Below are positions 1-64,000 of a stretch of DNA of 64,000 nucleotides, one piece after another. Location of the stretch: contig JAILEN010000214.1 in NCBI GenBank assembly GCA_024687655.1, forward strand, positions 14,523 through 78,522, in the 5' to 3' direction. Numbering within the stretch: position 1 is the stretch's first letter; each line of letters begins with the position of its first letter. A program made the position numbers and the translations under genes. This stretch comes from Lachnospiraceae bacterium. GTDB taxonomy: Bacteria; Bacillota; Clostridia; Lachnospirales; Lachnospiraceae. The notes under the pieces are model-generated. The model worked only from the letters and a program-made list of their open reading frames with translations, made no database searches and was not told the origin of the DNA.

Positions 1-1
1 G

Positions 2-163
2 GATGACATTGAGGATGTGGTGGAGCTGGCGAACTATCACCGGGAGACCATCGCAGGATCCATGAACAGCGTCCGTGAGGTGGTTGATGAGATGGAGACA
101 CTCATTCCCCTTGATATCTGGCCTTATCCTACATACGGACAGATCCTGTACTCAGTAAAATAA
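2..163 (+). CDS. Glutamine synthetase type III, C-terminal fragment (5' end outside the window)
   Basis: Open frame from the window edge ends ...VDEMETLIPLDIWPYPTYGQILYSVK* (TAA 161-163). This tail resembles the GS-III C-terminus as I remember it. The nitrogen gene context supports the call. Confidence 0.5.
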   Translation, partial: DDIEDVVELANYHRETIAGSMNSVREVVDEMETLIPLDIWPYPTYGQILYSVK

Positions 164-198
164 TATTATAATAATATTTTGGTACATGTTTAATATTT

Positions 199-212
199 AG
201 TCAAAGGCGACT
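199..212 (+). promoter_or_regulatory. Candidate antiterminator hairpin: AGTC [AAAGGC] GACT, hexaloop with A1 and G4
   Basis: The 4-bp stem pairs 199-202 with 209-212, with loop 203-208. The 3' strand and last loop base are also the 5' arm of terminator 208-242, so the two structures exclude each other. The decamer TCAAAGGCGA (201-210) recurs at 7293-7302. Confidence 0.45.
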
Positions 213-242
213 TACAGTTTTTATGCTGTAAGTCGTTTTTTT
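208..242 (+). terminator. Rho-independent terminator between the GS-III gene and amtB-glnK
   Basis: Perfect 10-bp stem CGACTTACAG (208-217) / CTGTAAGTCG (226-235), an 8-nt loop, then seven T (236-242). Confidence 0.85.
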
Positions 243-248
243 ATAAAA

Positions 249-279
249 AGATCCTTCGGGCAAAGCCCTCAGGATGACA
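249..279 (-). repeat. Dispersed hairpin repeat, copy 1 (inverted orientation)
   Basis: The reverse complement reads TGTCATCCTGAGGGCTTTGCCCGAAGGATCT. The stem is ATCCT/AGGAT, with an inner GGGC-AAA-GCCC hairpin (258-268). Confidence 0.6.
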
Positions 280-323
280 AAAGGGGGCACCGCCCCGGGA
301 TGAAAGCGAGGGCTTCCTCTCCC

Positions 324-350
324 TGTCATCGAAAGAGTAGCGAAGGATCT
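324..350 (+). repeat. Dispersed hairpin repeat, copy 2 (degenerate)
   Basis: TGTCATCGAAAGAGTAGCGAAGGATCT. Its 3' end CGAAGGATCT (341-350) is the exact complement of AGATCCTTCG (249-258) in copy 1, and TGTCATC (324-330) pairs with GATGACA (273-279). Confidence 0.5.
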
Positions 351-372
351 TAAAAGAAAGTGAGGTAATGTT

Positions 373-2145
373 ATGGTAACACAGGAAGTTATGGATTTAG
401 TAGGCAGCGAAGTCTACGGCGTCTGGTTTCTGATCGGCGCAGCGCTGGTGTCCTGGATGCAGGCAGGATTCGCCATGTGCGAATCAGGCTTTACAAGAGC
501 AAAGAACGCAGGAAACATCATCATGAAGAACCTGATGGACTTCTGTATCGGTACTCTGATGTGGTTCATTTGCGGTGCATCCCTGATGCTGGGCGAGAAC
601 ATTTTAGGCGGCTTTGCCGGAGGCCTTACCTTTGATGTGTTCACAGGCTACGGCAGCTTTGATTATTCGGCATTTGTATTTAACCTTGTATTCTGTGCAA
701 CAACGGCAACCATCGTATCCGGTGCCATGGCAGAGAGAACAAAGTTTTCAAGCTACTGCATTTATTCGGCTATCATTTCAGCCATCATCTACCCCATAGA
801 GGCACATTGGACCTGGGGAGGCGGCTTTTTGGCACAGTGGGGCTTCCATGATTATGCAGGATCTACCTGTATCCATATGGTAGGCGGTATATGCGCCCTC
901 ATCGGTGCATGGATGCTGGGTCCCCGTATCGGTAAGTTTGAAAAGGACGGAAACGGCAAGGTAACAAAGGTAAACGCCTTCCCCGGTCACAACCTGGTAA
1001 TTGCAGCATTAGGTGTATTCATCCTATGGCTGGGCTGGTACGGCTTCAACGGAGCTGCAGCAACGGATATCGGAACACTTGGTTCCATCTTCCTTACGAC
1101 TACAGTAGCTCCCGCAGTTGCAACTGTTGTATGTATGGTATTTACATGGGTACGCTATGGTAAGCCCGATGTGTCCATGTGCTTAAACGCATCTCTGGCA
1201 GGCCTGGTAGCCATCACGGCACCCTGTGACGTAACAGACTGTGCAGGCGCAGCCATCATCGGCGCAGTAGCAGGTGTATTGGTAGTATTCGGAGTATGGT
1301 TTAACGATAACGTAACACATGTAGATGACCCCGTTGGTGCGGTTGCAGTTCATATGTTCAACGGTATCTGGGGTACTCTGGCAGTAGGCCTTTTTGCAAC
1401 AGACACAGCTCCTGGCTTTGCTGTAGCAGGCATTGAAGAGGGACTTTTCTACGGCGGCGGCCTTTCACAGCTTATCAAGCAGCTGGGCGGCGTAGCAGTA
1501 ACTGTACTTTGGACAGTAGTTACCATCACCATAGCATTTACGGTGATCAAAAAGACTATCGGACTCCGTGTCAGTGAGGAAGAGGAGATCGAAGGTCTGG
1601 ACGCTAAAGAGCACGGACTTCCCTCAGCTTATTCAGGCTTTGCCATCATGGATATTGCCAACACAATGAGCGTAAACGAGAATACCGACCTGGGCGTTGG
1701 CGAATACGAGAAGGCAAGCCCTGCAATGATCAAGGCAGCGGTTCCCGTGGAAAATCATGCAGAAACACTTCAGGGAACAAGCCTGGCAAGTGGTATCAAC
1801 AAGGTTGTTATCATTACAAAGCTCTCACGTTATGACAAGATCAAAAAGGCCCTCAACGAGCTGGGTGTTACCGGTATCACGGTTACTCAGGTTACGGGCT
1901 GTGGTATCCAAAAGGGTGCCGGCCAGATGTATCGTGGAGTTGAGATGGATCTGACACTGTTGCCCAAGATCAAGCTGGAGGTTGTGGTCAGCCACATCCC
2001 TGTGGATGATGTGATCGAAGTGGCTAAAAAGACACTTTACACCGGCAAGATCGGCGATGGTAAGATCTTTGTATATCCTGTCAGCCGCGTAGTTAAGATC
2101 CGTACAGGTGAAGAAAACGAAGAAGCTTTGCAGGATGTAGAATAA
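373..2145 (+). CDS. amtB: Ammonium transporter AmtB fused to a PII (GlnK) domain
   Basis: 590 aa. The N-terminal ~410 aa is a multi-TM Amt/Mep protein (AGFAMCESGF, HMVGGICALIGAW, GFNG). An acidic linker follows. The C-terminal ~112 aa is a PII fold (KVVIITK...VTGITVTQVTGCGIQKGAGQMYRGVEMD...GDGKIFVYPV) with a T-loop Tyr. SD GTGAGG lies upstream. Confidence 0.9.
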   Translation: MVTQEVMDLVGSEVYGVWFLIGAALVSWMQAGFAMCESGFTRAKNAGNIIMKNLMDFCIGTLMWFICGASLMLGENILGGFAGGLTFDVFTGYGSFDYSAFVFNLVFCATTATIVSGAMAERTKFSSYCIYSAIISAIIYPIEAHWTWGGGFLAQWGFHDYAGSTCIHMVGGICALIGAWMLGPRIGKFEKDGNGKVTKVNAFPGHNLVIAALGVFILWLGWYGFNGAAATDIGTLGSIFLTTTVAPAVATVVCMVFTWVRYGKPDVSMCLNASLAGLVAITAPCDVTDCAGAAIIGAVAGVLVVFGVWFNDNVTHVDDPVGAVAVHMFNGIWGTLAVGLFATDTAPGFAVAGIEEGLFYGGGLSQLIKQLGGVAVTVLWTVVTITIAFTVIKKTIGLRVSEEEEIEGLDAKEHGLPSAYSGFAIMDIANTMSVNENTDLGVGEYEKASPAMIKAAVPVENHAETLQGTSLASGINKVVIITKLSRYDKIKKALNELGVTGITVTQVTGCGIQKGAGQMYRGVEMDLTLLPKIKLEVVVSHIPVDDVIEVAKKTLYTGKIGDGKIFVYPVSRVVKIRTGEENEEALQDVE

Positions 2146-2162
2146 TATAAACAGCTATTTTA

Positions 2163-2190
2163 CAGGGGGACCTGGGTCCCCCTGCTTTTG
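2163..2190 (+). terminator. Rho-independent terminator after amtB-glnK
   Basis: CAGGGGGAC (2163-2171) / GTCCCCCTG (2176-2184), 4-nt loop, followed by CTTTTGG (short T tract). Confidence 0.7.
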
Positions 2191-2204
2191 GTTGTCAATG
2201 AATG

Positions 2205-2245
2205 GTAGGAGGTTTCCCTCCTACTCATGCTTGTTTAGGAGGAGG
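2205..2245 (+). promoter_or_regulatory. Decoy-SD / anti-SD hairpin upstream of the real SD of the next gene
   Basis: GTAGGAGG (2205-2212), loop TTTC, CCTCCTAC (2217-2224) form a perfect 8-bp hairpin. The CCTCCTA strand is also complementary to the genuine SD TAGGAGGAGG (2236-2245), which sits 6 nt before ATG 2252. Confidence 0.35.
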
Positions 2246-2251
2246 TCAGAC

Positions 2252-4831
2252 ATGGCAGCATTTGAACGTGTGCTTTCGGGGATACCGGATATGGATGTGG
2301 CACTTGATAATATCAGGCTTGGGGACAATGTGGTATGGAGGGTTTCGGATCTGTCCGAATTCAGGCTTTTCATGGAGCCCTATGTGGACCAGGCGAAAAA
2401 GGATGGCCGGAACATCATTTATTTTCGCTTTGCCAGTCATGAGCCATTAGTGGAGGACTGTCCGGAGGTAAAGACCATACATATTCCGCTTTCCCACCGT
2501 TTTGAGACCTTTACGGTGGAGATACACAACGCCATAGAAAAGGAGGGCTATGACGCCTTCTACGTTTTTGACTGCCTTTCCGAGCTTCAGACCGCCTGGG
2601 CCACGGATCTTATGATGGGTAACTTCTTCAGGGTTACCTGTCCCTTTTTGTTTATATTGGATACAGTGGCATTTTTCCCCATAATCCGCGGAAAACATTC
2701 CTTCCACGCCATTAACAAGATCCTCAACACCACACAGCTGTTTTTAGATGTGTACTCGGATGAAAAGAACACCTACGTCCGGGCTGAAAAGGTGTGGAAC
2801 AGGAACTCCGAGACCATGTTTTTGCCTCATATCTATAAAAAGGAGACGGGCAGCTTTAAGCCCATATTGGACGGGGTCCAGTCCAGCCGTTTTTATAACG
2901 TGCTAAATCATTTTCAGCGTCCGGGAGAGGAGCAGTACATCGATTCCTGGGACAGGTTTTTCGATCTGGCAAAGCTGAAATGCGATAACGGCATGGACAT
3001 CTCGGAGGAATGTAATACCATGTGCGACGTGATGATGAGCCGGGATCCGAAGATGAGGGAAATGGTAAAAAAGCATTTTACCCCCAAGGATTATTTCGAT
3101 GTCAGGGGTCATATGATAGGCACGGGGCTCATAGGCGGAAAGGCCTGCGGCATGCTCTTGTCACGCGCCATAATCCGCAACACTTCCCCTGAGATAAATG
3201 AGGTTTTGGAGCCCCATGATTCATTTTTCATGGGTTCAGACATATATTACACTTATATCGTGGACAATGAGTTCTGGGACCTGCGTGTCAGACAGAGGAC
3301 TGATGAGGAGTATTTTTCTCTGGCAGAGGAATTTGCGGACCGGCTGAAGGAAGGTACATTTTCGGAGGATATAAAAAACCAGCTCCGGCATATTTTGGAA
3401 TACTACGGTCAGGACCCCTTCATAGTCCGCTCCAGCAGTATATTAGAGGATGGCTTCGGCAATGCCTTTGCCGGCAAATATGAATCGGTTTTCTGTGCTA
3501 ACAGGGGCACCCTGGAAGAGCGGCTTTCAGAGTTTGAAGATGCCATAAGGACTGTTTATGCCAGTACCATGAGTATGTCCGCCCTGGATTACAGAAAGCG
3601 CAGGGGGCTGGATAAAAGGGATGAGCAGATGGCACTTTTGATACAGCGGGTGTCGGGATCCTATTACGGGCCTTATTATATGCCCTGTGCCGCAGGGGTG
3701 GGTTATTCCTACAGTCCCTACAAGTTTTTACAGGGTATAGACCAAAATGCGGGAATGCTGAGGCTTGTCATGGGTCTGGGGACATCCGCCGTGGACCGCA
3801 CCCAGGGCTCTTATCCCAGACTGGTATCTTTGGATATGCCCGAGGCCACTTCATCCGTCACCTGTGCGGACAAGCACCGTTTTTCACAGCGCAGGGTGGA
3901 GGTCATGGATGTGAGCGAGCATTGCTTAAAGAGGCTGGAACAGCAGGTGATAGAGGATAAGCTGCCACCTTATCTTGCCAATATTCTTTTGGAACATGAC
4001 TATGATGCGGAAAGCAGGTTCAGGGAGCGGGGCATCAACCGTTTTGTGAGATTTATCTCCTGTCTGGGACTGGTTAAAAAGAGAGATATCATGGAGCGGA
4101 TGAGGACGCTGATGCATCTGATCCAGGAGGAATACGGGCAGCCGGTGGACATCGAGTTTACCATGAACCTGTCCGATACCGGGGAATACTCCATAAACCT
4201 TCTGCAGTGCAGGCCCCTTCAGGTGTTCAAGGATACGGGGGGCGTACATGTACCCACGGACATTCCAAAGGAAAAGGTCCTGCTTGAAAGCAAGGGGGCA
4301 TCCATGGGACTGTCCCGGGATGAAAAGATAGATCTGATCGTATACGTGGATCCTGTGGGTTATTATAATATGCCCTATGTTAAAAAGGCTGAGATTGCAT
4401 CGGTGATAGGCAAGATCAACTGGAAATACCGGGAGAGCGGCAGGCATATGATGCTTCTGGTCCCCGGCCGGGTGGGTACATCCTCTCCGGAACTGGGAGT
4501 GCCTACGGCCTTTGCGGATATCAGTGAATTCGAGGTGGTATGCGAGATGGAGGAGAGGGATGCAGGTTATAATCCCGAGCTTTCCTATGGAAGCCATATC
4601 TTTCAGGATCTTGTTGAATCTGATATACTTTATACGGCAGTTTTCAAAAGTGAAAAGACATTGAGTTTTGCACCCGAAAGCATGGCTGCTTATCCTGATA
4701 TATCCGCGGACTTTGCAGATACACAGGATGTCACCCGGATAGTCAGGGTCTATGACATGTCAGATTCGGGTTGCAGGCTGTATTATGACCTGGAGGAAAA
4801 CCACCTTTTGGTTGGGATGAAACAGGGTTGA
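2252..4831 (+). CDS. PEP/pyruvate-binding (PPDK_N-like) domain protein with an uncharacterised N-terminal domain
   Basis: Start chosen at MAAFERV behind SD AGGAGGAGG. The central motif IVRSSSILEDGFGNAFAGKYESV is typical of the nucleotide-binding domain of PEP synthase/PPDK. No phosphohistidine swivel or PEP-utilising C-terminal domain was recognised. Confidence 0.65.
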   Translation: MAAFERVLSGIPDMDVALDNIRLGDNVVWRVSDLSEFRLFMEPYVDQAKKDGRNIIYFRFASHEPLVEDCPEVKTIHIPLSHRFETFTVEIHNAIEKEGYDAFYVFDCLSELQTAWATDLMMGNFFRVTCPFLFILDTVAFFPIIRGKHSFHAINKILNTTQLFLDVYSDEKNTYVRAEKVWNRNSETMFLPHIYKKETGSFKPILDGVQSSRFYNVLNHFQRPGEEQYIDSWDRFFDLAKLKCDNGMDISEECNTMCDVMMSRDPKMREMVKKHFTPKDYFDVRGHMIGTGLIGGKACGMLLSRAIIRNTSPEINEVLEPHDSFFMGSDIYYTYIVDNEFWDLRVRQRTDEEYFSLAEEFADRLKEGTFSEDIKNQLRHILEYYGQDPFIVRSSSILEDGFGNAFAGKYESVFCANRGTLEERLSEFEDAIRTVYASTMSMSALDYRKRRGLDKRDEQMALLIQRVSGSYYGPYYMPCAAGVGYSYSPYKFLQGIDQNAGMLRLVMGLGTSAVDRTQGSYPRLVSLDMPEATSSVTCADKHRFSQRRVEVMDVSEHCLKRLEQQVIEDKLPPYLANILLEHDYDAESRFRERGINRFVRFISCLGLVKKRDIMERMRTLMHLIQEEYGQPVDIEFTMNLSDTGEYSINLLQCRPLQVFKDTGGVHVPTDIPKEKVLLESKGASMGLSRDEKIDLIVYVDPVGYYNMPYVKKAEIASVIGKINWKYRESGRHMMLLVPGRVGTSSPELGVPTAFADISEFEVVCEMEERDAGYNPELSYGSHIFQDLVESDILYTAVFKSEKTLSFAPESMAAYPDISADFADTQDVTRIVRVYDMSDSGCRLYYDLEENHLLVGMKQG

Positions 4832-4842
4832 GAGGTAAAAAA

Positions 4843-6216
4843 ATGTCAGATCTACATGAGGAATGCGGAGTATTCGGTATATACTCCGAGACAAAAAAGG
4901 ATGTGGCCTGGGACGTCTATTGCGGGCTTTTTTCCCTGCAGCACAGGGGCCAGGAAGCGGCTGGTATCGCCGTAAATGAGGACAGGAATATATGTTATCA
5001 CAAGGGGCTGGGCCTGGTGCATGAGGTTTTTGACAGGGATGAGCTTAGCAGGCTGGGCCAGGGACAGATCGCCGTGGGGCATGTGCGGTATGCCACTACA
5101 GGAGACGGGGATGTGAGAAATGCCCAGCCCATGGTGGTGAGGCATATAAAGGGCCAGCTGGCTGTCTGCCACAACGGCAATCTCGTCAATTCAAAGGAGC
5201 TTCGTAGTGAATTAGAGCTTAAGGGCTGCATCTTCCACACCACCAGCGATACGGAGGTCATCTCCTATATAATCACACAAAAAAGGCTGGTGACGCCATC
5301 CATTGAGGAAGCGGTATGCGAGGCCATGAAGGAGATAAGGGGCGCATATTCCCTGGTTATGATGTCCCCGGCGAAGCTTATTGCCTGCCGTGATCCCTGG
5401 GGCTTTAGGCCCCTTTGCATGGGAAGGACCCCCGATGGGGACATAGTCTTTTCTTCGGAGACCTGTGGACTGGATACCATCGGCGCAGAGTTTATAAGGG
5501 ATATAAAGCCCGGTGAAATAGTAGTGGTGGATGAAAAGGGCATCCGATCCATCACAACACACTGTGATGAACAAAAGCCGGCGCTCTGCGTTTTTGAATA
5601 CATTTATTTTGCCCGGCCTGACTCTGTCATTGAGGGAATGTCGGTACATGAGTCGAGAAAGCTGGCGGGACGATATCTGGCAAAGTCCCATCCGGTGGAT
5701 GCGGATATAGTGGTTGGTGTTCCGGACTCCGGACTGGATGCGGCGCTGGGCTATTCTGAGGAGGCAGGTATCCCATATGAAATGGGGCTTATCCGAAACA
5801 AGTATATAGGCCGTACATTTATCGCTCCGGAGGAAAGCGGCCGGGGCGGACAGGTGGACTTAAAGCTCAATGCTGCCTCTGCAGTGGTAAAGGGTAAACG
5901 AGTGGTTTTAATAGACGATTCCATTGTCCGGGGTACTACCTCGGCACGTATTGTAAGGATGCTTAAAAATGCCGGGGCTAAGGAAGTACATATGCGCATA
6001 TCCTCACCGCCGTTTTTGCACCCCTGCTATTATGGCACTGATGTGGATTCGGATAAGGGGCTTATTGCAAAATCCCACACGGTGGAGGAAATATGTGATA
6101 TAATCGGGGCAGATTCCCTGGGATATCTGTCCATGGAGGATGCGCTTCATCTGGTGACCGATCGTGCTCCGGATACATTTTGTGCAGCCTGCTTTAAGGG
6201 GGATTATCCGGCTTGA
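4843..6216 (+). CDS. purF: Amidophosphoribosyltransferase (glutamine PRPP amidotransferase)
   Basis: MSDLHEE-CGVFGI gives a propeptide followed by the N-terminal nucleophile Cys. Also present are the PRTase motif VVLIDDSIVRGTT and C-terminal Cys residues (CAACFKGDYP) as in Fe-S type PurF. Confidence 0.9.
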   Translation: MSDLHEECGVFGIYSETKKDVAWDVYCGLFSLQHRGQEAAGIAVNEDRNICYHKGLGLVHEVFDRDELSRLGQGQIAVGHVRYATTGDGDVRNAQPMVVRHIKGQLAVCHNGNLVNSKELRSELELKGCIFHTTSDTEVISYIITQKRLVTPSIEEAVCEAMKEIRGAYSLVMMSPAKLIACRDPWGFRPLCMGRTPDGDIVFSSETCGLDTIGAEFIRDIKPGEIVVVDEKGIRSITTHCDEQKPALCVFEYIYFARPDSVIEGMSVHESRKLAGRYLAKSHPVDADIVVGVPDSGLDAALGYSEEAGIPYEMGLIRNKYIGRTFIAPEESGRGGQVDLKLNAASAVVKGKRVVLIDDSIVRGTTSARIVRMLKNAGAKEVHMRISSPPFLHPCYYGTDVDSDKGLIAKSHTVEEICDIIGADSLGYLSMEDALHLVTDRAPDTFCAACFKGDYPA

Positions 6217-6267
6217 TACGGATGGCTTGAATTGAGAAGTGTTGATTGAGGAAATGGGAGGTAGGTT

Positions 6268-7239
6268 ATGAAAATTGGGATCTTGGGTTGTGGAAGGATA
6301 GCAGAGCTTTTGGCGGGCACTTTTAATGCCATGCCGGAACTGGATTGCCATGCAGTGGCTTCCAGGAGTCTTAAAAAGGCAGAGGAGTTTGCAAGAAACA
6401 ATGGTTTTAAAAAGGGATACGGCAGCTACGAGGAGCTGGTGAGCGACCCGGAGGTGGAGCTTATCTATGTGGCCACGCCCCACTCGAGACATTTTGAGGA
6501 TATGAAGCTTTGCATCGAGCATAAAAAGCCGGTGGTATGTGAAAAGTCATTTACCTTGAATGCCGGGGAGGCAGAGGAGATAATCAGACTTTCCGAAGAA
6601 AACGGCGTGTATGTGGCTGAAGCGATCTGGACCAGATATATGCCGTCCAGAAAGCTCATCGATGATATGATCGCATCGGGGATCATCGGCGAGGCCAAGA
6701 TGCTTACGGCAAATCTTTCATATAAGATAGATGATAAGGAGAGGATCCTGGATCCAAAGCTTGCAGGAGGCGCGCTTTTGGATGTGGGAGTCTATGGAAT
6801 CAATTTTGCGTTCATGCATTTTGGCAACGATTACAGGAGTATAGATTCATCCGTTATCATGACTGACACCGGGGTTGACGGCTCCGAGTCCATCACCATA
6901 CATTATAATGATGGCAGGATGGCGGTTCTGACCCACGGCGTATATGCCAGATCTGACCGCAAGGGGATAATATACGGAGAAAAGGGCTATATCATTGTGG
7001 AAAACATCAATAATCCTCAGTTGATATGTGCATATGATGACGAGGATAATCTGATAAAAAAGGTGGATGTGCCCGCCCAGATCAGCGGATATGAATATGA
7101 ATTCCTGGAGGCAATAAAGAGGATCGGAGAGGGTGCGTGCGAGAGCTTATCCATGCCGCACAGCCAGACACTCTTTGTGATGAGAGCCATGGATGAGATA
7201 CGTTCATCCTGGGGCCTTAAGTATCCGAAGGAGGCCTGA
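6268..7239 (+). CDS. Gfo/Idh/MocA family NAD(P)-dependent oxidoreductase
   Basis: N-terminal Rossmann MKIGILGCGRIA and the EKP-type motif VVCEKSF. 323 aa with SD GGGAGG. Confidence 0.8.
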   Translation: MKIGILGCGRIAELLAGTFNAMPELDCHAVASRSLKKAEEFARNNGFKKGYGSYEELVSDPEVELIYVATPHSRHFEDMKLCIEHKKPVVCEKSFTLNAGEAEEIIRLSEENGVYVAEAIWTRYMPSRKLIDDMIASGIIGEAKMLTANLSYKIDDKERILDPKLAGGALLDVGVYGINFAFMHFGNDYRSIDSSVIMTDTGVDGSESITIHYNDGRMAVLTHGVYARSDRKGIIYGEKGYIIVENINNPQLICAYDDEDNLIKKVDVPAQISGYEYEFLEAIKRIGEGACESLSMPHSQTLFVMRAMDEIRSSWGLKYPKEA

Positions 7240-7251
7240 GCAATTTTTCCT

Positions 7252-7278
7252 TGACACTTTAAAAAATTATGATATTAT
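7252..7278 (+). promoter_or_regulatory. Putative sigma-A promoter for pyrG (TTGACA ... TGaTATTAT)
   Basis: -35 TTGACA at 7252-7257 and extended -10 TG-a-TATTAT at 7270-7278. The spacer is only about 15 nt, so confidence is moderate. Confidence 0.4.
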
Positions 7279-7288
7279 TCTGTGTAGA

Positions 7289-7306
7289 GAAATCAAAGGC
7301 GATTTC
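7289..7306 (+). promoter_or_regulatory. Candidate antiterminator hairpin: GAAATC [AAAGGC] GATTTC
   Basis: Perfect 6-bp stem with hexaloop AAAGGC (7295-7300; A1, G4). Bases 7297-7306 are also the 5' arm of terminator 7297-7337. The decamer TCAAAGGCGA is the same as at 201-210. Confidence 0.5.
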
Positions 7307-7337
7307 CGGATTTATTCTGGAAGTCGCCTCTTTTTTA
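7297..7337 (+). terminator. Leader (attenuator) terminator upstream of pyrG
   Basis: AGGCGATTTCCGGA (7297-7310) pairs with TCTGGAAGTCGCCT (7316-7329), about 14 bp including two G-U pairs, with loop TTTAT. C plus six T (7330-7336) follow. It lies 40 nt upstream of the pyrG ATG. Confidence 0.85.
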
Positions 7338-7377
7338 TGCTTAAAGGACCCTGAGGGTCATGGGAAGGAGAGCAAAA

Positions 7378-9054
7378 ATGGGAGAAAAAAACACGAAGTA
7401 TATCTTTGTGACCGGCGGTGTGGTATCGGGTCTCGGAAAGGGGATCACGGCAGCATCACTGGGACGTCTTTTAAAAATGAGGGGCTTAAAGATCGCCTCA
7501 CAGAAGCTGGATCCCTATATGAATGTGGATCCGGGGACCATGAGCCCCTATCAGCACGGTGAAGTCTTTGTGACGGATGACGGAGCGGAGACGGATCTGG
7601 ATCTGGGACACTACGAGCGTTTTATAGATGAGAGCTTAAACCGCTATTCCAATCTTACCAGCGGAAAGGTTTACTGGAACGTTTTAAGCCGCGAGCGCGC
7701 GGGAGAATATCTGGGGGATACAGTACAGGTCATTCCCCATATCACGGACGAGATCAAGCATTTTATTTATATGGGAGCAGAGAGCACCGATGCCGACATT
7801 TTGATCACGGAGATCGGCGGCACCACAGGTGATATCGAAAGCCAGCCCTTTTTGGAGGCCATCCGTCAGGTGAGCCTGGAGGTGGGCAAGGAAAACTGCC
7901 TTTTCATCCACGTGACCCTGGTTCCCTATCTGTCAGGTTCGGAGGAGCACAAGTCAAAGCCTACCCAGCATTCCGTAAAGGAACTCATGTCCCAGGGGAT
8001 CCATCCGGACATTATCGTTCCCAGAGTGGACCGCCCCATGGAGCAGAGCATCCGGGATAAGATAGCACTGTTTTGTAATGTTAAAAAGGATTGCGTCATA
8101 GAAAATGACACAGTAGGCACACTGTATGAGGCACCTCTGATGCTCCATGAGCACGGCCTGGACGAGGTGGTGTGCAGGGAACTGGGCATCTGGTCAGCGA
8201 AGCCGGATATGACCCGCTGGCAGGGTCTTATTAACAGGATTAATGGCCTGTCCCACAGGGTCACCATTGCGATAGTAGGAAAATATGTGGCCCTTCACGA
8301 CGCATACTTATCAGTCAGGGAAGCCCTGTATCACGGAGGTTACGAGAGCGATGCCCATGTGGACATCATGTGGGTGGATTCCGAGACCATCAATGATGAA
8401 AACGTGGCGGATGTCCTTAAGGAGGCAGATGGTATTTTAGTACCGGGAGGCTTCGGAGACAGGGGTATCCTGGGCAAGATCATAGCCTGCAGATACGCCA
8501 GGGAAAATGACATTCCCTACCTGGGGATCTGCCTGGGCATGCAGGTAGCCGTCATAGAATATGCAAGAAACGTATTAAAGATAGCAGACGCCAACAGCCG
8601 TGAGTTTGATCCCAGAGGTGAGCATCTGGTGATCGACCTTATGGAGGATCAGAGAAAGGTGGAGAAAAAGGGCGGCACCATGAGACTGGGAGCCTATCCC
8701 TGCAAGGTGGTGGAAGGAACCATCTTGGACAAGGCATATTTCTCAGAAGAAGAGTCGGTGCGTGAAAGTATCAACGCAGGACATATCACGGACAAGGGTG
8801 AGCGCATCATATCCGAGCGTCACCGCCACCGTTTTGAGTTCAACAATGAATACAGGGACGAGATGATCGAGTCGGGACTGGTAATAAGTGGTACCTCACC
8901 GGATAAAAACATAGTAGAGGTTGTTGAGGAACCGAAGAACCGCTTCCATGTTGGAGTGCAGTTCCATCCCGAGTTTAAGAGCCGTCCCAACCGTGCACAT
9001 CCGCTGTTCAGGGAGTTTATCCGGGCGGCAGTAAAAGGAGATAACAATGATTGA
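7378..9054 (+). CDS. pyrG: CTP synthase
   Basis: [23 protein letters not shown]..., with GATase motifs GICLGMQ and QFHPEF. SD GGAAGGAG lies upstream of ATG 7378. Confidence 0.95.
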
Positions 9055-12000
9055 GGAAAAGAACGCAAAAAGAGCAGGGCTTTATGATCCGTCATTTGAG
9101 CACGACGCCTGCGGTATAGGTGCCGTGGTAAATATTAAGGGAAAGAAGTCTTATCAGACAGTATCCGATGCTTTGTCTATCGTAGAAAACCTTGAGCATC
9201 GTGCGGGAAAGGACGCTACCGGGGAGACCGGTGACGGCGTGGGTATCCTACTACAGATATCTCATAAGTTTTTCAAAAAAGCCACTGCAAAAGCCGGCAT
9301 ATCTATAAAGGATGAGCAGGACTATGGTATCGGCATGTTCTTTTTCCCTCAGAATGAGAGAGACAGGAACCGCGCCAAGAAGATGTTTGAGATAATCACG
9401 GAAAAAGAGGGACTTAAGTTTTTAGGCTGGCGTGAGGTCCCCGTGGCGGAAAACGTGCTGGGAAGCCGTGCCAGAGAATGCATGCCCTCCATAGTCCAGG
9501 GCTTTGTGGAGAGGCCCTCCGACGTGGAAAAGGGTCTGGACTTTGACCGTAAGCTCTATGTTTTAAGGCGCCTGTTTGAGCAGACCAATGATGAAAATAC
9601 CTATGTGGCATCCCTTTCTTCCCGTACCATCGTGTATAAGGGAATGTTTTTGGTGGGACAGCTCCGCACCTTCTATAATGACCTGACGGACCCGGATTAT
9701 GAGGCGGCCATCGCTCTGGTGCACAGCCGTTTTTCCACCAATACCACACCCAGCTGGGAGCGCGCACATCCCTACAGGCTCATCGTTCACAACGGTGAGA
9801 TCAATACAATAAAGGGTAATGCGGACAAGATGATCGCCCGTGAGGAGACCCTTTCCTCGCCCTATCTGGAAAATGACATGGCAAAGATCCTGCCGGCCAT
9901 CTCCGCATCGGGATCCGATTCAGCCATGCTGGATAACACCCTTGAGTTTTTGATGATGAACGGCATGGAGCTTCCTCTGGCCATGATGATCACTGTCCCC
10001 GAGCCCTGGTCGAAAAACAATGCCATGGACCCGGCCCGCAGGGATTTTTACGAGTATTACGCCACCATGATGGAGCCCTGGGACGGCCCCGCATCCATCC
10101 TGTTTTCCGATGGAGATATCATGGGTGCCATTCTTGACAGAAACGGCCTGCGGCCCTCCAGATATTACGTTACCACAGATGATAACCTCATCCTTTCATC
10201 AGAGGTGGGCGTCCTTCCCATTCCCGAAGAGAATATCGTTAAAAAGGACAGGATGAAGCCCGGCAAGATGCTTTTGGTGGATACAGTAGAGGGCAAGCTT
10301 GTCGAGGATGATGAGCTAAAGCATCGCTTCACCTCCCGCAATCCATATGGCCAGTGGCTGGACCAGAACCTGGTGAATTTAAGCGAGCTTCATATCCCCA
10401 ATATCAAGGTTGAGGAATATGATGAAAAGACACGCCTGAGCCTCCAGAAGGCCTTTGGCTATTCCTATGAGGACGTAAAGGAGACCATCCTTCCCATGGC
10501 CCGTGACGGTTCCGAGGCAATAGGCGCCATGGGGCTTGACGTGCCTCTGGCAGCCCTTCAAAAGGATGCTCATCTGCCACTTTTCGACTATTTCAAGCAG
10601 AGATTTGCCCAGGTTACGAATCCCCCCATAGATTCCATCAGGGAGGATGTCGTGACGGCTACCACCATATTTTTGGGAACTGCCGGGAATGTGCTTAACG
10701 AGGATGAGAAAAACTGTCACTGCCTGCGCATCAACAATCCAATCCTTACCAACACCGACCTTTTGAAGATAAAGAGCATTACGGCAGAGGGCTTCAAGCC
10801 CGTCACCATACCTATCATATACTACAAGAACACTTCACTGAAAAAAGCAGTGGAGCACCTTTTCGTAGAGGCCGACAGGGCCCATAAGGACGGCGCCAAC
10901 ATACTGATACTGTCCGATCGCGGCGTAGATGAAAACCACGTGGCGATCCCCTCCCTTCTTGCAGTATCGGCGCTCCAGCACCATTTGGTGGTCACCAAAA
11001 AGCGCACCCAGCTTTCTGTGATCATCGAAAGCGGAGAACCCAGAAGCGTTCACCACTTTGCCACGCTTCTGGGCTATGGTGCATCCGCTGTATGTCCCTA
11101 TCTGGCACTGGATAGCATCCACGAGCTCATTGATAACGGGCTTTTGGACAAGGACTACTATGCAGCGGTTGATGACTACAACAATTCCGTCATCACGGGC
11201 ATTATAAAGATCGCTTCAAAAATGGGTATTTCCACCATCCAGTCTTATCAGGGTGCCAAGATATTTGAGTGTATCGGTATCCATCCGGATGTGGTAAACA
11301 CCTATTTTGAGGGCACATTAAGCCGTATCGGCGGCATCAGTCTTTCTGATATCGAAAAGGATGTGGAGACCCTTCACGACAAGGCCTTTGATCCCCTGGG
11401 ACTGTCCGTTGATGAGACACTGGGTTCTGCCGGTGATCACAAGCTTCGTGCAAAAGGAGAGCGGCATCTGTATACTCCCGAGACCATCCATCTTTTGCAG
11501 CACTCTACCCGTACCGGGGACTATGGACTGTTTAAAGAGTTTACAAAGCGGGTGAATGATGAGAACCGGCCCTATGCTCTCCGCGGCCTTTTGGAGTTTG
11601 TTCCTCCTGAAAAGGGTATATCCGTAGACGAGGTGGAGTCAGTGGATTCCATTGTAAAGAGGTTTAAGACAGGAGCCATGTCCTACGGTTCCATTTCACA
11701 GGAGGCCCATGAGACCCTTGCTGTGGCCATGAATTCACTTCACGGCAAGTCGAATACCGGTGAGGGAGGAGAGTCTGACGACAGGCTGGGTGACCCGAAG
11801 CGCTGCTCAGCCATCAAGCAGGTGGCGTCCGGACGTTTTGGAGTCACCTCAAAGTATCTGGTATCCGCTCAGGAACTACAGATCAAGATGGCCCAGGGAG
11901 CCAAGCCCGGTGAGGGCGGACATCTCCCCGGTAAAAAGGTATATCCCTGGATAGCTAAGACCAGGCTTTCAACCCCCGGCGTATCCCTGATATCACCGCC

Positions 12001-13576
12001 GCCTCATCACGACATCTATTCCATCGAGGATCTGGCGGAGCTAATTTATGATCTTAAAAATGCCAATAAAAACGCACGTATATCCGTAAAGCTGGTTTCT
12101 GAAGCCGGCGTGGGAACTGTTGCAAGCGGTGTGGCCAAGGCAGGCGCACAGGTGATCCTCATCTCCGGTTATGACGGAGGTACGGGAGCTGCTCCGGTCA
12201 CCTCCATACATAATGCGGGACTGCCCTGGGAGCTGGGACTGGCAGAGACGCATCAGACCCTTATCAGAAACGGACTGAGAAACCGTGTGATAATAGAAAC
12301 GGACGGAAAGCTGTTATCAGGCCGTGACGTGGCCATAGCAGCCATCCTGGGAGCCGAGGAGTTTGGCTTTGCCACTGGCCCCCTTGTGACCATGGGCTGC
12401 GTGATGATGAGAGTATGTAACAAGGACACCTGTCCCGTAGGAGTAGCCACCCAGAATCCCGAGCTTCGCAAGCGGTTTGCAGGAAAACCGGAGTACGTGG
12501 TAAACTTCATGCGTTTTGTAGCAGAGGAGCTGCGTGAGTATATGGCCATGCTGGGTGTACGCACAGTGGACGAGCTGGTGGGCAGGACAGACCTGATCCG
12601 TGTCAGGGAAAATGCTTCCCTGGATCTGTCCCAGGTGATCTGCGGCGGCTTTGAGGGCGAGATCAGAGATGAAAGCGCCACGATCTACGACAAGAAGGAT
12701 GTGTATGATTTCAAGCTGGCCAGGACCTTGGATGAAAGAACACTGATTAAGAAGCTGGATCCTGCCAAGAACGGTGCGGCCGGCGGCAGTGTATCCTGCG
12801 ATGTGACCAATAACGATAGAGCTTTCGGAACCCTTTTGGGTGCAGAGATAACCAGAAGCTGCGGAGACGACCTTCCGGAGGATACCTATAAAGTATCCAG
12901 CCGGGGTGCAGGCGGCCAGTCCTTTGGAGCATTCATCCCCAAGGGCCTTACCATAAGCCTCATCGGTGACAGTAACGACTATTTCGGCAAGGGCTTATCC
13001 GGCGGAAAGCTTATCATTGCTCCCGCAAAGGAAGCTGCCTACGAGGCCGACAAAAATATCATAATCGGAAACGTGGCGCTCTACGGAGCCACCTCGGGCA
13101 CAGCCTATATCAGCGGTGTGGCCGGAGAGAGATTTGCGGTCAGAAACTCCGGAGCTACAGCAGTGGTAGAGGGTTGCGGAGATCATGGCTGCGAGTACAT
13201 GACAGGAGGCCGGGTGGCCATCCTGGGTGAAGTGGGCAAGAACTTTGCCGCAGGTATGAGCGGTGGAATCGCCTATGTTTTGGATCCCGACGATTCCCTG
13301 TACAAGAGGCTTAACAAGGCCATGGTTTCTCTTGAGCCAGTAACCGACAAATACGATGTTCAGGAGCTTAAGACCCTGATAGAAGGGCATGTGGCCGCCA
13401 CAGGTTCCAAAAAGGGTGCCGAGATCCTTAAAGGTTTTGCGGATTACCTGAAGCACTTTAAAAAGGTCATCCCTCATGATTACAAGAAGATGATAGAGAT
13501 GGTGGCACAGATGGAAAAGAAGGGTCTCTCACATGAGCAGGCCGAGATCGAAGCCTTTGAGCTTCTGACAAAGTGA
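9047..13576 (+). CDS. gltB: Glutamate synthase large subunit
   Basis: 1509 aa. It has the N-terminal Ntn amidotransferase start ...[12 protein letters not shown]/Fe-S central domains, and a C-terminal GXGXG beta-helix ([10 protein letters not shown]...). It overlaps pyrG by 8 nt. Confidence 0.95.
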
Positions 13577-13585
13577 GGTACCGGT

Positions 13586-15103
13586 ATGGGAAAAGCAACA
13601 GGATTTTTAGAATATGAAAGAGTGGAATCAAAGGCAGTGCCGCCTCTGGAGAGGATAAACGGCTGGAATGAATTCCACATCATGCTAAGCCAAAAGGAAC
13701 AGACAAAGCAGGGCGCCAGATGCATGGACTGTGGCGTGCCCTTCTGCCAGTACGGTGAAGCCATAAGCGGCATGACCAGCGGCTGTCCCCTTCACAATCT
13801 GATCCCCGAGTGGAATGATATGGTATGCAGGGGAAATTACGAACAGGCCTATCCCAGGCTTAAAAGGACCAGCAACTTTCCTGAGTTTACCTGTCGTGTA
13901 TGTCCGGCACTTTGTGAAAAGGCCTGCACCTGCGGCCTGTATGACGAGCCAGTATCCACACGGGAAAACGAGAGAGCCATAATAGAGTATGCATATGAAA
14001 ACGGTCTGGCAAAGGCAGAGCCTCCGAAGACCAGGACAAAAAAGAAGGTGGCGGTGATAGGCTCCGGCCCCGCCGGCCTGGCCGTGGCTGACGATCTGAA
14101 CCGTCGCGGTCATTTGGTTACCGTATATGAGAGAAATGACAGGGTGGGAGGTCTTTTGCGATACGGCATCCCCAACATGAAGCTGGAAAAGTGGGTCATT
14201 GACCGGAAGCTTGAGATAATGGCACAGGAGGGCATAGAGTTTGTGACGAACACCGATATTGGTAAGGATATCAAGGCTTCGGACCTGTTAAAGGACTATG
14301 ATGCCGTGGTGGTGGCAACCGGTACTCCAAACCCCAGGAACATCGAGGCTCCCGGAAGGGATGCGCAGGGGATCTATTTTGCAGTGGATTATCTGACAGA
14401 CGCCACCAGGCAGCTTTATGAGGAAAAGCTGGTGGAGGATAAATTCCATGTGGATGGGGACAAGCCTGCTTCACAGAAGCTTTCCGCCAAAGATAAGGAT
14501 GTGATCGTAATTGGCGGAGGCGATACAGGAAATGACTGCGTGGGAACGGCCATCCGTCAGGGCGCAAGGAGCGTGACCCAGCTGGAGATGATGCCACAGC
14601 CTCCTGTTAGCAGACGTGACAGTAATCCATGGCCGCAGTGGCCGCTGGTTTTAAAAACGGACTACGGTCAGGAGGAAGCCATTGCCGTGTTCGGGGCAGA
14701 TCCCCGGATCTATCAGACCACGGTAAAAGAGTTTAAAAAGGATAAAAAAGGAAATGTGAAGTCCGCAGTTTTGGTATCCCTTGAGTCAAAGACAGACGAG
14801 GCTACGGGACGGCGGATGATGGTGCCGGTGGAGGGCAGCGAGCGTGAGGTAAAGGCATCTTTGGTCCTCATAGCCGCAGGTTTTCTGGGGTCCGATAAAA
14901 AGCTGGCGGATGCTTTTGGCGTGACCCTGGACGGACGCACCAATTTTGAGGGAATAAAAGGAACACATAAGACGTCGGGAGATAAGATATTCACTGCAGG
15001 GGATGCCCACACGGGACAGTCACTGGTGGTCAAGGCCATTGCGGACGGCAAAGCCTGCGCCCGGGAAATTGATGAGTTTTTGATGGGATATTCCAATCTG
15101 TAA
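13586..15103 (+). CDS. gltD: Glutamate synthase small subunit (NAD(P)H-dependent)
   Basis: Cys clusters (CMDCGVPFC, CPLHN), the dinucleotide fold VAVIGSGPAGLA, and 505 aa. It starts 9 nt after gltB. Confidence 0.9.
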   Translation: MGKATGFLEYERVESKAVPPLERINGWNEFHIMLSQKEQTKQGARCMDCGVPFCQYGEAISGMTSGCPLHNLIPEWNDMVCRGNYEQAYPRLKRTSNFPEFTCRVCPALCEKACTCGLYDEPVSTRENERAIIEYAYENGLAKAEPPKTRTKKKVAVIGSGPAGLAVADDLNRRGHLVTVYERNDRVGGLLRYGIPNMKLEKWVIDRKLEIMAQEGIEFVTNTDIGKDIKASDLLKDYDAVVVATGTPNPRNIEAPGRDAQGIYFAVDYLTDATRQLYEEKLVEDKFHVDGDKPASQKLSAKDKDVIVIGGGDTGNDCVGTAIRQGARSVTQLEMMPQPPVSRRDSNPWPQWPLVLKTDYGQEEAIAVFGADPRIYQTTVKEFKKDKKGNVKSAVLVSLESKTDEATGRRMMVPVEGSEREVKASLVLIAAGFLGSDKKLADAFGVTLDGRTNFEGIKGTHKTSGDKIFTAGDAHTGQSLVVKAIADGKACAREIDEFLMGYSNL

Positions 15104-15152
15104 TGGTATAATGGTTCAGACGTGGACCAATCAGTACTAACGGAGGTTTATT

Positions 15153-16403
15153 ATGACTGACATAACCATAGATGAAGTAATGGAGTTCATTGAGGAAAAC
15201 GATGTGAAGTTCATCCGCCTTGCATTCTGTGATTACTACGGAGATCAGAAGAATGTGTCGGTTATGCCTGATGAGCTTAAAAAGGCTGCCGAGCGAGGGG
15301 AGCCCTTTGACTCCTTCAGGATAGCGGGCTTTGATGATCACGACAATCAGGATCTGTTTTTGCGCCCTGATCTGTCCACCATGTGTATTTTGCCCTGGAG
15401 ACCCCAGGAGGGCAGGGTGCTCAGGTTTTATTGTGACGTCATCAAGTCAGATGGCTCCTGCTATGAGCTGGATCCCAGAAAGCTTTTAAAGGAGGCGGTA
15501 AATGACTGCAAGCGTCTGGGCTTCAAGCCCCGTATCGGTCTCAACTCCGAGTTTTACCTCTTCCGTACTGATGACGAAGATAATCCCACGGATGTGCCCT
15601 GGGACAACGGTTCCTGCTATGATATCGCCCCTAAGGATCGTGGAGAAAACATCCGCCGTGATATCTGCCTTACCATGGAGGAGATGGGGATCCGTCCTGA
15701 GAAATCCTACCATGAAAACGGCCCGGGCCAGAATGAGATCGATTTTGAAGAGGATTCCGCACTGCATACCGCGGATAACTTTATCACTTATAAAAATGTA
15801 GTGGGTGCTGTATCTGCCAGAAACGGTATCTATGCATCCTTTGCACCGAAGCCCCTGCCGGATGAGAGCGGTAACGGACTCCATATCAAGATGTCCCTTT
15901 TTGACGGGGGAGTCAACATCATCGACAAGGATCCGGATACGGCGGAAAGCTTTACCGCAGGCGTATTGAACCGTATGCGTGATATAACCGTTTTTTTGAA
16001 CACCCAGTCATCTTCCTATGACCGTTTCGGTCAGGGGGAGGCGCCGAAGCATATCACATGGTCCATGCAAAACCGTTCCAGGCTTTTACGTATCCCGGTG
16101 GTAAACGGCAAGAGGGCGGGCTTTATCCTGCGTTCCCCCGACTCCGGCATCAATCCGTATCTGGCCTTTACCGTGCTTATACGTGCCGGGCTGGCCGGGA
16201 TCAAAAACAAAGAGAAGCTTCCCTCACCGGTGGACAAGTCATGGCGCCGCCTGACAGAGGATGAAAAGGCCTCATATCAGAAGCTTCCCATGTCATTGGA
16301 GGAGGCCATTGACTGTGCCAAAAACAGTGAGTTTTTAAACAACGACGACTCCCTTCGTGACATAGTGGAGCGTTTTCTTTCGGTGCTGTCATCCCGTTCT
16401 TAG
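15153..16403 (+). CDS. glnA: Glutamine synthetase, type I-like (short, 416 aa)
   Basis: An N-terminal beta-grasp (VKFIRLAFCDYYG) and catalytic-domain motifs YHENGPGQNEIDF, FAPKPL..GNGLHIKMSLF and LRIP. Confidence 0.8.
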   Translation: MTDITIDEVMEFIEENDVKFIRLAFCDYYGDQKNVSVMPDELKKAAERGEPFDSFRIAGFDDHDNQDLFLRPDLSTMCILPWRPQEGRVLRFYCDVIKSDGSCYELDPRKLLKEAVNDCKRLGFKPRIGLNSEFYLFRTDDEDNPTDVPWDNGSCYDIAPKDRGENIRRDICLTMEEMGIRPEKSYHENGPGQNEIDFEEDSALHTADNFITYKNVVGAVSARNGIYASFAPKPLPDESGNGLHIKMSLFDGGVNIIDKDPDTAESFTAGVLNRMRDITVFLNTQSSSYDRFGQGEAPKHITWSMQNRSRLLRIPVVNGKRAGFILRSPDSGINPYLAFTVLIRAGLAGIKNKEKLPSPVDKSWRRLTEDEKASYQKLPMSLEEAIDCAKNSEFLNNDDSLRDIVERFLSVLSSRS

Positions 16404-16430
16404 ACTACTTAGTTTTACCCGTTATATCCC

Positions 16431-16480
16431 GCTCAGTGACAGCCTACAACTCCTGTCACTCTGAGCGAAGCGAAGAGTCT
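16431..16480 (+). repeat. Dispersed hairpin repeat, copy 3, preceded by a partial inverted copy
   Basis: The unit is TGTCACTCTGAGCGAAGCGAAGAGTCT (16454-16480), with internal stem ACTCT/AGAGT. GCTCAGTGACAG (16431-16442) pairs with CTGTCACTCTGAGC (16453-16466). Confidence 0.55.
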
Positions 16481-16534
16481 TTTACCTAACGTACAATGAT
16501 TTTGATCAATGGTGATCGTATAAAGGAGACATAG

Positions 16535-17101
16535 ATGGAGCAGGTGCTTTTAGTCTGCGATTCTGAAAAAGCCACGGAATTCTGCCGGGACGTCCTGAAA
16601 AAGCAGGGCTACCCGGATGTTTTCGTGTGCAAAAACGGACCGGAAGCCAAGCGCCGCCTTTTGGAGTTCGATTACGATTTCACGCTGATAAACGCCCCCC
16701 TTCGCATGGAATCTTCCGAGGGAGTGGCCATAGACATAGCGGAAAAAAACGTAAGCCAGGTCATCCTTCTGGTAAATGGCGAGCATTTTGACGAGGTTCA
16801 CGCCCATACCAGGGATTATGGAGTTATCACCGTAACGAAACCCATACATGCAAGAGACATGGCAATGGCCATAGATTTTTCGCATATTGCACAAAGTCGC
16901 ATCAAAATGTTGATGCAGGAGAACAAAAAGTTACAAAAAAAGATGAATGAGTTAAAATTTATTAACCATGCGAAGATTCTTTTGGTACAATATGAAGAGC
17001 TGACGGAGGAAGAGGCCCACAAGAAGATAGAGCGGCAGGCCATGGATGAGCGCAAGAGCCGTGTGTTGGTTTCAAAGGAGATAATAGACAAATATGAATA
17101 A
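16535..17101 (+). CDS. ANTAR-domain RNA-binding antiterminator with a pseudo-receiver domain
   Basis: The C-terminus KFINHAKILLVQYEELTEEEAHKKIERQAMDERKSRVLVSKEII matches the ANTAR three-helix pattern. The N-terminus is a CheY-like fold, but the position aligned to the phospho-Asp reads LINAPL (Asn). Confidence 0.8.
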   Translation: MEQVLLVCDSEKATEFCRDVLKKQGYPDVFVCKNGPEAKRRLLEFDYDFTLINAPLRMESSEGVAIDIAEKNVSQVILLVNGEHFDEVHAHTRDYGVITVTKPIHARDMAMAIDFSHIAQSRIKMLMQENKKLQKKMNELKFINHAKILLVQYEELTEEEAHKKIERQAMDERKSRVLVSKEIIDKYE

Positions 17102-18200
17102 AAAGCTGATAACAAGTGACGGTGATGTTTACGTCGGTACCGGCTTTGGAGCGGACCGGGAGGTGGTTTGCGAGCTGGTGTTTAACACATCAATGGCAGG
17201 CTATCAGGAAATAGTTTCCGATCCTTCTTATACAGATCAGGCAGTGGTCATGACCTATCCCCTCATCGGCAATTACGGGATGACCGATGACGATGATGAG
17301 AGCAAGGTGCCCTCCATCGGCGGGATGATAGTCAGGGACTACAACGATGCCCCTTCCAATTTCCGTTATACCAAGACCCTTTCGGAGGTTTTGGAGGAAA
17401 ACGGCATCCCCGGTATATCGGGTATAGATACCAGGATGCTCACCAAGAGCATCAGGGATATCGGCAGTCGTCGCGCCATCATCACCGACGCTGACACTAC
17501 GGTTGAGGAGGCCATTAAAAAGATAAATGACACTCCCGTTCCCCACGATGCTGTCTCCCGTGTCAGCTGTAAAAAGCGTTTTTATTCCAGGACCCCTGAT
17601 CCCAAGTACAATGTGGTAGTCATAGACTGCGGGGTCAAGCTTAATATCATACGAAGCCTTAATGATGCTCACTGCAATGTGACTGTCGTTCCTTACGACA
17701 CTCCTGCAGAGGAGATTTTTTTTATGAAGCCGGATGGAGTGCTTTTGTCAAACGGCCCCGGAGATCCCGAGGATGTTTTGCCTGTTATCGAAACGGCTAA
17801 GAATCTCATCGGAAACATACCGATCTTCGGCATCTGTCTGGGACACCAGATACTTTCCATTGCCTACGGCGCATCTACCTATAAGCTTAAATTCGGTCAC
17901 AGGGGCGGCAACCACCCCGTCATGGACCTTCGTACCCAAAAGATCGACATTACATCACAAAACCACAGCTATGCCGTGGACGAAAGGTCCCTGGAGGGCA
18001 CAAAGCTTCGCGTATCCCATAAGAACCTTTTGGATGATACGGTGGAGGGTGTGTTCTGCCGCGAGGATCTGGCTTTTGGGGTACAGTACCATCCCGAAGC
18101 GGCTCCGGGTCCCGAGGACAGCGGCTATCTTTTCGAGAGATTTATTGATAATATCGAAACCTTTAAGACCATGAGACTGATGACAAACAGGAGAAGATAA
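17094..18200 (+). CDS. carA: Carbamoyl-phosphate synthase small (glutaminase) subunit
   Basis: GYQEIVSDPSYTDQAVVMTYPLIGNYG, and a GATase triad region GICLGHQ...QYHPEA. It overlaps the ANTAR gene by 8 nt. Confidence 0.95.
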   Translation: MNKKLITSDGDVYVGTGFGADREVVCELVFNTSMAGYQEIVSDPSYTDQAVVMTYPLIGNYGMTDDDDESKVPSIGGMIVRDYNDAPSNFRYTKTLSEVLEENGIPGISGIDTRMLTKSIRDIGSRRAIITDADTTVEEAIKKINDTPVPHDAVSRVSCKKRFYSRTPDPKYNVVVIDCGVKLNIIRSLNDAHCNVTVVPYDTPAEEIFFMKPDGVLLSNGPGDPEDVLPVIETAKNLIGNIPIFGICLGHQILSIAYGASTYKLKFGHRGGNHPVMDLRTQKIDITSQNHSYAVDERSLEGTKLRVSHKNLLDDTVEGVFCREDLAFGVQYHPEAAPGPEDSGYLFERFIDNIETFKTMRLMTNRRR

Positions 18201-18201
18201 T

Positions 18202-21200
18202 ATGTCAAAGAGAACTGATCTGAAAAAAATACTGGTGATCGGCTCCGGTCCCATTGTCATAGGACAGGCTGCAGAGTTTGACTATGCAGGCACCCAGGCT
18301 TGTCTGGCCTTAAAGGAAGAGGGCTACGAGGTTATCCTGGCCAACTCCAATCCCGCCACCATCATGACGGACACCATGGTTGCGGACAAGGTCTATATGG
18401 AACCCCTTACCCTGGAATACATGGCCCGTATCTGTCGTTATGAGAGACCTGACGCCATAGTGCCGGGCATAGGAGGACAGACAGGACTGAACCTGGCCAT
18501 GCAGCTTTATAAAAAGGGCATTTTGGCAGAGTGTGAGATCGAGCTTTTGGGCACGGACGCCAAGTCCATCGAGTGTGCGGAGGACAGGGAGCTTTTCAAG
18601 GAACTCTGTGAGCGCATAGGAGAGCCGGTGGTGCCCTCAGGTATAGCTTATTCCAACAAGGACGCGCATCAGATAGCAGATGAGATAGGCTATCCCGTCA
18701 TTTTGCGTCCAGCATTTACACTGGGGGGTACTGGAGGCGGTTTTGCGGCCAATCCGGAGGAGCTTACTGACATGATGAAAAACGCCCTGGCACTTTCACC
18801 GGTGCATCAGGTGCTCATCGAAAAGAGCATAAAGGGCTATAAGGAGATAGAGTACGAGGTGATGCGGGATGCCAACGATACCGCCATTACCGTCTGTAAT
18901 ATGGAAAACCTGGATCCGGTGGGCATCCATACCGGCGACTCCATCGTGGTGGCGCCCAGCCAGACCCTGACCAACAAGGAATACCACATGCTCAGGAACA
19001 GCGCGCTTAAGATCATCCGTGCCCTGGATGTAAAGGGCGGATGTAACGTTCAGTTTGCGCTGGATCCTCTGTCATTCAGATATTATGTCATCGAGGTAAA
19101 TCCCCGTGTGTCCAGATCTTCGGCTCTGGCATCCAAGGCCAGCGGCTATCCCATCGCCAGGGTATCTGCCAAGATAGCGGTGGGCATGGACCTCCATGAG
19201 ATCGAGCTTAAAAATACACCGGCATGCTTTGAGCCTTCATTGGATTATGTGGTTACAAAGATGCCCAGGTTCCCCTTTGACAAGTTCCCTGCAGCCATGA
19301 ACACGCTGTCTACACAGATGAAGGCCACGGGTGAGGTCATGAGCGTGGGCAGGACCTTTGAGGAGAGCCTGCTTAAGGCCATCAGGTCCTTAGAGGACGG
19401 CAAGAACCACATCCATATGGAAAAGTTCGACAAGGAACATATGAGTGTGGAGGACCTGCTTAATTACATCAAGGAGGGCACTGACGACAGGATCTACGCC
19501 ATCTCACAGCTTTTGTGGCTGGGTGTGGACTATACCCTTATCTGCGATATCACCGGCATAGACATGTTCTTTTTGGAAAAGATCAAAAAGATCGTGGATC
19601 TGGAGAGGGAGCTGGAAAATAATCCCCATTCCGAGGAGCTGTTAAGATACGCGAAGCGCATGGGCTTTTCGGACGCCTATGTGGCAGAACTCTGGAAGTG
19701 TGAGGAGGATGAGGTCTACGAGCTTCGTGAAAAGCTGGATATCCATCCCATCTACAAGATGATCGATACCTGCGCCGGAGAGTTTGAAAGCTACGTTCCC
19801 TATTTTTACTCCACCTACGAGACAGAAAACGAGTCCCTGGTCACTGACAATAAAAAGGTCATCGTTTTAGGCTCCGGGCCCATCAGGATAGGGCAGGGCG
19901 TAGAGTTTGACTATTCCACTGTCCATGCGGTAAAGACCATCCATAACATGGGTTATGAGGCCATAGTGATAAACAACAACCCCGAGACGGTTTCCACGGA
20001 TTACACTACTGCGGACAAGCTCTATTTTGAGCCACTGACCTCCGAGGACGTGATGAACGTGGTACATCTGGAAAAGCCCATGGGCGTCATTGCCACCCTG
20101 GGCGGACAGACCGCGGTGAACCTGGCGGAGAGCCTTACCAAGCGCGGGGTCAATATAATAGGAACAGACTTTAAGGCCATAGAAAAGGCGGAGGACCGTG
20201 ATTCCTTTGACGCTGTGCTCCATGAGGCGGGTATTCCCAATCCCAAGGGCCAGGCGGTCACCGACATCGAATCAGGAGTAGCGGCTGCGGAAAACATAGG
20301 ATATCCCGTGCTGGTACGCCCCAGCTTTGTGCTTGGCGGCCGGGCCATGGAGATCGTGGCCAACGAGGAGATGCTGAGGCACTATCTGGGCAATGCCGTG
20401 GATATGGATTCAGAGAGACCTGTTTTGATAGATAAGTACCTTAAGGGCAAAGAGGTGGAGGTTGACGCCATCTGTGACGGCACTGATGTATTTTTGCCCG
20501 GTATCATGGAGCTGGTAGAGCGCACCGGCGTTCATTCCGGCGACAGCAGCAGCGTATTCCCGCCTTTTTCCATTTCAAAGGAGGTTCAGGATACGGTGGC
20601 GGAGTACACCAGACGTCTGGGACTGGCCATTGGCATCCGGGGCCTGTACAACATCCAGTTTATCGTGGATGAAGAGGATAATGTATACGTCATTGAGGTC
20701 AATCCCCGTGCTTCCCGAAGCGTGCCATTTTTGTCAAAGTCCAGTGGCAAGAGCCTGGTGGATATAGCCACAAAGGTCATGCTGGGAGTATCTCTGAAGG
20801 AACAGGGAGTTTTGGAGGAAGATACGGGCAAGCAAAAGAAATGGTATGTAAAGACTCCGGCATTTTCATTTGAAAAGCTCACCGGCATGGATACCTATCT
20901 CTCACCGGAGATGAAGTCCACCGGAGAGGCCATAGGCTATGACAAGTCCCTGAACATCGCCCTTTATAAGGCGCTTCAGGCGTCCGGGATAAAGATGAAG
21001 GACTACGGTACCGTGGTTGTGACACTGGCGGATGAGGACAAAGTGGAGGGACTTCCTCTCATCAGGCGTTTTTACGACCTGGGCTTCAATATCGAGGCCA
21101 CCACAGGCACCGGTACCTACCTTAAGGAAAACGGTATCCGAACCCGTATCCGAGGCCGGCTAAGCGATGGCAGTGAGGAGATTCTGGAGTCCATCCGGGC

Positions 21201-21384
21201 AGGATACGTAAGCTACGTCATCAATACACGGGCCATTTTATCAGGGGTACACTATGAGGACGGCGCATCCATCAGACAGTGCGCGGTACAAAACGGAGTG
21301 ACCACCTTTACCTCACTGGATACGGTGCGTATCCTTTTAGACGTTCTTGAGGCCACAGTGCCCGAGATAGCAACCATATCATAA
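18202..21384 (+). CDS. carB: Carbamoyl-phosphate synthase large subunit
   Basis: 1060 aa with duplicated ATP-grasp halves (ILVIGSGPIVIGQAAEFDYAGTQA and VIVLGSGPIRIGQGVEFDY) and a C-terminal MGS-like domain. Confidence 0.95.
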   Translation: MSKRTDLKKILVIGSGPIVIGQAAEFDYAGTQACLALKEEGYEVILANSNPATIMTDTMVADKVYMEPLTLEYMARICRYERPDAIVPGIGGQTGLNLAMQLYKKGILAECEIELLGTDAKSIECAEDRELFKELCERIGEPVVPSGIAYSNKDAHQIADEIGYPVILRPAFTLGGTGGGFAANPEELTDMMKNALALSPVHQVLIEKSIKGYKEIEYEVMRDANDTAITVCNMENLDPVGIHTGDSIVVAPSQTLTNKEYHMLRNSALKIIRALDVKGGCNVQFALDPLSFRYYVIEVNPRVSRSSALASKASGYPIARVSAKIAVGMDLHEIELKNTPACFEPSLDYVVTKMPRFPFDKFPAAMNTLSTQMKATGEVMSVGRTFEESLLKAIRSLEDGKNHIHMEKFDKEHMSVEDLLNYIKEGTDDRIYAISQLLWLGVDYTLICDITGIDMFFLEKIKKIVDLERELENNPHSEELLRYAKRMGFSDAYVAELWKCEEDEVYELREKLDIHPIYKMIDTCAGEFESYVPYFYSTYETENESLVTDNKKVIVLGSGPIRIGQGVEFDYSTVHAVKTIHNMGYEAIVINNNPETVSTDYTTADKLYFEPLTSEDVMNVVHLEKPMGVIATLGGQTAVNLAESLTKRGVNIIGTDFKAIEKAEDRDSFDAVLHEAGIPNPKGQAVTDIESGVAAAENIGYPVLVRPSFVLGGRAMEIVANEEMLRHYLGNAVDMDSERPVLIDKYLKGKEVEVDAICDGTDVFLPGIMELVERTGVHSGDSSSVFPPFSISKEVQDTVAEYTRRLGLAIGIRGLYNIQFIVDEEDNVYVIEVNPRASRSVPFLSKSSGKSLVDIATKVMLGVSLKEQGVLEEDTGKQKKWYVKTPAFSFEKLTGMDTYLSPEMKSTGEAIGYDKSLNIALYKALQASGIKMKDYGTVVVTLADEDKVEGLPLIRRFYDLGFNIEATTGTGTYLKENGIRTRIRGRLSDGSEEILESIRAGYVSYVINTRAILSGVHYEDGASIRQCAVQNGVTTFTSLDTVRILLDVLEATVPEIATIS

Positions 21385-21393
21385 GGAGTTATC

Positions 21394-22605
21394 ATGTATA
21401 CAGTAAACAGCAGTTACAGTAAGATCCCCGGCAGTTATCTTTTTTCCGATATTGCCAAAAAGATATCTGCTTTCACGGAGGAGAATCCGGATGCGGATGT
21501 CATCAGACTTGGTATAGGAGATGTGACACAGCCCATCGCACCCACCATTATCGCAGCCATGCACAAGGCAGTGGACGAGATGGGAGATGCAGCCACTTTT
21601 CACGGCTATGCCCCGGATCTGGGATATGAGTTTTTGAGAAAAGCCATTTCGGAGTCCGATTACAGGAAAAGAGGCGTAGATATAGATATCGATGAGATCT
21701 TTATTTCCGACGGCGCCAAGAGTGATTCAGGCAATATCCAGGAGCTTTTCGGCATGGAAAACATCATCGCGGTGACTGATCCTGTGTACCCGGTGTATGT
21801 AGATTCCAACGCCATGAGCGGACGTTGCGGCAATTATATCAAAAGTGAGCAGAGGTGGAGCGATATAGTATACCTGCCCACCACGGCGGAAAACAATTTT
21901 GTCCCCGAATTGCCCCAGAAGACGCCGGACATCATCTATCTGTGCCTGCCCAACAATCCTACGGGTACCACCCTCAAAAAGGACCAGCTGCAGGAGTGGG
22001 TGGACTACGCCATCAGAAAAAATGCGCTCATTATCTATGATGCGGCCTATGAGGCGTATATTTCCGATGATGATGTTCCCCACAGCATCTACGAGTGCAC
22101 GGGAGCAAAGAGCTGTGCCATTGAGATCAGGTCATTTTCCAAAAATGCGGGCTTTACAGGCGTAAGACTTGGCTTTACCGTGGTTCCCAAGGAGATAAAA
22201 TGCGGCAAGACCTCCCTTCACGATATGTGGGCACGCCGCCACGACACCAAGTTCAACGGTGCTCCTTATATCATCCAGAGAGCCGGTGAGGCAGTGTACT
22301 CCGAATCCGGTCAGCGTGAGATAAAAGAACAGATAGCTTATTATATGAAAAATGCATCAGTTATACGAGAGGGCTTGACAAAAGCAGGCTATGACGTGTA
22401 TGGTGGCATAAACGCTCCCTATATCTGGCTGAAGACTCCGGACAGGATGACCTCATGGGAGTTTTTCGACTATCTTCTGAAGGAAAAGAACATTGTGGGT
22501 ACGCCGGGATCCGGCTTTGGCCCCAGTGGTGAGGGATACTTCAGACTGACGGCCTTTGGTACATTTGAAAATACGAAAAAGGCCATTGAGAGGATTGTCG
22601 GCTAA
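21394..22605 (+). CDS. dapL: LL-diaminopimelate aminotransferase (DapL-type)
   Basis: N-terminus ...[41 protein letters not shown], the PLP Lys region [14 protein letters not shown], and 403 aa. Confidence 0.8.
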
Positions 22606-22628
22606 ACCATATAACGAAAGGCACTTAT

Positions 22629-23846
22629 ATGTTATACGCCAGCTTTGGTATACTGGCCCTGGTGCTTCATGTGATCATCAACTACGATGTGCTGGTTAAA
22701 AATGATTACAGAAATGAAGCCATAAGGCCGTACCGGCATTATCTTGTCGGTCTTTTATTCTTTTATATTCTTGACATATCCTGGGGTCTTATTTATGAGA
22801 CCAAAATGGTTCCCCTGGTGTATGCCAACACGTTGATGTTCTTTTTATCTATGGTGGTATCGGTAGCGCTGTGGACTCGGTACGTGGTGGCTTATCTCAA
22901 CAGAAAAGGCCGTTTCAGCCTGTTTTTGTCTTATTCAGGCTGGATAATCCTGGGATATGAGGTACTGCATCTCATAATCAATTTCTTCAGACCGGTGATA
23001 TTCTGGGTTGAGGATGATGGGACCTATCATCCCCTTAGTGGCAGGTATGTAACACTGAGCTTACAGGTGGTACTGTTTCTGGTGGCATCCGTCTATTCGC
23101 TGGTGGTGGCTACCCGCACTGAGGGCAATACCAAGCTCCATCACCGCACCATAGGTGTATCCGGTATCGCCATGTCTGCATTTGTGATCCTACAGACCTC
23201 GGATCCCATGCTTCCCTATTATTCCATCGGTTGTATGCTGGGGACGGCCCTTTTGCATACTTTCGTTTTGGAGGATGAGAAGGAGGAGCAGAAAAAGAGC
23301 CTTGAGGATCTTTTGGAACGGGAGAAAAGGCATAAGCAGGAGCTCTTGTCTGCCAGACAGATGGCATACACCGACTCTCTTACCGGAGTCAAGAACAAGC
23401 ACTCCTACTTTGAGGCTGAGACATCCCTGGACAGCCGTATCGCAAGTGATGATGTGGAGGGCTTTGCGGTTGTGGTCTTCGACCTTAATGACCTAAAGCT
23501 CATCAATGATACAAAGGGTCACGACGAAGGTGATAATTATATCTGTGAGGCATGCAGACTCATATGTACCATTTTCGATCACAGTCCGGTCTTCCGTATT
23601 GGCGGAGATGAATTTGTGGCCATTTTGGAAAACAGCGATTTTGAGCATAGGTTTGAGCTGCTGGCAGATTTTGATGCTCAGATAGAGGAAAATATCAAAG
23701 CAGGAGCGGCTGTTGTTGCCAGCGGCATGTCGGACTTCAGAAAGGAAACCGACGACTGCTACCAGCCTGTATTTGAGCGGGCTGATAAAAAGATGTATGA
23801 ACGCAAGTATATCCTCAAGGAAATGGCAAGCCAGATACATGCGTAA
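22629..23846 (+). CDS. Membrane-anchored diguanylate cyclase (GGDEF)
   Basis: The N-terminal ~200 aa is multi-TM, followed by a coiled-coil linker. The C-terminal GGDEF domain has an intact RIGGDEF active site. Confidence 0.85.
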   Translation: MLYASFGILALVLHVIINYDVLVKNDYRNEAIRPYRHYLVGLLFFYILDISWGLIYETKMVPLVYANTLMFFLSMVVSVALWTRYVVAYLNRKGRFSLFLSYSGWIILGYEVLHLIINFFRPVIFWVEDDGTYHPLSGRYVTLSLQVVLFLVASVYSLVVATRTEGNTKLHHRTIGVSGIAMSAFVILQTSDPMLPYYSIGCMLGTALLHTFVLEDEKEEQKKSLEDLLEREKRHKQELLSARQMAYTDSLTGVKNKHSYFEAETSLDSRIASDDVEGFAVVVFDLNDLKLINDTKGHDEGDNYICEACRLICTIFDHSPVFRIGGDEFVAILENSDFEHRFELLADFDAQIEENIKAGAAVVASGMSDFRKETDDCYQPVFERADKKMYERKYILKEMASQIHA

Positions 23847-23864
23847 CGGACCGGAGGATCTTTT

Positions 23865-24914
23865 ATGAACATCGAGACGGTTGACAAACTGAGTGAAACC
23901 GGGGATCTTTCGGACGAGGAGTTTTTATTTCTTCTTTCGGATGATAATCCCGAACTAAGTGAATATCTGGCGAAAAAGGCCCAAAAAGTCCGCGAAAAGC
24001 ACTATGGAAAAGATGTGTATATTCGCGGGCTTATTGAATTCACCAATTTTTGCAAAAACAACTGTAAGTATTGCGGCATAAGGTGCGGGAACAAAAACGC
24101 AGACCGCTACAGACTAGGTCCGGAGGAGATCATTTCCTGCGGGGATATGGGATATGAGCTGGGCTTTCGTACCTTCGTTCTACAGGGCGGGGAGGATCCG
24201 TATTTTACAGATGATAAGATGGCGGATATAGTCAGCGCCCTGAAGGACCGTCATCCGGACTGTGCCGTAACCCTTTCCATTGGAGAGCGCAGCAGGGAAA
24301 GCTATGAGAGGCTTTTTGATGCGGGGGCAGACCGGTACCTCTTGCGACATGAGACGGCTGACAAGGCCCACTATGAGTCTCTGCATCCTGCGGACATGTC
24401 CTTTGACAACCGGATGCGCTGCCTTAATGATCTTCGTGATATCGGATATCAGGTGGGCTGCGGCATGATGATTGGTTCTCCCGGCCAGAGATTGGAGCAT
24501 CTTGTCAGGGATCTTCGGTTTTTACGGGAATTTAAGCCCCAGATGGTGGGGATAGGGCCTTTTGTACCTCATCATGATACTGAATATGCCCACATGCCAG
24601 CGGGTTCCGTGGAGCTGACCCTAAAGCTTCTATCCATCATACGACTGATCCTGCCGGAGGTTTTGCTTCCCGCCACCACGGCTTTGGGCACACTGGATCC
24701 CCTGGGGCGGGAAAAGGGCCTTGCAGCGGGCGCCAATGTTATAATGCCCAATCTGTCCCCTACAGAGGTCAGAGGCAAGTATCTGTTATATGACAACAAG
24801 ATCTGTACCGGAGAGGAGGCAGCTGAGTGCATACGCTGCCTGACAATGCGTGTGAAAAACGCCGGATATGATATAGTTGAGGATCGCGGAGATCACCTGT
24901 CATTCAAAAAATGA
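23865..24914 (+). CDS. hydE: [FeFe]-hydrogenase maturase HydE (radical SAM)
   Basis: The CKNNCKYCG radical-SAM triad is present. Also present are VLQGGEDPYF, GADRYLLRHETA, GYQVGCGMMIGSPGQ, MVGIGPFVPH and GANVIMPN, which are collinear with HydE as I recall the Thermotoga protein. Confidence 0.8.
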   Translation: MNIETVDKLSETGDLSDEEFLFLLSDDNPELSEYLAKKAQKVREKHYGKDVYIRGLIEFTNFCKNNCKYCGIRCGNKNADRYRLGPEEIISCGDMGYELGFRTFVLQGGEDPYFTDDKMADIVSALKDRHPDCAVTLSIGERSRESYERLFDAGADRYLLRHETADKAHYESLHPADMSFDNRMRCLNDLRDIGYQVGCGMMIGSPGQRLEHLVRDLRFLREFKPQMVGIGPFVPHHDTEYAHMPAGSVELTLKLLSIIRLILPEVLLPATTALGTLDPLGREKGLAAGANVIMPNLSPTEVRGKYLLYDNKICTGEEAAECIRCLTMRVKNAGYDIVEDRGDHLSFKK

Positions 24915-25934
24915 GCTTGCCGCCTCAGCTGCGGCATCGATCCGCTTTTCCTTGTCGGAGATATAGTGCTTTGAGGTATCGATGGAGCTGTGGTGCAGGG
25001 CATCCTTTATGGCATAGATATCCTTTGTCTCTGCGTATACCTTTGTGGCAAAGGTGGCCCTCATCTTGTGGGGTGATATATTGTCGGGCAGATTTGCAGC
25101 CCGGCAGTATTTTTTCATCATTTTCTGGACTGCATTTACAGAGATACGCCTGCCCTGAGTGGATATGAAAAGGGCGTTTTCCCGGCTGTCTGTTACCAGT
25201 CCCGGCCGGCAGAACTCGATATAATCCTCCACGGCATTACTGACTGCGTCTATCATACGCACCTTGTCCTCGTCACCGCCTTTTCTGATTATCCGAAGAT
25301 AGTACTTATCAGCCTCGGTTTTATCTATGTCAGTGAGATTGAGGCCCACGAGCTCCGAGACACGTATGCCGGTGCCTAAAAGGACCATAACGATGGCCAG
25401 ATCCCTGTCGGAGATACGCTGGTTATATTTTTTTGTATGTTCGCTGTAATTAAGGCCCTCCTGGGTCCTGATGCATTTTAAAAGGGCGGCAACCTGGGTG
25501 TCGCTCAGCTTGATGACATCATGAGCCTTAAGCTTGGGACCGGTGGCCAAAAGGGTGGGATTGGTCTGGATCATCTCAGTACTGATATAGTACTTGTAAA
25601 AGGTCTTGAGAACTGACAGCTTGCGGCGCTTGGCATTGTCGGAAAGCTCTATCCCGTCCTCAGATCTGGCCATATAGGCTTCGATGTTTTTAAGCTTTAT
25701 GCTGTCCAGATCCTCCACGACCAGATCGTTTACAGACTCCTTTTTCAGGGTGGTGACCATGAAACGCAAAAACACATTGATCTCATACATGTAGCTTAGG
25801 ATGGTATTTGTGGAGCGGCTTTGTGCCACCATATGACCATAAAAATCCTCCACAAATAATGGCATGTCCAAAAGCATCTCATTGATCTTTTCATTATTTT
25901 TTTTGTCTGTCTGATTACGGTACTCGCGGCTCAT
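24900..25934 (-). CDS. Tyrosine recombinase (XerC/XerD-like integrase family)
   Basis: 344 aa. It has an N-terminal SAM-like core-binding domain and a catalytic region with GIRVSEL (Arg), HKMRATFAT (His-x-x-Arg) and LHHSSIDTSKHY (His ... Tyr). Its 3' end overlaps hydE by 15 nt (convergent). Confidence 0.8.
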   Translation of the reverse strand: MSREYRNQTDKKNNEKINEMLLDMPLFVEDFYGHMVAQSRSTNTILSYMYEINVFLRFMVTTLKKESVNDLVVEDLDSIKLKNIEAYMARSEDGIELSDNAKRRKLSVLKTFYKYYISTEMIQTNPTLLATGPKLKAHDVIKLSDTQVAALLKCIRTQEGLNYSEHTKKYNQRISDRDLAIVMVLLGTGIRVSELVGLNLTDIDKTEADKYYLRIIRKGGDEDKVRMIDAVSNAVEDYIEFCRPGLVTDSRENALFISTQGRRISVNAVQKMMKKYCRAANLPDNISPHKMRATFATKVYAETKDIYAIKDALHHSSIDTSKHYISDKEKRIDAAAEAASSFFE

Positions 25935-26072
25935 ATACTGTCTCCCCGATATTTTGGTACATTATACCACAAACGATTGGGAATTGTGGGATACTGTGAA
26001 GTATATTATAATAGTATTATTAAAATAATATTTTGAGATTGAGGAAAAACAAGGAAAAGAGGGGAACACAAA

Positions 26073-26909
26073 ATGAAAGTATCATTGACGGAGGATCTGC
26101 AAAAAAAACTTGAAGATCTAAAGGATCATATCAGGGGACTCGGATCTCTTGCGGTGGGCTTTTCGGGCGGAGTTGACTCCACGTTTTTGCTTGCAGTAGC
26201 GCATGAAGTGCTGGGGGATGGGGTTATCGCCGTGACCGAGGCTGATGCGTCGGTACCGGGACGTGAACTGGATGAAGCAAGGTTTTTTTGTGAGGAGAGG
26301 GGTATACGTCACATAACGTGTAACGTGGATCCGTTTAAAGAAGAAGAGTACCGGCAAAACGGCCCGGACAGGTGCTATTTCTGCAAGAAAGGGATATTTA
26401 CGGAGATCAAAAGGATCGCTGAAGAAAACGGGATCGCCTATGTTGCTGAGGGCTCGAATGTGGATGATATGGGAGATTATCGCCCCGGACTCAGGGCGGT
26501 GGAGGAGCTTTCGGTTAAAAGTCCGCTCAGGGAGGCGGGACTTACCAAATCCGATATCCGCCTTATCTCAAAGGCCATGGAGCTGCCTACCTGGAGCAAG
26601 CCTGCATATGCCTGCCTGGCTTCCCGTTTTGTCTATGGAGAAGAGATCAACGAAAAAAAGCTTCGCATGATAGATCAGGCGGAGCAGTTTTTGATCGAAC
26701 ACGGTTTTTTGGAGGAACGTGTCCGTATTCACGGAAATATCGCCAGGATCGAGGTGCCTGCAAAGGATATTCCACGATTGGCATCAGATGAAGTGCGGGG
26801 GGTGATATATGAGCGGTTTAAAGAGCTTGGCTTTATGTTTGTGACCATCGATATGCGTGGTTATCGCCGGGGCAGCATGAACGAAACTATAAAACACACT
26901 TCAGAATAG
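26073..26909 (+). CDS. larE: LarE-like PP-loop ATP-dependent sulfur transferase family protein
   Basis: PP-loop VGFSGGVDSTFLL, a CYFCK motif, and 278 aa. No larB or larC is in the window. Confidence 0.7.
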   Translation: MKVSLTEDLQKKLEDLKDHIRGLGSLAVGFSGGVDSTFLLAVAHEVLGDGVIAVTEADASVPGRELDEARFFCEERGIRHITCNVDPFKEEEYRQNGPDRCYFCKKGIFTEIKRIAEENGIAYVAEGSNVDDMGDYRPGLRAVEELSVKSPLREAGLTKSDIRLISKAMELPTWSKPAYACLASRFVYGEEINEKKLRMIDQAEQFLIEHGFLEERVRIHGNIARIEVPAKDIPRLASDEVRGVIYERFKELGFMFVTIDMRGYRRGSMNETIKHTSE

Positions 26910-26921
26910 AAAGGAGAGAGG

Positions 26922-27389
26922 ATGGTCAGGAGAGCTATAAAAGATGACATTCCAAGGATAATGGAGCTATTGATCCAGGTGGATATGGTCCATCATAACG
27001 GACGGCCGGATATATTCAAGGGTCCGACTACAAAATACAGCGAGGAGCAGCTGGGACAGATTATCGATGATGACAGTACGCCGGTTTTCGTTTGTGTGGG
27101 AGAGGATGGAGTCGTCAGGGGTCATGCATTTTGCCAGCACAAGCAGGTGCTGGGAGACAGGGTCCTCACGGATATCAGGACCTTATACATAGATGACATC
27201 TGTGTGGATGAGACTTTTCGTGGAGAGGGCGTGGGGCGCCGGCTTTACGAGCATGTGCTGGGATATGCCCGGGATAACGGGTTTTACAATGTGACCCTCA
27301 ATGTATGGGAATGCAATCCCGGGGCCATGGATTTTTATAAAAAAATGGGCTTTGTTCCGCAGAAAACCGGCATGGAGATAATACTGTAA
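26922..27389 (+). CDS. GNAT family N-acetyltransferase
   Basis: 155 aa with acetyl-CoA motif A: VDETFRGEGVGRRLYEHV. Confidence 0.8.
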   Translation: MVRRAIKDDIPRIMELLIQVDMVHHNGRPDIFKGPTTKYSEEQLGQIIDDDSTPVFVCVGEDGVVRGHAFCQHKQVLGDRVLTDIRTLYIDDICVDETFRGEGVGRRLYEHVLGYARDNGFYNVTLNVWECNPGAMDFYKKMGFVPQKTGMEIIL

Positions 27390-27396
27390 AAGTGAA

Positions 27397-27425
27397 TTGA
27401 TTTATTACCCGATATTTGGCATAAT
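27397..27425 (+). promoter_or_regulatory. Putative sigma-A promoter of the ECF transporter operon
   Basis: TTGATT (27397-27402), a 17-nt spacer, then extended -10 TG-g-CATAAT (27417-27425). Confidence 0.5.
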
Positions 27426-27478
27426 ATCTGTGGCGCAAACGATTTCGTCTGCGCAGGAAATGAGAGGAGGAAGTATAG

Positions 27479-28036
27479 ATGAACAGTAAATTTGGAATCA
27501 GGGAAGTAGTAGCCATGGGTATCGGCACGGCACTTTTTGTGGTTTTGACCAACATCCAGGTCCCCATCGTCATAGTGCCCAACACCGCACTTCAGCCCAG
27601 AATGGCTGTGATGGCCTTTTTGGCAGCGGCTTTCGGACCCATCGTAGGAGGTGTCATCGGTCTTTTGGGACATGCTCTGGGTGACGCGTTATTTTACGGC
27701 TCTGTATGGTGGAGCTGGGTTTTCCCCGAGGCAGTTGTAGGTATAGCCATCGGCCTCTTTAAGAACAAGTATGCAGTAAGAGAGGGCGGCTTTAACTCCG
27801 GAAAGACCATCGTGCTTTTCAATGTTACTCAGGTAGTTGCCAACGCCATTGCCTGGATCCTTGTTGCACCCGTTCTTGACATCCTGGTATACGCTGAGCC
27901 TGCCAACAAGGTATTTGCCCAGGGCGCATTTGCTTTCCTCGGCAATATCATTATCATCGGCATTTTAGGCACACTGCTTTTAGTTGGTTACTCCAAGATA
28001 GCCGGCAAGTCTTCAGACCTTTCGGCAGAAGATTGA
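27479..28036 (+). CDS. ECF transporter S component, UPF0397 family (substrate unknown)
   Basis: 185 aa and multi-TM, with motifs GIGTALFVVL, PNTALQP, FGPIVGGVIGLLGHALGD, WWSWV and EPANKVFAQG, which are typical of UPF0397. Confidence 0.75.
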   Translation: MNSKFGIREVVAMGIGTALFVVLTNIQVPIVIVPNTALQPRMAVMAFLAAAFGPIVGGVIGLLGHALGDALFYGSVWWSWVFPEAVVGIAIGLFKNKYAVREGGFNSGKTIVLFNVTQVVANAIAWILVAPVLDILVYAEPANKVFAQGAFAFLGNIIIIGILGTLLLVGYSKIAGKSSDLSAED

Positions 28037-28042
28037 TGATAT

Positions 28043-29755
28043 ATGGACCCCATAATCGAGTTTAAAGATTATACATTTAAGTACCGGGCGCAAAAAGAGC
28101 CCACACTATACGATATCAACCTGAGTATTTACCCGGGGGAAAAGATACTTATAGTGGGGCAGTCCGGTTCCGGCAAGTCCACCCTGGCACACTGCATCAA
28201 CGCACTTAATCCCTGTGCCTGGGGTGGAGAAAGCACCGGCACACTCCGGGTGGATGGAGATGATCCCGCATCCCTCGGAGTTTTTGGTATGTCAAAAAAG
28301 GTGGGGACTGTGCTCCAGGATACGGACGGCCAGTTCATCGGACTTACCGTGGCGGAGGATATTGCCTTTGCCCTTGAAAATGATGCTGTGCCCCAGGATG
28401 AGATGAAATCAAAGGTGATGGGTACGGCAGAGAAGGTCAGGATGAGCGACTTCCTGTCATCTGCTCCGGGGGAGCTCTCGGGTGGTCAGAAACAGCGGGT
28501 TTCCCTGGGCGGAGTCATGGTGGATGACGTGAAGGTCCTTCTTTTTGACGAGCCACTGGCGAATCTGGACCCTTCCACCGGAAAGCGGACCATAGAGCTT
28601 ATTGATGATATCATGAGGGATGAGGATGTGACGGTGGTTATCATCGAGCATCGTTTGGAGGATGTTCTCCATCGTCCGGTGGACCGGATCATTTTGATGG
28701 AGGGCGGACGTATCGTTGCGGACCAAAAGCCCGATGAGCTTCTGGCATCAGGTATTTTGCCGGAGCATGGCATCAGGGAACCGTTGTATCTGGCTGCCAT
28801 GAGACATGCGGGTGCATCCGTCAGTGCAGACGACAGGCCCTCATCTGTGGCAGATATGGATATTTCCCGCCATGCGGACACCATAAGAGAATGGTTTTTG
28901 CATACGGACAGGGTTGTGCGCAACAAGGGAGAAAAAAAGGTTCTTGAGGTTCGGGATCTTTGCTTTGGTTATGACAGGGAAAAGGCCATTCTTTCCGACA
29001 TCAGCTTTTCCATCCATGAGGGAGAGATGGTCTCTTTAGTAGGAAAAAACGGAGCCGGGAAGTCCACACTTGCATCACTGATATGCGGGTTTTATAAGCC
29101 TGATTCGGGATCTGTTTTATTGGAGGGCTCGGACATCTCACCCCTTTCCATAAAGGAGCGGGGAGAAAAGATAGGCTATGTGATGCAGAGCCCCAATCAG
29201 ATGATCAGTAAGCCCATGATAAGAGATGAGGTGGGGCTGGGGCTTTTGGTCAGGGGAGCGCCCGAGGATGAGATCAACCAAAGGGTGGAGGAGACCCTCA
29301 GGATCTGCGGGCTGTATCCCTTCAGAAACTGGCCGGTTTCAGCGCTGTCCTTCGGTCAGAAAAAACGAGTGAGTATCGCTAGCATCCTGGTGATGAAGCC
29401 CAGGATAATGATATTGGATGAGCCTACTGCAGGCCAGGATTTTGCTCACTATACCGAGATAATGGAGTTTCTCAAAAAACTCAGGGATGAGACGGGACTT
29501 ACCATGATCATGATCACCCATGACATGCATCTCATGCTGGAGTATACCGATCATGCACTGGTGTTGTCGGATGGACATTTGCTCATGGACGATACTCCCG
29601 CCAGAGTGCTTACGGATGACGATATTACCGAGAGGGCTTATCTGAAAAGGACATCCCTGTATGATCTGGCAACGAGCTGTGGCATTGAGCCTCCGAAGGA
29701 TTTTGTGGACAGATTTATTGAGCATGAACGCATGGAAAGGTCGAAAGCAGTATGA
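28043..29755 (+). CDS. ECF transporter fused duplicated ATPase (EcfA1-EcfA2, YkoD-like)
   Basis: Two ABC cassettes: Walker A GQSGSGKST and GKNGAGKST, and signatures LSGGQKQR and LSFGQKKR. Confidence 0.9.
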   Translation: MDPIIEFKDYTFKYRAQKEPTLYDINLSIYPGEKILIVGQSGSGKSTLAHCINALNPCAWGGESTGTLRVDGDDPASLGVFGMSKKVGTVLQDTDGQFIGLTVAEDIAFALENDAVPQDEMKSKVMGTAEKVRMSDFLSSAPGELSGGQKQRVSLGGVMVDDVKVLLFDEPLANLDPSTGKRTIELIDDIMRDEDVTVVIIEHRLEDVLHRPVDRIILMEGGRIVADQKPDELLASGILPEHGIREPLYLAAMRHAGASVSADDRPSSVADMDISRHADTIREWFLHTDRVVRNKGEKKVLEVRDLCFGYDREKAILSDISFSIHEGEMVSLVGKNGAGKSTLASLICGFYKPDSGSVLLEGSDISPLSIKERGEKIGYVMQSPNQMISKPMIRDEVGLGLLVRGAPEDEINQRVEETLRICGLYPFRNWPVSALSFGQKKRVSIASILVMKPRIMILDEPTAGQDFAHYTEIMEFLKKLRDETGLTMIMITHDMHLMLEYTDHALVLSDGHLLMDDTPARVLTDDDITERAYLKRTSLYDLATSCGIEPPKDFVDRFIEHERMERSKAV

Positions 29756-30579
29756 ACCGTCTGATCTCTTATGAAAAAAAGGATACCTTCATACACGGCC
29801 TGAGCGGGTTTTCCAAGCTGGTTTTCTTTATTATATGGTGCATTGTCTCGGCAATGACATTTGACACCCGGGTGCTGGTTGTCATGCTGCTGTTCGGGGC
29901 ATTTATCTATATTGCCAGCGGTACAAAATGGAGGCAGGTTAGCAGCATTTTCAAAGCGGTCATGTTTTTCATGACCGTAAACCTCATATGCATATTTTTC
30001 TTTGCACCCTATCAGGGCTGCGAGATATATGGGACGAGGCACGATCTGGTCCATCTTTTCGGGAACTACAGTATTACCTGTGAGCAGCTTTTTTATGAGT
30101 TAAATGTTTTGATAAAGTACTTTACCGTCATACCGGCTGTCTTTATATTTTTGGTTACTACAGATCCCAGTGAGCTGGCGGCATCCATAAACGGAGTGGG
30201 TGTACCATATTCCATCTCATATTCGGTGGCCATCGCCCTTCGCTACATTCCGGATATCCAGGACGAATTCCGGCGTATCAAAAATGCTCAGGAAGCCAGA
30301 GGGATTGAAATGAGCATCAAGGCGCCGCTGGTGGAGAGGATCAAAAGGATTGCCAGCATCATTTTCCCGCTTCTGTTTTCGACAATGGAGAGGATAGATG
30401 TGGTCAGCAATGCCATGGAGCTTCGTGGCTTTGGCAAAAAAAAGACACGTACCTGGTACTCGAGGAAAAAGCTGGTGGCGGCTGATATCCTGGTGATCGC
30501 CGGGGTGATCGTATTTGCTTTCGTGGCACTTTTCATAACATATTGCGATGGTAACCGATTTTATAATCCTTTTATTTAG
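29752..30579 (+). CDS. ECF transporter T component (CbiQ/EcfT family)
   Basis: 275 aa, multi-TM, with the coupling-helix motif AQEARGIE. It overlaps ecfA by 4 nt. Confidence 0.85.
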   Translation: MNRLISYEKKDTFIHGLSGFSKLVFFIIWCIVSAMTFDTRVLVVMLLFGAFIYIASGTKWRQVSSIFKAVMFFMTVNLICIFFFAPYQGCEIYGTRHDLVHLFGNYSITCEQLFYELNVLIKYFTVIPAVFIFLVTTDPSELAASINGVGVPYSISYSVAIALRYIPDIQDEFRRIKNAQEARGIEMSIKAPLVERIKRIASIIFPLLFSTMERIDVVSNAMELRGFGKKKTRTWYSRKKLVAADILVIAGVIVFAFVALFITYCDGNRFYNPFI

Positions 30580-30795
30580 ATAGAAAGAAGGATAAGGTAA
30601 AGGGCATGCTGTTTGCAGCAACCATCTGCGGAGCGTCAGGAAGCCTGATCGTGATATTATCCATAAATCAATCTAATATAAGTCATAGAATATGAGTCCT
30701 TTCTCTGATATAATTATGATGGATTGGGCTCTTTTGCGTTAGACAGATATTTTCAGGATGAAAAAGATCAATACAATATAGAAGGGAGAAAAGAG

Positions 30796-31095
30796 ATGAC
30801 AGTTACCAAGGAAAAAAACGGCGATGTACTCAATGTAGACATATCGGGAGAACTGGACATAAAGACGGCGCCCTAGCTGAAGGCGGGGCTGGAGGGACAG
30901 CTTGATGATGTGATGGAGGTTTATTTCGACCTGAAGGATTGCCCCTATACCTCATCTGCGGGACTCAGGGTTATTCTGGGTGCGTATCAGGTCCTGGATG
31001 AAAAGGATGGACGCATGGTGCTTAAAAATGTAAATGATGTTTTTATGGATATCCTTTCGGAAACCGGCTTTACCGATTTTTTGGAGATTGAGTAA
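30796..31095 (+). pseudogene. STAS-domain anti-sigma-factor antagonist interrupted by an in-frame TAG
   Basis: ATG 30796 sits behind SD GAAGGGAG. The frame reads MTVTKEKNGDVLNVDISGELDIKTAP-TAG(30874-30876)-LKAGLEGQLDD...DLKDCPYTSSAGLRVIL...FLEIE*. It is a single 100-codon frame, and the conserved phospho-Ser motif is retained. Confidence 0.8.
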
Positions 31096-31220
31096 GCCTC
31101 AGTTATATGATAACTTCCGGGAAGCAGGGAAGAATCCTTTTAAAATGCTGTAATGCTTATGTAATAGGACCGGGAGTATACTTCACGCAAAGATATAACC
31201 ACGGGCACAGGAGGAGACTT

Positions 31221-33296
31221 ATGAAATGGACAAAACAGAAAAATAATAAGAGCGTAGCATTCTTTGCGTATGTCATTGTCATGGCACTTCTTACCGTGTC
31301 ACTGCTGGACGGCAGCGTAGCTTCCCTTGGGACGGTGAAAGCGGCGGGCGGCTCCGGCACAGAGGCATCTCCGTATTTAGTTGATGATTGGACGGAACTT
31401 AGTACGGCATGGTCGAATCCCCCTGGCCAATACGTTACAAATTATATTAAGCTGAATAATGATATACAGGTTCCTTCAAACGCATCGGCCCTATCGGTAG
31501 GAAATTCTAATGATATAGATATAGATTTGAATCAGCATAAGATTGAATATTCCGGATCTGACTCGAATTATACTATATTTGAGGCCGTCGGTGGCTATTA
31601 TTTATATCTGAGTAATGGAACCATAGAAAACTGTAAATTGTATTGCTCAAATTCACGGATATATGTATCAGGCCTGATAGAGTGTAACATTACTTTGGAG
31701 ACGTCTAACGGCTCTAACGCCAGTATATATAAAAAAGGATCACTAGATTCGGGCTCAATAATAAATGTTACAAAAAATCAATCCGGCCAAGTCTACCCCT
31801 TTTATCGGGCCTCCACCAATGGCGAGACCGCCGCAACCATATTTCAAAGTGGTCACGTGGATGTGACGGCAGCTGATGCCGGTTGTTTTACCATAAACGG
31901 GTATGATGTTGCGTTTGTAGATACCTATGCATGGGGCATAACTTCTCCCAGTTCTCCACGTCTCGTGTTGCTTAAAAGAAACATAAATGAAACCCATAAT
32001 GCGTCTATGATACTTCATAAGGAAAGCACCAATACTCGTGGAGATGATGTATACCAGGCGGGTGATCATGTAACAGCAAGTCTTCCCACTATGAATAACC
32101 CAGTCGACCAACCAAGGGATTTTTATTTATTCAGTGACGACCAGCCGGTATATCGATATATATATTGGTATAATCAGCAGGATCTATCGGGATTGTCCTA
32201 TACGTTCCGCACCGAAGATGTTGGGAAAAAACTTCGAGGTGCTTGGGAAGTATATGATGGCAACGGATATTATTACGCCTACTCCGCACTTTCCCCTACT
32301 GTAGAGGCGGCTGGGGCGCCTGCACCGACTCCAACACCGACTCCAACACCGACTCCAACACCGACGCCTACTCCTACTCCAACGCCTGATCCTACTCCGA
32401 CGCCAACTCCGTCATCGGATAGTACTCCGAGCAGTTCTTCGGGCAGCTCATCGAGCAGTTCATCAGGCAGCACCCCGGCGGCCACAAAGGCAACCTCCAC
32501 CTCCTCAGGCGAGACTAAGGTAACGAACAACAAGGGTGAGGCCATATCAAATTCCCTGGTCACCGTAAAGATGACGGACTCCTCCGGAAACACTGTTTCG
32601 AAGCAGGTTCTTACGGATGAGCAGGGTAATATAGCAAAAAAGGAAGTGGTGACTGTATCTCAGGAGGTATCTTCCACCGGAAAGACTACCGAGGTGGGAA
32701 ATCCTACCTGGCAGCCAGTGACGGCACCATATATGACACTCCGGGGTTTACAGATGTTTCAGACATAATGGGACTATCCAGGGGTGAGCTTTCTGAAGCT
32801 GACAAGGTGGTATATATAAAAGAGGATGGTTCCCTGATGCAGGGTGAGAGATTTACCGTTACTACAAAAACCGGTAAGAAGATAATGTATGCGGCGGATG
32901 AGGATTGTAACATTATAAGAAACGGCTTCTTCAATGCGAAGAGATCCGGCGTTACAGATAAGGCAGTTAAAAGCGGTGCCACATATTTTGCGAAGGCGAA
33001 CGGTCAACTGATCACCAATGCACTTTTTACCGTAAAGACTACAAATAACGGTAAAGTAAAGGTAAAGATCAATAAAAAAGGAGCCGGTCCGGCAGAAAAG
33101 CGTTATAATAGACGACAAGAAGCTTTATTTCAGCTTAAAGGGCGCAAAGGGCGGCACTGAGCAAGCACAATATTATGCTACAAAATCCGGAAAACTCGCC
33201 AAGAATCAGTGGGTTAATGTGGGAGTAAAGGATTATTATTGTGGCTCCAGCGGCAAGATCACAAAGTCAAAGAAGCATATTATAAACAATACCTGA
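31221..33296 (+). pseudogene. Secreted surface protein with a Pro/Thr-Ser linker and C-terminal repeat region, broken by two frameshifts
   Basis: Start MKWTKQKNNKSVAFFAYVIVMALL (signal peptide) behind SD AGGAGGA. The frame changes near 32695-32702 (...TTEVG / KSYLAASDGTIYDTPG...). It returns to the original frame near 33074-33100 (...KINKKG / SVIIDDKKLYFSLKG...WVNVGVKDYYCGSSGKI...*). Confidence 0.7.
32316..32480 (+). repeat. Coding tandem repeat: Pro-Thr tract then Ser-rich tract
   Basis: CCGACTCCAACA is repeated perfectly three times (32325-32360) within APAPTPTPTPTPTPTPTPTPTPTPDPTPTPTP, followed by SSDSTPSSSSGSSSSSSSGS. Confidence 0.9.
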
Positions 33297-33322
33297 TTAT
33301 TGTTTGCCGGGGAACGATATCA

Positions 33323-35185
33323 TTGGAGCAAAGGCTATTGAGGACATCGCGTAAAAAAATCAAAACCATCATTTACAAGTGGCTGATCGTAATCCTTATG
33401 ATTTCTTTCGCCGCAGCGGCTGCGCTTGGCTTTTTTTTCCAAAACCTGTTTTCCCGCCGGCAGGCCTTCACCCTCCTTGGAGAGTATATTGATGATTTTC
33501 AGGGGGATTGGGATCCTAATGCTGATCTGAAGATATATGTTGAAGAGTTTTTGGATGATGTGGTGCTTTCGGATCCGGACACCTATAGACAAAACGAAAA
33601 GCTTAAAGGATTAATAGATACTAATGGCGAAATAGTCTCAGAACTTACCGTGATCGATACTGACGGTGTTGTTGTGGCATCATCAAATCCCGATATAATG
33701 GGCAGGAATTTTTTTGAGGATGGAACCACATCCGCCTTTCGTTGTCTTTTTGAGGGTGAAGACTACTATGCCATGGATTATGATCCAAATCCTTTTGCAG
33801 GAGATGACGCACCTGAGCTGGTCTATGCCGGCAGGCCGTTTTTTGACGGATCCGGCATCATACTCATGGGCTTTAACGAAGATATCCGCTGGATCCATAT
33901 CACAGCCGACCTTTATGATAAGGTTTATAACAGTCGTATAGGTGCGACGGGATATCTCCTTGTCTGCCACCCGAATAAGACCATAAACGGGGCGTCCTAT
34001 ACCTCGGGTATAGAGGAGGAGGGTCCTTTTGAGAAACCGGAGCTTTTGCCGGAAAACGATGGTGAGGTAAAAAAGACCGTTACTGAGCTTTACGGTAAAA
34101 AATCATATGTGTCAGCTTTAAGACAGCCGGATTATTATCTTGTAGCGGTCTATCCCGCTAATGAGGCTGACGATCTGAAGGAAAAGAACAACTCTATTTT
34201 CGTGGGACTGATCCTGCTGGTATTTTCCAGTCTTTTTATTGTCCTTATCGCTTTTATCAACAACCATATTATCTCACAGGTTAAAAAGATCCACGGCTCA
34301 CTTAAAAAAATAACAGACGGTGATCTGGATGAGAGGGCCAATGCAGGAGGCTCTGTGGAGTTTTACGATCTTTCGGGAGGTATCAACGATACTGTAGAAA
34401 AACTCGAGGATATGATACAGCAGGCAAAGGATCAGATGGCTGAAGAGCTTATGAATGCCAAGAGGATCCAGGAGTCTGCCGTGCCTCAGAAGTTCCCCGA
34501 AAATGAAGCCTTTGGCATCTATGCCTCCATGAATACCGCCGAAAGTGTGGGCGGGGACTTTTATGATTTCTTCATGTGTGGAGAGGACACCCTGGTTTTT
34601 GCCATAGCTGATGTGTCCGGCAAGGGCATGCCGGCGGCACTGTATATGATGCGGGCCAAAACCCTTATCAGGACCTATGCCATGCAGGGACTTCCGGTGG
34701 AGGAAGTGGCTGCCATGACAAATTAAAAGCTTTGTGAGGATGTGTCCAGGGATATGTTTGTTACCGCATGGATCGGTATGCTGGACCTCAGGACCGGTGT
34801 GATAAACCATGTCCATGCCGGACACACCCCTCCAGTCCGTTTTGGAGGCGATACGGGTTTTGTGAAGCAGAAGATCAACATGGTGCTTGGAGGCCTGAAA
34901 AAGGCCAAATACGTGCGTCAGGAGGTGACTCTTGCGCCGGGGGAGGCCATATATCTCTATACCGACGGCGTCAGCGAAGCCAGAGATGTCTCAGGTAATA
35001 TGTACGGGGAGGAGAGGCTGCTTAGGCTGATAGAGAAAAAGGCCCGGGCTATTGATGTATCAGATAGGAATGAGTATTGTGAGGCGGTATGCCGGCTGGT
35101 CCGTAATGACGTAAAGCAATTTGCCGACGGTGCCGAGCAGTATGATGATATTACCATGCTTTGCTTAAGATATCAAAAACAATGA
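33323..35185 (+). pseudogene. Membrane sensor PP2C (SpoIIE/RsbU-type) phosphatase with HAMP, interrupted by an in-frame TAA
   Basis: TM, extracytoplasmic domain, TM and HAMP (ITDGDLDERA) are followed by PP2C motifs GGDFYDF and ADVSGKGMPAAL. The frame then reads ...AAMTN-TAA(34724-34726)-KLCEDVSRDMFVTAW...HAGHTPP...LYTDGVSEA...YDDITMLCL. Both halves are in the same frame. The start (TTG 33323) is uncertain. Confidence 0.8.
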
Positions 35186-35203
35186 GATAAAGGGGGAAAA
35201 ACT

Positions 35204-36091
35204 ATGAAAAAGAACTTAAGAAACACAGTTGCAATTGTTTTATCACTGATCATGGTGATATCGATCGGATCCACGGCATTTGCGGCAGACTTCAAGTATA
35301 CACATGATCCGATGAAGGATGACAGGGCAAAAAGTGATATTGTAGTTAATTCCAAGGCGGTTTACGGGTACTCACCAAACCCTGAATCTGAGAGGCTCGG
35401 TGAGTTCGCCAAGTATGACTGGAGCGACGAAAGTCTTGTGGCTTCATCCAAGAAGGACAGAGAGGATTATCATGAGAGGGTGGAGTCGGAGCTTCTGACG
35501 TTGCTTGAAAAGGGCAAAAAGAAGGGTAATTCCGTTGAAAAGATAGCACGGACCCTTTCCAGGCGCCGCAACGAAATAAGGCTCGAGGAGGCTGAAGAAG
35601 ACGATAAACTTGCCGAGACCAAAAAGAGCAATCTGGAAAAATACGGTGATGAGAACGGGCCCACACCCGAGTCCCTTTATGAGAAATACGGCTCATGGGA
35701 GATGGTGGCCGCCAAAGCGTTTTCGGTAAATGTAGGCATGGATGTATGCCTGGGGCTCTATGACAAGTATTATGATACCTATGGGGTGATGGACAATCTT
35801 TTTGCAAAGGATGCCAACACATTATCCGTAAAGAAAAAGGTCCTGGATGTAAATGCCGAAAAGCTCTGCGGGTCCGATGTAAAGGTTGGCATAAAGGCAA
35901 AAAATGCCGTTGGAAAGGTGAGCTTCAAGGCAGCTGATGCCGCATCAAAGCAGGCTCTTTCCGTGGATGCCAAAGGGCAGGTTACCGTTAAAAAATGCAC
36001 ACCGGCCGGCACTTATAAGATAAAGGTAACGGCAAAGGGAAATGACTACTATAAGAAAAAAAGTGTCATGGTAAAGATAAGAGTGAAATAG
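35204..36091 (+). CDS. Secreted protein of unknown function with a C-terminal Ig-like region
   Basis: Signal peptide MKKNLRNTVAIVLSLIMVISIGSTAFA and SD GGGGGA. The C-terminus (VSFKAAD...GQVTVKKCTPAGTYKIKVTAKGN) is beta-rich. Confidence 0.65.
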   Translation: MKKNLRNTVAIVLSLIMVISIGSTAFAADFKYTHDPMKDDRAKSDIVVNSKAVYGYSPNPESERLGEFAKYDWSDESLVASSKKDREDYHERVESELLTLLEKGKKKGNSVEKIARTLSRRRNEIRLEEAEEDDKLAETKKSNLEKYGDENGPTPESLYEKYGSWEMVAAKAFSVNVGMDVCLGLYDKYYDTYGVMDNLFAKDANTLSVKKKVLDVNAEKLCGSDVKVGIKAKNAVGKVSFKAADAASKQALSVDAKGQVTVKKCTPAGTYKIKVTAKGNDYYKKKSVMVKIRVK

Positions 36092-36106
36092 AATAGGAGA
36101 GGAAAT

Positions 36107-36394
36107 ATGCAGTTGAACACACTATTGGATAAGATCAAATCGAAATCTGCGGAAGATCCGGTATTTCGGGACAGTTTGCTGTCAGCATACGAGGGAGATG
36201 ACCCCATCGCAGATTTCTGCAGGCTTTGCCAAAATGCGGGGATAGAGATATATCCCATGGATATCGCAGATGCTGATGATAGCGTTTACGCCGCTATGCG
36301 CAGGAGTACAAATGGCGGTGGTGAAAACTCCCCCCACCTGGGATGGGAGGAGGATATCTTCGGCAACTTTATAGCCGACCTTCGCCAGCTGTAA
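36107..36394 (+). CDS. Small protein with an N-terminal Nif11-like domain
   Basis: 95 aa. MQLNTLLDKIKSKSAEDPVFRDSLLSAYEGDDPIADFCRLCQNAGIEIYPMDI follows the Nif11 N-terminal pattern (helix, acidic turn, x-A-x-x-x-G-hydrophobic). A GGG motif precedes the last 25 aa. SD GGAGAGG. Confidence 0.45.
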   Translation: MQLNTLLDKIKSKSAEDPVFRDSLLSAYEGDDPIADFCRLCQNAGIEIYPMDIADADDSVYAAMRRSTNGGGENSPHLGWEEDIFGNFIADLRQL

Positions 36395-36435
36395 GACTGG
36401 GAGAAGAACTAATGGTGAAAAGGAGGGGATAATAC

Positions 36436-37278
36436 ATGCTTGTTAACATGAGCGAGATGCTGAAAAAAGCTAAAGAAGGTCACTATGGGGTCAGCTTTTT
36501 TAATGCAGTAAACGTTGAGATGGCCCGTGCCATAATAGAGACCGCAGAGGAGCTTAATGCGCCGGTTATAGTGGGCACTGCAGAGGTGCTCCTCCCTGCC
36601 ATGGAGCTTAAGCATGTGGCAAAGTATCTCATCCCTATGGCCAGGGAGGCAAGCGTTCCCGTTGCCGTGCATTACGACCATGGACTCACCTTTGAAAGAT
36701 GCATGGAGGCACTGAGCCTGGGGTTTACGTCCATCATGTATGACTGCTCAACCTTGGGATATGAGGATAATCTGAAAAAAGTGGAAGAGATGGTGCGGAT
36801 ATGCCATGGCATGAATGTGACGGTAGAAGGTGAGCTTGGACATGTCGGTGACAATGAGGGAAGCGGGAAGCTTTTGAATCCCAGCGATTATTATACGGAC
36901 CCCGATATGGCATTGGATTATGTTCAAAGGACCGGTGTGGACGCACTTGCCATTGCTGTGGGAAATGCCCATGGTGATTACGCATTCCCGCCCAAACTCG
37001 ACTTTGAAAGGATCGATGTGATATCGAAGAAGACCGGGATACCTCTTGTGCTGCATGGCGGTTCGGGACTTTCGGAATCGGACTTTGAGACAGCGGTCAG
37101 GCTGGGCATCAGTAAGATCAATATATTTACAGACATTGACAAGGCAGGTAAAAGAGGCATAGAAAACGGCCTGAATGCCGGAGCCAGGACCATGATGGAG
37201 CTGATGCCCTATGAAATAGATGAGATGAAAAAAGTGGTAAGGGAAAAGATCACATTGTTTGGTTGTGATAAACTTTAG
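36436..37278 (+). CDS. Class II ketose-bisphosphate (fructose/tagatose-1,6-bisphosphate) aldolase family protein
   Basis: LKKAKEGHYGVSFFNAVNVE, HYDHG, GELGHVG and LVLHGGSG motifs, with SD AAAGGAGGGG. Confidence 0.85.
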   Translation: MLVNMSEMLKKAKEGHYGVSFFNAVNVEMARAIIETAEELNAPVIVGTAEVLLPAMELKHVAKYLIPMAREASVPVAVHYDHGLTFERCMEALSLGFTSIMYDCSTLGYEDNLKKVEEMVRICHGMNVTVEGELGHVGDNEGSGKLLNPSDYYTDPDMALDYVQRTGVDALAIAVGNAHGDYAFPPKLDFERIDVISKKTGIPLVLHGGSGLSESDFETAVRLGISKINIFTDIDKAGKRGIENGLNAGARTMMELMPYEIDEMKKVVREKITLFGCDKL

Positions 37279-37301
37279 AATTTCAGGAAGAGAGGATAAA
37301 A

Positions 37302-37802
37302 ATGAACAGAACACTTATAGTCGTAGATATGCAAAATGATTTTATCGATGGAACTCTTGGCACAAAAGAGGCTGAAAAAATAGTTCCAAAGGTAAAAGAA
37401 AAGATTGATGAGTACATAGGACGGGGTGATGAGGTCATCTATACCAGGGATACCCATCAGACTGATTATCTTACGACAAATGAAGGAAAGCATCTGCCGG
37501 TGGAGCATTGTATAGAGGGAACTCATGGCTGGGAGATAGCAGATGGGGTCTATCGTGAGGGATGCAGGATCATAAACAAACCTGCCTTCGGACATACCGG
37601 GTGGGCTGACCATGAATTTGAGGAGGTGGAGCTGGTGGGGCTCTGTACCGATATATGTGTTATTTCAAATGCCCTTCTGATAAAGGCACTGTTCCCGGAA
37701 ATAAGGGTATGTGTAGATCCCGAGTGCTGTGCGGGGGTAACCCCGGAAAGCCATGAAGCGGCGATCTTGACCATGAAAATGTGCCAGGTTGATATGATTT
37801 GA
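37302..37802 (+). CDS. Isochorismatase-family cysteine hydrolase (nicotinamidase-like)
   Basis: LIVVDMQNDF and the catalytic Cys context LVGLCTDICV. 166 aa. Confidence 0.8.
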   Translation: MNRTLIVVDMQNDFIDGTLGTKEAEKIVPKVKEKIDEYIGRGDEVIYTRDTHQTDYLTTNEGKHLPVEHCIEGTHGWEIADGVYREGCRIINKPAFGHTGWADHEFEEVELVGLCTDICVISNALLIKALFPEIRVCVDPECCAGVTPESHEAAILTMKMCQVDMI

Positions 37803-37898
37803 GCCTGGAGTCAGCTGTGCCAAAATTGACAAAATGGTCAAAAATGAGCGGATTGTCAATTCGATGGCACATTTGCAATCTGGATAACGATATGATAG

Positions 37899-37932
37899 AA
37901 TCTCCTGTATACAACACTACAGGAGATTTTTG
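37899..37932 (+). terminator. Rho-independent terminator
   Basis: AATCTCCTGTA (37899-37909) / TACAGGAGATT (37918-37928), an 8-nt loop, then a T tract. Confidence 0.8.
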
Positions 37933-37945
37933 TTTGGGGGATTAA

Positions 37946-37972
37946 TGTCATCCTGAGCGCAGCGAAGGATCT
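37946..37972 (+). repeat. Dispersed hairpin repeat, copy 4
   Basis: TGTCATCCTGAGCGCAGCGAAGGATCT with internal stem ATCCT/AGGAT. It lies immediately after terminator 37899-37932. Confidence 0.6.
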
Positions 37973-38029
37973 TTTTCTCTCGGTAATCTCAAAGTGGAAA
38001 ACTAAAAATTTCAAAGGAGGTACAGGTCT

Positions 38030-38425
38030 ATGAAGGGATTTGTAAAGAAGCTGTTAAGCTGCACCCTTGCGGCAGCATTGATTTGTTCCCTTGCACCGAA
38101 TGTGGGGGGGTAATGCAGGTAAGGTAGAAGCGGCAGATACGCAGTATCAGTGGGTTAAGGTTGGAAGTACCAGCTACACCACAGGTAGTACGTATACCGA
38201 GACCAAAGACAGCTATGATAGTTATCGGTCTTATAGTGCCGAATATGGAAACATTGTTACCGGTGCAAACGGCAAGCAAGACCATGAGCAAAGGAAATCT
38301 CAAAGTTGGTGACCGGATAAAGCACGACCTATTATGTCCAGGTAAGAGCCTTCGCTAAGGACTCCAGTGGTGAAAAGGTCTACGGCCCCTGGTCTGCCAA
38401 GAAGAAGGTTAAGATAAAGAAGTGA
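38030..38425 (+). pseudogene. Remnant of a small secreted (Fn3-like tail) protein, at least 3 frame changes
   Basis: SD AAAGGAGG plus MKGFVKKLLSCTLAAALICSLAPNVGG stops at a G7 run (38104-38110). It continues in other frames as NAGKVEAADTQYQWVKVGSTSY..., then ...GNLKVGDRIK..., then ...YYVQVRAFAKDSSGEKVYGPWSAKKKVKIKK* (stop 38423-38425). Confidence 0.6.
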
Positions 38426-38447
38426 GGAAATAATTCACCATATAGAA

Positions 38448-38486
38448 CCCCTGCCATGTGATAAGAAATGTGGCAGGGGTATTATT
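38448..38486 (+). terminator. Probable terminator hairpin
   Basis: CCCCTGCCA (38448-38456) / TGGCAGGGG (38471-38479). The trailing T tract is interrupted (TATTATT). Confidence 0.45.
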
Positions 38487-38557
38487 ATGCCATATTAGCA
38501 TGAGCGCCTTGATTTATCCGTGAATCGGGGGTAGTATGATTTCGGAGGTAAGCATAT

Positions 38558-39994
38558 ATGTTTTCTGAGAGACTGATAAAGATAATAGCTGATCTGGGAA
38601 CCCATAATGGCGTGATAGCAGGATATGCCAAGCTGGACCGTTCCAGCATCAGCCGCCTTCGTTCCGGCAGCCGTTGGGTGGCACCTGACAGCGATCCGGT
38701 AAAAAAGATGGTCCACGGCATTGTGGGATATGCAGAAGCTGAGAAGAAAAAGGAAAAGCTTTTACAGATCATAGGGTCTGATGCCGATCTATCCGGCGAA
38801 GAACTGGAAAATGCTGTGATCGCATGGCTTTACGAGGGTGAGGATGCCCCCGTAAAGGAAGAGGCTAAAAGTAGAAACATAAAAAAACGCAGGGAAACTG
38901 GCGCAAAATACGGAAGCCGCCTGGATCGGGTGATGAAACTGGTGGGGCTCTGTAATATATATGTCTGCGAAAAGGCTGCCGTGGATCCTGGCGCCATGAG
39001 CCGATACCGCTCGGGTCAGCGCTTTCCGAAGTACGGCAACCGGATTTCAAAGGACATCACCGCTGTCATATTGGAGCGTATCATAGCTGACGGCTGGAAG
39101 GGCAGTATTGCGGAGCTTCTCGATTTCCCGGAGGATATCCTGGATGAGGAGTATTTTTACCGCTGGCTCTGCGATTATGATGAGAAGTATACGGAGAGCT
39201 CTAAGGATGTGGAGAAGCTGTTATCTGCTTTTGATTCTTATACTCAGAACAAGATTCCACTCCTTCCGGACATCTCCGAGTTTGTACCGGCTTCCGCTTA
39301 CAAAACCAAAAAGAAGATATACAAGGGTCATAAGGGCCTCCAGGAAGCAGTAATAAGATTTTTGGCAAATGCCATAAAAAACAATTCCCCGGAACTGCTT
39401 TTATATTCGGATAAGGGCATGGAGTGGATGATGGATAAAAAGTTTGCGCCGAAATGGGCTGCGCTTATGTATGCCTGTATCATGTCAGGCACAAAGATCA
39501 GGATCATCCACAATATCGAAAGGGATCTGTCTGAGATGAACGATGCTATCATAAGCTGGCTGCCTCTTTATATTTCCGGGATGATAGAGCCGTATTACAG
39601 TAAAAGGACAGGGGGAGAGCGGTTTTCACATACACTTTTCATCGATCCGAAGTGCGGATGTATCGAGGCATGTCATGTAAGGGGTACCGAGGCAGATGGC
39701 GTGTATGAGTATCGTACGGCCGCCGCAGATCTTTCCAGGTACAAAAAGCATTTTGAACACATGTTAAGGGAATGTGATATGTTGATACGCTTTATCCCGG
39801 GAGCGGATGATGGCTATGGGGAAGCCGGGACAAAGATCTACAGTATACCTTTTTCAAATATTCATTCACTCAGGATAGGAAACGATCATGTAAGCCTTGT
39901 AAGGACAAAGGACCCCATCGGATCCGTCGTTTTTACTCATCCACTGATGTGCAGGGCGTTTAGGGTCTATGTTGCTAGTGTGACTCCTTTATAA
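38558..39994 (+). CDS. Hypothetical protein with two N-terminal HTH-like segments
   Basis: 478 aa with SD GGAGG. Two XRE-like stretches are present (...GVIAGYAKLDRSSISRLRSG and ...VCEKAAVDPGAMSRYRSG). The remainder is unrecognised. Confidence 0.5.
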   Translation: MFSERLIKIIADLGTHNGVIAGYAKLDRSSISRLRSGSRWVAPDSDPVKKMVHGIVGYAEAEKKKEKLLQIIGSDADLSGEELENAVIAWLYEGEDAPVKEEAKSRNIKKRRETGAKYGSRLDRVMKLVGLCNIYVCEKAAVDPGAMSRYRSGQRFPKYGNRISKDITAVILERIIADGWKGSIAELLDFPEDILDEEYFYRWLCDYDEKYTESSKDVEKLLSAFDSYTQNKIPLLPDISEFVPASAYKTKKKIYKGHKGLQEAVIRFLANAIKNNSPELLLYSDKGMEWMMDKKFAPKWAALMYACIMSGTKIRIIHNIERDLSEMNDAIISWLPLYISGMIEPYYSKRTGGERFSHTLFIDPKCGCIEACHVRGTEADGVYEYRTAAADLSRYKKHFEHMLRECDMLIRFIPGADDGYGEAGTKIYSIPFSNIHSLRIGNDHVSLVRTKDPIGSVVFTHPLMCRAFRVYVASVTPL

Positions 39995-40562
39995 CATCAC
40001 GGAACCGCTCAAAAAACATTTTGTGTCCCGTCTCGGAAAAGTGCACACCGTCAGCTGCGAATTCAATGGCCCATTTCCCGGCATCATGATATTCCACGCC
40101 GGCGTCAGAACACAGGGCCTCAAAGCCCTCGTTCATCTCTATGGACGCCTGCCGCAGCTCACCCGTTCCGTCCAGCCTGGCGGAAAAATATGCCGGCCCT
40201 ATGACAATGAACCTGACCCCCTTTGTACTCTTTTGGGTCCATTCGATGAGATCCTTCATCTTGTCTATGGCATCCTTTGGTCTGGGATGGGCATTCAGCA
40301 AAAGATCATTGGTCCCCAGCATGACGACAAATGCGTCACCTTCCTCTAAAAAAGCGATCATCCTGCCCACCACATCAGCTTCGTAAGGAAATCTGGGCAG
40401 CTTCCTGCCATTCTGACCCTCGTCAGTGATCTCGTATTCCCCGGCCAATTCTTTGCGAAGTGCCGAGGTCCACCTGACAGATGCCGGGTATCTGCCGCCA
40501 AACATATCCCTGGGGTCGTATCCGTATGTATTTGAGTCTCCCAATAAAAGCAGTTTTTTCAT
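39975..40562 (-). CDS. SGNH/GDSL hydrolase family protein
   Basis: Block I LLLGDSNTYG, block III GTND, and a C-terminal D..H (DGVHFSETGH). 195 aa. Confidence 0.8.
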   Translation of the reverse strand: MKKLLLLGDSNTYGYDPRDMFGGRYPASVRWTSALRKELAGEYEITDEGQNGRKLPRFPYEADVVGRMIAFLEEGDAFVVMLGTNDLLLNAHPRPKDAIDKMKDLIEWTQKSTKGVRFIVIGPAYFSARLDGTGELRQASIEMNEGFEALCSDAGVEYHDAGKWAIEFAADGVHFSETGHKMFFERFRDVIKESH

Positions 40563-41383
40563 AGGTCTTCTCCCATATTTTTATACAGCCTGATCGCAAT
40601 AAAGAGAGTTATTACCGTCCAGATCGCAGCCCATACCTCTACCGCCCACAAGGGTACCTCACCCTTCTGATACAGGGCCGGGAAGGTATCCACTGCCATG
40701 TGCAAAAGGATGGCAAGTATCAGGTACCCTCCCTTAGCATATTTTATTCCGTAAAAGACAACTATTGTAAACCCGATATGCACAAGTATGGCAAAAAGCC
40801 GCTCTATGACATTCATGGCCATATCCGGATAATCAAAAGCAGCTGCGGCCTGGATGGAAGGAAACGCCGCTGCAGCGGTCTCCTCCGTGATATTCAATGC
40901 GCTGAGTGCACCTTTAACATCCAAGGTGGAAAACAATACCGCAACGGCAAAATACAGCATCATCGCCGGCAAAAGGACAGTCAATATCTCTATACCACCG
41001 TGACCGATACCGTATAAAACAGCATTTTCCCGGGTACGGTTCTTTTTCATGATGAACTTAAGGATAATATACCTGCCGCCTTCCTCAAAAACCCCGGCCA
41101 TGACCGTGCCGTATATCACATAGACCGCAGTATGACCGTTTATGAAGGCAGAAACCGGATTGTCCGCCAGGATACAGAAATAATGCACCCCCAGCTCCAG
41201 CACACGGGCGGAAACTATAAAACCCACAGCGCCGGCTACGAGATATGAAATATTCGTTTTATCCCTATGATTAATGCGCCAGTATATAAAAAAGGCAACC
41301 GGGATCACGATCATCACAATGACCGTGATGCCAAGAGCGGGAATGCTGCTCTTTCCGATTGCGATATTCTCAAACTCCGTCAT
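40559..41383 (-). CDS. YhfC-family intramembrane metalloprotease-like membrane protein
   Basis: 274 aa and multi-TM, with VFEEGGRY and GIGHGGIE motifs as I recall for the YhfC family. Confidence 0.6.
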   Translation of the reverse strand: MTEFENIAIGKSSIPALGITVIVMIVIPVAFFIYWRINHRDKTNISYLVAGAVGFIVSARVLELGVHYFCILADNPVSAFINGHTAVYVIYGTVMAGVFEEGGRYIILKFIMKKNRTRENAVLYGIGHGGIEILTVLLPAMMLYFAVAVLFSTLDVKGALSALNITEETAAAAFPSIQAAAAFDYPDMAMNVIERLFAILVHIGFTIVVFYGIKYAKGGYLILAILLHMAVDTFPALYQKGEVPLWAVEVWAAIWTVITLFIAIRLYKNMGEDL

Positions 41384-41413
41384 TTTACCTTCCTCAGATC
41401 ATGCAAAAAGCCT

Positions 41414-42916
41414 CTATCTGCCGGTGGGTGTGCCCATGGCCTTCAGCTCCTTCTTGCGTTCGTACATCATACGATCCGCTCTTTCAAAAACATCGCTCAG
41501 ATGCTGATCCTCTTGTTCCAAAATCGAATATCCGATGGCAATGACCACCGCTTTTTCCTTTATATTCGCCTCAACCCTGCGGTTCAGCTCGGTAATGGCC
41601 TCCTGCATCCTGTCAAAGTTTTCACCTCGAAGGATGGCCACAAACTCATCACCGCCTACCCTGAATACCTCATCATGTGTAAAAAACTCACAGATAAGAT
41701 TACATGCATCCATGATGAGCTGATCTCCAGCCGCATGACCAAAGTTGTCATTTACATATTTCAGACCGTTGATATCACCCACTACCACGGCCAACTTCTG
41801 GAAATCTCCCTTCTCGATGCTGTTGTTGATATATGCTTCCTCCTCTGAATAGGCGTGCTTGTTCTTGACTCCAGTCATGGAATCCGTATTTGCCATGTTG
41901 CGGAAATTTCTGCTGGTTTTCTTTTCTTCCTCCAGCTTCTCATTGGAAAGCTTGCTAAACTGCAGCAGTAGGATAGTAGCCAGCACTAATACGGACACCA
42001 GGGTGAAAATGATCTGGTTTCTGCTGGTCTCAAGGTTTCTCTCGCTGACATCCCGGATCTGATCCTGTATGACGCTCTCACGGATCAGTACCGCTGCAAC
42101 CCAGTCCGTGCCCTCAATGGGCACGTAGCTCAAGGTCTCGTTGGCCCCATCGCTGGAAAAAGTAAGGCTTCCCTCTTTGCCTTTTTCAAAATTCTCCCGG
42201 TTTTTATTCCATACTTCCTCCGAAACCAGTCCCTCGATAGCCCCAAAAAAGTTCTGATTGGAGATCACGGGTCCCAGGGGTGTACCGGAAATGTTACTTC
42301 CGCTCTTCGAATACAAGGAAAAATGGGTCCTGCCCTGATTATCATCGGCCAGCATGTCCGCTATGTAATCTATATCGAACTGGACAAAGCAGACCTTGTA
42401 ATTCTTTCCCATAATGGAAAGGCCTGGGGTGGGTATGGCCAGGCACAGCTGTCTGGAAGAGCCATAGAGGGTACCGATGCTGATGACCCTGTCATCTAAG
42501 CTCTCCTGGGACAAAAAGGCATGCCTGCTCCTGCCGGTATAGGTGGTGTACCGGGTATACACCACATTATTCTCATCAACCAGGGCAAACTGGTTCATAC
42601 CCAACAGGGACTCCAGCCTGCCGATGATCTCCCGCAGCTCTTCCTGGGAATGAATGTCTTCATCCTCAATATAGGCGACGGCTATGGCCATCTCATCAAA
42701 ACTGTTGCTTATCAGGCTTGTGATGGTCTTGGCATGGCTGTCAGCCATAGTCTCCAGGTAAAAGGAGCTGACCGCCGAAACCGCATCATCCGTTGCATCA
42801 CCGGTCTGCTTTGCACTCCAAAAGGTGTTTATGATCACCATTGCCGTAATAAGCAAACTGCCTATAGCAGCTGTTAATACAAAGGTTTTCGTTGTGATCT
42901 GTTTCTTCTGTTTCAT
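41414..42916 (-). CDS. Sensor diguanylate cyclase (TM, extracytoplasmic Cache-like domain, TM, GGDEF)
   Basis: 500 aa with an intact RVGGDEF site. A large periplasmic segment lies between the two TM helices. Its start overlaps the stop of the upstream binding-protein gene (ATGA). Confidence 0.85.
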   Translation of the reverse strand: MKQKKQITTKTFVLTAAIGSLLITAMVIINTFWSAKQTGDATDDAVSAVSSFYLETMADSHAKTITSLISNSFDEMAIAVAYIEDEDIHSQEELREIIGRLESLLGMNQFALVDENNVVYTRYTTYTGRSRHAFLSQESLDDRVISIGTLYGSSRQLCLAIPTPGLSIMGKNYKVCFVQFDIDYIADMLADDNQGRTHFSLYSKSGSNISGTPLGPVISNQNFFGAIEGLVSEEVWNKNRENFEKGKEGSLTFSSDGANETLSYVPIEGTDWVAAVLIRESVIQDQIRDVSERNLETSRNQIIFTLVSVLVLATILLLQFSKLSNEKLEEEKKTSRNFRNMANTDSMTGVKNKHAYSEEEAYINNSIEKGDFQKLAVVVGDINGLKYVNDNFGHAAGDQLIMDACNLICEFFTHDEVFRVGGDEFVAILRGENFDRMQEAITELNRRVEANIKEKAVVIAIGYSILEQEDQHLSDVFERADRMMYERKKELKAMGTPTGR

Positions 42917-44025
42917 AGTATCTCACCGTACAACAATTCAAGCATCAGCGCCGCGTCCTTCTGATAAATAACGGTAGTGATCTCATCTGTTTTTTCAGGG
43001 AACAGGTCACCTGCCATGTTGCCGTCCGCGATCTTTACCGCAGTCTGTATCGTATCAAAGCCTATGGAATAGCAGTCCTGAACCCCAAGGCAATAGATAA
43101 TGCCCTCATCCAGATAGCGCAGGGCCTCCTCGTCGTGGTCCATTCCCACAATGACGGCACTGCTGTTTAATTCCATGACAGCCCGAGCAGCCCCCACGGG
43201 ATTACTCATGTTGCAACATACGATACCATCCAGATCCGGATGGTCCTTCAGGATCTTTTTGGTCAAAAAATAAGCGACATCCACGGAATCCTTGTCATAC
43301 TCCGTGGCGACTATCTCCATATCCTTATATTTTGCAATGGTATCACTGGCGCCCTTTGCTCTGTCTTCATGACAGGGCGCCCCCGGATTTCCCACAAGGA
43401 TAGCGATCTTGCCCTTATATTCCAGCTTTTCGCAAAGAGCCTCTGTCAGATCCGCACCATCCTGATAATTATGGGTATTGCCCATATAGGCTATCCGCTT
43501 ACAGCCTTCGGCGGCATCGGAGCTGGAAAAGGTCATAACCTTTGTCCCGGCATCCACCATTTTATCCAGGAGAGGAGAGATGATATCCTCATCCGCAACG
43601 TCCACACCTATCACATCATAGTCCTTTTTTTCTGCCTCAGTAAGCCTCGCGGCCTGGTCCTGTGCAGAGGCATGATCAGGAGCCATGTACTCGTAGGTGA
43701 CGGTGATACCTCTGTCCAGATACTGCCTCTGGGCCTCTTCCATACCCAGGGCTACGGCATCCCACCAGGGATGGACTATCTTGTAGGTGAAGTAAAAATT
43801 ATAATGATCCTTTTGGGGCCTGTAGGAATCCAGATTATGCTCAAAATTAACCGCACTTAGGACAGTATCCGCCGGTTCTGCATGGTCCTCTGTAAAACTC
43901 TCTTTCACATCCAAAGTGCCCTCATCCTCCCCGGCTTTGTCAGATACCGAGGAGCATGCAGCAAAAATGAGCATCGAAAAAATTGTCAGCAGCAGTATGA
44001 TCTTTTTCTTTCCATTTCCCGGCAT
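42913..44025 (-). CDS. Lipoprotein, periplasmic sugar-binding-protein fold (Peripla_BP family)
   Basis: Start chosen at MPGNGKKKIILLLTIFSMLIFAAC (lipobox). The PBP-like body includes ...YDVIGVDVADEDIISP...KIAILVG.... The longer ORF-track N-terminus has no signal peptide. Confidence 0.7.
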   Translation of the reverse strand: MPGNGKKKIILLLTIFSMLIFAACSSVSDKAGEDEGTLDVKESFTEDHAEPADTVLSAVNFEHNLDSYRPQKDHYNFYFTYKIVHPWWDAVALGMEEAQRQYLDRGITVTYEYMAPDHASAQDQAARLTEAEKKDYDVIGVDVADEDIISPLLDKMVDAGTKVMTFSSSDAAEGCKRIAYMGNTHNYQDGADLTEALCEKLEYKGKIAILVGNPGAPCHEDRAKGASDTIAKYKDMEIVATEYDKDSVDVAYFLTKKILKDHPDLDGIVCCNMSNPVGAARAVMELNSSAVIVGMDHDEEALRYLDEGIIYCLGVQDCYSIGFDTIQTAVKIADGNMAGDLFPEKTDEITTVIYQKDAALMLELLYGEIL

Positions 44026-44143
44026 TTGTGGTACCTCGTTTTGTGGTATAACGAACCAGTATTCTAAAAATGTCCCCCCACCGCCCGAAAAATATCGGCA
44101 GGGTGGAGGAACATCCTTTAACTCCAGTGTAACCGTTTTCTGC

Positions 44144-45928
44144 TTATCCTTCGATATCTCCTGATATATCCGATCCGGACAGTATGAACCTGCCAACTAT
44201 CTCGGAAAGTCCGCCTGAGGACGATTCCACGTCGCCCTGGGTATTCCTCAGATTGTCCACATTCATCTGAACGGTCTGAGCAGTAGCAGAAAGCTCCTGA
44301 GAGGTTGCAGCGTTCTCTTCGGATATTGCCGAAAGGCTGGAAACGCTGTCCTCGATGACTCTGCTCTTGGCATTCAGCTCCGCATTGATCATCTCAATAT
44401 CCGCTATGGCGCTTTCAACTGTGGAAACGGAGGCTACTATGCTGGAGAAGCTCTCTCTGGTCTTGGCAACCGCCTCGTTTTGCTTATCAACCATGTTCTT
44501 AACTATATTGGACTTCTCGATGGCACCATTGGTGCTTTCCTGTAGCCTGCCCAGGATCTCGTTGATCTGGTCTACGGACTCCTTGGACTGGTCAGACAGC
44601 TGTCTGATCTCGTCAGCTACCACTGCAAAGCCCTTGCCTGCATCACCGGCTCTGGCGGCCTCTATGGAGGCGTTAAGTGACAAAAGGTTGGTCTGGTTGG
44701 CTATGGATGAGATCATCTCGGAAGCACTGGAGATCTCATCAGAGGATTTTTCCACTGCCGCAATGGCATCAAAGATACTCTGGAAGGCTGCCAGTGACTT
44801 GGTGTTGATATCAGCCAGCTCCTCAACCACTTTGTTACCCTCCTTGGTGACATTGCCGATCTCGGCAGAGGCATCCGTAAGGGTAGAAGCTGAAGCCGCA
44901 GAACGCTCCATTATGGAACCCAGCTCCGCCACATTACCACTGATATCCGTAACATCCTGAGCCATGGCTGTGGATGTATTGGCAAGATCCTGGCTGGCGG
45001 ATGACACGCCGTCCACACCGTTGGCTGTGGCCTGTGTGCCGGAGGACATGGTATTGCTGGCGCTCAAAAGTCCGTCCGAGGTATCACGCAAGGTCCCGAT
45101 GATATTCTTCAGGGCGTCCTGGGTGTCGTTGAAGGCCTGTTTCATCTTGCCTATCTCGTCATGGGAATCAACCCGGATATTATCCTGGGACAGATCATAT
45201 TTTGACAGGTGCACAAGCTTTTCGGATACTTCACGAAGACCGTTACCGATCTGCCTTGTAAGCGCCGTTGCCCATAAGCTCATGACCACTGCGATGATCG
45301 CAAACAAAACTACCGAAGTCATAATAGTCTTTTTGATCCTCGAAGCCAGAGAGACTATCTCTTTTTCAGCCCATACCTCGGTGATCTCCTGCAGTGTGTT
45401 GAGCTTGTCCCTGGCTATGGGGAACTTTTCATTGAAATCGGTATATTTAATATCATCAGTCTCATCCACTGAGGGATTATAAGACTCTCTCCATTCGGCA
45501 AAAGCGACATCAAACTCGGCTGCCACATCCTCAAAGGTCTGTCCGTCCTCTGTCTTGGTACCTGTCCAAAGGGACTTTTCGGTCTGTGCAATGGCAAATA
45601 CCTCCGCAGCACGGTCAGCAACCTGCTGTGCATTTTCCTCATACTCGCTGACATACTCATCCAGATGTGAATCTCTGGGAGCATAACCCTTTTTGGCATT
45701 CCAGCTGCTTTCAAAAAAGCTGGTGGCCCCCTTCAGGCTCTGGTAAAAATCACGATCTGCGTTGATCAGTGTAGTGTTGATGGTATAAAGCTTGGTATAA
45801 TAGGTGTCTTCGGCCTGCTTGTTGATGTTGTTAAGTTCGAATGAGAAAAAAGCAACACAGGCGATCAGAATAAATAAAGATGGTACTGTAGCAAGTACAA
45901 GCTTCAGTCGAATGGGCAGATTTTTCAT
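44144..45928 (-). CDS. Methyl-accepting chemotaxis protein
   Basis: Start MKNLPIRLK behind SD GGAGGA. It has two TM helices, HAMP, and the invariant signalling tip [32 protein letters not shown]. Confidence 0.9.
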
Positions 45929-46182
45929 CACATTTCCTCCGTTTTTAAAACCCGACAAAAAATAACAGAAGTAACAAAGATATTTTAACCCTTAGTCCAA
46001 CCGGTGTCAATGTGCTCAGGCCCATTACGATGAGTATATTCAAACAGTTACACCATCACACGCACATTATCATGAAACCGGGGCAATAGTAGTGGCATAT
46101 AATCGTAGTTTTGTGTATAATCTTACAGGTGGCAGCATGTATGTACTGATCAGAAAAGAATTAGAACGGGAGACCAAATAAA

Positions 46183-47274
46183 ATGACATTTAAGCTTATC
46201 AAAAAAAGAATAATTGCATCACTGACAATTCTTGCGACCCTTATCACATGGATCTCATGTGCACCTGTCGTTTCTGCGGCATCTACTAACACAGATGATA
46301 TGAGGGGCATATGGCTTTCATTTAATGATTATGCAAAACTGGGTATGAGTGATGTGGATGAGGTCACATATATAGAGAACGTGGACGCCTTTCTGGACAC
46401 GGCATCATCCTATAATTTTAACACCGTGTTTTTACATGTGCGATCACACGATGATGCCATATGGAAAAGTGAGACATTTCCCGCATCTGCATATCTGACC
46501 AAGGATGCGAGCAGGGATGTGTCTGCAGCAGATACATACGACTATGATCCTCTGGAGCTTTTTATACAGGAAGCGGCAAATTACGACATTGAGGTTCATG
46601 CATGGCTTAACCCGTATCGTATCAGCCTGACGGAGTATTTGGATCCCGGAAAGGCCGCAAATCAAAAACGTGTTAAAAAGGCTGTAAAGGAACTGGCAAA
46701 ATACGATATTGCGGGGATCCATTTTGACGATTATTTTTATCATTCCCAGGGTGGATACGTCAAGAACTATAAGTCAAAGAAGGTGTACGAAAAAAATATA
46801 ACCCCGGAAAAGAAAAGAGCAAATGTAAATAAACTTGTAAGCTCAGTATATGCTCTTTGTCAAAAAAAGGATCTTGTCTTCGGGATCAGTCCTCAGGGAA
46901 ATTATGATAACGATATGAACAGCGGAGCGGATGTTTTGACCTGGCTGACACAAGAGGGATACATAGATTACCTGGCTCCCCAGATATATTGGACAAATGA
47001 CTATGGCCCTGAAGGCGGAACGGCGATGTATACGGAGCGTCTGGCACAGTTTGAAAGCATGCATACAAATGAGGCAAAAATGTACACAGGGCTGGCACTT
47101 TATCGATGTGGGGTAGATTTCACCTACGATCATGGCTGGATTAAGTCCAATAAGAATATGAAAAAGCAGATATCTGAGGCAAAAAAAGCCGGCTGGAATG
47201 GATACATCATGTTTTCCGCAGCCTACCTTTATAATAAGGAGACGGCTAAGGAGCGAGCCAATTTAATAAAATAG
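46183..47274 (+). CDS. Glycoside-hydrolase-like GHL10 / YngK (UPF0748) family secreted protein
   Basis: A signal peptide, then MRGIWLSF...FNTVFLHVRSHDDAIW...VHAWLNPYR, which matches the pattern I recall for this family. Confidence 0.6.
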   Translation: MTFKLIKKRIIASLTILATLITWISCAPVVSAASTNTDDMRGIWLSFNDYAKLGMSDVDEVTYIENVDAFLDTASSYNFNTVFLHVRSHDDAIWKSETFPASAYLTKDASRDVSAADTYDYDPLELFIQEAANYDIEVHAWLNPYRISLTEYLDPGKAANQKRVKKAVKELAKYDIAGIHFDDYFYHSQGGYVKNYKSKKVYEKNITPEKKRANVNKLVSSVYALCQKKDLVFGISPQGNYDNDMNSGADVLTWLTQEGYIDYLAPQIYWTNDYGPEGGTAMYTERLAQFESMHTNEAKMYTGLALYRCGVDFTYDHGWIKSNKNMKKQISEAKKAGWNGYIMFSAAYLYNKETAKERANLIK

Positions 47275-47319
47275 AGCACTAAATGCTTCATTACGAGTTG
47301 TTGGCAGAAAGGGTTTATC

Positions 47320-48129
47320 ATGAAAAACGGGATAAAGATAAAAGATATCGGCATCCCTGAGCTGAGCATTTACCGGGATCTGAGTGAGATGCAGCTTCGC
47401 AGGTTCAATGAGCCGGATCCCGGCATTTTTATCTGTGAGAGTACAAAGGTTATCTGCCGGGCCCTTGATGCCAGATATGAGCCCTTATCCCTTCTTACCT
47501 GTATAGACGAGCCGGATGAGGAGGTTTCCTTCATCATGGAAAAGATGGAGGAAAGGCCGGTGTATATGTGTGAAAAGGAGGCTCTGTCCAAGCTGACGGG
47601 ATATAACCTGACCGGCGGGATCCTGTGCGCTATGAAAAGACAAGTCCTGAAAACACCGGAAGGGGTTTGCGCAGGAAAAACAAGGATTGCCGTTTTGGAG
47701 GATGTGGAAAATCCGACCAACCTGGGCGCGATATTCAGATCGGCTGCTGCGCTTGGGATTGAGGCGGTGCTTATAACCGGCGATTGTACGGATCCGCTTT
47801 ACCGGAGAGCTGCCCGGGTTAGTATGGGTACGGTGTTTTTGATACCGTGGACAAGATTTGGCAGGGGTTTTGATCATATGGGGTTCCTTTCAGACCAGGG
47901 TTTTACTACAATATCCATGGCGCTGAGTGATCGGGCCATCAGCATCCGGGACGAGAGGATAAAGCAGAGTGATAAGAGGGCGATCATCCTGGGAAACGAA
48001 GACAGCGGCCTAAAGGACGACACGATAGCAAGGTCGGATCACGTTGTAATGATACCAATGGCAAAGGGTGTGGACTCCCTTAATGTGGCAGCTGCAAGTG
48101 CGGTGGCATTTTGGGAAATGCTTTCATAA
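47320..48129 (+). CDS. TrmH/SpoU family RNA 2'-O-methyltransferase
   Basis: VEDVENPTNLGAIFRSAAALG, LGNEDSGL and IPMAKGVDSLNVAAA motifs. Confidence 0.8.
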   Translation: MKNGIKIKDIGIPELSIYRDLSEMQLRRFNEPDPGIFICESTKVICRALDARYEPLSLLTCIDEPDEEVSFIMEKMEERPVYMCEKEALSKLTGYNLTGGILCAMKRQVLKTPEGVCAGKTRIAVLEDVENPTNLGAIFRSAAALGIEAVLITGDCTDPLYRRAARVSMGTVFLIPWTRFGRGFDHMGFLSDQGFTTISMALSDRAISIRDERIKQSDKRAIILGNEDSGLKDDTIARSDHVVMIPMAKGVDSLNVAAASAVAFWEMLS

Positions 48130-48147
48130 GATAAGGGTGAGGTAAAA

Positions 48148-48531
48148 ATGGTTATTGAGCATGTGGCAATGTATGTGAAGGATCTGGAAAAGGCAAGAGA
48201 TTTTTTTGTCAGATTTCTGGATGGCAGATCCAATGATGGATATCACAATGAAAAGACGGGTTTTAAGTCATATTTCATTTCCTTTGAAGACGGTGCGCGG
48301 CTTGAGATCATGAACAAGCCCGGCATTTCGGATGACAAGGGGCATCCGGATCACTTTGGTTATGCACATATAGCTTTTTCTGTAGGTACGAAGGAGCGGG
48401 TGGATGAGTTGACGGAGGAGATCAGGAGCGCAGGTTATGAGGTGAAGAGCGGGCCGAGAACGACGGGTGATGGCTACTATGAATCCTGCATAGTGGCAAT
48501 CGAGGGAAATCAGATCGAATTGACAGTATAG
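48148..48531 (+). CDS. VOC (glyoxalase/bleomycin-resistance) family protein
   Basis: 127 aa, with the MVIEHVAMYVKDLEKARDFF start and paired beta-alpha-beta-beta-beta modules. Confidence 0.75.
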   Translation: MVIEHVAMYVKDLEKARDFFVRFLDGRSNDGYHNEKTGFKSYFISFEDGARLEIMNKPGISDDKGHPDHFGYAHIAFSVGTKERVDELTEEIRSAGYEVKSGPRTTGDGYYESCIVAIEGNQIELTV

Positions 48532-48538
48532 CCGGGTA

Positions 48539-49183
48539 ATGAGTTTTATGAATAAGCCTGATTATCAGAGACAACTTGATAATATCATCCTGGACCACCG
48601 GAGCCGCAGCGAAGTACCACGTGTACTTTTACACAGTTGCTGTGCCCCGTGTTCCAGTTATTGTGTAGAGTACCTTTCAGAGGATTTTCTGGTGACGGTT
48701 TTTTATTATAATCCCAATATCTATCCAGATGAGGAATATCTTCATCGTGTTCGTGAGCAGGAGAGATTTTTATCGGAATTTCCCACAAAGCATCCGGTTG
48801 GGTTTATTGAGGGCGATTTTGAAAAAAAACGCTTTTATGATGAAGTTGCACGTGGACTCGAGAATGAGCCGGAGCGTGGCAGACGTTGTGAAAAATGCTT
48901 TGAACTGAGGCTTTCAGAAACTGCCAAAAGAGCTGTGGCGGAAGGGTTTGATTATTTTTGCACTACACTTACCATAAGCCCTCAAAAGGATCCGGTGCTG
49001 CTAAACACTATTGGGAAAAGATTGGGAGAGGAGTATGGTGTGGCTTTTTTGCCTTCCGAGTTCAGAAAGCGGGAAGGGTATAAGCGGTCAACAGAGATTT
49101 CACGAGAATATGGCATGTATCGGCAGAATTACTGCGGGTGCGTGTATTCGATGTCAAGAAATACAGAAGAGAAAAATGCCTGA
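48539..49183 (+). CDS. queH: Epoxyqueuosine reductase QueH (DUF208)
   Basis: LLHSCCAPCSSY, C-x-x-C (RCEKCF) and a C-terminal YCGCVYS, which are characteristic of QueH. Confidence 0.8.
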   Translation: MSFMNKPDYQRQLDNIILDHRSRSEVPRVLLHSCCAPCSSYCVEYLSEDFLVTVFYYNPNIYPDEEYLHRVREQERFLSEFPTKHPVGFIEGDFEKKRFYDEVARGLENEPERGRRCEKCFELRLSETAKRAVAEGFDYFCTTLTISPQKDPVLLNTIGKRLGEEYGVAFLPSEFRKREGYKRSTEISREYGMYRQNYCGCVYSMSRNTEEKNA

Positions 49184-49364
49184 GCTTTTGCCCAGGCATT
49201 CTTCGCATATCATTTAAAAAGGGGGGGATTTGAATATGTCTCATTATGATGAGTCGTGTAACAGAAGATCCTGCTGTTTTCCTGTTACGCATGCATTATA
49301 ACAACATATTTTATATAATACATGCCATACTACGGTGAATAGTAGACAAATCTTGTTTTACCCC

Positions 49365-49393
49365 TTTACAAACTCGAACATACATTCTATAAT
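49365..49393 (+). promoter_or_regulatory. Putative sigma-A promoter
   Basis: TTTACA (49365-49370), a 17-nt spacer, then TATAAT (49388-49393). It lies 25 nt upstream of ATG 49419. Confidence 0.5.
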
Positions 49394-49418
49394 ATGCCAT
49401 ACAAAAGAGGTGTGTGGT

Positions 49419-49706
49419 ATGTCAAAGAAGTATATAAAAAAATTAGACGTGATATGTATGATGGGTGGCGATGATGTGGTGATCCCGCTAAGGATCAGGA
49501 TAGAAGATGACGATGGTGTGCGCCAGGCGTACTCCATAAAGGACTGCCGGGACATTTCACACAGGGGCACATGTACCAGGCCTGACGGGGTATTTGTCAC
49601 AAACGAGATGCTTGTATTCGCCTGCAAGATTGACGTTTTTGGCGCATTGAGGCCCATCACTTTGTACTATGACACCGGAAAGAGCAGATGGACCATGAGT
49701 GTTTGA
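49419..49706 (+). CDS. Hypothetical protein (95 aa)
   Basis: Start MSKKYIKKLDV behind SD AAGAGG. No family was recognised. The coding call rests on the ORF, SD and promoter only. Confidence 0.45.
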   Translation: MSKKYIKKLDVICMMGGDDVVIPLRIRIEDDDGVRQAYSIKDCRDISHRGTCTRPDGVFVTNEMLVFACKIDVFGALRPITLYYDTGKSRWTMSV

Positions 49707-49774
49707 GAGCACCGGCAGGTGGGGTGGATTTGAAAACGGGCACACTGGTGCTTCTCGAACAAAACAGGGATAGT

Positions 49775-50530
49775 ATGATGGATAGTGATCATTACGAAGC
49801 GGAGAAAAAGAGATTTAGAGAGTTATATGATCGGGCGGACAGGACCGGTTTGTTCCAGTTTACGGATTTTCACTCACAACAGGGGGTCGTGTTGGCGGAG
49901 ACGGTAGGCGCTGCAGGAGCGGTCAGCGCATGGGGCGGATTTGATGATGCCGAGAGAAAAATGGTCAGATTCGGTGATCCTGATGATATCGGATACGAAG
50001 AGGATTTCCCCATTACCGTGATCAGGATCGAGCCCAAGGTGCAGAAATATGCCGACAAACTGACCCATCGGGATTTTTTGGGCACCCTTATGAATCTCGG
50101 TATTGAGCGTAGTGTGCTGGGAGATATAATCGTTTATGAAAATACCGGGTACCTGATGGCCTGTTCCAGGATATCGGCTTTTTTGATGGACAATATCTCG
50201 CAGGTGAGACATACTGCTGTTAAGCTGAGTATTTTAGATTCTTTGCCCGAGGAAGCGAGGCCCAGAGTAAAACATATGGATGTAAATGTGTCCTCTCTCA
50301 GACTGGATGGTATGATAGCGCATGTATTTCATCTTTCAAGAGGTGAATCCAAAGCCCTTTTTTCATCCGAGAAGGTCTATATCAAAGGCATGCCGGCGAA
50401 AAACGCTGCTGTGGAACCGGATGACGGAGATATTATTTCCGTACACGGTCATGGTAAGTTCCGTTTTTGCGGGGTTTTGCATGAGACAAAAAGGGGGCAT
50501 TATGTGGTGGGCGTGGAGAGATTTGTGTGA
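49775..50530 (+). CDS. ylmH: YlmH-like RNA-binding protein (S4 domain)
   Basis: Start MMDSDHYE behind SD AGGGA, with FTDFHS near the N-terminus. The C-terminal S4 region is SLRLDGMIAHVFHLSRGESKALFSSEKVYIKG. Confidence 0.65.
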   Translation: MMDSDHYEAEKKRFRELYDRADRTGLFQFTDFHSQQGVVLAETVGAAGAVSAWGGFDDAERKMVRFGDPDDIGYEEDFPITVIRIEPKVQKYADKLTHRDFLGTLMNLGIERSVLGDIIVYENTGYLMACSRISAFLMDNISQVRHTAVKLSILDSLPEEARPRVKHMDVNVSSLRLDGMIAHVFHLSRGESKALFSSEKVYIKGMPAKNAAVEPDDGDIISVHGHGKFRFCGVLHETKRGHYVVGVERFV

Positions 50531-50563
50531 ACATGGTTTTGAGCATGTCATGAGGTGTTTGAT

Positions 50564-51169
50564 ATGAGTAGTATGAGGGAAAAATTACATACCGGTGAGC
50601 TTTACCTTCCCGGTGATGAGGAGATCATGAAGGAGCAGGTGATATATCAGGACCTGCTGTGTGAATATAATATGACGAAGCCGTCGGAGTTTGAAAAGAG
50701 GGCTGAGCTTCTTAAGAGGATGCTGGGAGATTGTGGTGAGGGCGTTTATATTGAGGCGCCTTTTTATGCCAACTTTGGCGGACATCATTGTCATTTTGGA
50801 AACATGGTCTATGCAAATTACCATCTTACATGTGTTGATGATACCCATATCTATGTTGGGGATTATACGATGTTTGGCCCCAATGTGACGATAGCTACAG
50901 CGGGTCATCCGATCCTTCCGGAGCTTCGGAAGGAGATTTATCAGTTTAACATGCCCGTTCATATCGGCAAATGCTGCTGGATCGGGGCAGGAGCGATCAT
51001 CATGCCCGGTGTTACCATCGGGGATAATACCGTTATAGGCGCAGGCAGCGTCGTGACAAAGGATATCCCTGCAGATGTTGTGGCCGTAGGCAATCCCTGC
51101 CGGGTCATGAGGCCGATAAATGAGCATGACAGGGAGTATTATTTCAAGGACAGACGGATAGAAATATGA
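50564..51169 (+). CDS. Maltose/galactoside O-acetyltransferase (hexapeptide LbH)
   Basis: Mac-type N-terminus MREKLHTGELYLPGDEEI, hexapeptide repeats (IGDNTVIGAGSVV), and GNPCRVMR. Confidence 0.85.
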   Translation: MSSMREKLHTGELYLPGDEEIMKEQVIYQDLLCEYNMTKPSEFEKRAELLKRMLGDCGEGVYIEAPFYANFGGHHCHFGNMVYANYHLTCVDDTHIYVGDYTMFGPNVTIATAGHPILPELRKEIYQFNMPVHIGKCCWIGAGAIIMPGVTIGDNTVIGAGSVVTKDIPADVVAVGNPCRVMRPINEHDREYYFKDRRIEI

Positions 51170-51243
51170 GATTTCGAAGCGATTTAATGTTATAATGTAA
51201 AAGGCAACACTGTACAATATAAGAAATAGAATGGGGGAGAGCA

Positions 51244-51996
51244 ATGAAACAGTTATTAGCTATCGGAAAGTGCAACGATGACGTCAGGGCGGCTTATTCA
51301 TATCTTGAGCGTTTCTTTGGGATCCAGATATTTGAGCAGTCCCTGGATCTGGCATCTAATATAGTCTCAGCCATGAGGCCGGATCTTATGGTGGTAAGCG
51401 TGGAGGAACTGCTTGTATCATCACCGGAAGCAGTGGGAGAGCTGATTAAGGCCGGGTCCGGGACACCGATGGTTACCATAGGCACGCCGGAGGATTTCAC
51501 CCGCTTTTCGGGCTCTTATGAGGGTGAAGCCCTCAGTAACATCAAGCTTCCCTTGAATGAAGAGGAGGCCCTGTCCATTGTCTGTGCCGCCCTTAAGATA
51601 TCCGTTGATAAGATCAAGCGTGAAAATGCAAACAAAAAGACGATCCTTGTGGTAGATGATGATGCCACCACGCTTCGCAGTTTTAAGAGTATCCTAGAGA
51701 ACAATTATACGGTAGAGCTTGCCGGATCGGGAGCCAAGGCCTTTGAGATCATGGAAAAAACTATTCCTGACCTGATCCTTTTAGACTATGAGATGCCGGT
51801 AATGAACGGCAAGGAGACCCTGGAAAAGATCCGTGCCACTGAAAAGTGGGCTAATGTACCAGTAATCTTTGTTACCAGTACCAAGGACAAAACCATAATA
51901 TCTTCACTTATTCCATTGCGGCCTTCGGGATATCTGCTCAAACCGGTTACTATGGACGTTATCCGTGCTGAGGTAAAAAAGATCCTGGGAGTATAG
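51244..51996 (+). CDS. Response-regulator receiver protein (C-terminal canonical REC, degenerate REC-like N-terminal half, no output domain)
   Basis: The C-terminal half has VVDDD, LILLDYEMP (phospho-Asp), FVTS and LLKP. Confidence 0.7.
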   Translation: MKQLLAIGKCNDDVRAAYSYLERFFGIQIFEQSLDLASNIVSAMRPDLMVVSVEELLVSSPEAVGELIKAGSGTPMVTIGTPEDFTRFSGSYEGEALSNIKLPLNEEEALSIVCAALKISVDKIKRENANKKTILVVDDDATTLRSFKSILENNYTVELAGSGAKAFEIMEKTIPDLILLDYEMPVMNGKETLEKIRATEKWANVPVIFVTSTKDKTIISSLIPLRPSGYLLKPVTMDVIRAEVKKILGV

Positions 51997-52011
51997 AGAA
52001 GGTACGGAATA

Positions 52012-52863
52012 ATGAAGGAAATGACATATGATGAGGCGGAAAAAAGAAAACGTGCCGAGGAATGCATCCGTAAGAAGTTTCACAAGCAGCTTTTTTCAGC
52101 CTTTGCCAGGGCATGCAAAAATTATAAGCTGATCGAAAACGGGGATCATATTGCCGTCTGCATATCCGGCGGCAAGGATTCCATGCTTATGGCAAAGCTT
52201 TTTCAGGAGATCCAACGTCATCGAAAGGTGGAGTTTGATCTGACATTTCTTGTTATGGATCCCGGTTATAACAGGGAAAACAGAGCGCTTATAGAAAGCA
52301 ACGCCGGGACTCTCGGAGTTCCGATCACGATATTTGAAAGTACAATATTTGATGCGGTAGATACCATAGACAAGAATCCGTGCTATCTATGTGCAAGAAT
52401 GAGACGCGGGCATCTGTACAGCAAGGCAAAAGAGCTTGGATGTAACAAGATAGCTCTTGGCCACCATTATGATGATGTGATCGAGACGATACTCATGGGT
52501 ATGATACACGGTGCTCAGATACAGACCATGATGCCCAAGCTCCACAGCACCAATTTCGAAGGAATGGAATTGATCAGGCCCATGTATCTGATCAGAGAGG
52601 CAGACATATGCGCATGGAGGGACTATAATGATCTGCATTTTCTCCAGTGCGCCTGCCATTTCACGGAGACTTGTTCTACACTTAATGAGGACGGCTCATC
52701 ATCAAGCAAGAGGCTGGAAACCAAGAAACTGATCGCAGAACTTAAAAAAACGAATCCGTATATCGAATCCAATATTTTCAGAAGCGTCGAAAATGTCAAT
52801 CTGGATACCGTAATTGAGTACAAAAAGGATGGCGTAAGACATAATTTCCTGGATGAATACTAA
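52012..52863 (+). CDS. ttcA: TtcA-like tRNA thiolation PP-loop ATPase
   Basis: PP-loop VCISGGKDS, plus CYLCARMRRG and CxxC-type cysteines. Confidence 0.75.
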   Translation: MKEMTYDEAEKRKRAEECIRKKFHKQLFSAFARACKNYKLIENGDHIAVCISGGKDSMLMAKLFQEIQRHRKVEFDLTFLVMDPGYNRENRALIESNAGTLGVPITIFESTIFDAVDTIDKNPCYLCARMRRGHLYSKAKELGCNKIALGHHYDDVIETILMGMIHGAQIQTMMPKLHSTNFEGMELIRPMYLIREADICAWRDYNDLHFLQCACHFTETCSTLNEDGSSSSKRLETKKLIAELKKTNPYIESNIFRSVENVNLDTVIEYKKDGVRHNFLDEY

Positions 52864-52901
52864 GGAGGGATCTGCGCCTTGGGGAAGAACACAAATTTTC
52901 C

Positions 52902-52930
52902 TTGACATATTATGTTGCGCGCAATATAAT
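52902..52930 (+). promoter_or_regulatory. Consensus promoter with an embedded 10-bp palindrome (likely MarR/OhrR operator)
   Basis: TTGACA (52902-52907), a 17-nt spacer, then TATAAT (52925-52930). The spacer contains the perfect palindrome TTGCGCGCAA (52915-52924). Confidence 0.6.
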
Positions 52931-52967
52931 AGCGGAAAAGACAACGTAGATTTTCATGAGGTGAACT

Positions 52968-53402
52968 ATGGCACAGAAATATGAACAGCTTTTATTAAAG
53001 AACCAATTATGCTTTCCCATGTATGCGTGCAGCAGAAAGATTGTAGGCAGCTACACACCGTATTTAAAGCCGTTGGGGTTGACCTATACACAGTATGTTG
53101 TCCTGATGGTGTTGTGGGAGCAGGAATCTGTTAATGTCGGACAGCTTGGAGACGTACTGAGGCTTGATGCAGGGACACTGACACCCCTGCTTAAAAGGCT
53201 GGAGAAGGCCGGTTATGTTACCCGAGAGCGTTCAAAGGAAGATGAGCGCATCACAGTCATTACCATAACCCCGGAAGGTGAAGCCCTTAAAGAAAAGTGC
53301 AAAGATATACCGCTTAAGTTGGCAGCAAAGGGATCCCCTCTAAGCGAGGAGGATGCCAAGGAATTGTACAGGCTGTTATATCTGTTCCTGGGAGAACAAT
53401 AA
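52968..53402 (+). CDS. MarR family regulator, OhrR-like
   Basis: 144 aa. The N-terminal LKNQLCFPMYACSR resembles the OhrR sensing-Cys region, followed by a winged HTH (VNVGQLGDVLRLDAGTLTPLLKRLEKAGYV). Confidence 0.8.
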   Translation: MAQKYEQLLLKNQLCFPMYACSRKIVGSYTPYLKPLGLTYTQYVVLMVLWEQESVNVGQLGDVLRLDAGTLTPLLKRLEKAGYVTRERSKEDERITVITITPEGEALKEKCKDIPLKLAAKGSPLSEEDAKELYRLLYLFLGEQ

Positions 53403-53453
53403 TCCGGCTGGGGCCACGCCTCCTAAAGAGTAGTATGATTTCTTGTGCGTTTT

Positions 53454-54443
53454 CTAGGCTAGCGCATCAATGACCTCCAGATCCTCTGATGAAAAGTCCG
53501 GCCGTTCCAGAATATTAAGATTATCCAATATCTGCCGGGGACGGCTGGCTCCTATCAAAACGGAGGTCACGGCATCATCCTTCAAAACCCATGAAAGGGC
53601 CATCTCTGTCAGGCTTTGTCCACGTTTTTTGGCGATCTCATTAAGAGCCTTTATCTTTGAGATTTTTTCTTCCGTTACATCATCAGCATGCAGATATCGC
53701 CCATCCCTTGCTATCCGGCTGTCTTCGGGGATCCCATTTAAATATTTTCCTGTAAGCAGTCCCTGTGCCAGGGGAGAAAAGGCGATGATCCCCTTCTTTT
53801 CTTCCTGCGCACTCGCTTTCAGCCCGTTGTTTTCAATGGTACGATCAAGGATACTATACCTGTTCTGGTTGATGACAAAGGGCGTGTGAAGCTCGTTTAA
53901 TATCCCTACGGCTTTTTTCATTGTCTCGCCATCGTAGTTGGAAAGACCCACATACAGTGCCTTTCCAGAGCGTACAATACTGTCCAAAGCCGCCATTGTC
54001 TCCTCCAGAGGCGTATTTGGATCCATCCTGTGATGGTAAAAGATGTCCACATATGAAAGGCCCATCCGCTTCAGGCTCTGATCAAGGCTTGCTATGAGGT
54101 ATTTGCGGCTGCCCCAGTTGCCATACGGGCCCGGCCACATATCGTAACCGGCCTTAGTGGAGATAATAAGTTCATCACGATATGGCACAAAAAGATCCTT
54201 AAAAAGTCTGCCGAAATTTTCTTCTGCCGAGCCGTAGGGCGGCCCGTAATTATTTGCAAGATCAAAATGTGTTATTCCATTATCAAAGGCGGTCGTAAGC
54301 ATTGCCTTCATATTGTCATAGTCACATTCTGCACCGAAATTGTGCCAAAGCCCCAGTGATATTTCAGGTAAAAGCAGTCCTGAAGCGCCGCAGCGGTTAT
54401 AACGCATTGTGTCATAGCGTTTGTCAGATGCATGATAACTCAT
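53454..54443 (-). CDS. Aldo/keto reductase (YghZ/Tas-like)
   Basis: GLWHNFG, FDLANNYGPPYG, YVDIFYHHR and LAQGLLTGKY motifs. 329 aa. Confidence 0.9.
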   Translation of the reverse strand: MSYHASDKRYDTMRYNRCGASGLLLPEISLGLWHNFGAECDYDNMKAMLTTAFDNGITHFDLANNYGPPYGSAEENFGRLFKDLFVPYRDELIISTKAGYDMWPGPYGNWGSRKYLIASLDQSLKRMGLSYVDIFYHHRMDPNTPLEETMAALDSIVRSGKALYVGLSNYDGETMKKAVGILNELHTPFVINQNRYSILDRTIENNGLKASAQEEKKGIIAFSPLAQGLLTGKYLNGIPEDSRIARDGRYLHADDVTEEKISKIKALNEIAKKRGQSLTEMALSWVLKDDAVTSVLIGASRPRQILDNLNILERPDFSSEDLEVIDALA

Positions 54444-54539
54444 GGTATTCCTCCTATGCTGACATGAATGATCATTGCCATGATTATAGCAGTTTCAAAG
54501 GGGATAGGCAAATAAACGTGATGCAGAGAAGGAAAAGAC

Positions 54540-54568
54540 TTGACATTTTATATTTTGTCAAATATAAT
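54540..54568 (+). promoter_or_regulatory. Consensus sigma-A promoter upstream of the nitroreductase gene
   Basis: TTGACA (54540-54545), a 17-nt spacer, then TATAAT (54563-54568). TTGAC...GTCAA forms an inverted repeat across the spacer. Confidence 0.55.
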
Positions 54569-54585
54569 ATCACAAAATATATACG

Positions 54586-55416
54586 ATGAGATATACTATG
54601 AAAACAGTTTTTGAAACCATTAAAGAAAGAAGAAGCGTGCGTACCTACGACGGAAATCTTCTAAGCGAACAGCACATAAATGATATCAAGGAATATGTAA
54701 AGGAGCTAAAAAACCCTTTTGACATACCTATAGAGTTTGTACTGCTAAACGCGAAGGAACATGGCCTTTCCAGCCCGGTTTTATCAGGCGAAGAGATGTA
54801 TGTGGCAGGAAAAGTAGAAAAAAAGCCATATGCTGATGTAGCCTTCGGGTATTCATTTGAGAAACTGGTCCTTCATGCATGGGAGCTGGGCATAGGAACA
54901 GTATGGATAGGTGGGACCATGAACAGGGATGCTTTTGAAAAAGCTGCCGGAGTAAAAGAGGGCGGGATTATGCCCTGTGTAAGCCCTTTAGGATACCCCG
55001 CCAAAAAGATGTCTATCAAAGAGACCATGATGAGAAAAGGGGTCGGGGCTGATTCAAGGATGTCCGCAGACAAGCTTTTCTATGAGTCTGCATGGGGACA
55101 ACCGCTAAATATAAGCGGCGATATGTCAGAGGTGCTTGAGATGGTCCGGTGGGCACCATCTGCTGTAAACAAACAGCCTTGGCGGATCATTGTAAAGGAC
55201 GGCATCTGCCATTTTTATGAGAAGAAGGATAAGGGTTATGACCACGAGAATACCGGTGATCTCCAGAAGATCGATATCGGCATAGCTTTATGCCATTTTG
55301 ATATGGCTATTGAAGAAAAAGATATGCAAACCAGAATAGAAATAAGCGATCCAGGGATAGAGATCCCTGATAATGTGGAATATATAGTAAGTGCTAAAAG
55401 TAACATATACACCTGA
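54586..55416 (+). CDS. Nitroreductase family protein
   Basis: IKERRSVRTY, and WAPSAVNKQPW in the second half. The start could instead be ATG 54598. Confidence 0.8.
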   Translation: MRYTMKTVFETIKERRSVRTYDGNLLSEQHINDIKEYVKELKNPFDIPIEFVLLNAKEHGLSSPVLSGEEMYVAGKVEKKPYADVAFGYSFEKLVLHAWELGIGTVWIGGTMNRDAFEKAAGVKEGGIMPCVSPLGYPAKKMSIKETMMRKGVGADSRMSADKLFYESAWGQPLNISGDMSEVLEMVRWAPSAVNKQPWRIIVKDGICHFYEKKDKGYDHENTGDLQKIDIGIALCHFDMAIEEKDMQTRIEISDPGIEIPDNVEYIVSAKSNIYT

Positions 55417-55593
55417 TCCCGGTGTATTAATGATCCCACCCGTCTGGGATCAAAAACTATATGGAAAAGGACTCGCTGGTGGCAATCTGGTGGCATAACG
55501 AATCACGCCATGAGGTAATTATGTCAAATACGCATTTTGCGTAAAGATGGGGGAAACGTGTTTCAACAAGCGCCTTAATCGGGCATTTACATC

Positions 55594-55986
55594 CTATAGG
55601 CCCGCTCTTAACGCATTCCTGACCGCATCTTTGATCACTTCGCTGGACATAGTGGCACCTGAAACTGCATCTACTTCAATATCATTTTTCCTTATCATGT
55701 CCTTAACGATTTCATTGGCAGGCAGTCCCTTGCCGCACTGGTGCTTAAGAATTTCTACGTCCTGGATCGTTCCATCCGCAACTGTTACACGAACCTCCAC
55801 TTTGACAAGATCCGTCTCACTACGACCATTATATACGCCATCAGCAACCTGTGACAGATCAATATTTGACCTGTCAAAAGACTTTACCTGGCCGCTCATC
55901 CTGATACTGACCATCAAAGCGACAGATATGATGATCGCCACAAATATGATTACTATTATGATTATAGTCTTAAACAGCTTCTTCAT
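55594..55986 (-). CDS. FMN-binding domain protein (membrane-anchored)
   Basis: Start MKKLFKTIIIIVIIFVAIIIS (TM helix), with the FMN_bind signature DAVSGATMSS. Confidence 0.7.
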   Translation of the reverse strand: MKKLFKTIIIIVIIFVAIIISVALMVSIRMSGQVKSFDRSNIDLSQVADGVYNGRSETDLVKVEVRVTVADGTIQDVEILKHQCGKGLPANEIVKDMIRKNDIEVDAVSGATMSSEVIKDAVRNALRAGL

Positions 55987-56521
55987 AGTCAGTTTCTCCA
56001 AGATAAGACACAATAGGCTCTATGAACTTTATATCAGATATATCGTAGGATGAAGCCATCTTCTCGGCCATTATCTTTTCCTTCTCAGTCGCATCTTTTT
56101 TATTCCTAAGAGCTGACACAAACATTTTCATTGCAAGCTTGGAGGGAGCCTTCATCCTTTCATAGTTAAAGCCGCCCTGGCAATAGAACACTTTTATGTA
56201 TTTCTTCTGCTCTTCCGATAGTGCATCCTGAAGAAAAATATCTACATCCGGATTATCATTAGGGCTGCCACCCACGCAAAACATAGCAAGACGCTTATCC
56301 TGCCAGTTTACAGCTTTGCCCAGAAACCACTTGGCTTTAACCAGACTGCCGGCCATCGCCCATCCGCCGTAGCAGATGACACCATACTCTTCAAAATATT
56401 CATCCGTTTTCCTCTGGGCATCCTTTAGATCAAGCAAATCTCCGTTCAGTCTGTCCGCTATCCACTCTGCATACCTTTTTGTAAATCCTGTCTGTGATGT
56501 ATAAATGATCAATGTTTTCAT
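55970..56521 (-). CDS. Flavodoxin-like protein
   Basis: MKTLIIYTSQTGFTKRYAEWIA, the typical flavodoxin N-terminal FMN loop. 183 aa. Confidence 0.75.
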   Translation of the reverse strand: MKTLIIYTSQTGFTKRYAEWIADRLNGDLLDLKDAQRKTDEYFEEYGVICYGGWAMAGSLVKAKWFLGKAVNWQDKRLAMFCVGGSPNDNPDVDIFLQDALSEEQKKYIKVFYCQGGFNYERMKAPSKLAMKMFVSALRNKKDATEKEKIMAEKMASSYDISDIKFIEPIVSYLGETDYEEAV

Positions 56522-56997
56522 AATTCACTCAGATTCCTTTCCATCATCATGATCGTTTGTATCGTGGTCTGCAGGCACTTTTCATCGATTCCGTCAAAGA
56601 TGCGTCCGATGATGTATTGGCTCTGCTGATCGTTATTATCATTTTCTTCCAAAAAAACTCTGCATTTATCTGTGACAAAAATGCGTTGCTTTCGCTTGTC
56701 TTTTTCATCAGGAGACGTTGAAACGAAACCCTTTTTTTCAAGTTTCAACAGGATCTGCTTCACATTCTGATGAGAACTGCCCATTACTTCCGAAAGGTCA
56801 TTCAGCGTCGGAGGTTCCTTGCATAAGTTGATACAGATTATGGCAAAGAACTGCTTCCAGGTGATCTCCTTGAAATATGCATCAGCAGCTGCCTGATATC
56901 TGTTATCAAATGCACTGAGTAATCCCAGCAAAAAAGGCTGTGGTGGCATATCTCCAAACTTTACTTTGTCTATTTTCATTACTTCATCATAATTCAT
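56518..56997 (-). CDS. MarR family transcriptional regulator
   Basis: Start chosen at MNYDEVMK behind SD GAAAGGA. Winged HTH: LNDLSEVMGSSHQNVKQILLKLEKKGFV. Confidence 0.75.
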   Translation of the reverse strand: MNYDEVMKIDKVKFGDMPPQPFLLGLLSAFDNRYQAAADAYFKEITWKQFFAIICINLCKEPPTLNDLSEVMGSSHQNVKQILLKLEKKGFVSTSPDEKDKRKQRIFVTDKCRVFLEENDNNDQQSQYIIGRIFDGIDEKCLQTTIQTIMMMERNLSEL

Positions 56998-57018
56998 AGG
57001 GGTTCCTTTCTGCATTAT

Positions 57019-57055
57019 GTAATATATTACCCATATAAACAATGTAATATATTAC
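57019..57055. promoter_or_regulatory. Two copies of the perfect 12-bp palindrome GTAATATATTAC (probable MarR operators)
   Basis: Copies lie at 57019-57030 and 57044-57055, 25 bp centre to centre. They sit just upstream of the MarR-flavodoxin-FMN_bind operon start, overlapping candidate -35/-10 elements on the minus strand. Confidence 0.5.
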
Positions 57056-57127
57056 ATGTTTTTTGTCAACTGTTTTGTATAAAAAAGCTTCGGCATTTCA
57101 CCGAAGCTTAAAAATACAACACCTATA

Positions 57128-58879
57128 TTATCTCAGTATATGTGTTTTCGTTTTGGACCATTTGGAATAATACTTTTTACCATCTATTGTCAGGTAATTC
57201 CTTATACGAACTTTTATGGTATCACCCCTTGTAAATCCGCTTATGGTACAGTATGATCTTTCTTTCTTTTTGACTTTTATGGTTTTTGCCGTGGAAAAGT
57301 CATCTCCTGAGGTGTACTGAATCTGGTAACCCTCGATGGCAGAGGTCTCATCTGTAGCACCCCAATTCACGGTAAGCTTTTTCCCTTTTGAGGAAAGCTT
57401 ATTTAATTGTGTGGTATCCAGGGCTTTTGCAAACCCTTTTCCAACAAAGCTTTTATTGTATAAGGAGTTGGTGGTCCCGGCAAAGGGGATAGTCGCATAA
57501 GTCAGGGATTCAAGCCATGTGTTTCCGTTCGCCCGCTTTATATCCAGGGTATTTATGGCAACACATCTGGTACGCTGGCGTTCCCCGTCTTTTTTCGGAT
57601 TCATGATGGAGCTTGCGGAACTGATCACATAGTATTTATCTTTCACATGCCCTAAATATGCCATCTCATGTCCCGGGAAAAAGAGACTGCTTCCAACCGG
57701 CAGGTTTTTAATGATCTGCTTTTTTGCCTCGGAACTCAGCCCTGCCAAAGAGTATTTTTTGACGGGACTTGCCGTCTGCCAGGTAGTGTTTCTGGACAGG
57801 TTTAAACCGAAGCAACTGTAAACATCACGGATATATCCGGAGCAGTCCTGGGATTCCAGCATGCCGCCCCATCCGTATGTATCTCCGAGCTTTTCAAAAA
57901 GAATATCTGTCACATTTTTTTGCGTCAGTGGCAGGTAACCCTCGTGGACGTTATAGTGCTGAGAGATAAGAGCCGGCTGCTTGTCGAAGCTTCCATCTGC
58001 CCTCCTGACAGGCAGATATACAACATAGTTGTTATAGGGAGTCCTGTTTGAGATGAGTTTCGGATAGTCAGATTTATCCACTATCTCAAGTGTCGTACCC
58101 ATTGTAAGAAGGCGGTCTGCAGTATCAGGATCCGTGTTAGAGGCCTCGGTCCTCACTTTGGATCCGCATATCACCAAAAGCTCCTTGCCTGAATGGTCCC
58201 AGGCATCAAGCCAGGTCTCCCTGTCACTGCAAACAGCAATATCCTCTACCGGAGCCCACCCCGTATAGCAGCTGCTCTTTGCATAGTAGAACTTTTGGTC
58301 GGCAGAAACGGACTGTATGACCACCGGCTCGTTTACACGCAGAGCGGTGACGTACAGATTGTCAAAATCGTTGTCTCCGGGATCATCCAAAATGGCTTTA
58401 TCCGTGGGAAAACACCTTAGGACGGTTCGGTTTACGGCGATACCATATGAGACGGGATGTGTGGAAGTATCTTTGCTCTGAGTATTTGTAAGCATGCTGT
58501 TGTAGTAGCTTGCAGTAACCTGGTCGCCATTTACATCGTACTTCTTTTCCCCGAAATACTCGATATCGGCCTTTGTAGAGGCTGCCAGTGCTTCGTTTAA
58601 GGCCTTCCCATCCACGGTAGAAGAGACCTTTTTAAGATCCGTCACATTTGTGCCGTCAGCTGCAATAATGGCTTTGTTCAGCTTTTTGATCTGTGCCTCA
58701 GTAGCCAGAACCTTTGAGGCGTCTTTGATATCTTTGTACCAATATAAAGATGACGTCATTTTTTGTGTTACGTCAGGGAAGGTTTTTACTGACGCAAGAG
58801 CAGTGTTTGGTGCTGAAAAGACAAGCCCGGCCACTAAAGCGGCTGAAAGAAGCTTTGTTAATAGTGTTCTCTTTTTCAT
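57128..58879 (-). CDS. Secreted NlpC/P60 cell-wall hydrolase with SH3-like and C-terminal Fn3-like domains
   Basis: A signal peptide, the catalytic Cys context QDCSGYIRDVY, a later His (PGHEMAYLGH), and a C-terminal Fn3-like region (IEGYQIQYTSG). Confidence 0.8.
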   Translation of the reverse strand: MKKRTLLTKLLSAALVAGLVFSAPNTALASVKTFPDVTQKMTSSLYWYKDIKDASKVLATEAQIKKLNKAIIAADGTNVTDLKKVSSTVDGKALNEALAASTKADIEYFGEKKYDVNGDQVTASYYNSMLTNTQSKDTSTHPVSYGIAVNRTVLRCFPTDKAILDDPGDNDFDNLYVTALRVNEPVVIQSVSADQKFYYAKSSCYTGWAPVEDIAVCSDRETWLDAWDHSGKELLVICGSKVRTEASNTDPDTADRLLTMGTTLEIVDKSDYPKLISNRTPYNNYVVYLPVRRADGSFDKQPALISQHYNVHEGYLPLTQKNVTDILFEKLGDTYGWGGMLESQDCSGYIRDVYSCFGLNLSRNTTWQTASPVKKYSLAGLSSEAKKQIIKNLPVGSSLFFPGHEMAYLGHVKDKYYVISSASSIMNPKKDGERQRTRCVAINTLDIKRANGNTWLESLTYATIPFAGTTNSLYNKSFVGKGFAKALDTTQLNKLSSKGKKLTVNWGATDETSAIEGYQIQYTSGDDFSTAKTIKVKKKERSYCTISGFTRGDTIKVRIRNYLTIDGKKYYSKWSKTKTHILR

Positions 58880-59973
58880 TTGAAGTCCTCCTTAAGAAAT
58901 TCCCCGATCTCCTTATATCTCTGCTCCATGGCATCATGAGCTAATGCCGGCACCCAGGTGCCATGATGATGATGGATTGTGTAGGTACGATCGGTTTTGT
59001 AAATAATACCGGTATCAAAGCTTTTGGCGGTCAGCACTTCAAAGGGATAAATCGTAATATCATCCACAATCTGAAAGCCTCCGTTCTTATTTAACCCATG
59101 TTTCTCAATAACCTGAGTATACCGTACCGGACAGGTAGAGTTGTCCCAGGTCCCGTCTTCCTTGAAATATGGCCTGCTCTCATAGCTCTTGCAGATCTCA
59201 TCAATGATACGGTTGCCCTTTGATGCGCCCATCCCAGAACCGCACTCAATCCGGCCGAGAGACTCAAAGCTCATATAAGCATCATTGTACAGCAGATCGT
59301 CGATCGGACGTACCATCTCCACGTCCAGGTCCATATAAACACCGCCGTATCTGCGAAGAAGATCTGCCCTGGCATAATCTGAGGCAAACGCCCAGTTATT
59401 GTCGCTGATCGCCTGATCGAAAAAGAGACAGTTCTCCGGTTTGTAGGTGTCCAGATCCCATATCTTTATTTCAAAATCTGGCGCATATTTTTTCCACGAT
59501 TCCAGACACAGCCTGTAGCTCTCAGGCAGTCGATTCTTCGAGAACCATATTGCGTGGATCACTCTGGGGATTACCGGCATATGGTTCTTCCGAAAGCCCG
59601 GCGGAGCCTGATCAGCAGAAAGCATTAGCCAGTCCTCATATAGGGATTCCAGAAAAATAGACGGGATCGCGTTAATGTGCGCCAGTTTTGGATCTGCACG
59701 CAGCTGCGCCATGATCTCCCTGTATCCGGTGACAGCTATCAAAAGAATCGTCTTTTCCTTCGGATAATACGCAAGGTCGGACCGGCGGATACCGGTGTAA
59801 CTCTTATTATCCAGCACAATATTATCATTGGACGGATCCACAAATCCCCTTAGATTCTCTATCAGCCCACTATCCGTCAAAAAAGGATTGGTAATGTTTT
59901 TAAAATGTTTTCCATCACCCAGACAATAGATATCTTTTGTTTTCAGCTTTTCAAACAGTTTTATACTATCCAT
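58876..59973 (-). CDS. Glycosyltransferase with DXD sugar-binding region (Gly_transf_sug-like)
   Basis: IPRVIHAIWF...SDYARADLLRRYGGVYMDLDVEM (DXD). 365 aa. Confidence 0.65.
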   Translation of the reverse strand: MDSIKLFEKLKTKDIYCLGDGKHFKNITNPFLTDSGLIENLRGFVDPSNDNIVLDNKSYTGIRRSDLAYYPKEKTILLIAVTGYREIMAQLRADPKLAHINAIPSIFLESLYEDWLMLSADQAPPGFRKNHMPVIPRVIHAIWFSKNRLPESYRLCLESWKKYAPDFEIKIWDLDTYKPENCLFFDQAISDNNWAFASDYARADLLRRYGGVYMDLDVEMVRPIDDLLYNDAYMSFESLGRIECGSGMGASKGNRIIDEICKSYESRPYFKEDGTWDNSTCPVRYTQVIEKHGLNKNGGFQIVDDITIYPFEVLTAKSFDTGIIYKTDRTYTIHHHHGTWVPALAHDAMEQRYKEIGEFLKEDFK

Positions 59974-59988
59974 TTATGGTCATTTCCG

Positions 59989-60693
59989 TCAGTATCCCGG
60001 GCGATATACGATCTCCACTGAACGGACATGGGCCAATGAATTCATTATGGAAACCAGTTGTTCAAATTTCATGGACTTGGGATAAGTCATGGTGAGGATC
60101 GCTTCCATCTCACTGCCCTTGGTTTTATTCCTTGTAGCCCGTATACTTACAACATTGATCTCTGAACTTTCCAGTTGTTCAAAGATCTCATCCATATTCT
60201 TTTCGGTAAGATGGATCTGCACCTTACAGGTCTCTCTTGCATAAACTGCCTTGCGTTCCTGGCGTCTATGTAGCACAAACTGCAACAGGGCGATCAAAAC
60301 CGTAACGGCGATCCCCAATACATACATACCACCGCCAACAGCCATTCCTATCCCTACAGTAGCCAGGATCCCGGCAGATGTAGTAAGTCCCATGACCTCG
60401 TTCTTATGTACGAAAATGATGCCGGCGCCCAAAAAACCAATGGCTCCTGCCAATCCTGCCGCTATCCTTGAGGGGTCCAGCTTTACGGTTTCATCTATCA
60501 CATCATTGAAGCCATATTTTGATATCTCCATCATGAGCGCCGCGGCAACTGCTATAATTATATGTGTCCTAAAGCCCGCTGCCTTGGCATGATGTTGCCG
60601 TTCGACACCTATGATACCGCCGCAGAATGCTGCAACTATGATCCTGAAAAATAAAACCAGATTAAAAGAAAAGTCAAGTTCAGTTATTCCCAT
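59989..60693 (-). CDS. mgtC: MgtC/SapB family membrane protein
   Basis: Start MGITELDF behind SD AAGGGGG. The N-terminal membrane domain is RIIVAAFCGGIIGVERQ, and the C-terminal domain is ACT-like. Confidence 0.8.
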   Translation of the reverse strand: MGITELDFSFNLVLFFRIIVAAFCGGIIGVERQHHAKAAGFRTHIIIAVAAALMMEISKYGFNDVIDETVKLDPSRIAAGLAGAIGFLGAGIIFVHKNEVMGLTTSAGILATVGIGMAVGGGMYVLGIAVTVLIALLQFVLHRRQERKAVYARETCKVQIHLTEKNMDEIFEQLESSEINVVSIRATRNKTKGSEMEAILTMTYPKSMKFEQLVSIMNSLAHVRSVEIVYRPGY

Positions 60694-61358
60694 TTCTATG
60701 CCCCCTTCGATTGGCATTTGCGTTCTGCTGGAGCTGTTGCCTTTTTGCTTCCTCCTCCTGTCTGATTGCCTCTTTTATCTGCCTTATGTTTTCCGCATCC
60801 TGGGCTGCCTCTTCTATGTAGCCCATCTTGGCCTCCAGGTTCTCCTTATTTTTAGTCCCGTTTATAACCTCTCTGCACATATCCTTCAGCTGCTCAGAAG
60901 GGATATTGAAAAACTCGGCACTGTCAAAAATGCCGCCCATGTCCAAAAGCGCCTTGGCGGCGCAACGGGACTCCAGCGTCTTTAATGAGTCAGTCTGTTC
61001 CTGGGAAAGCTCGATCCCATGCTTTTCCTGAGCATCACGGATGACCCTGATCCTGCCCCTGATATTTGGAAAGCTTCATGCCAAAGAGCCTGTCGTGGGA
61101 AAGGATGCGCCTGACCTCTTCCCGCTTGGCGGTAAGCTTTATTATATTGGCCTCCCGGACGATCTCTTGATCCCCTGCCACCGGGATCTGACCGGCGTTA
61201 TCCTGCTGTACCTCCAGCAGCTGCTGTTCCTGGATATTTTGGTTGTCTAATAATCCCGGCTGCTGTTCTTTTTCATCCAGCTTATCAGTATTTGTATTGA
61301 TCTCAATGGTTTCATTCTGTTCTTCAGTATTTTTTAACCCGTAAGCATCTTCCTTCAT
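60680..61358 (-). pseudogene. Hypothetical acidic/Gln-rich protein split by one frameshift
   Basis: The upstream part ends ...RILSHDRLFGMKL-SKYQGQDQGHP*. In the adjacent frame the text continues FPNIRGRIRVIRDAQEKHGIELSQEQ...LLDMGGIFDS...QQNANANRRGHRNGNN*. The junction is near 61066-61080. Confidence 0.5.
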
Positions 61359-61439
61359 CTCTTATCCTTCCTCAGAGTTGTCAATCCTATACGCGGTATT
61401 ATATCATGGGGTCGCCAACAAATGTCCAACAAGGAGCTG

Positions 61440-62396
61440 TCATTTATTTTTCGGTTTAAACCCCAGTTCTTCCGCCGAAAAATCAAGATCCTCTCCAATG
61501 ACTATAATAATATCCTGGCCTTCACTGACAGGCTTTATCTCAATCCCTTTTTTTACGGCATTGACCTCCAACCAGTTATTTCCGTCACGTACAAATCCCT
61601 TTATTCGATACACTTTTCCATACTTTTCATCAGAAAAAAGCCTCTCTGTCAGCCCGGGTATATCCTCCTTTTTCAAATCACAGTTCATAATGTAGACCGA
61701 ACCAAAACCCGCATCATCAGCGAAATACAGTTTTCTGTAATCTGCCATATAATAACCCGATGCCGACACAGCTTCTATCTTGTCCGGCAAAAGGGCCCTG
61801 ATATCCCCGGCCATAACCGATCCTGCCTCTATTGTGCGGTCACAGCCGATGGTTTTTAAGCTCCTGTTCAAATGTGATAATATGCGCGATACACTATCCT
61901 CCGGCTCGCCGGCACACTCATCCGTGTGGCTTAATATGATCCGGCCTGCACAGGCCACCTGACTCGACAGCATATATTCAGAAGCTTTGGAAAGCTCATC
62001 CGGTAACGTGGCGTCAACGATAGCGATGACCGAACCGATCTCATACCATCTGTCCAGCGGATCTTCACGAAGCGTGTCAAAAAACTCATCCATGTCAAAA
62101 ACGCCGGATGGCTCTATTATCACGCGGTCAAATCCCTGCATGCCCATTGCTATTAGCTTGGTTTTAAACCGTCTCTTATGACAATCCGCATCGCACCCTC
62201 CGGCTACTGTCTCCATATCGCATTTTTCAGAGATAAGGTCCTTTAGGAGCATCAGGTCCACATTTACTGCACCATAGTCGTTTTCAAGTATGCAGATCCG
62301 TTCGCCTTTATCTATAAAATGTTTTGCATACTGTCGTAAAAAAGTGGTCTTTCCTGACCCTAAAAATCCGGTGATAAGATCAACCCTGCACTTCAT
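61440..62396 (-). CDS. CobW/G3E-family P-loop GTPase-like protein
   Basis: Walker A ITGFLGSGKTT, ILENDYG and IIEPSG. The position of the usual GCxCC motif reads GGCDADC. Confidence 0.65.
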   Translation of the reverse strand: MKCRVDLITGFLGSGKTTFLRQYAKHFIDKGERICILENDYGAVNVDLMLLKDLISEKCDMETVAGGCDADCHKRRFKTKLIAMGMQGFDRVIIEPSGVFDMDEFFDTLREDPLDRWYEIGSVIAIVDATLPDELSKASEYMLSSQVACAGRIILSHTDECAGEPEDSVSRILSHLNRSLKTIGCDRTIEAGSVMAGDIRALLPDKIEAVSASGYYMADYRKLYFADDAGFGSVYIMNCDLKKEDIPGLTERLFSDEKYGKVYRIKGFVRDGNNWLEVNAVKKGIEIKPVSEGQDIIIVIGEDLDFSAEELGFKPKNK

Positions 62397-62397
62397 A

Positions 62398-63711
62398 TTA
62401 TTCATTCTCCTCATCCATCATGGTCCTGCATCCAGACTGAGTTCCCATAAGTTCCTCAGTGGCGACATCATTGATCCTGACCTGGATCCCGCCATCCGGC
62501 TCTTCTGTTTTCGTCCCGGTTAAATGTATCTCATACAGCATGGTCTTTAAAGTTTTTTCGTTAAACCAGAAATTCCCCAGGCTGTACACCACCGGCTTTC
62601 CATCTATCTCTGTAGTTTCCTGAAGGCAATGGGTGTGTGCGCCGATCACCGCATCTGCTCCGGCTTCGGTGTAAAGAAGCGCTCCTTCGGTCTGGGCAGG
62701 CTCAAGGACTTCTGAATACTCAGTGCCCCAGTGCGGCAAAGCTACCACAAAGTCAGCATTTTCCTCCGCCTCTTTTATGGACTCTAAAAAAAGGGCGTTA
62801 TCATAACACCTCAGTATCCCCGGCTCTGTATCCGTAGCCTGAGGTGTCATCTTATACTTTTCTGCGCGCGAGGCCGCCACATAGGCGATGCGAACCCCCT
62901 CTACATCCACATATACAGGCGCTTTTGCCTCATCAAGATCATGACCGGCACCGACATATGGGATCCCTGCCGAATCGAGAGTATCAAGGGTATCAAGAAA
63001 AGCCTCTTTGCCATAATCATATACATGATTATTTGCCAGCCCCACTATATCCACGCCCATATCACACAAAAGCTTTACATTTTCCGGCCTGGATCTGAAG
63101 GTATATGCCTTGCCCTCAAGGGGGCTTCCGCCCTCACTGTATGTAAATTCGTTGTTGATCCACATGACATCCGCGTCACGCATGGCCTCAATGTACTTTG
63201 GGTCTATCACTGCCTCAAGATCATCTCCCATGGAATGGTAATAGGACATAACACTCCATGTATCATCAAAATTGACATCACCTGCAAAAGCAAGGGTGAT
63301 GTCAAAATCCGTAACTACAGGCTGTGTTGTAAGCGCACTCTTATCCTCGGAAGCCCCTGTATCAGGCACCTTAACTGCTTCCTGTGACACGCTTTCAGTC
63401 ATCACAGGCTCCGGTTCCTTTGAAAATGCTCCGGGTATTAAACTATTCGGCCCCAAAAGCAGCATATACCCTGCCACCATCCAGATTATCAAAAGCGCAG
63501 GTACCAGTAACCTGAATTTCCACTTTTTTGTCTTGTGATGCCATGCCAGCATGCCCAAAAGAGCCCCCAGACCCCCGCCCAGGGCCGCCACGCCAATGAG
63601 CGTCGCCTCGGGTATCCTCCATTTTCCGTCTATGGCCCTCTTTTTATCGACGCCATACAAAAGGAATGCCGTCAGATTTATAATAACTAAATAAATACCA
63701 AGTATTTTCAT
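62398..63711 (-). CDS. DUF1294 membrane domain fused to a CapA/PGA_cap metallophosphatase domain
   Basis: The N-terminus VDKKRAIDGKWRIPEATLIGVAALGGGLGALLGMLAWHHKTKKWKF is the DUF1294 pattern. The C-terminus has ...LAFAGDVNFDD..., GLANNHVYDYG and HWGTEY (CapA-type). Confidence 0.7.
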   Translation of the reverse strand: MKILGIYLVIINLTAFLLYGVDKKRAIDGKWRIPEATLIGVAALGGGLGALLGMLAWHHKTKKWKFRLLVPALLIIWMVAGYMLLLGPNSLIPGAFSKEPEPVMTESVSQEAVKVPDTGASEDKSALTTQPVVTDFDITLAFAGDVNFDDTWSVMSYYHSMGDDLEAVIDPKYIEAMRDADVMWINNEFTYSEGGSPLEGKAYTFRSRPENVKLLCDMGVDIVGLANNHVYDYGKEAFLDTLDTLDSAGIPYVGAGHDLDEAKAPVYVDVEGVRIAYVAASRAEKYKMTPQATDTEPGILRCYDNALFLESIKEAEENADFVVALPHWGTEYSEVLEPAQTEGALLYTEAGADAVIGAHTHCLQETTEIDGKPVVYSLGNFWFNEKTLKTMLYEIHLTGTKTEEPDGGIQVRINDVATEELMGTQSGCRTMMDEENE

Positions 63712-63751
63712 ATTCCGTCCTCACTATCCCTGATCCCTTGGGCGCAGTTTC

Positions 63752-64000
63752 TCAGGCAATTATCTCCACATTTTCAGTGCTGTATTCGATCTGCTCCGAA
63801 AACCGTCTTATGCGCTCCAGGGGATCCCCACGGTAGGCGTCCGTGGCAAAGATGAAATCCGTGGCTCTCCTGCCATATTCAATGAGCTTTTCAACTGACC
63901 ACTCATCCAGAGCCACTTTTTCCAGCTGCCTGTATATCACATAGGAGAAAAGCCTGTTGTAACGGCCCCTGTCAAAGCTTTCGGCATAGGATACCACCGC
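63752..64000 (-). CDS. C-terminal fragment of an unidentified protein (continues beyond the window)
   Basis: The minus-strand frame is open to the window edge and ends ...RIRRFSEQIEYSTENVEIIA*. No family was recognised. Confidence 0.35.
   Translation of the reverse strand, partial: AVVSYAESFDRGRYNRLFSYVIYRQLEKVALDEWSVEKLIEYGRRATDFIFATDAYRGDPLERIRRFSEQIEYSTENVEIIA

Follow-up and report, generated by a model that had tools for sequence, protein, structure and literature searches.

A predicted ANTAR-type transcription attenuator with a single hexaloop hairpin between the GS-III and amtB-glnK genes of a Lachnospiraceae bacterium

Introduction

In the DNA analyzed here (a stretch of 64,000 nucleotides, referred to as the window), the gene of a type III glutamine synthetase (GS-III) is followed by a gene fusion encoding an ammonium transporter and a P-II domain (amtB-glnK). 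Between them lies an intrinsic terminator whose stem shares nucleotides with a small hexaloop hairpin, which raises the question of whether the two structures form a switch controlling transcription of amtB-glnK and, if so, which factor operates it. ANTAR antitermination of nitrogen genes is established for GnfR of Geobacter, NasR and NitR, and a regulator of this kind is therefore not new.

GnfR binds CAGGCAANGGCGCC RNA overlapping the leader terminators of nifH and glnK-amtB (PMC2995071). NitR of C. saccharobutylicum, also an ANTAR antiterminator, is reported to induce GS/GOGAT when nitrogen is limiting (PMC6316151). ANTAR sites have also been predicted upstream of ammonium transporter and P-II genes (Ramesh 2012, PMC3369931). 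Antitermination by EutV needs both hairpins of its substrate, P1 and P2, and a tight linker between them; according to one proposal, P1 brings in the protein before the polymerase has moved on, and altered linker length abolishes antitermination (PMC3369931, PMC8934654). The minimal ANTAR binding unit is a single hexaloop, and the function of single hexaloops, notably under the time constraint of transcription, was left open (Walshe 2022, PMC8934654).

Results

Two mutually exclusive structures at the GS-III/amtB-glnK junction

The window contains the 3′ end of the GS-III gene (positions 2-163, + strand; frame 2 ends ...WPYPTYGQILYSVK, with the stop codon TAA at 161-163). The encoded segment shares 62% identity with the C-terminal end of GS-III from B. 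fibrisolvens, a protein of 697 aa with the Pfam domains GSIII_N, Gln-synt_C and Gln-synt_C-ter. The amtB-glnK fusion occupies positions 373-2145 of the same strand (Pfam Ammonium_transp, 1e-118; P-II, 2e-23), and the nearest AmtB-GlnK proteins (81% identity) originate from rumen Lachnospiraceae MAGs.

The hairpin (199-212, + strand) consists of the stem AGTC/GACT (199-202/209-212), closed by a C-G pair, and the hexaloop AAAGGC (203-208), in which the first nucleotide is A and the fourth is G (A1/G4). The terminator (208-242, + strand) is formed by the arms CGACTTACAG (208-217) and CTGTAAGTCG (226-235), which pair perfectly over 10 bp (5 G-C pairs) around a loop at 218-225 and are followed by seven T residues (236-242). 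With this stem-loop and U-tract it has the make-up of an intrinsic (Rho-independent) terminator; it was not among the matches of a simple pattern scan. The last loop nucleotide, C208, and the 3′ strand of the hairpin serve a second time in its 5′ arm, GGCGACT being common to both structures and positions 208-212 belonging to hairpin and terminator alike.

The earlier sequence-only reading of this DNA had proposed that the two structures exclude each other, and RNA folding of region 190-245 bore this out. The terminator fold reached -21.2 kcal/mol (z = -7.5; none of 200 shuffled sequences was equally stable). When the hairpin was enforced, the best structure reached only -9.0 kcal/mol, and the leftover helix stopped 6 nt short of the U-tract. 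The hairpin and the terminator are thus mutually exclusive, and the former by itself has a stability of -2.3 kcal/mol.

The window contains 240 A..G.. hexaloop hairpins with a stem of at least 3 bp on the + strand. The 10-mer TCAAAGGCGA, expected to occur in about 0.12 exact copies per 128 kb, is present in exactly two copies (201-210 and 7293-7302), both of which are hexaloop hairpins overlapping terminators within the nitrogen cluster. In addition, a hairpin covariance model constructed from other genomes alone, with the window left out (R2), placed its top match in the whole window at 195-216 (16.1 bits, E about 0.03). Since the 10-mer recurs only at this second module and R2 ranks 195-216 first, the hairpin is not a product of chance.

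As the sequence-only reading had stated, no promoter-like site was found on the + strand between the terminator and amtB (243-372). We detected a weak promoter-like site (9 of 12 matches) at 136-164, around the GS-III stop codon, and read-through from GS-III need therefore not be the sole source of transcripts. That transcription may reach amtB-glnK from GS-III is supported by junctions too short to hold a promoter; in B. fibrisolvens, for instance, the hairpin starts at the stop codon of GS-III. The amtB-glnK fusion is most likely the gene gated by the predicted switch. No sigma-54 -24/-12 element was seen by eye in region 150-372, and a TnrA/GlnR-like box (TGTTTAATATTTAGTCA, 188-204), likewise inspected by eye, was rejected, with three of its eight specified positions wrong and no conservation. 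No Rfam family reached its gathering score in the window, and a search of positions 1-600 with E up to 10 returned chance-level matches alone.

The 5′ UTR of amtB-glnK also carries a palindromic insertion (248-351), composed of two inverted copies of a repeat of about 32 nt (TGTCATCCTGAGCGnAGCGAAGGATCTTTT), with terminal inverted repeats at 248-258/341-351. The region 243-372 folds strongly (-47.1 kcal/mol), and a riboswitch was considered at this place and ruled out: the fold reflects the inverted pair of short repeats, further copies of which occur at 16449-16481 and 37942-37975, and the insertion is missing from the orthologous junctions. The insertion, which has no Rfam match, is located outside the conserved switch.

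A second copy of the module heads a nitrogen operon

The second copy of the 10-mer belongs to a module (7289-7336) which precedes the genes pyrG-gltB-gltD-glnA-ANTAR-carAB. It is composed of the hairpin GAAATC[AAAGGC]GATTTC (7289-7306, + strand) and an overlapping terminator (7297-7336, + strand) of 14 pairs, including 2 G-U, followed by CTTTTTT. The terminator fold reached -23.9 kcal/mol, compared with -8.4 kcal/mol when the hairpin was enforced. R2 ranked this site (7287-7308) fourth in the window, with 13.8 bits. A sigma-70-type promoter is predicted directly upstream (7251-7278, + strand), with TTGACA (7251-7256), a 16-nt spacer and TGaTATTAT (7270-7278). The hairpin starts 10 nt past the -10 box, which places it at the 5′ end of the transcript, and since the module lies in a 5′ leader there is no upstream gene for it to terminate.

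For comparison, we analyzed 80 loci containing amtB-glnK orthologues, with flanks of 8 kb, together with loci centred on ANTAR genes. The hairpin 7289-7306 was found in identical form in L083 and L088. The order of promoter and hairpin is also preserved in the orthologous locus L083, and it recurs in 58 of 94 members of the motif family.

The ANTAR protein and the proposed mechanism

The candidate effector is encoded at 16535-17101 (+ strand), where the sequence-only reading had placed an ANTAR gene. The product, a NitR-like protein of 188 aa with a receiver-like and an ANTAR domain, scores 44.8 bits for Pfam ANTAR (cut-off 27.3) and 24.4 for Response_reg, which is under the cut-off of 30.2. 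In an alignment with Rv1626, EutV and AmiR, Asn53 stands where Rv1626 and EutV have the acceptor Asp, and this residue is invariant in 12 homologues; by its sequence, the protein is a pseudo-receiver ANTAR regulator of the AmiR-like class. The RNA contacts K149, E160, Y164, M172 and R175 of EutV correspond to K147, E158, H162, M170 and R173, all five of which are invariant in the family. Arg142 and Arg168 of EutV are not conserved (Leu140 and Glu166 at the aligned positions).

The gene is situated directly after glnA (15153-16403) and belongs to the operon that has the second motif copy in its leader. The glnA-ANTAR pair was present in every locus examined (the window, L033, L044, L056, L066, L081 and L083), and in each the motif leads the operon. 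Among 53 metagenomic ANTAR loci having sufficient upstream DNA, the strict motif was found upstream in just 25; in 16 of the 53 it lies 1308-1385 nt before the ANTAR start, which corresponds to the glnA leader.

Taken together, these sequence comparisons make it likely that the element 199-242 attenuates transcription in a protein-dependent manner, as ANTAR-type regulators do. Polymerase arriving from GS-III, and possibly also from the weak promoter-like site near its stop codon, would transcribe AGTC[AAAGGC]GACT first. By default, the far more stable terminator would then fold and transcription would stop, leaving amtB-glnK off, the element doubling in this state as the terminator of GS-III. 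The active NitR-like protein would bind the hexaloop and keep the weak hairpin closed, an event to be expected under nitrogen limitation by analogy with NitR, GnfR and NasR. The bound hairpin would hide GGCGACT, the base of the 5′ arm of the terminator, so that the leftover helix of 5-6 bp, ending 6 nt from the U-tract, would permit read-through into amtB-glnK.

The switch 7289-7336 is predicted to gate pyrG-gltBD-glnA-ANTAR-carAB in the same manner. The ANTAR gene lies inside this operon, and the regulator would therefore feed back positively on its own synthesis. Since the receiver-like domain has no acceptor Asp, the protein is probably controlled by a partner protein or a ligand and not by phosphorylation.

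A true attenuator might also be operated by something other than the ANTAR protein: the hairpin could be stabilized by another RNA-binding protein of the nitrogen cluster, or the switch could be kinetic and independent of any protein, responding to polymerase speed or NTP levels. The nitrogen cluster does include uncharacterised proteins, e.g. an 879-aa PPDK_N-domain protein (2192-4831), the element lacks the second hairpin that canonical substrates require, and an ANTAR gene was found within 8 kb in only 4 of the 80 amtB loci, a figure that largely results from the 8-kb flank limit. We nevertheless consider this explanation unlikely. The A1/G4 AANGGC loop, with its C-G closing pair and its overlap with a terminator, matches hairpins to which ANTAR binding was demonstrated experimentally, and the sequence-only reading, which had recognized the ANTAR signature in the loop, can be extended in that AAAGGC (203-208) is letter-for-letter the loop of the validated nasF P2 and eutA P2 hairpins. 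Moreover, the ANTAR gene lies within motif-led operons wherever this was examinable, and the key hexaloop-contact residues are invariant. We thus favor the ANTAR protein as the factor acting on both switches of the window.

A covarying motif family in Lachnospiraceae

Among the A..G.. hexaloops overlapping terminators in the 80 loci, AAAGGC (59), AAGGGC (15), AATGGC (8) and AACGGC (7) dominate. The resulting module, a C[AANGGC]G loop with an overlapping terminator, is recurrent in Lachnospiraceae. The genes downstream of the motif encode AmtB-GlnK (56), GS-III (about 15), PurF-like proteins (8), GltB (5), PyrG (5), GlnA (5), CarA (3) and GltD (2). The module is conserved at 16 of 20 orthologous junctions between GS-III and amtB-glnK. 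Both sites of the window have the C[AANGGC]G loop, the covarying stem, the overlapping terminator and a downstream nitrogen gene (amtB-glnK and pyrG-gltBD-glnA, respectively); on these sequence features, the element 199-242 is one of two members in the window of a regulon-wide class.

We considered whether the element might be merely an ordinary terminator of GS-III, with a fortuitous 4-bp hairpin and with AAAGG serving as an A-tract that pairs with the U-tract. The minimum-free-energy fold does lengthen the terminator in this way (A203-G207 paired with U236-U240), the hairpin is weak, single A..G.. hexaloops are as common as the 240 of the window indicate, and of 168 AANGGC sites with an overlapping terminator, 55 lack a stem around the loop and resemble plain A-tract terminators.

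A simple terminator does not explain, however, why the sequence on the 5′ side of the loop covaries with the 5′ arm of the terminator. The stem covariation at 87 distinct sites was 0.487 versus 0.203 for shuffles (none of 500 as high), and slid controls gave at most 0.177. Nine GS-III to amtB junctions were 97% paired and had a covariation of 0.875 versus 0.222 (0 of 500); the terminator consensus derived from nine orthologous junctions contained compensatory changes at 9 of 14 pairs. Flanking stems of at least 3 bp accompany AANGGC at 85 of 168 sites with an overlapping terminator, versus 129 of 2598 sites without one, an approximately 10-fold enrichment. The same 10-mer module is also found in a 5′ leader, and family members occur 5-14 nt after predicted promoters (the median gap between promoter and hairpin was 11 nt). 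The covariation has already largely refuted the plain-terminator explanation, which we regard as very improbable.

The sequence-only reading, which interpreted the junction as a site of regulated read-through and had called for a comparison of orthologous leaders, is supported by this conservation and covariation.

Absence of the upstream hairpin

Canonical ANTAR substrates have two hexaloop hairpins, a caveat the sequence-only reading had itself raised. Judged by the criteria of Ramesh 2012, the element has the A1/G4 hexaloop, a conserved stem of at least 3 bp, the overlap of P2 with a terminator and an ANTAR protein encoded in the genome, and it lacks a second A1/G4 hexaloop hairpin (P1) at a short upstream linker. 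A descriptor scan for dual hairpins with a linker of at most 20 nt found none at either site of the window. The scan with a dual-hexaloop covariance model, which had been suggested as a check, gave a match at 199-242 at noise level (12.2 bits, E about 0.9), in which P1 was aligned as a deletion; the model (R1) was built from the published seed without K. oxytoca nasF, the P1 of which was misaligned by MAFFT.

The only upstream candidate named previously, TACGG[ACAGAT]CC-t-GTA at 134-150, has an A1/G4 loop and can be folded on paper into a 5-bp stem with a bulge. That this hairpin makes the element a canonical dual-hexaloop substrate is, in our opinion, very doubtful. It has just two contiguous pairs at the loop and lies in conserved GS-III coding sequence (PTYGQIL), the linker to P2 is 48 nt versus 5-12 nt in eut leaders, and the pairing is not kept by the orthologues. 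The candidate should be dropped.

Nor is P1 a feature of the family: a candidate hexaloop lies upstream of the hairpin in 8 of 94 members, versus a background of 7.1%, and the promoter-proximal members leave no room for P1. As far as the sequences allow a judgement, P1 does not belong to the family, the second hairpin of canonical substrates is absent, and the element represents a variant, with a single hexaloop, of a type of regulator already known. Accepting the attenuator, the module would function with one hexaloop hairpin, an upstream recruitment hairpin being absent, and a single 4-bp hairpin would have to rival a terminator of -21 kcal/mol.

It is extremely unlikely that the inverted repeat instead serves a dimeric nitrogen repressor as its operator on the DNA, just downstream of promoters: many copies do lie at about +5 to +25 from predicted transcription starts, a typical operator position, but the arms vary freely while remaining complementary and the asymmetric spacer AANGGC is conserved, which is the opposite of what characterizes a DNA operator, and other copies lie at internal gene junctions distant from promoters, every copy overlapping a terminator on the same strand.

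Discussion

The element shares features with several characterized ANTAR systems and differs from each of them. GnfK/GnfR of Geobacter sulfurreducens (Ueki & Lovley 2010, PMC2995071) is similar in having a terminator-overlapping motif and in the presence of glnK-amtB among the GnfR targets, and the GnfR core GCAANGGCGC is the consensus of the Lachnospiraceae family. GnfR differs in being a genuine response regulator that GnfK phosphorylates, and the promoters of that system depend on RpoN. In the window, Asn53 replaces the acceptor Asp, there is no neighbouring kinase gene and the promoters belong to the sigma-70 type. Unlike GnfR sites, modules of the type described here are also found between genes inside operons.

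In the eut system of Enterococcus faecalis (EutV/EutW; PMC3369931, PMC8934654), the element finds its parallels in the A1/G4 hexaloop closed by a C-G pair and in a weak P2 hairpin, the 3′ strand of which doubles as the terminator's 5′ arm; the eutA P2 hairpin AAGC[AAAGGC]GCUU is identical to the commonest hairpin in Lachnospiraceae. The EutV substrates differ in containing two hairpins 5-12 nt apart (there is one here), phosphorylation switches the protein on, and it acts on ethanolamine genes. In the NasR-nasF system of Klebsiella oxytoca, P2 (GGAU[AAAGGC]GUCC) likewise has an AAAGGC hexaloop and competes with a terminator in the control of nitrogen assimilation; NasR differs in its NIT sensor domain, its dual-hairpin leader and its target, the nitrate assimilation genes.

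The gene order glnA-ANTAR of the window is that described for NitR of C. saccharobutylicum and C. acetobutylicum; the NitR system is reported to differ in also using an antisense RNA (Stutz 2007 via PMC6316151, PMC4676874). No RNA target motif for NitR was found in the searchable texts, a set to which the primary paper does not belong. AmiR of Pseudomonas aeruginosa, from the AmiR/AmiC system, has a pseudo-receiver without a phosphorylation site. In our alignment, both AmiR and the window protein have His where EutV has Tyr164. AmiR differs in being sequestered by the amide sensor AmiC, no AmiC-like gene being adjacent in the window, and its target is the amidase operon, for the leader of which two hairpins have been described.

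The novelty lies in a large class of single-hexaloop sites that overlap terminators and are backed by covariation, in Lachnospiraceae that are abundant in the gut and rumen. We found no earlier description of this motif in the literature searched, which excluded most subscription journals. Published searches for dual hairpins apparently missed the class, their Lachnospiraceae matches lying at hypothetical genes. The combination of C-AANGGC-G, a covarying stem and a terminator provides a simple predictive signature for the nitrogen regulon of the Lachnospiraceae, a family of ecological importance.

With some reserve, we are inclined to propose that NitR-like pseudo-receiver ANTAR proteins (those of Lachnospiraceae and their relatives, which extend to Treponema via gene transfer) antiterminate with one hexaloop, which lies just a few nucleotides into the transcript or right after a stop codon, without a recruitment hairpin. 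If true, this would contradict the need, derived from EutV, for two close hexaloops to outrun the polymerase. It would also define a distinct mechanistic subclass controlling GS-III, AmtB-GlnK, GlnA, GOGAT, PyrG, CarAB, PurF-like proteins and AsnB, in which the nitrogen signal would reach the Asn53 pseudo-receiver via a partner protein or a ligand and not via a kinase.

The Lachnospiraceae family offers dozens of natural test cases for the function of single hexaloops. One cultured strain, B. fibrisolvens 16/4, contains three such predicted switches within one operon.

The proposed switch ahead of amtB-glnK and its second copy

The window opens inside a GS-III (type III glutamine synthetase) gene (+ strand; frame 2 translation ending ...WPYPTYGQILYSVK, stop codon TAA at 161-163). 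At the C-terminus, its product shares 62% identity with the 697-aa GS-III of Butyrivibrio fibrisolvens. The overlap noticed downstream of this gene in the sequence-only reading was confirmed: a hairpin (AGTC 199-202, loop AAAGGC 203-208, GACT 209-212; + strand) shares nucleotides with a terminator composed of a perfect 10-bp helix (CGACTTACAG 208-217, CTGTAAGTCG 226-235; + strand) and T7 (236-242). The terminator folded at -21.2 kcal/mol (z = -7.5 versus shuffles). When the small hairpin (-2.3 kcal/mol alone) was enforced, the best structure reached -9.0 kcal/mol, and its remnant helix stopped 6 nt short of the U-tract. These energies bear out the proposed mutual exclusivity of the two structures and indicate that termination is the default.

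Pfam analysis showed that genes of nitrogen assimilation are clustered in the first 21 kb of the window (amtB-glnK, a PPDK_N-domain protein gene, purF-like, a GFO oxidoreductase gene, pyrG, gltB, gltD, glnA, the ANTAR gene, carA and carB). It also agreed with the placing of an ANTAR gene at 16535-17101, which encodes a receiver-like plus ANTAR protein. The gene at 373-2145 encodes AmtB and the P-II protein GlnK fused in one 590-aa polypeptide; the fusion is kept in 80/80 orthologous loci and has at least 598 relatives in the species-representative genome collection.

The same module was found ahead of pyrG when the other intergenic regions of the window were read. A promoter (TTGACA 7251-7256, 16-nt spacer, TGaTATTAT 7270-7278) is followed after ten nt by the hairpin GAAATC[AAAGGC]GATTTC (7289-7306); the loop and 3' strand of this hairpin also serve as the 5' arm of a terminator (7297-7329, 14 pairs, then CTTTTTT) that folded at -23.9 kcal/mol, versus -8.4 kcal/mol with the hairpin enforced. 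The 10-mer TCAAAGGCGA has exactly two copies in the window, at these two switches, against approx. 0.12 expected by our own arithmetic. Neither switch region matched an Rfam family. In the window, pyrG heads the gltBD-glnA-ANTAR-carAB operon; its hexaloop switch differs from the pyrG attenuation of Bacillus, which senses CTP.

The candidate binding protein

A loop with A1 and G4 had been taken as the ANTAR signature, and this identification held. Within the seed alignment published for ANTAR substrates, the P2 (terminator-proximal) hairpins of K. oxytoca nasF (GGAU[AAAGGC]GUCC) and E. faecalis eutA (UUAAGC[AAAGGC]GCUUAA) carry the identical AAAGGC loop; the remaining loops are AAUGGC, AACGGC, AAAGAC and similar, mostly with a C-G closing pair. 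The consensus for Lachnospiraceae, AAGC[AAAGGC]GCTT, describes the same hairpin. It also has the same core as the CAGGCAANGGCGCC sequence bound in RNA by the ANTAR regulator GnfR of Geobacter sulfurreducens; this sequence precedes and overlaps the terminators in the nifH, nifEN and glnK-amtB leaders (PMC2995071).

The hexaloop-contacting residues K149, E160, Y164, M172 and R175 of the ANTAR regulator EutV have aligned counterparts in the window protein (K147, E158, H162, M170 and R173), all invariant in 12 homologues; Y164 is replaced by His, as it is in AmiR. EutV R142 and R168 are not conserved at the aligned positions. The glnA and ANTAR genes are adjacent in the window and in orthologous loci from other genomes (L033, L044, L056, L066 of Treponema, L081 and L083), each time with the motif 5' of the operon. 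ANTAR homologues (34-97% identity) were also examined in 80 metagenomic loci, 53 of which extend at least 1.6 kb upstream; the strict motif lay anywhere upstream in 25 of these, and in 16 it lay 1308-1385 nt 5' of the ANTAR start, within glnA leaders laid out as promoter, single hairpin, terminator and glnA. NitR of C. saccharobutylicum is described as an ANTAR antiterminator inducing GS/GOGAT under nitrogen limitation (PMC6316151; PMC4676874).

Asn53 (motif INAPL) of the window protein, invariant in 12 homologues, occupies the position of the phospho-acceptor Asp in alignments with Rv1626 and EutV. The Response_reg score is below the Pfam cut-off, and no kinase gene adjoins the ANTAR gene. 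For these reasons the protein resembles AmiR, a pseudo-receiver under partner-protein control. We infer that the nitrogen signal would be carried by a partner protein or ligand; GS or the GlnK domain are speculative candidates.

These comparisons support ANTAR-type antitermination, with putative binding of the hairpin and predicted read-through, as the reading of the switch. It is possible that another RNA-binding factor acts on the hairpin, but nothing points to one.

Conservation and covariation of the module

The same hairpin-terminator design recurred upstream of AmtB-GlnK orthologues (80 loci, 68-81% identity, found by scanning a single genome for each species), nearly all from rumen or gut Lachnospiraceae, plus Treponema zioleckii. 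A scripted scan for A..G.. hexaloop hairpins with a terminator beginning in the loop or 3' stem yielded 357 sites, the commonest loops being AAAGGC (59), AAGGGC (15), AATGGC (8) and AACGGC (7). Strong sites preceded AmtB-GlnK (56), GS-III (approx. 15), PurF-like (8), GltB (5), PyrG (5), GlnA (5), CarA (3) and GltD (2) genes. In an unbiased test, with AANGGC sites taken regardless of stem, a flanking stem of at least 3 bp was present at 85/168 sites with an overlapping terminator versus 129/2598 without one.

The module was present in 16/20 GS-III to amtB-glnK intergenic regions, with differing stems (AGTC/GACT, ACGC/GCGT, CCAC/GTGG, GCAC/GTGT, GAAC/GTTC, AGAC/GTCT, TCGC/GCGG, TGC/GCA, ACAC/GTGT), so the hairpin has the conservation in orthologues on which the sequence-only reading had staked its proposal, and its stems covary. 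In nine aligned junctions the hairpin was 97% paired (covariation 0.875 versus 0.222 in shuffles; 0/500), and the terminator consensus had compensatory changes at 9/14 pairs. When 87 distinct CAANGGCG-plus-terminator sites were aligned by the loop only, the covariation score was 0.487 versus 0.203 in column shuffles (0/500 reached 0.487) and at most 0.177 for slid partners. Pair 7-16 was G-C 47, A-U 22, G-U 10 and U-A 3 times; pair 6-17 was A-U 43, G-C 23, C-G 5, G-U 5, U-A 4 and U-G 2 times.

Two observations contradict a plain terminator accompanied by a chance hairpin: the 5' flank covaries with the terminator's 5' arm, and some copies are promoter-proximal. The free variation of the arms around a conserved asymmetric spacer contradicts a DNA operator.

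The genes behind the switches (window 4828-21384 and the family) mostly encode glutamine or ammonium users: PurF-like amidotransferase, PyrG, GOGAT, GlnA, CarAB, AsnB and GS-III. The GS-III to amtB-glnK junctions of L002, L004, L012, L016 and L030 show the switch in a second topology: the hairpin CCAC[AAAGGC]GTGG lies in the apical part of the terminator, whose 5' arm holds the hairpin's 5' strand, not its 3' strand (e.g. L012, CAGTCATCCCAC-AAAGGC-GTGG...GTGGGGTGGCTG-T8). Many amtB-glnK leaders (e.g. L017, L019, L023, L024, L026) carry two hexaloop-plus-terminator units 45-120 nt apart before one gene, the second loop often being AATGGC, AATGGG or AATGAG; this could provide serial attenuation, or the first hairpin could help to load protein for the second. 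L066, from the rumen spirochaete T. zioleckii kT3, holds the amtB-glnK fusion, two modules (loops AACGAG and AAAGAG) and asnB-glnA-ANTAR (positions 7890, 10031 and 13222-13761), which suggests that the regulatory unit moved whole between phyla.

A single hexaloop

Characterised ANTAR targets are all described as dual hairpins (PMC12591593). A descriptor scan for dual hairpins with a linker of up to 20 nt found none at either window site. The weak upstream (P1) candidate proposed at 134-150 was rejected: no more than two contiguous pairs flank its loop, and it lies 48 nt upstream, within the conserved PTYGQIL coding sequence of GS-III, where orthologues do not retain the pairing. An upstream A..G.. 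hexaloop occurred in 8/94 strong family members, at the 7.1% background level, and in 58/94 the hairpin follows the end of a sigma-70 promoter by a median of 11 nt, leaving no transcribed room for P1. A covariance model of seven published eut dual-hairpin seeds gave 12.2 bits (E approx. 0.9) at the amtB-glnK site, with P1 deleted, and did not report the pyrG leader. A single-hairpin model of 78 sites, all from other genomes, ranked 195-216 first in the whole window (16.1 bits, E approx. 0.03) and 7287-7308 fourth.

Walshe et al. (2022; PMC8934654) found that the ANTAR dimer touches one hexaloop at a time and reduced the minimal motif to one hexaloop; they proposed that P1 recruits the protein ahead of polymerase, and left single-hexaloop function open. 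The Lachnospiraceae family is a natural test of whether single hexaloops function. While this kind of regulator is already known, the novelty, as predicted from sequence, lies in the architecture with a single hexaloop, in a pseudo-receiver as the regulator and in use across a whole regulon of Lachnospiraceae.

Proposed read-through from GS-III

A promoter scan found no + strand promoter-like site between the terminator and amtB, in line with the original claim. In B. fibrisolvens 16/4 the hairpin TTACGC[AATGGG]GCGTGA starts at the stop codon of GS-III (TAG 6742-6744), so that a promoter cannot fit in the junction. The cluster of this strain runs gltB, gltD, [ACGAC AAAGGC GTCGT + terminator], asnB, GS-III, [hairpin + terminator], amtB-glnK, [GAGTAC AAAGGC GTATTT + terminator], glnA, ANTAR, and therefore has three internal switches. 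The window has a weak promoter-like site (136-164, 9/12 matches) and a TATAAT (167-172) 5' of the hairpin, and these may mark an additional transcription start; either way, the switch would gate amtB-glnK.

Other features of the window

The ORF at 30796-31095 (99 codons; MTVTKEKNGDVLNVDISGELDIKTAP*LKAGLEGQL...) looks like a candidate STAS-type anti-sigma-factor antagonist; its in-frame TAG at codon 27 (30874-30876) could reflect a pseudogene, a sequencing error or read-through.

A short repeat (consensus TGTCATCCTGAGCGnAGCGAAGGATCTTTT) is dispersed over the window, at 248-351, 16449-16481 and 37942-37975. The first site consists of two inverted copies that form a palindrome (-47 kcal/mol) within the 5' UTR of amtB-glnK, directly 3' of the terminator; the second is in the glnA-ANTAR intergenic region, and the third upstream of an ORF near 38030. 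The repeat had no Rfam match, was absent from the orthologous junctions and gave one exact match among 84 fetched loci (L036). It resembles a REP or MITE-like element.

Between amtB-glnK and the 879-aa PPDK_N-domain gene (2146-2260) lie a terminator-like hairpin (2163-2184, then CTTTTGG) and, 3' of it, a further hairpin (2204-2225). A hexaloop overlapping the former, TTT[ACAGGG]GGA, was weak and unconvincing. The gene probably starts at ATG 2253 (RBS GGAGGAGG), not at the mechanically listed TTG 2192.

Follow-up and report, generated by a model that had tools for sequence, protein, structure and literature searches.

In the window (the whole 64-kb stretch of Lachnospiraceae DNA that was analysed), the leader of the pyrG operon carries a small hexaloop hairpin that shares bases with a strong intrinsic terminator. 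We consider it probable that this element is a transcription attenuator under the control of a NitR-type ANTAR antiterminator, a candidate for which is encoded within the same operon. A sister element stands in the amtB leader, and the match between the two leaders is far beyond chance.

The pyrG and amtB leaders

The promoter of the pyrG operon is near-consensus (11/12 matches, 16-nt spacer, extended -10 of the form TG-n-TATTAT), and from it the transcript start is predicted at about 7285 (7284-7287). Ten nucleotides separate the -10 box from the hairpin, a perfect 6-bp stem (arms GAAATC at 7289-7294 and GATTTC at 7301-7306) that closes through the pair C7294-G7301 on the hexaloop AAAGGC (7295-7300; A1 = 7295, G4 = 7298). 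The terminator downstream has arms AGGCGATTTCCGGA/TCTGGAAGTCGCCT (7297-7329; 14 pairs, 7 of them G-C) followed by CTTTTTT, has a minimum free energy of -26.1 kcal/mol (z = -5.7) and was the top-ranked terminator-like site in a scan of the first 20 kb. Because its 5' arm takes in the loop bases AGGC and the entire 3' arm of the hairpin, the hairpin and the terminator are mutually exclusive. On its own the hairpin is worth -4.8 kcal/mol; when it was enforced in the leader, the fold came to -8.4 versus -23.9 kcal/mol, and of the terminator stem no more than 4 bp remained. The pyrG ATG at 7378 lies 41 nt past the U tract. The list of open reading frames puts the start at an in-frame ATG at 7360, whereas the ribosome-binding site GGAAGGAGAG and the N-terminus of PyrG favour 7378.

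The amtB leader is built in the same way. Its hairpin, AGTC[AAAGGC]GACT (199-212), has a 4-bp stem and a hexaloop at 203-208, begins 40 nt past the stop codon of glnN (type III glutamine synthetase) and overlaps the 5' arm of its terminator in the arrangement described for the pyrG leader. The terminator fold has a free energy of -22.1 kcal/mol (z = -5.2) and the hairpin alone -2.8 kcal/mol; with the hairpin enforced, a 6-bp AU-rich terminator remnant stays behind. Across the two leaders, enforcing the hairpin costs 12-15 kcal/mol relative to the terminator fold. Given this cost and the weakness of the hairpin alone, the default state of both leaders is expected to be termination.

The window holds just two exact copies of the decamer TCAAAGGCGA, one starting at 201 and one at 7293, each within a leader, against about 0.1 expected. 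An earlier note on this DNA, made from the letters alone, had described the decamer as common to the amtB and pyrG leaders, had given coordinates and sequences for the pyrG hairpin and terminator, had placed a putative promoter upstream of them and had read the genes as pyrG-gltB-gltD-glnA. All of this was confirmed, the gene order by Pfam and the remainder from the sequence, with the promoter resolved to 7251-7278. Positions of the features are collected in Table 1; genes of the operon that runs from pyrG to carB are tightly spaced or overlapping.

Table 1. Features of the two leaders and of the operons behind them (positions in the window)
Feature	Position	Strand	Basis or details
Sister attenuator (putative), glnN-amtB intergenic region	199..247	+	hairpin 199-212, terminator 203-240, then U tract
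Operon behind sister attenuator	373..7239	+	Pfam
amtB-glnK fusion	373-2145	+	Pfam
PPDK_N-domain protein	2192-4831	+	Pfam
purF-like amidotransferase	4828-6216	+	Pfam
GFO/IDH/MocA oxidoreductase	6268-7239	+	Pfam
Sigma-70-type promoter, pyrG operon	7251..7278	+	TTGACA 7251-7256, TG 7270-7271, TATTAT 7273-7278
Putative antiterminator hairpin GAAAUC[AAAGGC]GAUUUC	7289..7306	+	folding, covariation, covariance model, published octamer
Intrinsic terminator, pyrG leader	7297..7337	+	stem 7297-7310 with 7316-7329, loop 7311-7315, U tract 7330-7337
Operon pyrG...carB (probably regulated)	7378..21384	+	Pfam
pyrG	7378-9054	+	Pfam
gltB	9047-13576	+	Pfam
gltD	13586-15103	+	Pfam
glnA	15153-16403	+	Pfam
REC-ANTAR (NitR-like) gene, candidate trans-acting factor	16535-17101	+	PF00072 + PF03861
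carA, overlaps ANTAR stop codon	17094-18200	+	Pfam
carB	18202-21384	+	Pfam

Conservation of the element and the genes behind it

Conservation was followed in 80 loci from species-representative genomes (Lachnospiraceae, Pseudobutyrivibrio, Roseburia, Oscillospiraceae and Clostridium), all of which had been picked for encoding a relative of the window's ANTAR protein. These loci hold about 110 hairpins of the C[AAAGGC]G type, whose stems covary and each of which overlaps a terminator, and they bear out the view of the earlier note that the resemblance of the two leaders is no coincidence. When every A..G.. hexaloop hairpin that shares bases with a terminator was admitted, 81 sequences yielded 156 candidates, 59 of them with the loop AAAGGC. 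The comparison with a covariance model that the note had proposed was made with a model of 94 related hairpins: it picked out only two sites in the window, the pyrG leader at 23.6 bits and the amtB leader at 20.2 bits, and the next-best site reached 13.8 bits.

As an unbiased measure, copies of the octamer CAAAGGCG were counted: there are 137 in 1.44 Mb, whereas twelve controls matched for composition give 18-80. Stems of 4 bp or more surround 85/137 copies (controls 0-5), and a stem together with a strict terminator is found at 61 (controls 0-1). The remaining stemmed copies mostly have long, bulged or imperfect terminators, and the roughly 50 stemless copies correspond to control-level background. 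Within the 94 distinct hairpins, loop positions A1 and G4 and the closing C-G pair are invariant and A2 and G5 are at least 90% conserved, while stem pairs 2-4 each take 3-6 pair types; the covariation score is 0.743 versus 0.199 for shuffles and 0.07-0.17 for slid registers, in a set that was partly selected for pairing and to which the octamer count is the unbiased counterpart. Orthologous leaders also show a compensatory change, in which the loop AAAGGC goes with a terminator 3' arm CGCC and the loop AATGGG with CCCC.

Our first terminator filter was too strict and missed long or bulged terminators, so that the 25 loci in which it left no site are an overestimate; the covariance model recovered variant sites in at least ten of them and added the loop variants AAGGGC, AATGGC and AAAGAC before glnA and amtB. 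The module precedes nitrogen-assimilation operons in at least 56/80 related loci, to which the covariance model adds variant sites in about ten more. A search of the 64-kb window with the families of Rfam 15, the PyrR binding site and the glutamine riboswitch among them, gave zero matches at the gathering threshold. In permissive scans of both leaders every listed match fell well short of the gathering score of its family, and these were mostly eukaryotic chance matches; PyrR, the bacterial cis-regulatory family considered, scored 15 bits versus a gathering score of 54 (E = 9.3).

The first gene downstream was assigned for 109 sites. It is gltB at 23, asnB and amtB-glnK at 20 each, glnN (type III glutamine synthetase) at 16, glnA at 15, asnA at 8, pyrG at 3, purF at 1 and an unclassified open reading frame at 3; apart from these three, every first downstream gene is a nitrogen-assimilation or amidotransferase gene. 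Sites also occur within operons where there is no promoter, for example between glnN and amtB. Cultured relatives such as Pseudobutyrivibrio xylanivorans and Roseburia lenta have these sites too. In this way sequence alone serves to define the nitrogen regulon of a broad set of Clostridia from gut and rumen (Lachnospiraceae, Oscillospiraceae, Clostridium), in which a single antiterminator would govern the uptake of ammonium, GS/GOGAT, the synthesis of asparagine and several enzymes that use glutamine, CTP synthase among them. The suggestion of the note that one factor controls both window leaders is supported by the position of the module at nitrogen operons, by its covarying stems around a fixed loop and closing pair, by its ANTAR-type loop and by the ANTAR gene within the operon.

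Where the note spoke of a pyrG leader, the description holds for the window, in which the element does precede pyrG, but the element is really the leader of a gltBD-glnA-nitR operon, and pyrG is its first gene in this lineage only. The same GAAATC stem stands before pyrG in two loci (L001 and L002), before gltB in two others (L008 and L073) and before purF in one (L058). In 32/80 loci pyrG lies directly 3' of the ANTAR gene, and on L170, an independent contig from a metagenome, pyrG likewise stands behind a promoter and the hairpin. Among the observations that the note had named as speaking against it were a decamer common outside leaders and a hairpin missing from the pyrG leaders of close relatives. 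Across the 80 loci, octamer copies outside leaders are present only at background, and the hairpin is found before pyrG in the closest relatives, L001 and L002.

The candidate regulator and competing explanations

The octamer CAAAGGCG is identical to the ANTAR hexaloop of three published seeds (PMC3369931 Fig S1, Ramesh et al.), namely nasF P2, GGAU[AAAGGC]GUCC; Enterococcus faecalis eutA P2, UUAAGC[AAAGGC]GCUUAA; and Listeria monocytogenes eutG P1, GGUAC[AAAGGC]GUACU. Metagenomes were also scanned for the octamer with CGCCTTTTT (terminator) behind it, and ANTAR genes were no criterion. Many chance matches with 1-bp stems came up, and only stems of at least 4 bp are informative; those with real stems lay in leaders of genes for nrtA-like nitrate-binding proteins, nirB, a narK-type transporter, a CN-hydrolase (amiE family) and eutH. 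Leaders of these kinds belong to the classical NasR/NasT, AmiR and EutV regulons.

The product of the gene at 16535-17101 has 188 aa, comprises a REC and an ANTAR domain and is homologous in alignments to Rv1626, EutV and AmiR. Five of its residues, K147, E158, H162, M170 and R173, correspond to EutV K149, E160, Y164, M172 and R175 and are invariant in the family; in EutV the counterparts hold G4 and plug the loop. Asn53, invariant across the family alignment, stands in the place of the phospho-acceptor Asp, and the receiver is therefore a pseudo-receiver that cannot be phosphorylated. The gene directly 5' of the ANTAR gene is glnA in 76/76 loci. In the Lachnospiraceae clade, GlnA appears to have lost two catalytic metal ligands, with N at the E129 position and I at the E357 position, and it may have turned into a pseudoenzyme that serves only to sense glutamine. 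The constant pairing of glnA with nitR suggests that a protein acts here as the sensor of an RNA-binding regulator, an idea that the apparent loss of metal ligands strengthens. A further hexaloop hairpin, TGATC[AATGGT]GATCG (16503-16518), lies 16 nt 5' of the ANTAR start and was considered as an autoregulatory site; it is unconserved even in the closest relatives and was dropped.

The hairpin might instead be recognised by a factor other than an ANTAR protein (a PII/GlnK domain, GlnA or another RNA-binding protein) or might itself be a tiny riboswitch. In its favour, the linkage of the sites to glnA and the PII genes is no looser than their linkage to the ANTAR gene. We nevertheless hold it to be unlikely: the loop and closing pair are identical to those of experimentally defined ANTAR hexaloops, A1 and G4, the bases that ANTAR needs, are precisely the invariant loop positions, 18 nt of hairpin leave too little room for the ligand pocket of a riboswitch, and no Rfam family matches at its gathering threshold.

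It is less likely still that these are ordinary operon-end or leaky terminators whose small hairpin is a by-product devoid of any regulatory role. The site at 199-247, standing 40 nt past the glnN stop codon, could be there just to end glnN. However, the terminator at 7297-7337 lies between a promoter and pyrG and so does not mark the end of a preceding gene, and the explanation leaves the invariant asymmetric loop and the covarying stems of some 110 sites unaccounted for.

Leaders of pyrG with terminators are known in Firmicutes, and with pyrG as the first gene past the terminator a pyrG-specific, CTP-sensing attenuator like that of Bacillus subtilis or Lactococcus comes to mind, in which G residues are added reiteratively at the 5' end and the poly-G pairs with the terminator. 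We judge this highly improbable, since the predicted initial transcript, GTGTAGAG..., does not start with GGGC, the terminator 5' arm AGGCGAUUUCC has no C/U tract with which poly-G could pair, the same leader precedes gltB (L008, L073) and purF (L058), and the same hexaloop precedes amtB, asnB, asnA, glnN and glnA. Equally improbable is that positions +1 to +20 hold a DNA operator, to which a transcription factor, for instance a GlnR/TnrA-like repressor, would bind: directly 3' of the -10 box in many loci, the element does occupy a typical repressor position, but its arms covary and its asymmetric centre is conserved, where a dimeric operator would show the reverse, and it is strictly strand-specific, always coupled to a terminator and also present inside operons where there is no promoter (glnN-amtB).

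On the preferred reading, attenuation under a NitR-type ANTAR protein, transcription would begin at about 7285, and the first 20 nt or so of RNA could form the weak hairpin GAAAUC[AAAGGC]GAUUUC. Unaided, the RNA would refold into the far more stable terminator (7297-7329 plus the U tract), and polymerase would halt 41 nt before pyrG. We infer that the protein binds the leader hairpin, as the matching loop and protein residues suggest: an active REC-ANTAR dimer (16535-17101) would bind the hexaloop and upper stem, reading loop bases A1 and G4, and the bound hairpin would keep hold of the terminator 5' arm, which would permit read-through into pyrG-gltBD-glnA-nitR-carAB. The same protein would act likewise on the identical hexaloop of the amtB leader, and in relatives its counterparts would act on the asnB, asnA, glnN, gltB, glnA and purF leaders, so that the sites together would make up a nitrogen-assimilation and glutamine-amidotransferase regulon. 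With the ANTAR gene behind the attenuator, this regulon would be positively autoregulated, and a NitR that opens the terminator before its own gene would depend on basal expression from leakage or from an internal promoter.

The activity of the REC-ANTAR protein is probably set by a partner protein, for which GlnA, encoded directly upstream, would be the best candidate. GlnA would report glutamine or nitrogen status, and read-through would take place when nitrogen is scarce; both the direction of the response and the sensor role are suggested by the gene content and by the Clostridium literature. There is precedent for such an arrangement in AmiC-AmiR and NasS-NasT, where a non-phosphorylated ANTAR protein is kept inactive by a ligand-sensing partner. 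The window's protein resembles AmiR and NasT in having a receiver that lacks the phospho-acceptor Asp (Asn53) and a candidate partner gene that is invariably adjacent, but here the neighbour is a glutamine-synthetase homologue and not a periplasmic-binding-protein-like sensor. By pure analogy, the glutamine synthetase of Bacillus subtilis reports glutamine status to the nitrogen regulators TnrA and GlnR by contact; those are DNA-binding proteins, whereas the regulator proposed here would bind RNA.

A single hairpin near the predicted RNA 5' end

The EutV targets are eut leaders of Enterococcus and Listeria, and the NasR target is the nasF leader of Klebsiella. The leaders described here are like the targets of EutV, NasR, NasT and AmiR in their A1/G4 hexaloop on a short stem of free sequence, in the terminator overlap, in the nitrogen-related genes behind them and in an ANTAR gene that adjoins or sits inside the regulated operon. 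Both window leaders have the hexaloop with A1 and G4, a stem of free sequence of at least 3 pairs (6 bp in the pyrG leader, 4 bp in the amtB leader) and a hairpin that overlaps the terminator 5' arm as P2 does, and the ANTAR gene is nearby, inside the regulated operon. The tandem of P1 and P2 joined by a short linker is absent. In contrast to the dual-hexaloop targets of Ramesh et al. (2012), there is one hairpin, a few nucleotides from the predicted 5' end of the RNA. By the definition of the dual-hairpin family the leader element, though an attenuator of the ANTAR type, does not qualify as a full member.

A search for P1 in the 60 nt upstream of all 109 sites found candidates at 20/109 versus 17 expected from shuffles, that is, no enrichment. 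Most of these candidates are the TTGACA promoter box read as a hairpin; a convincing P1 was present at only two sites (in L019 and L024) and at none of the other 107. A strong promoter precedes 59 sites, and at 36 of these the hairpin follows the end of the -10 box by 5-14 nt, which leaves no room for P1. As a positive control, the same procedure readily detects a strong P1 in the proteobacterial nas/nir leaders of the metagenome scan, and the negative outcome at the 109 sites is therefore meaningful.

EutV antitermination needs both hairpins in vivo and in vitro (PMC3369931, PMC8934654), and deletion of P1 abolishes it (PMC3369931). Walshe et al. (PMC8934654) found that the ANTAR dimer contacts one hexaloop, left unexplained why two are needed and raised the possibility of single-hexaloop sites in settings free of a race with polymerase. 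Only dual hairpins are listed in a 2025 review, and these Lachnospiraceae leaders were not reported in the dual-hairpin search of 2012. A single-hairpin target contradicts the only mechanistic model tested so far, and a second, unrecognised determinant may be needed. In the literature searched, which covered NitR through later papers, nothing further came up on NitR, on single-hairpin ANTAR targets or on an ANTAR protein paired with a glutamine synthetase; older work on NitR may already describe the single hairpin.

The closest known system is that of Clostridium. PMC6316151 and PMC4676874 describe NitR as an antiterminator of the ANTAR type through which GS/GOGAT genes are induced when nitrogen is limiting; according to the same papers, which cite Stutz et al. 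2007, NitR (formerly GlnR) of C. saccharobutylicum and C. acetobutylicum is encoded in a glnA-nitR operon and acts on glnA and gltAB by antitermination. The loci studied here share with that system the order of glnA directly followed by the REC-ANTAR gene (76/76 loci) and GS/GOGAT genes as targets, which stand behind terminators at the gltB (23) and glnA (15) sites. They differ in that the genes behind the sites also include pyrG, purF, carAB, amtB-glnK, asnA/asnB and glnN, and in the GlnA of the Lachnospiraceae clade, which is short of two metal-ligand residues.

Taking these features together, we put forward, tentatively and with somewhat less than even confidence, that the sites represent a large class of ANTAR antiterminator targets in which a single hexaloop at the RNA 5' end suffices and P1 is dispensable, with a non-phosphorylatable NitR set by the adjacent GlnA, which may be a pseudoenzyme, and a regulon that reaches past GS/GOGAT to the glutamine amidotransferases of nucleotide and arginine synthesis (pyrG, purF and carAB). 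With more than 100 natural single-hairpin, terminator-coupled sites, the question of why two hairpins are needed can be put to a direct test that takes just an RNA of 20 nt and a single small protein. The single hairpin is also found in Clostridium sensu stricto, in three loci (L068, L075 and L078), where it precedes glnA, asnA-glnN or glnN (L068), and glt genes.

Attenuator arrangements in relatives and in the amtB leader

Among the 80 related loci encoding relatives of the ANTAR protein NitR (L001-L080), glnN is preceded in L019 and L024 by a tandem pair of complete attenuators. The second shows the canonical two-hairpin arrangement, in which the upstream hairpin, (TT)CTGC[AATGGT]GCAG(GA), has a 6-bp stem in L019 and a 4-bp stem in L024 and is followed, 19 nt later, by TGCAC[AATGGC]GTGTA. 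Thus, single- and dual-hairpin forms occur side by side under one regulator.

The amtB leader of the window contains a further element, a very stable branched fold closed by AAGATCCTTCG/CGAAGGATCTT (-47.1 kcal/mol, z = -3.1), which had no match in Rfam. It looks like a lineage-specific insertion, because the same terminator-to-ribosome-binding-site interval spans just 22-60 nt in relatives.

Coordinates of the features described in this part
Feature	Location	Remarks
Tandem complete attenuators (two) before glnN	L019 4418-4560; L024 4429-4570	
Branched structure	window 248-351	between amtB-leader terminator and amtB ribosome-binding site
glnA	window 15153-16403	adjoins ANTAR gene; product short, 416 aa
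carA-carB	window 17094-21384	carA start 8 nt before ANTAR-gene stop codon; carB directly after
Remainder of amtB-glnK operon	window 2192-7239	order PPDK_N protein, purF-like, GFO/IDH/MocA
Hairpin before 369-aa protein	L053 18481; L057 15688; also L119	some Oscillospiraceae
GGDEF-domain protein	window 22629-23846	
Radical SAM protein	window 23865-24914	
Tyrosine recombinase, phage-integrase family	window 24900-25934	minus strand

GlnA and the spacer preceding the ANTAR gene

GlnA residues were mapped by using glutamine synthetase motifs together with alignment to PDB 8s59, and on this basis we take E129 and E357 to be n2-metal ligands of active glutamine synthetases. Across the glnA genes compared in L001-L080, the Lachnospiraceae clade has N, K or R at the E129 position (ExEFF motif; LNSEFYLF in the window, aa 130-137) and I or V at the E357 position (RxExR motif; GFILRSPD, aa 323-330). 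E/D and E, respectively, are retained in GlnA of the Oscillospiraceae and Clostridium relatives. In the Lachnospiraceae clade, NitR may thus have in this GlnA a sensor partner without catalytic activity.

The 131-nt spacer between glnA and the ANTAR gene contains a 12-13-bp inverted repeat, GCTCAGTGACAG...CTGTCACTCTGAGC. An ANTAR-like hexaloop hairpin, TGATC[AATGGT]GATCG (16503-16518), lies 16 nt 5' of the ANTAR start codon and has no terminator; it is probably a chance occurrence, since none of the relatives conserves it.

Passenger, candidate and neighboring genes

Given the overlap of carA with the ANTAR gene and the position of carB, the carbamoyl-phosphate synthetase genes and pyrG-gltBD-glnA-nitR seem to share one transcript controlled by a single attenuator. 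In the sister operon, amtB-glnK is followed by an 879-aa protein whose sole domain is PPDK_N (pyruvate phosphate dikinase ATP-binding), then by a purF-like amidophosphoribosyltransferase and a GFO/IDH/MocA oxidoreductase, together an unusual passenger set for an ammonium-transporter operon.

The 369-aa protein encoded downstream of the hairpin in some Oscillospiraceae (L053 and L057, also L119) had no Pfam match. Its N-terminus is Cys-rich, and it carries an SGGKDS PP-loop-like motif. The regulon may include this protein as an amidotransferase or ATP-pyrophosphatase that is so far uncharacterised.

Directly beyond the nitrogen cluster, at 22629-25934 of the window, lie GGDEF, radical SAM and recombinase genes.
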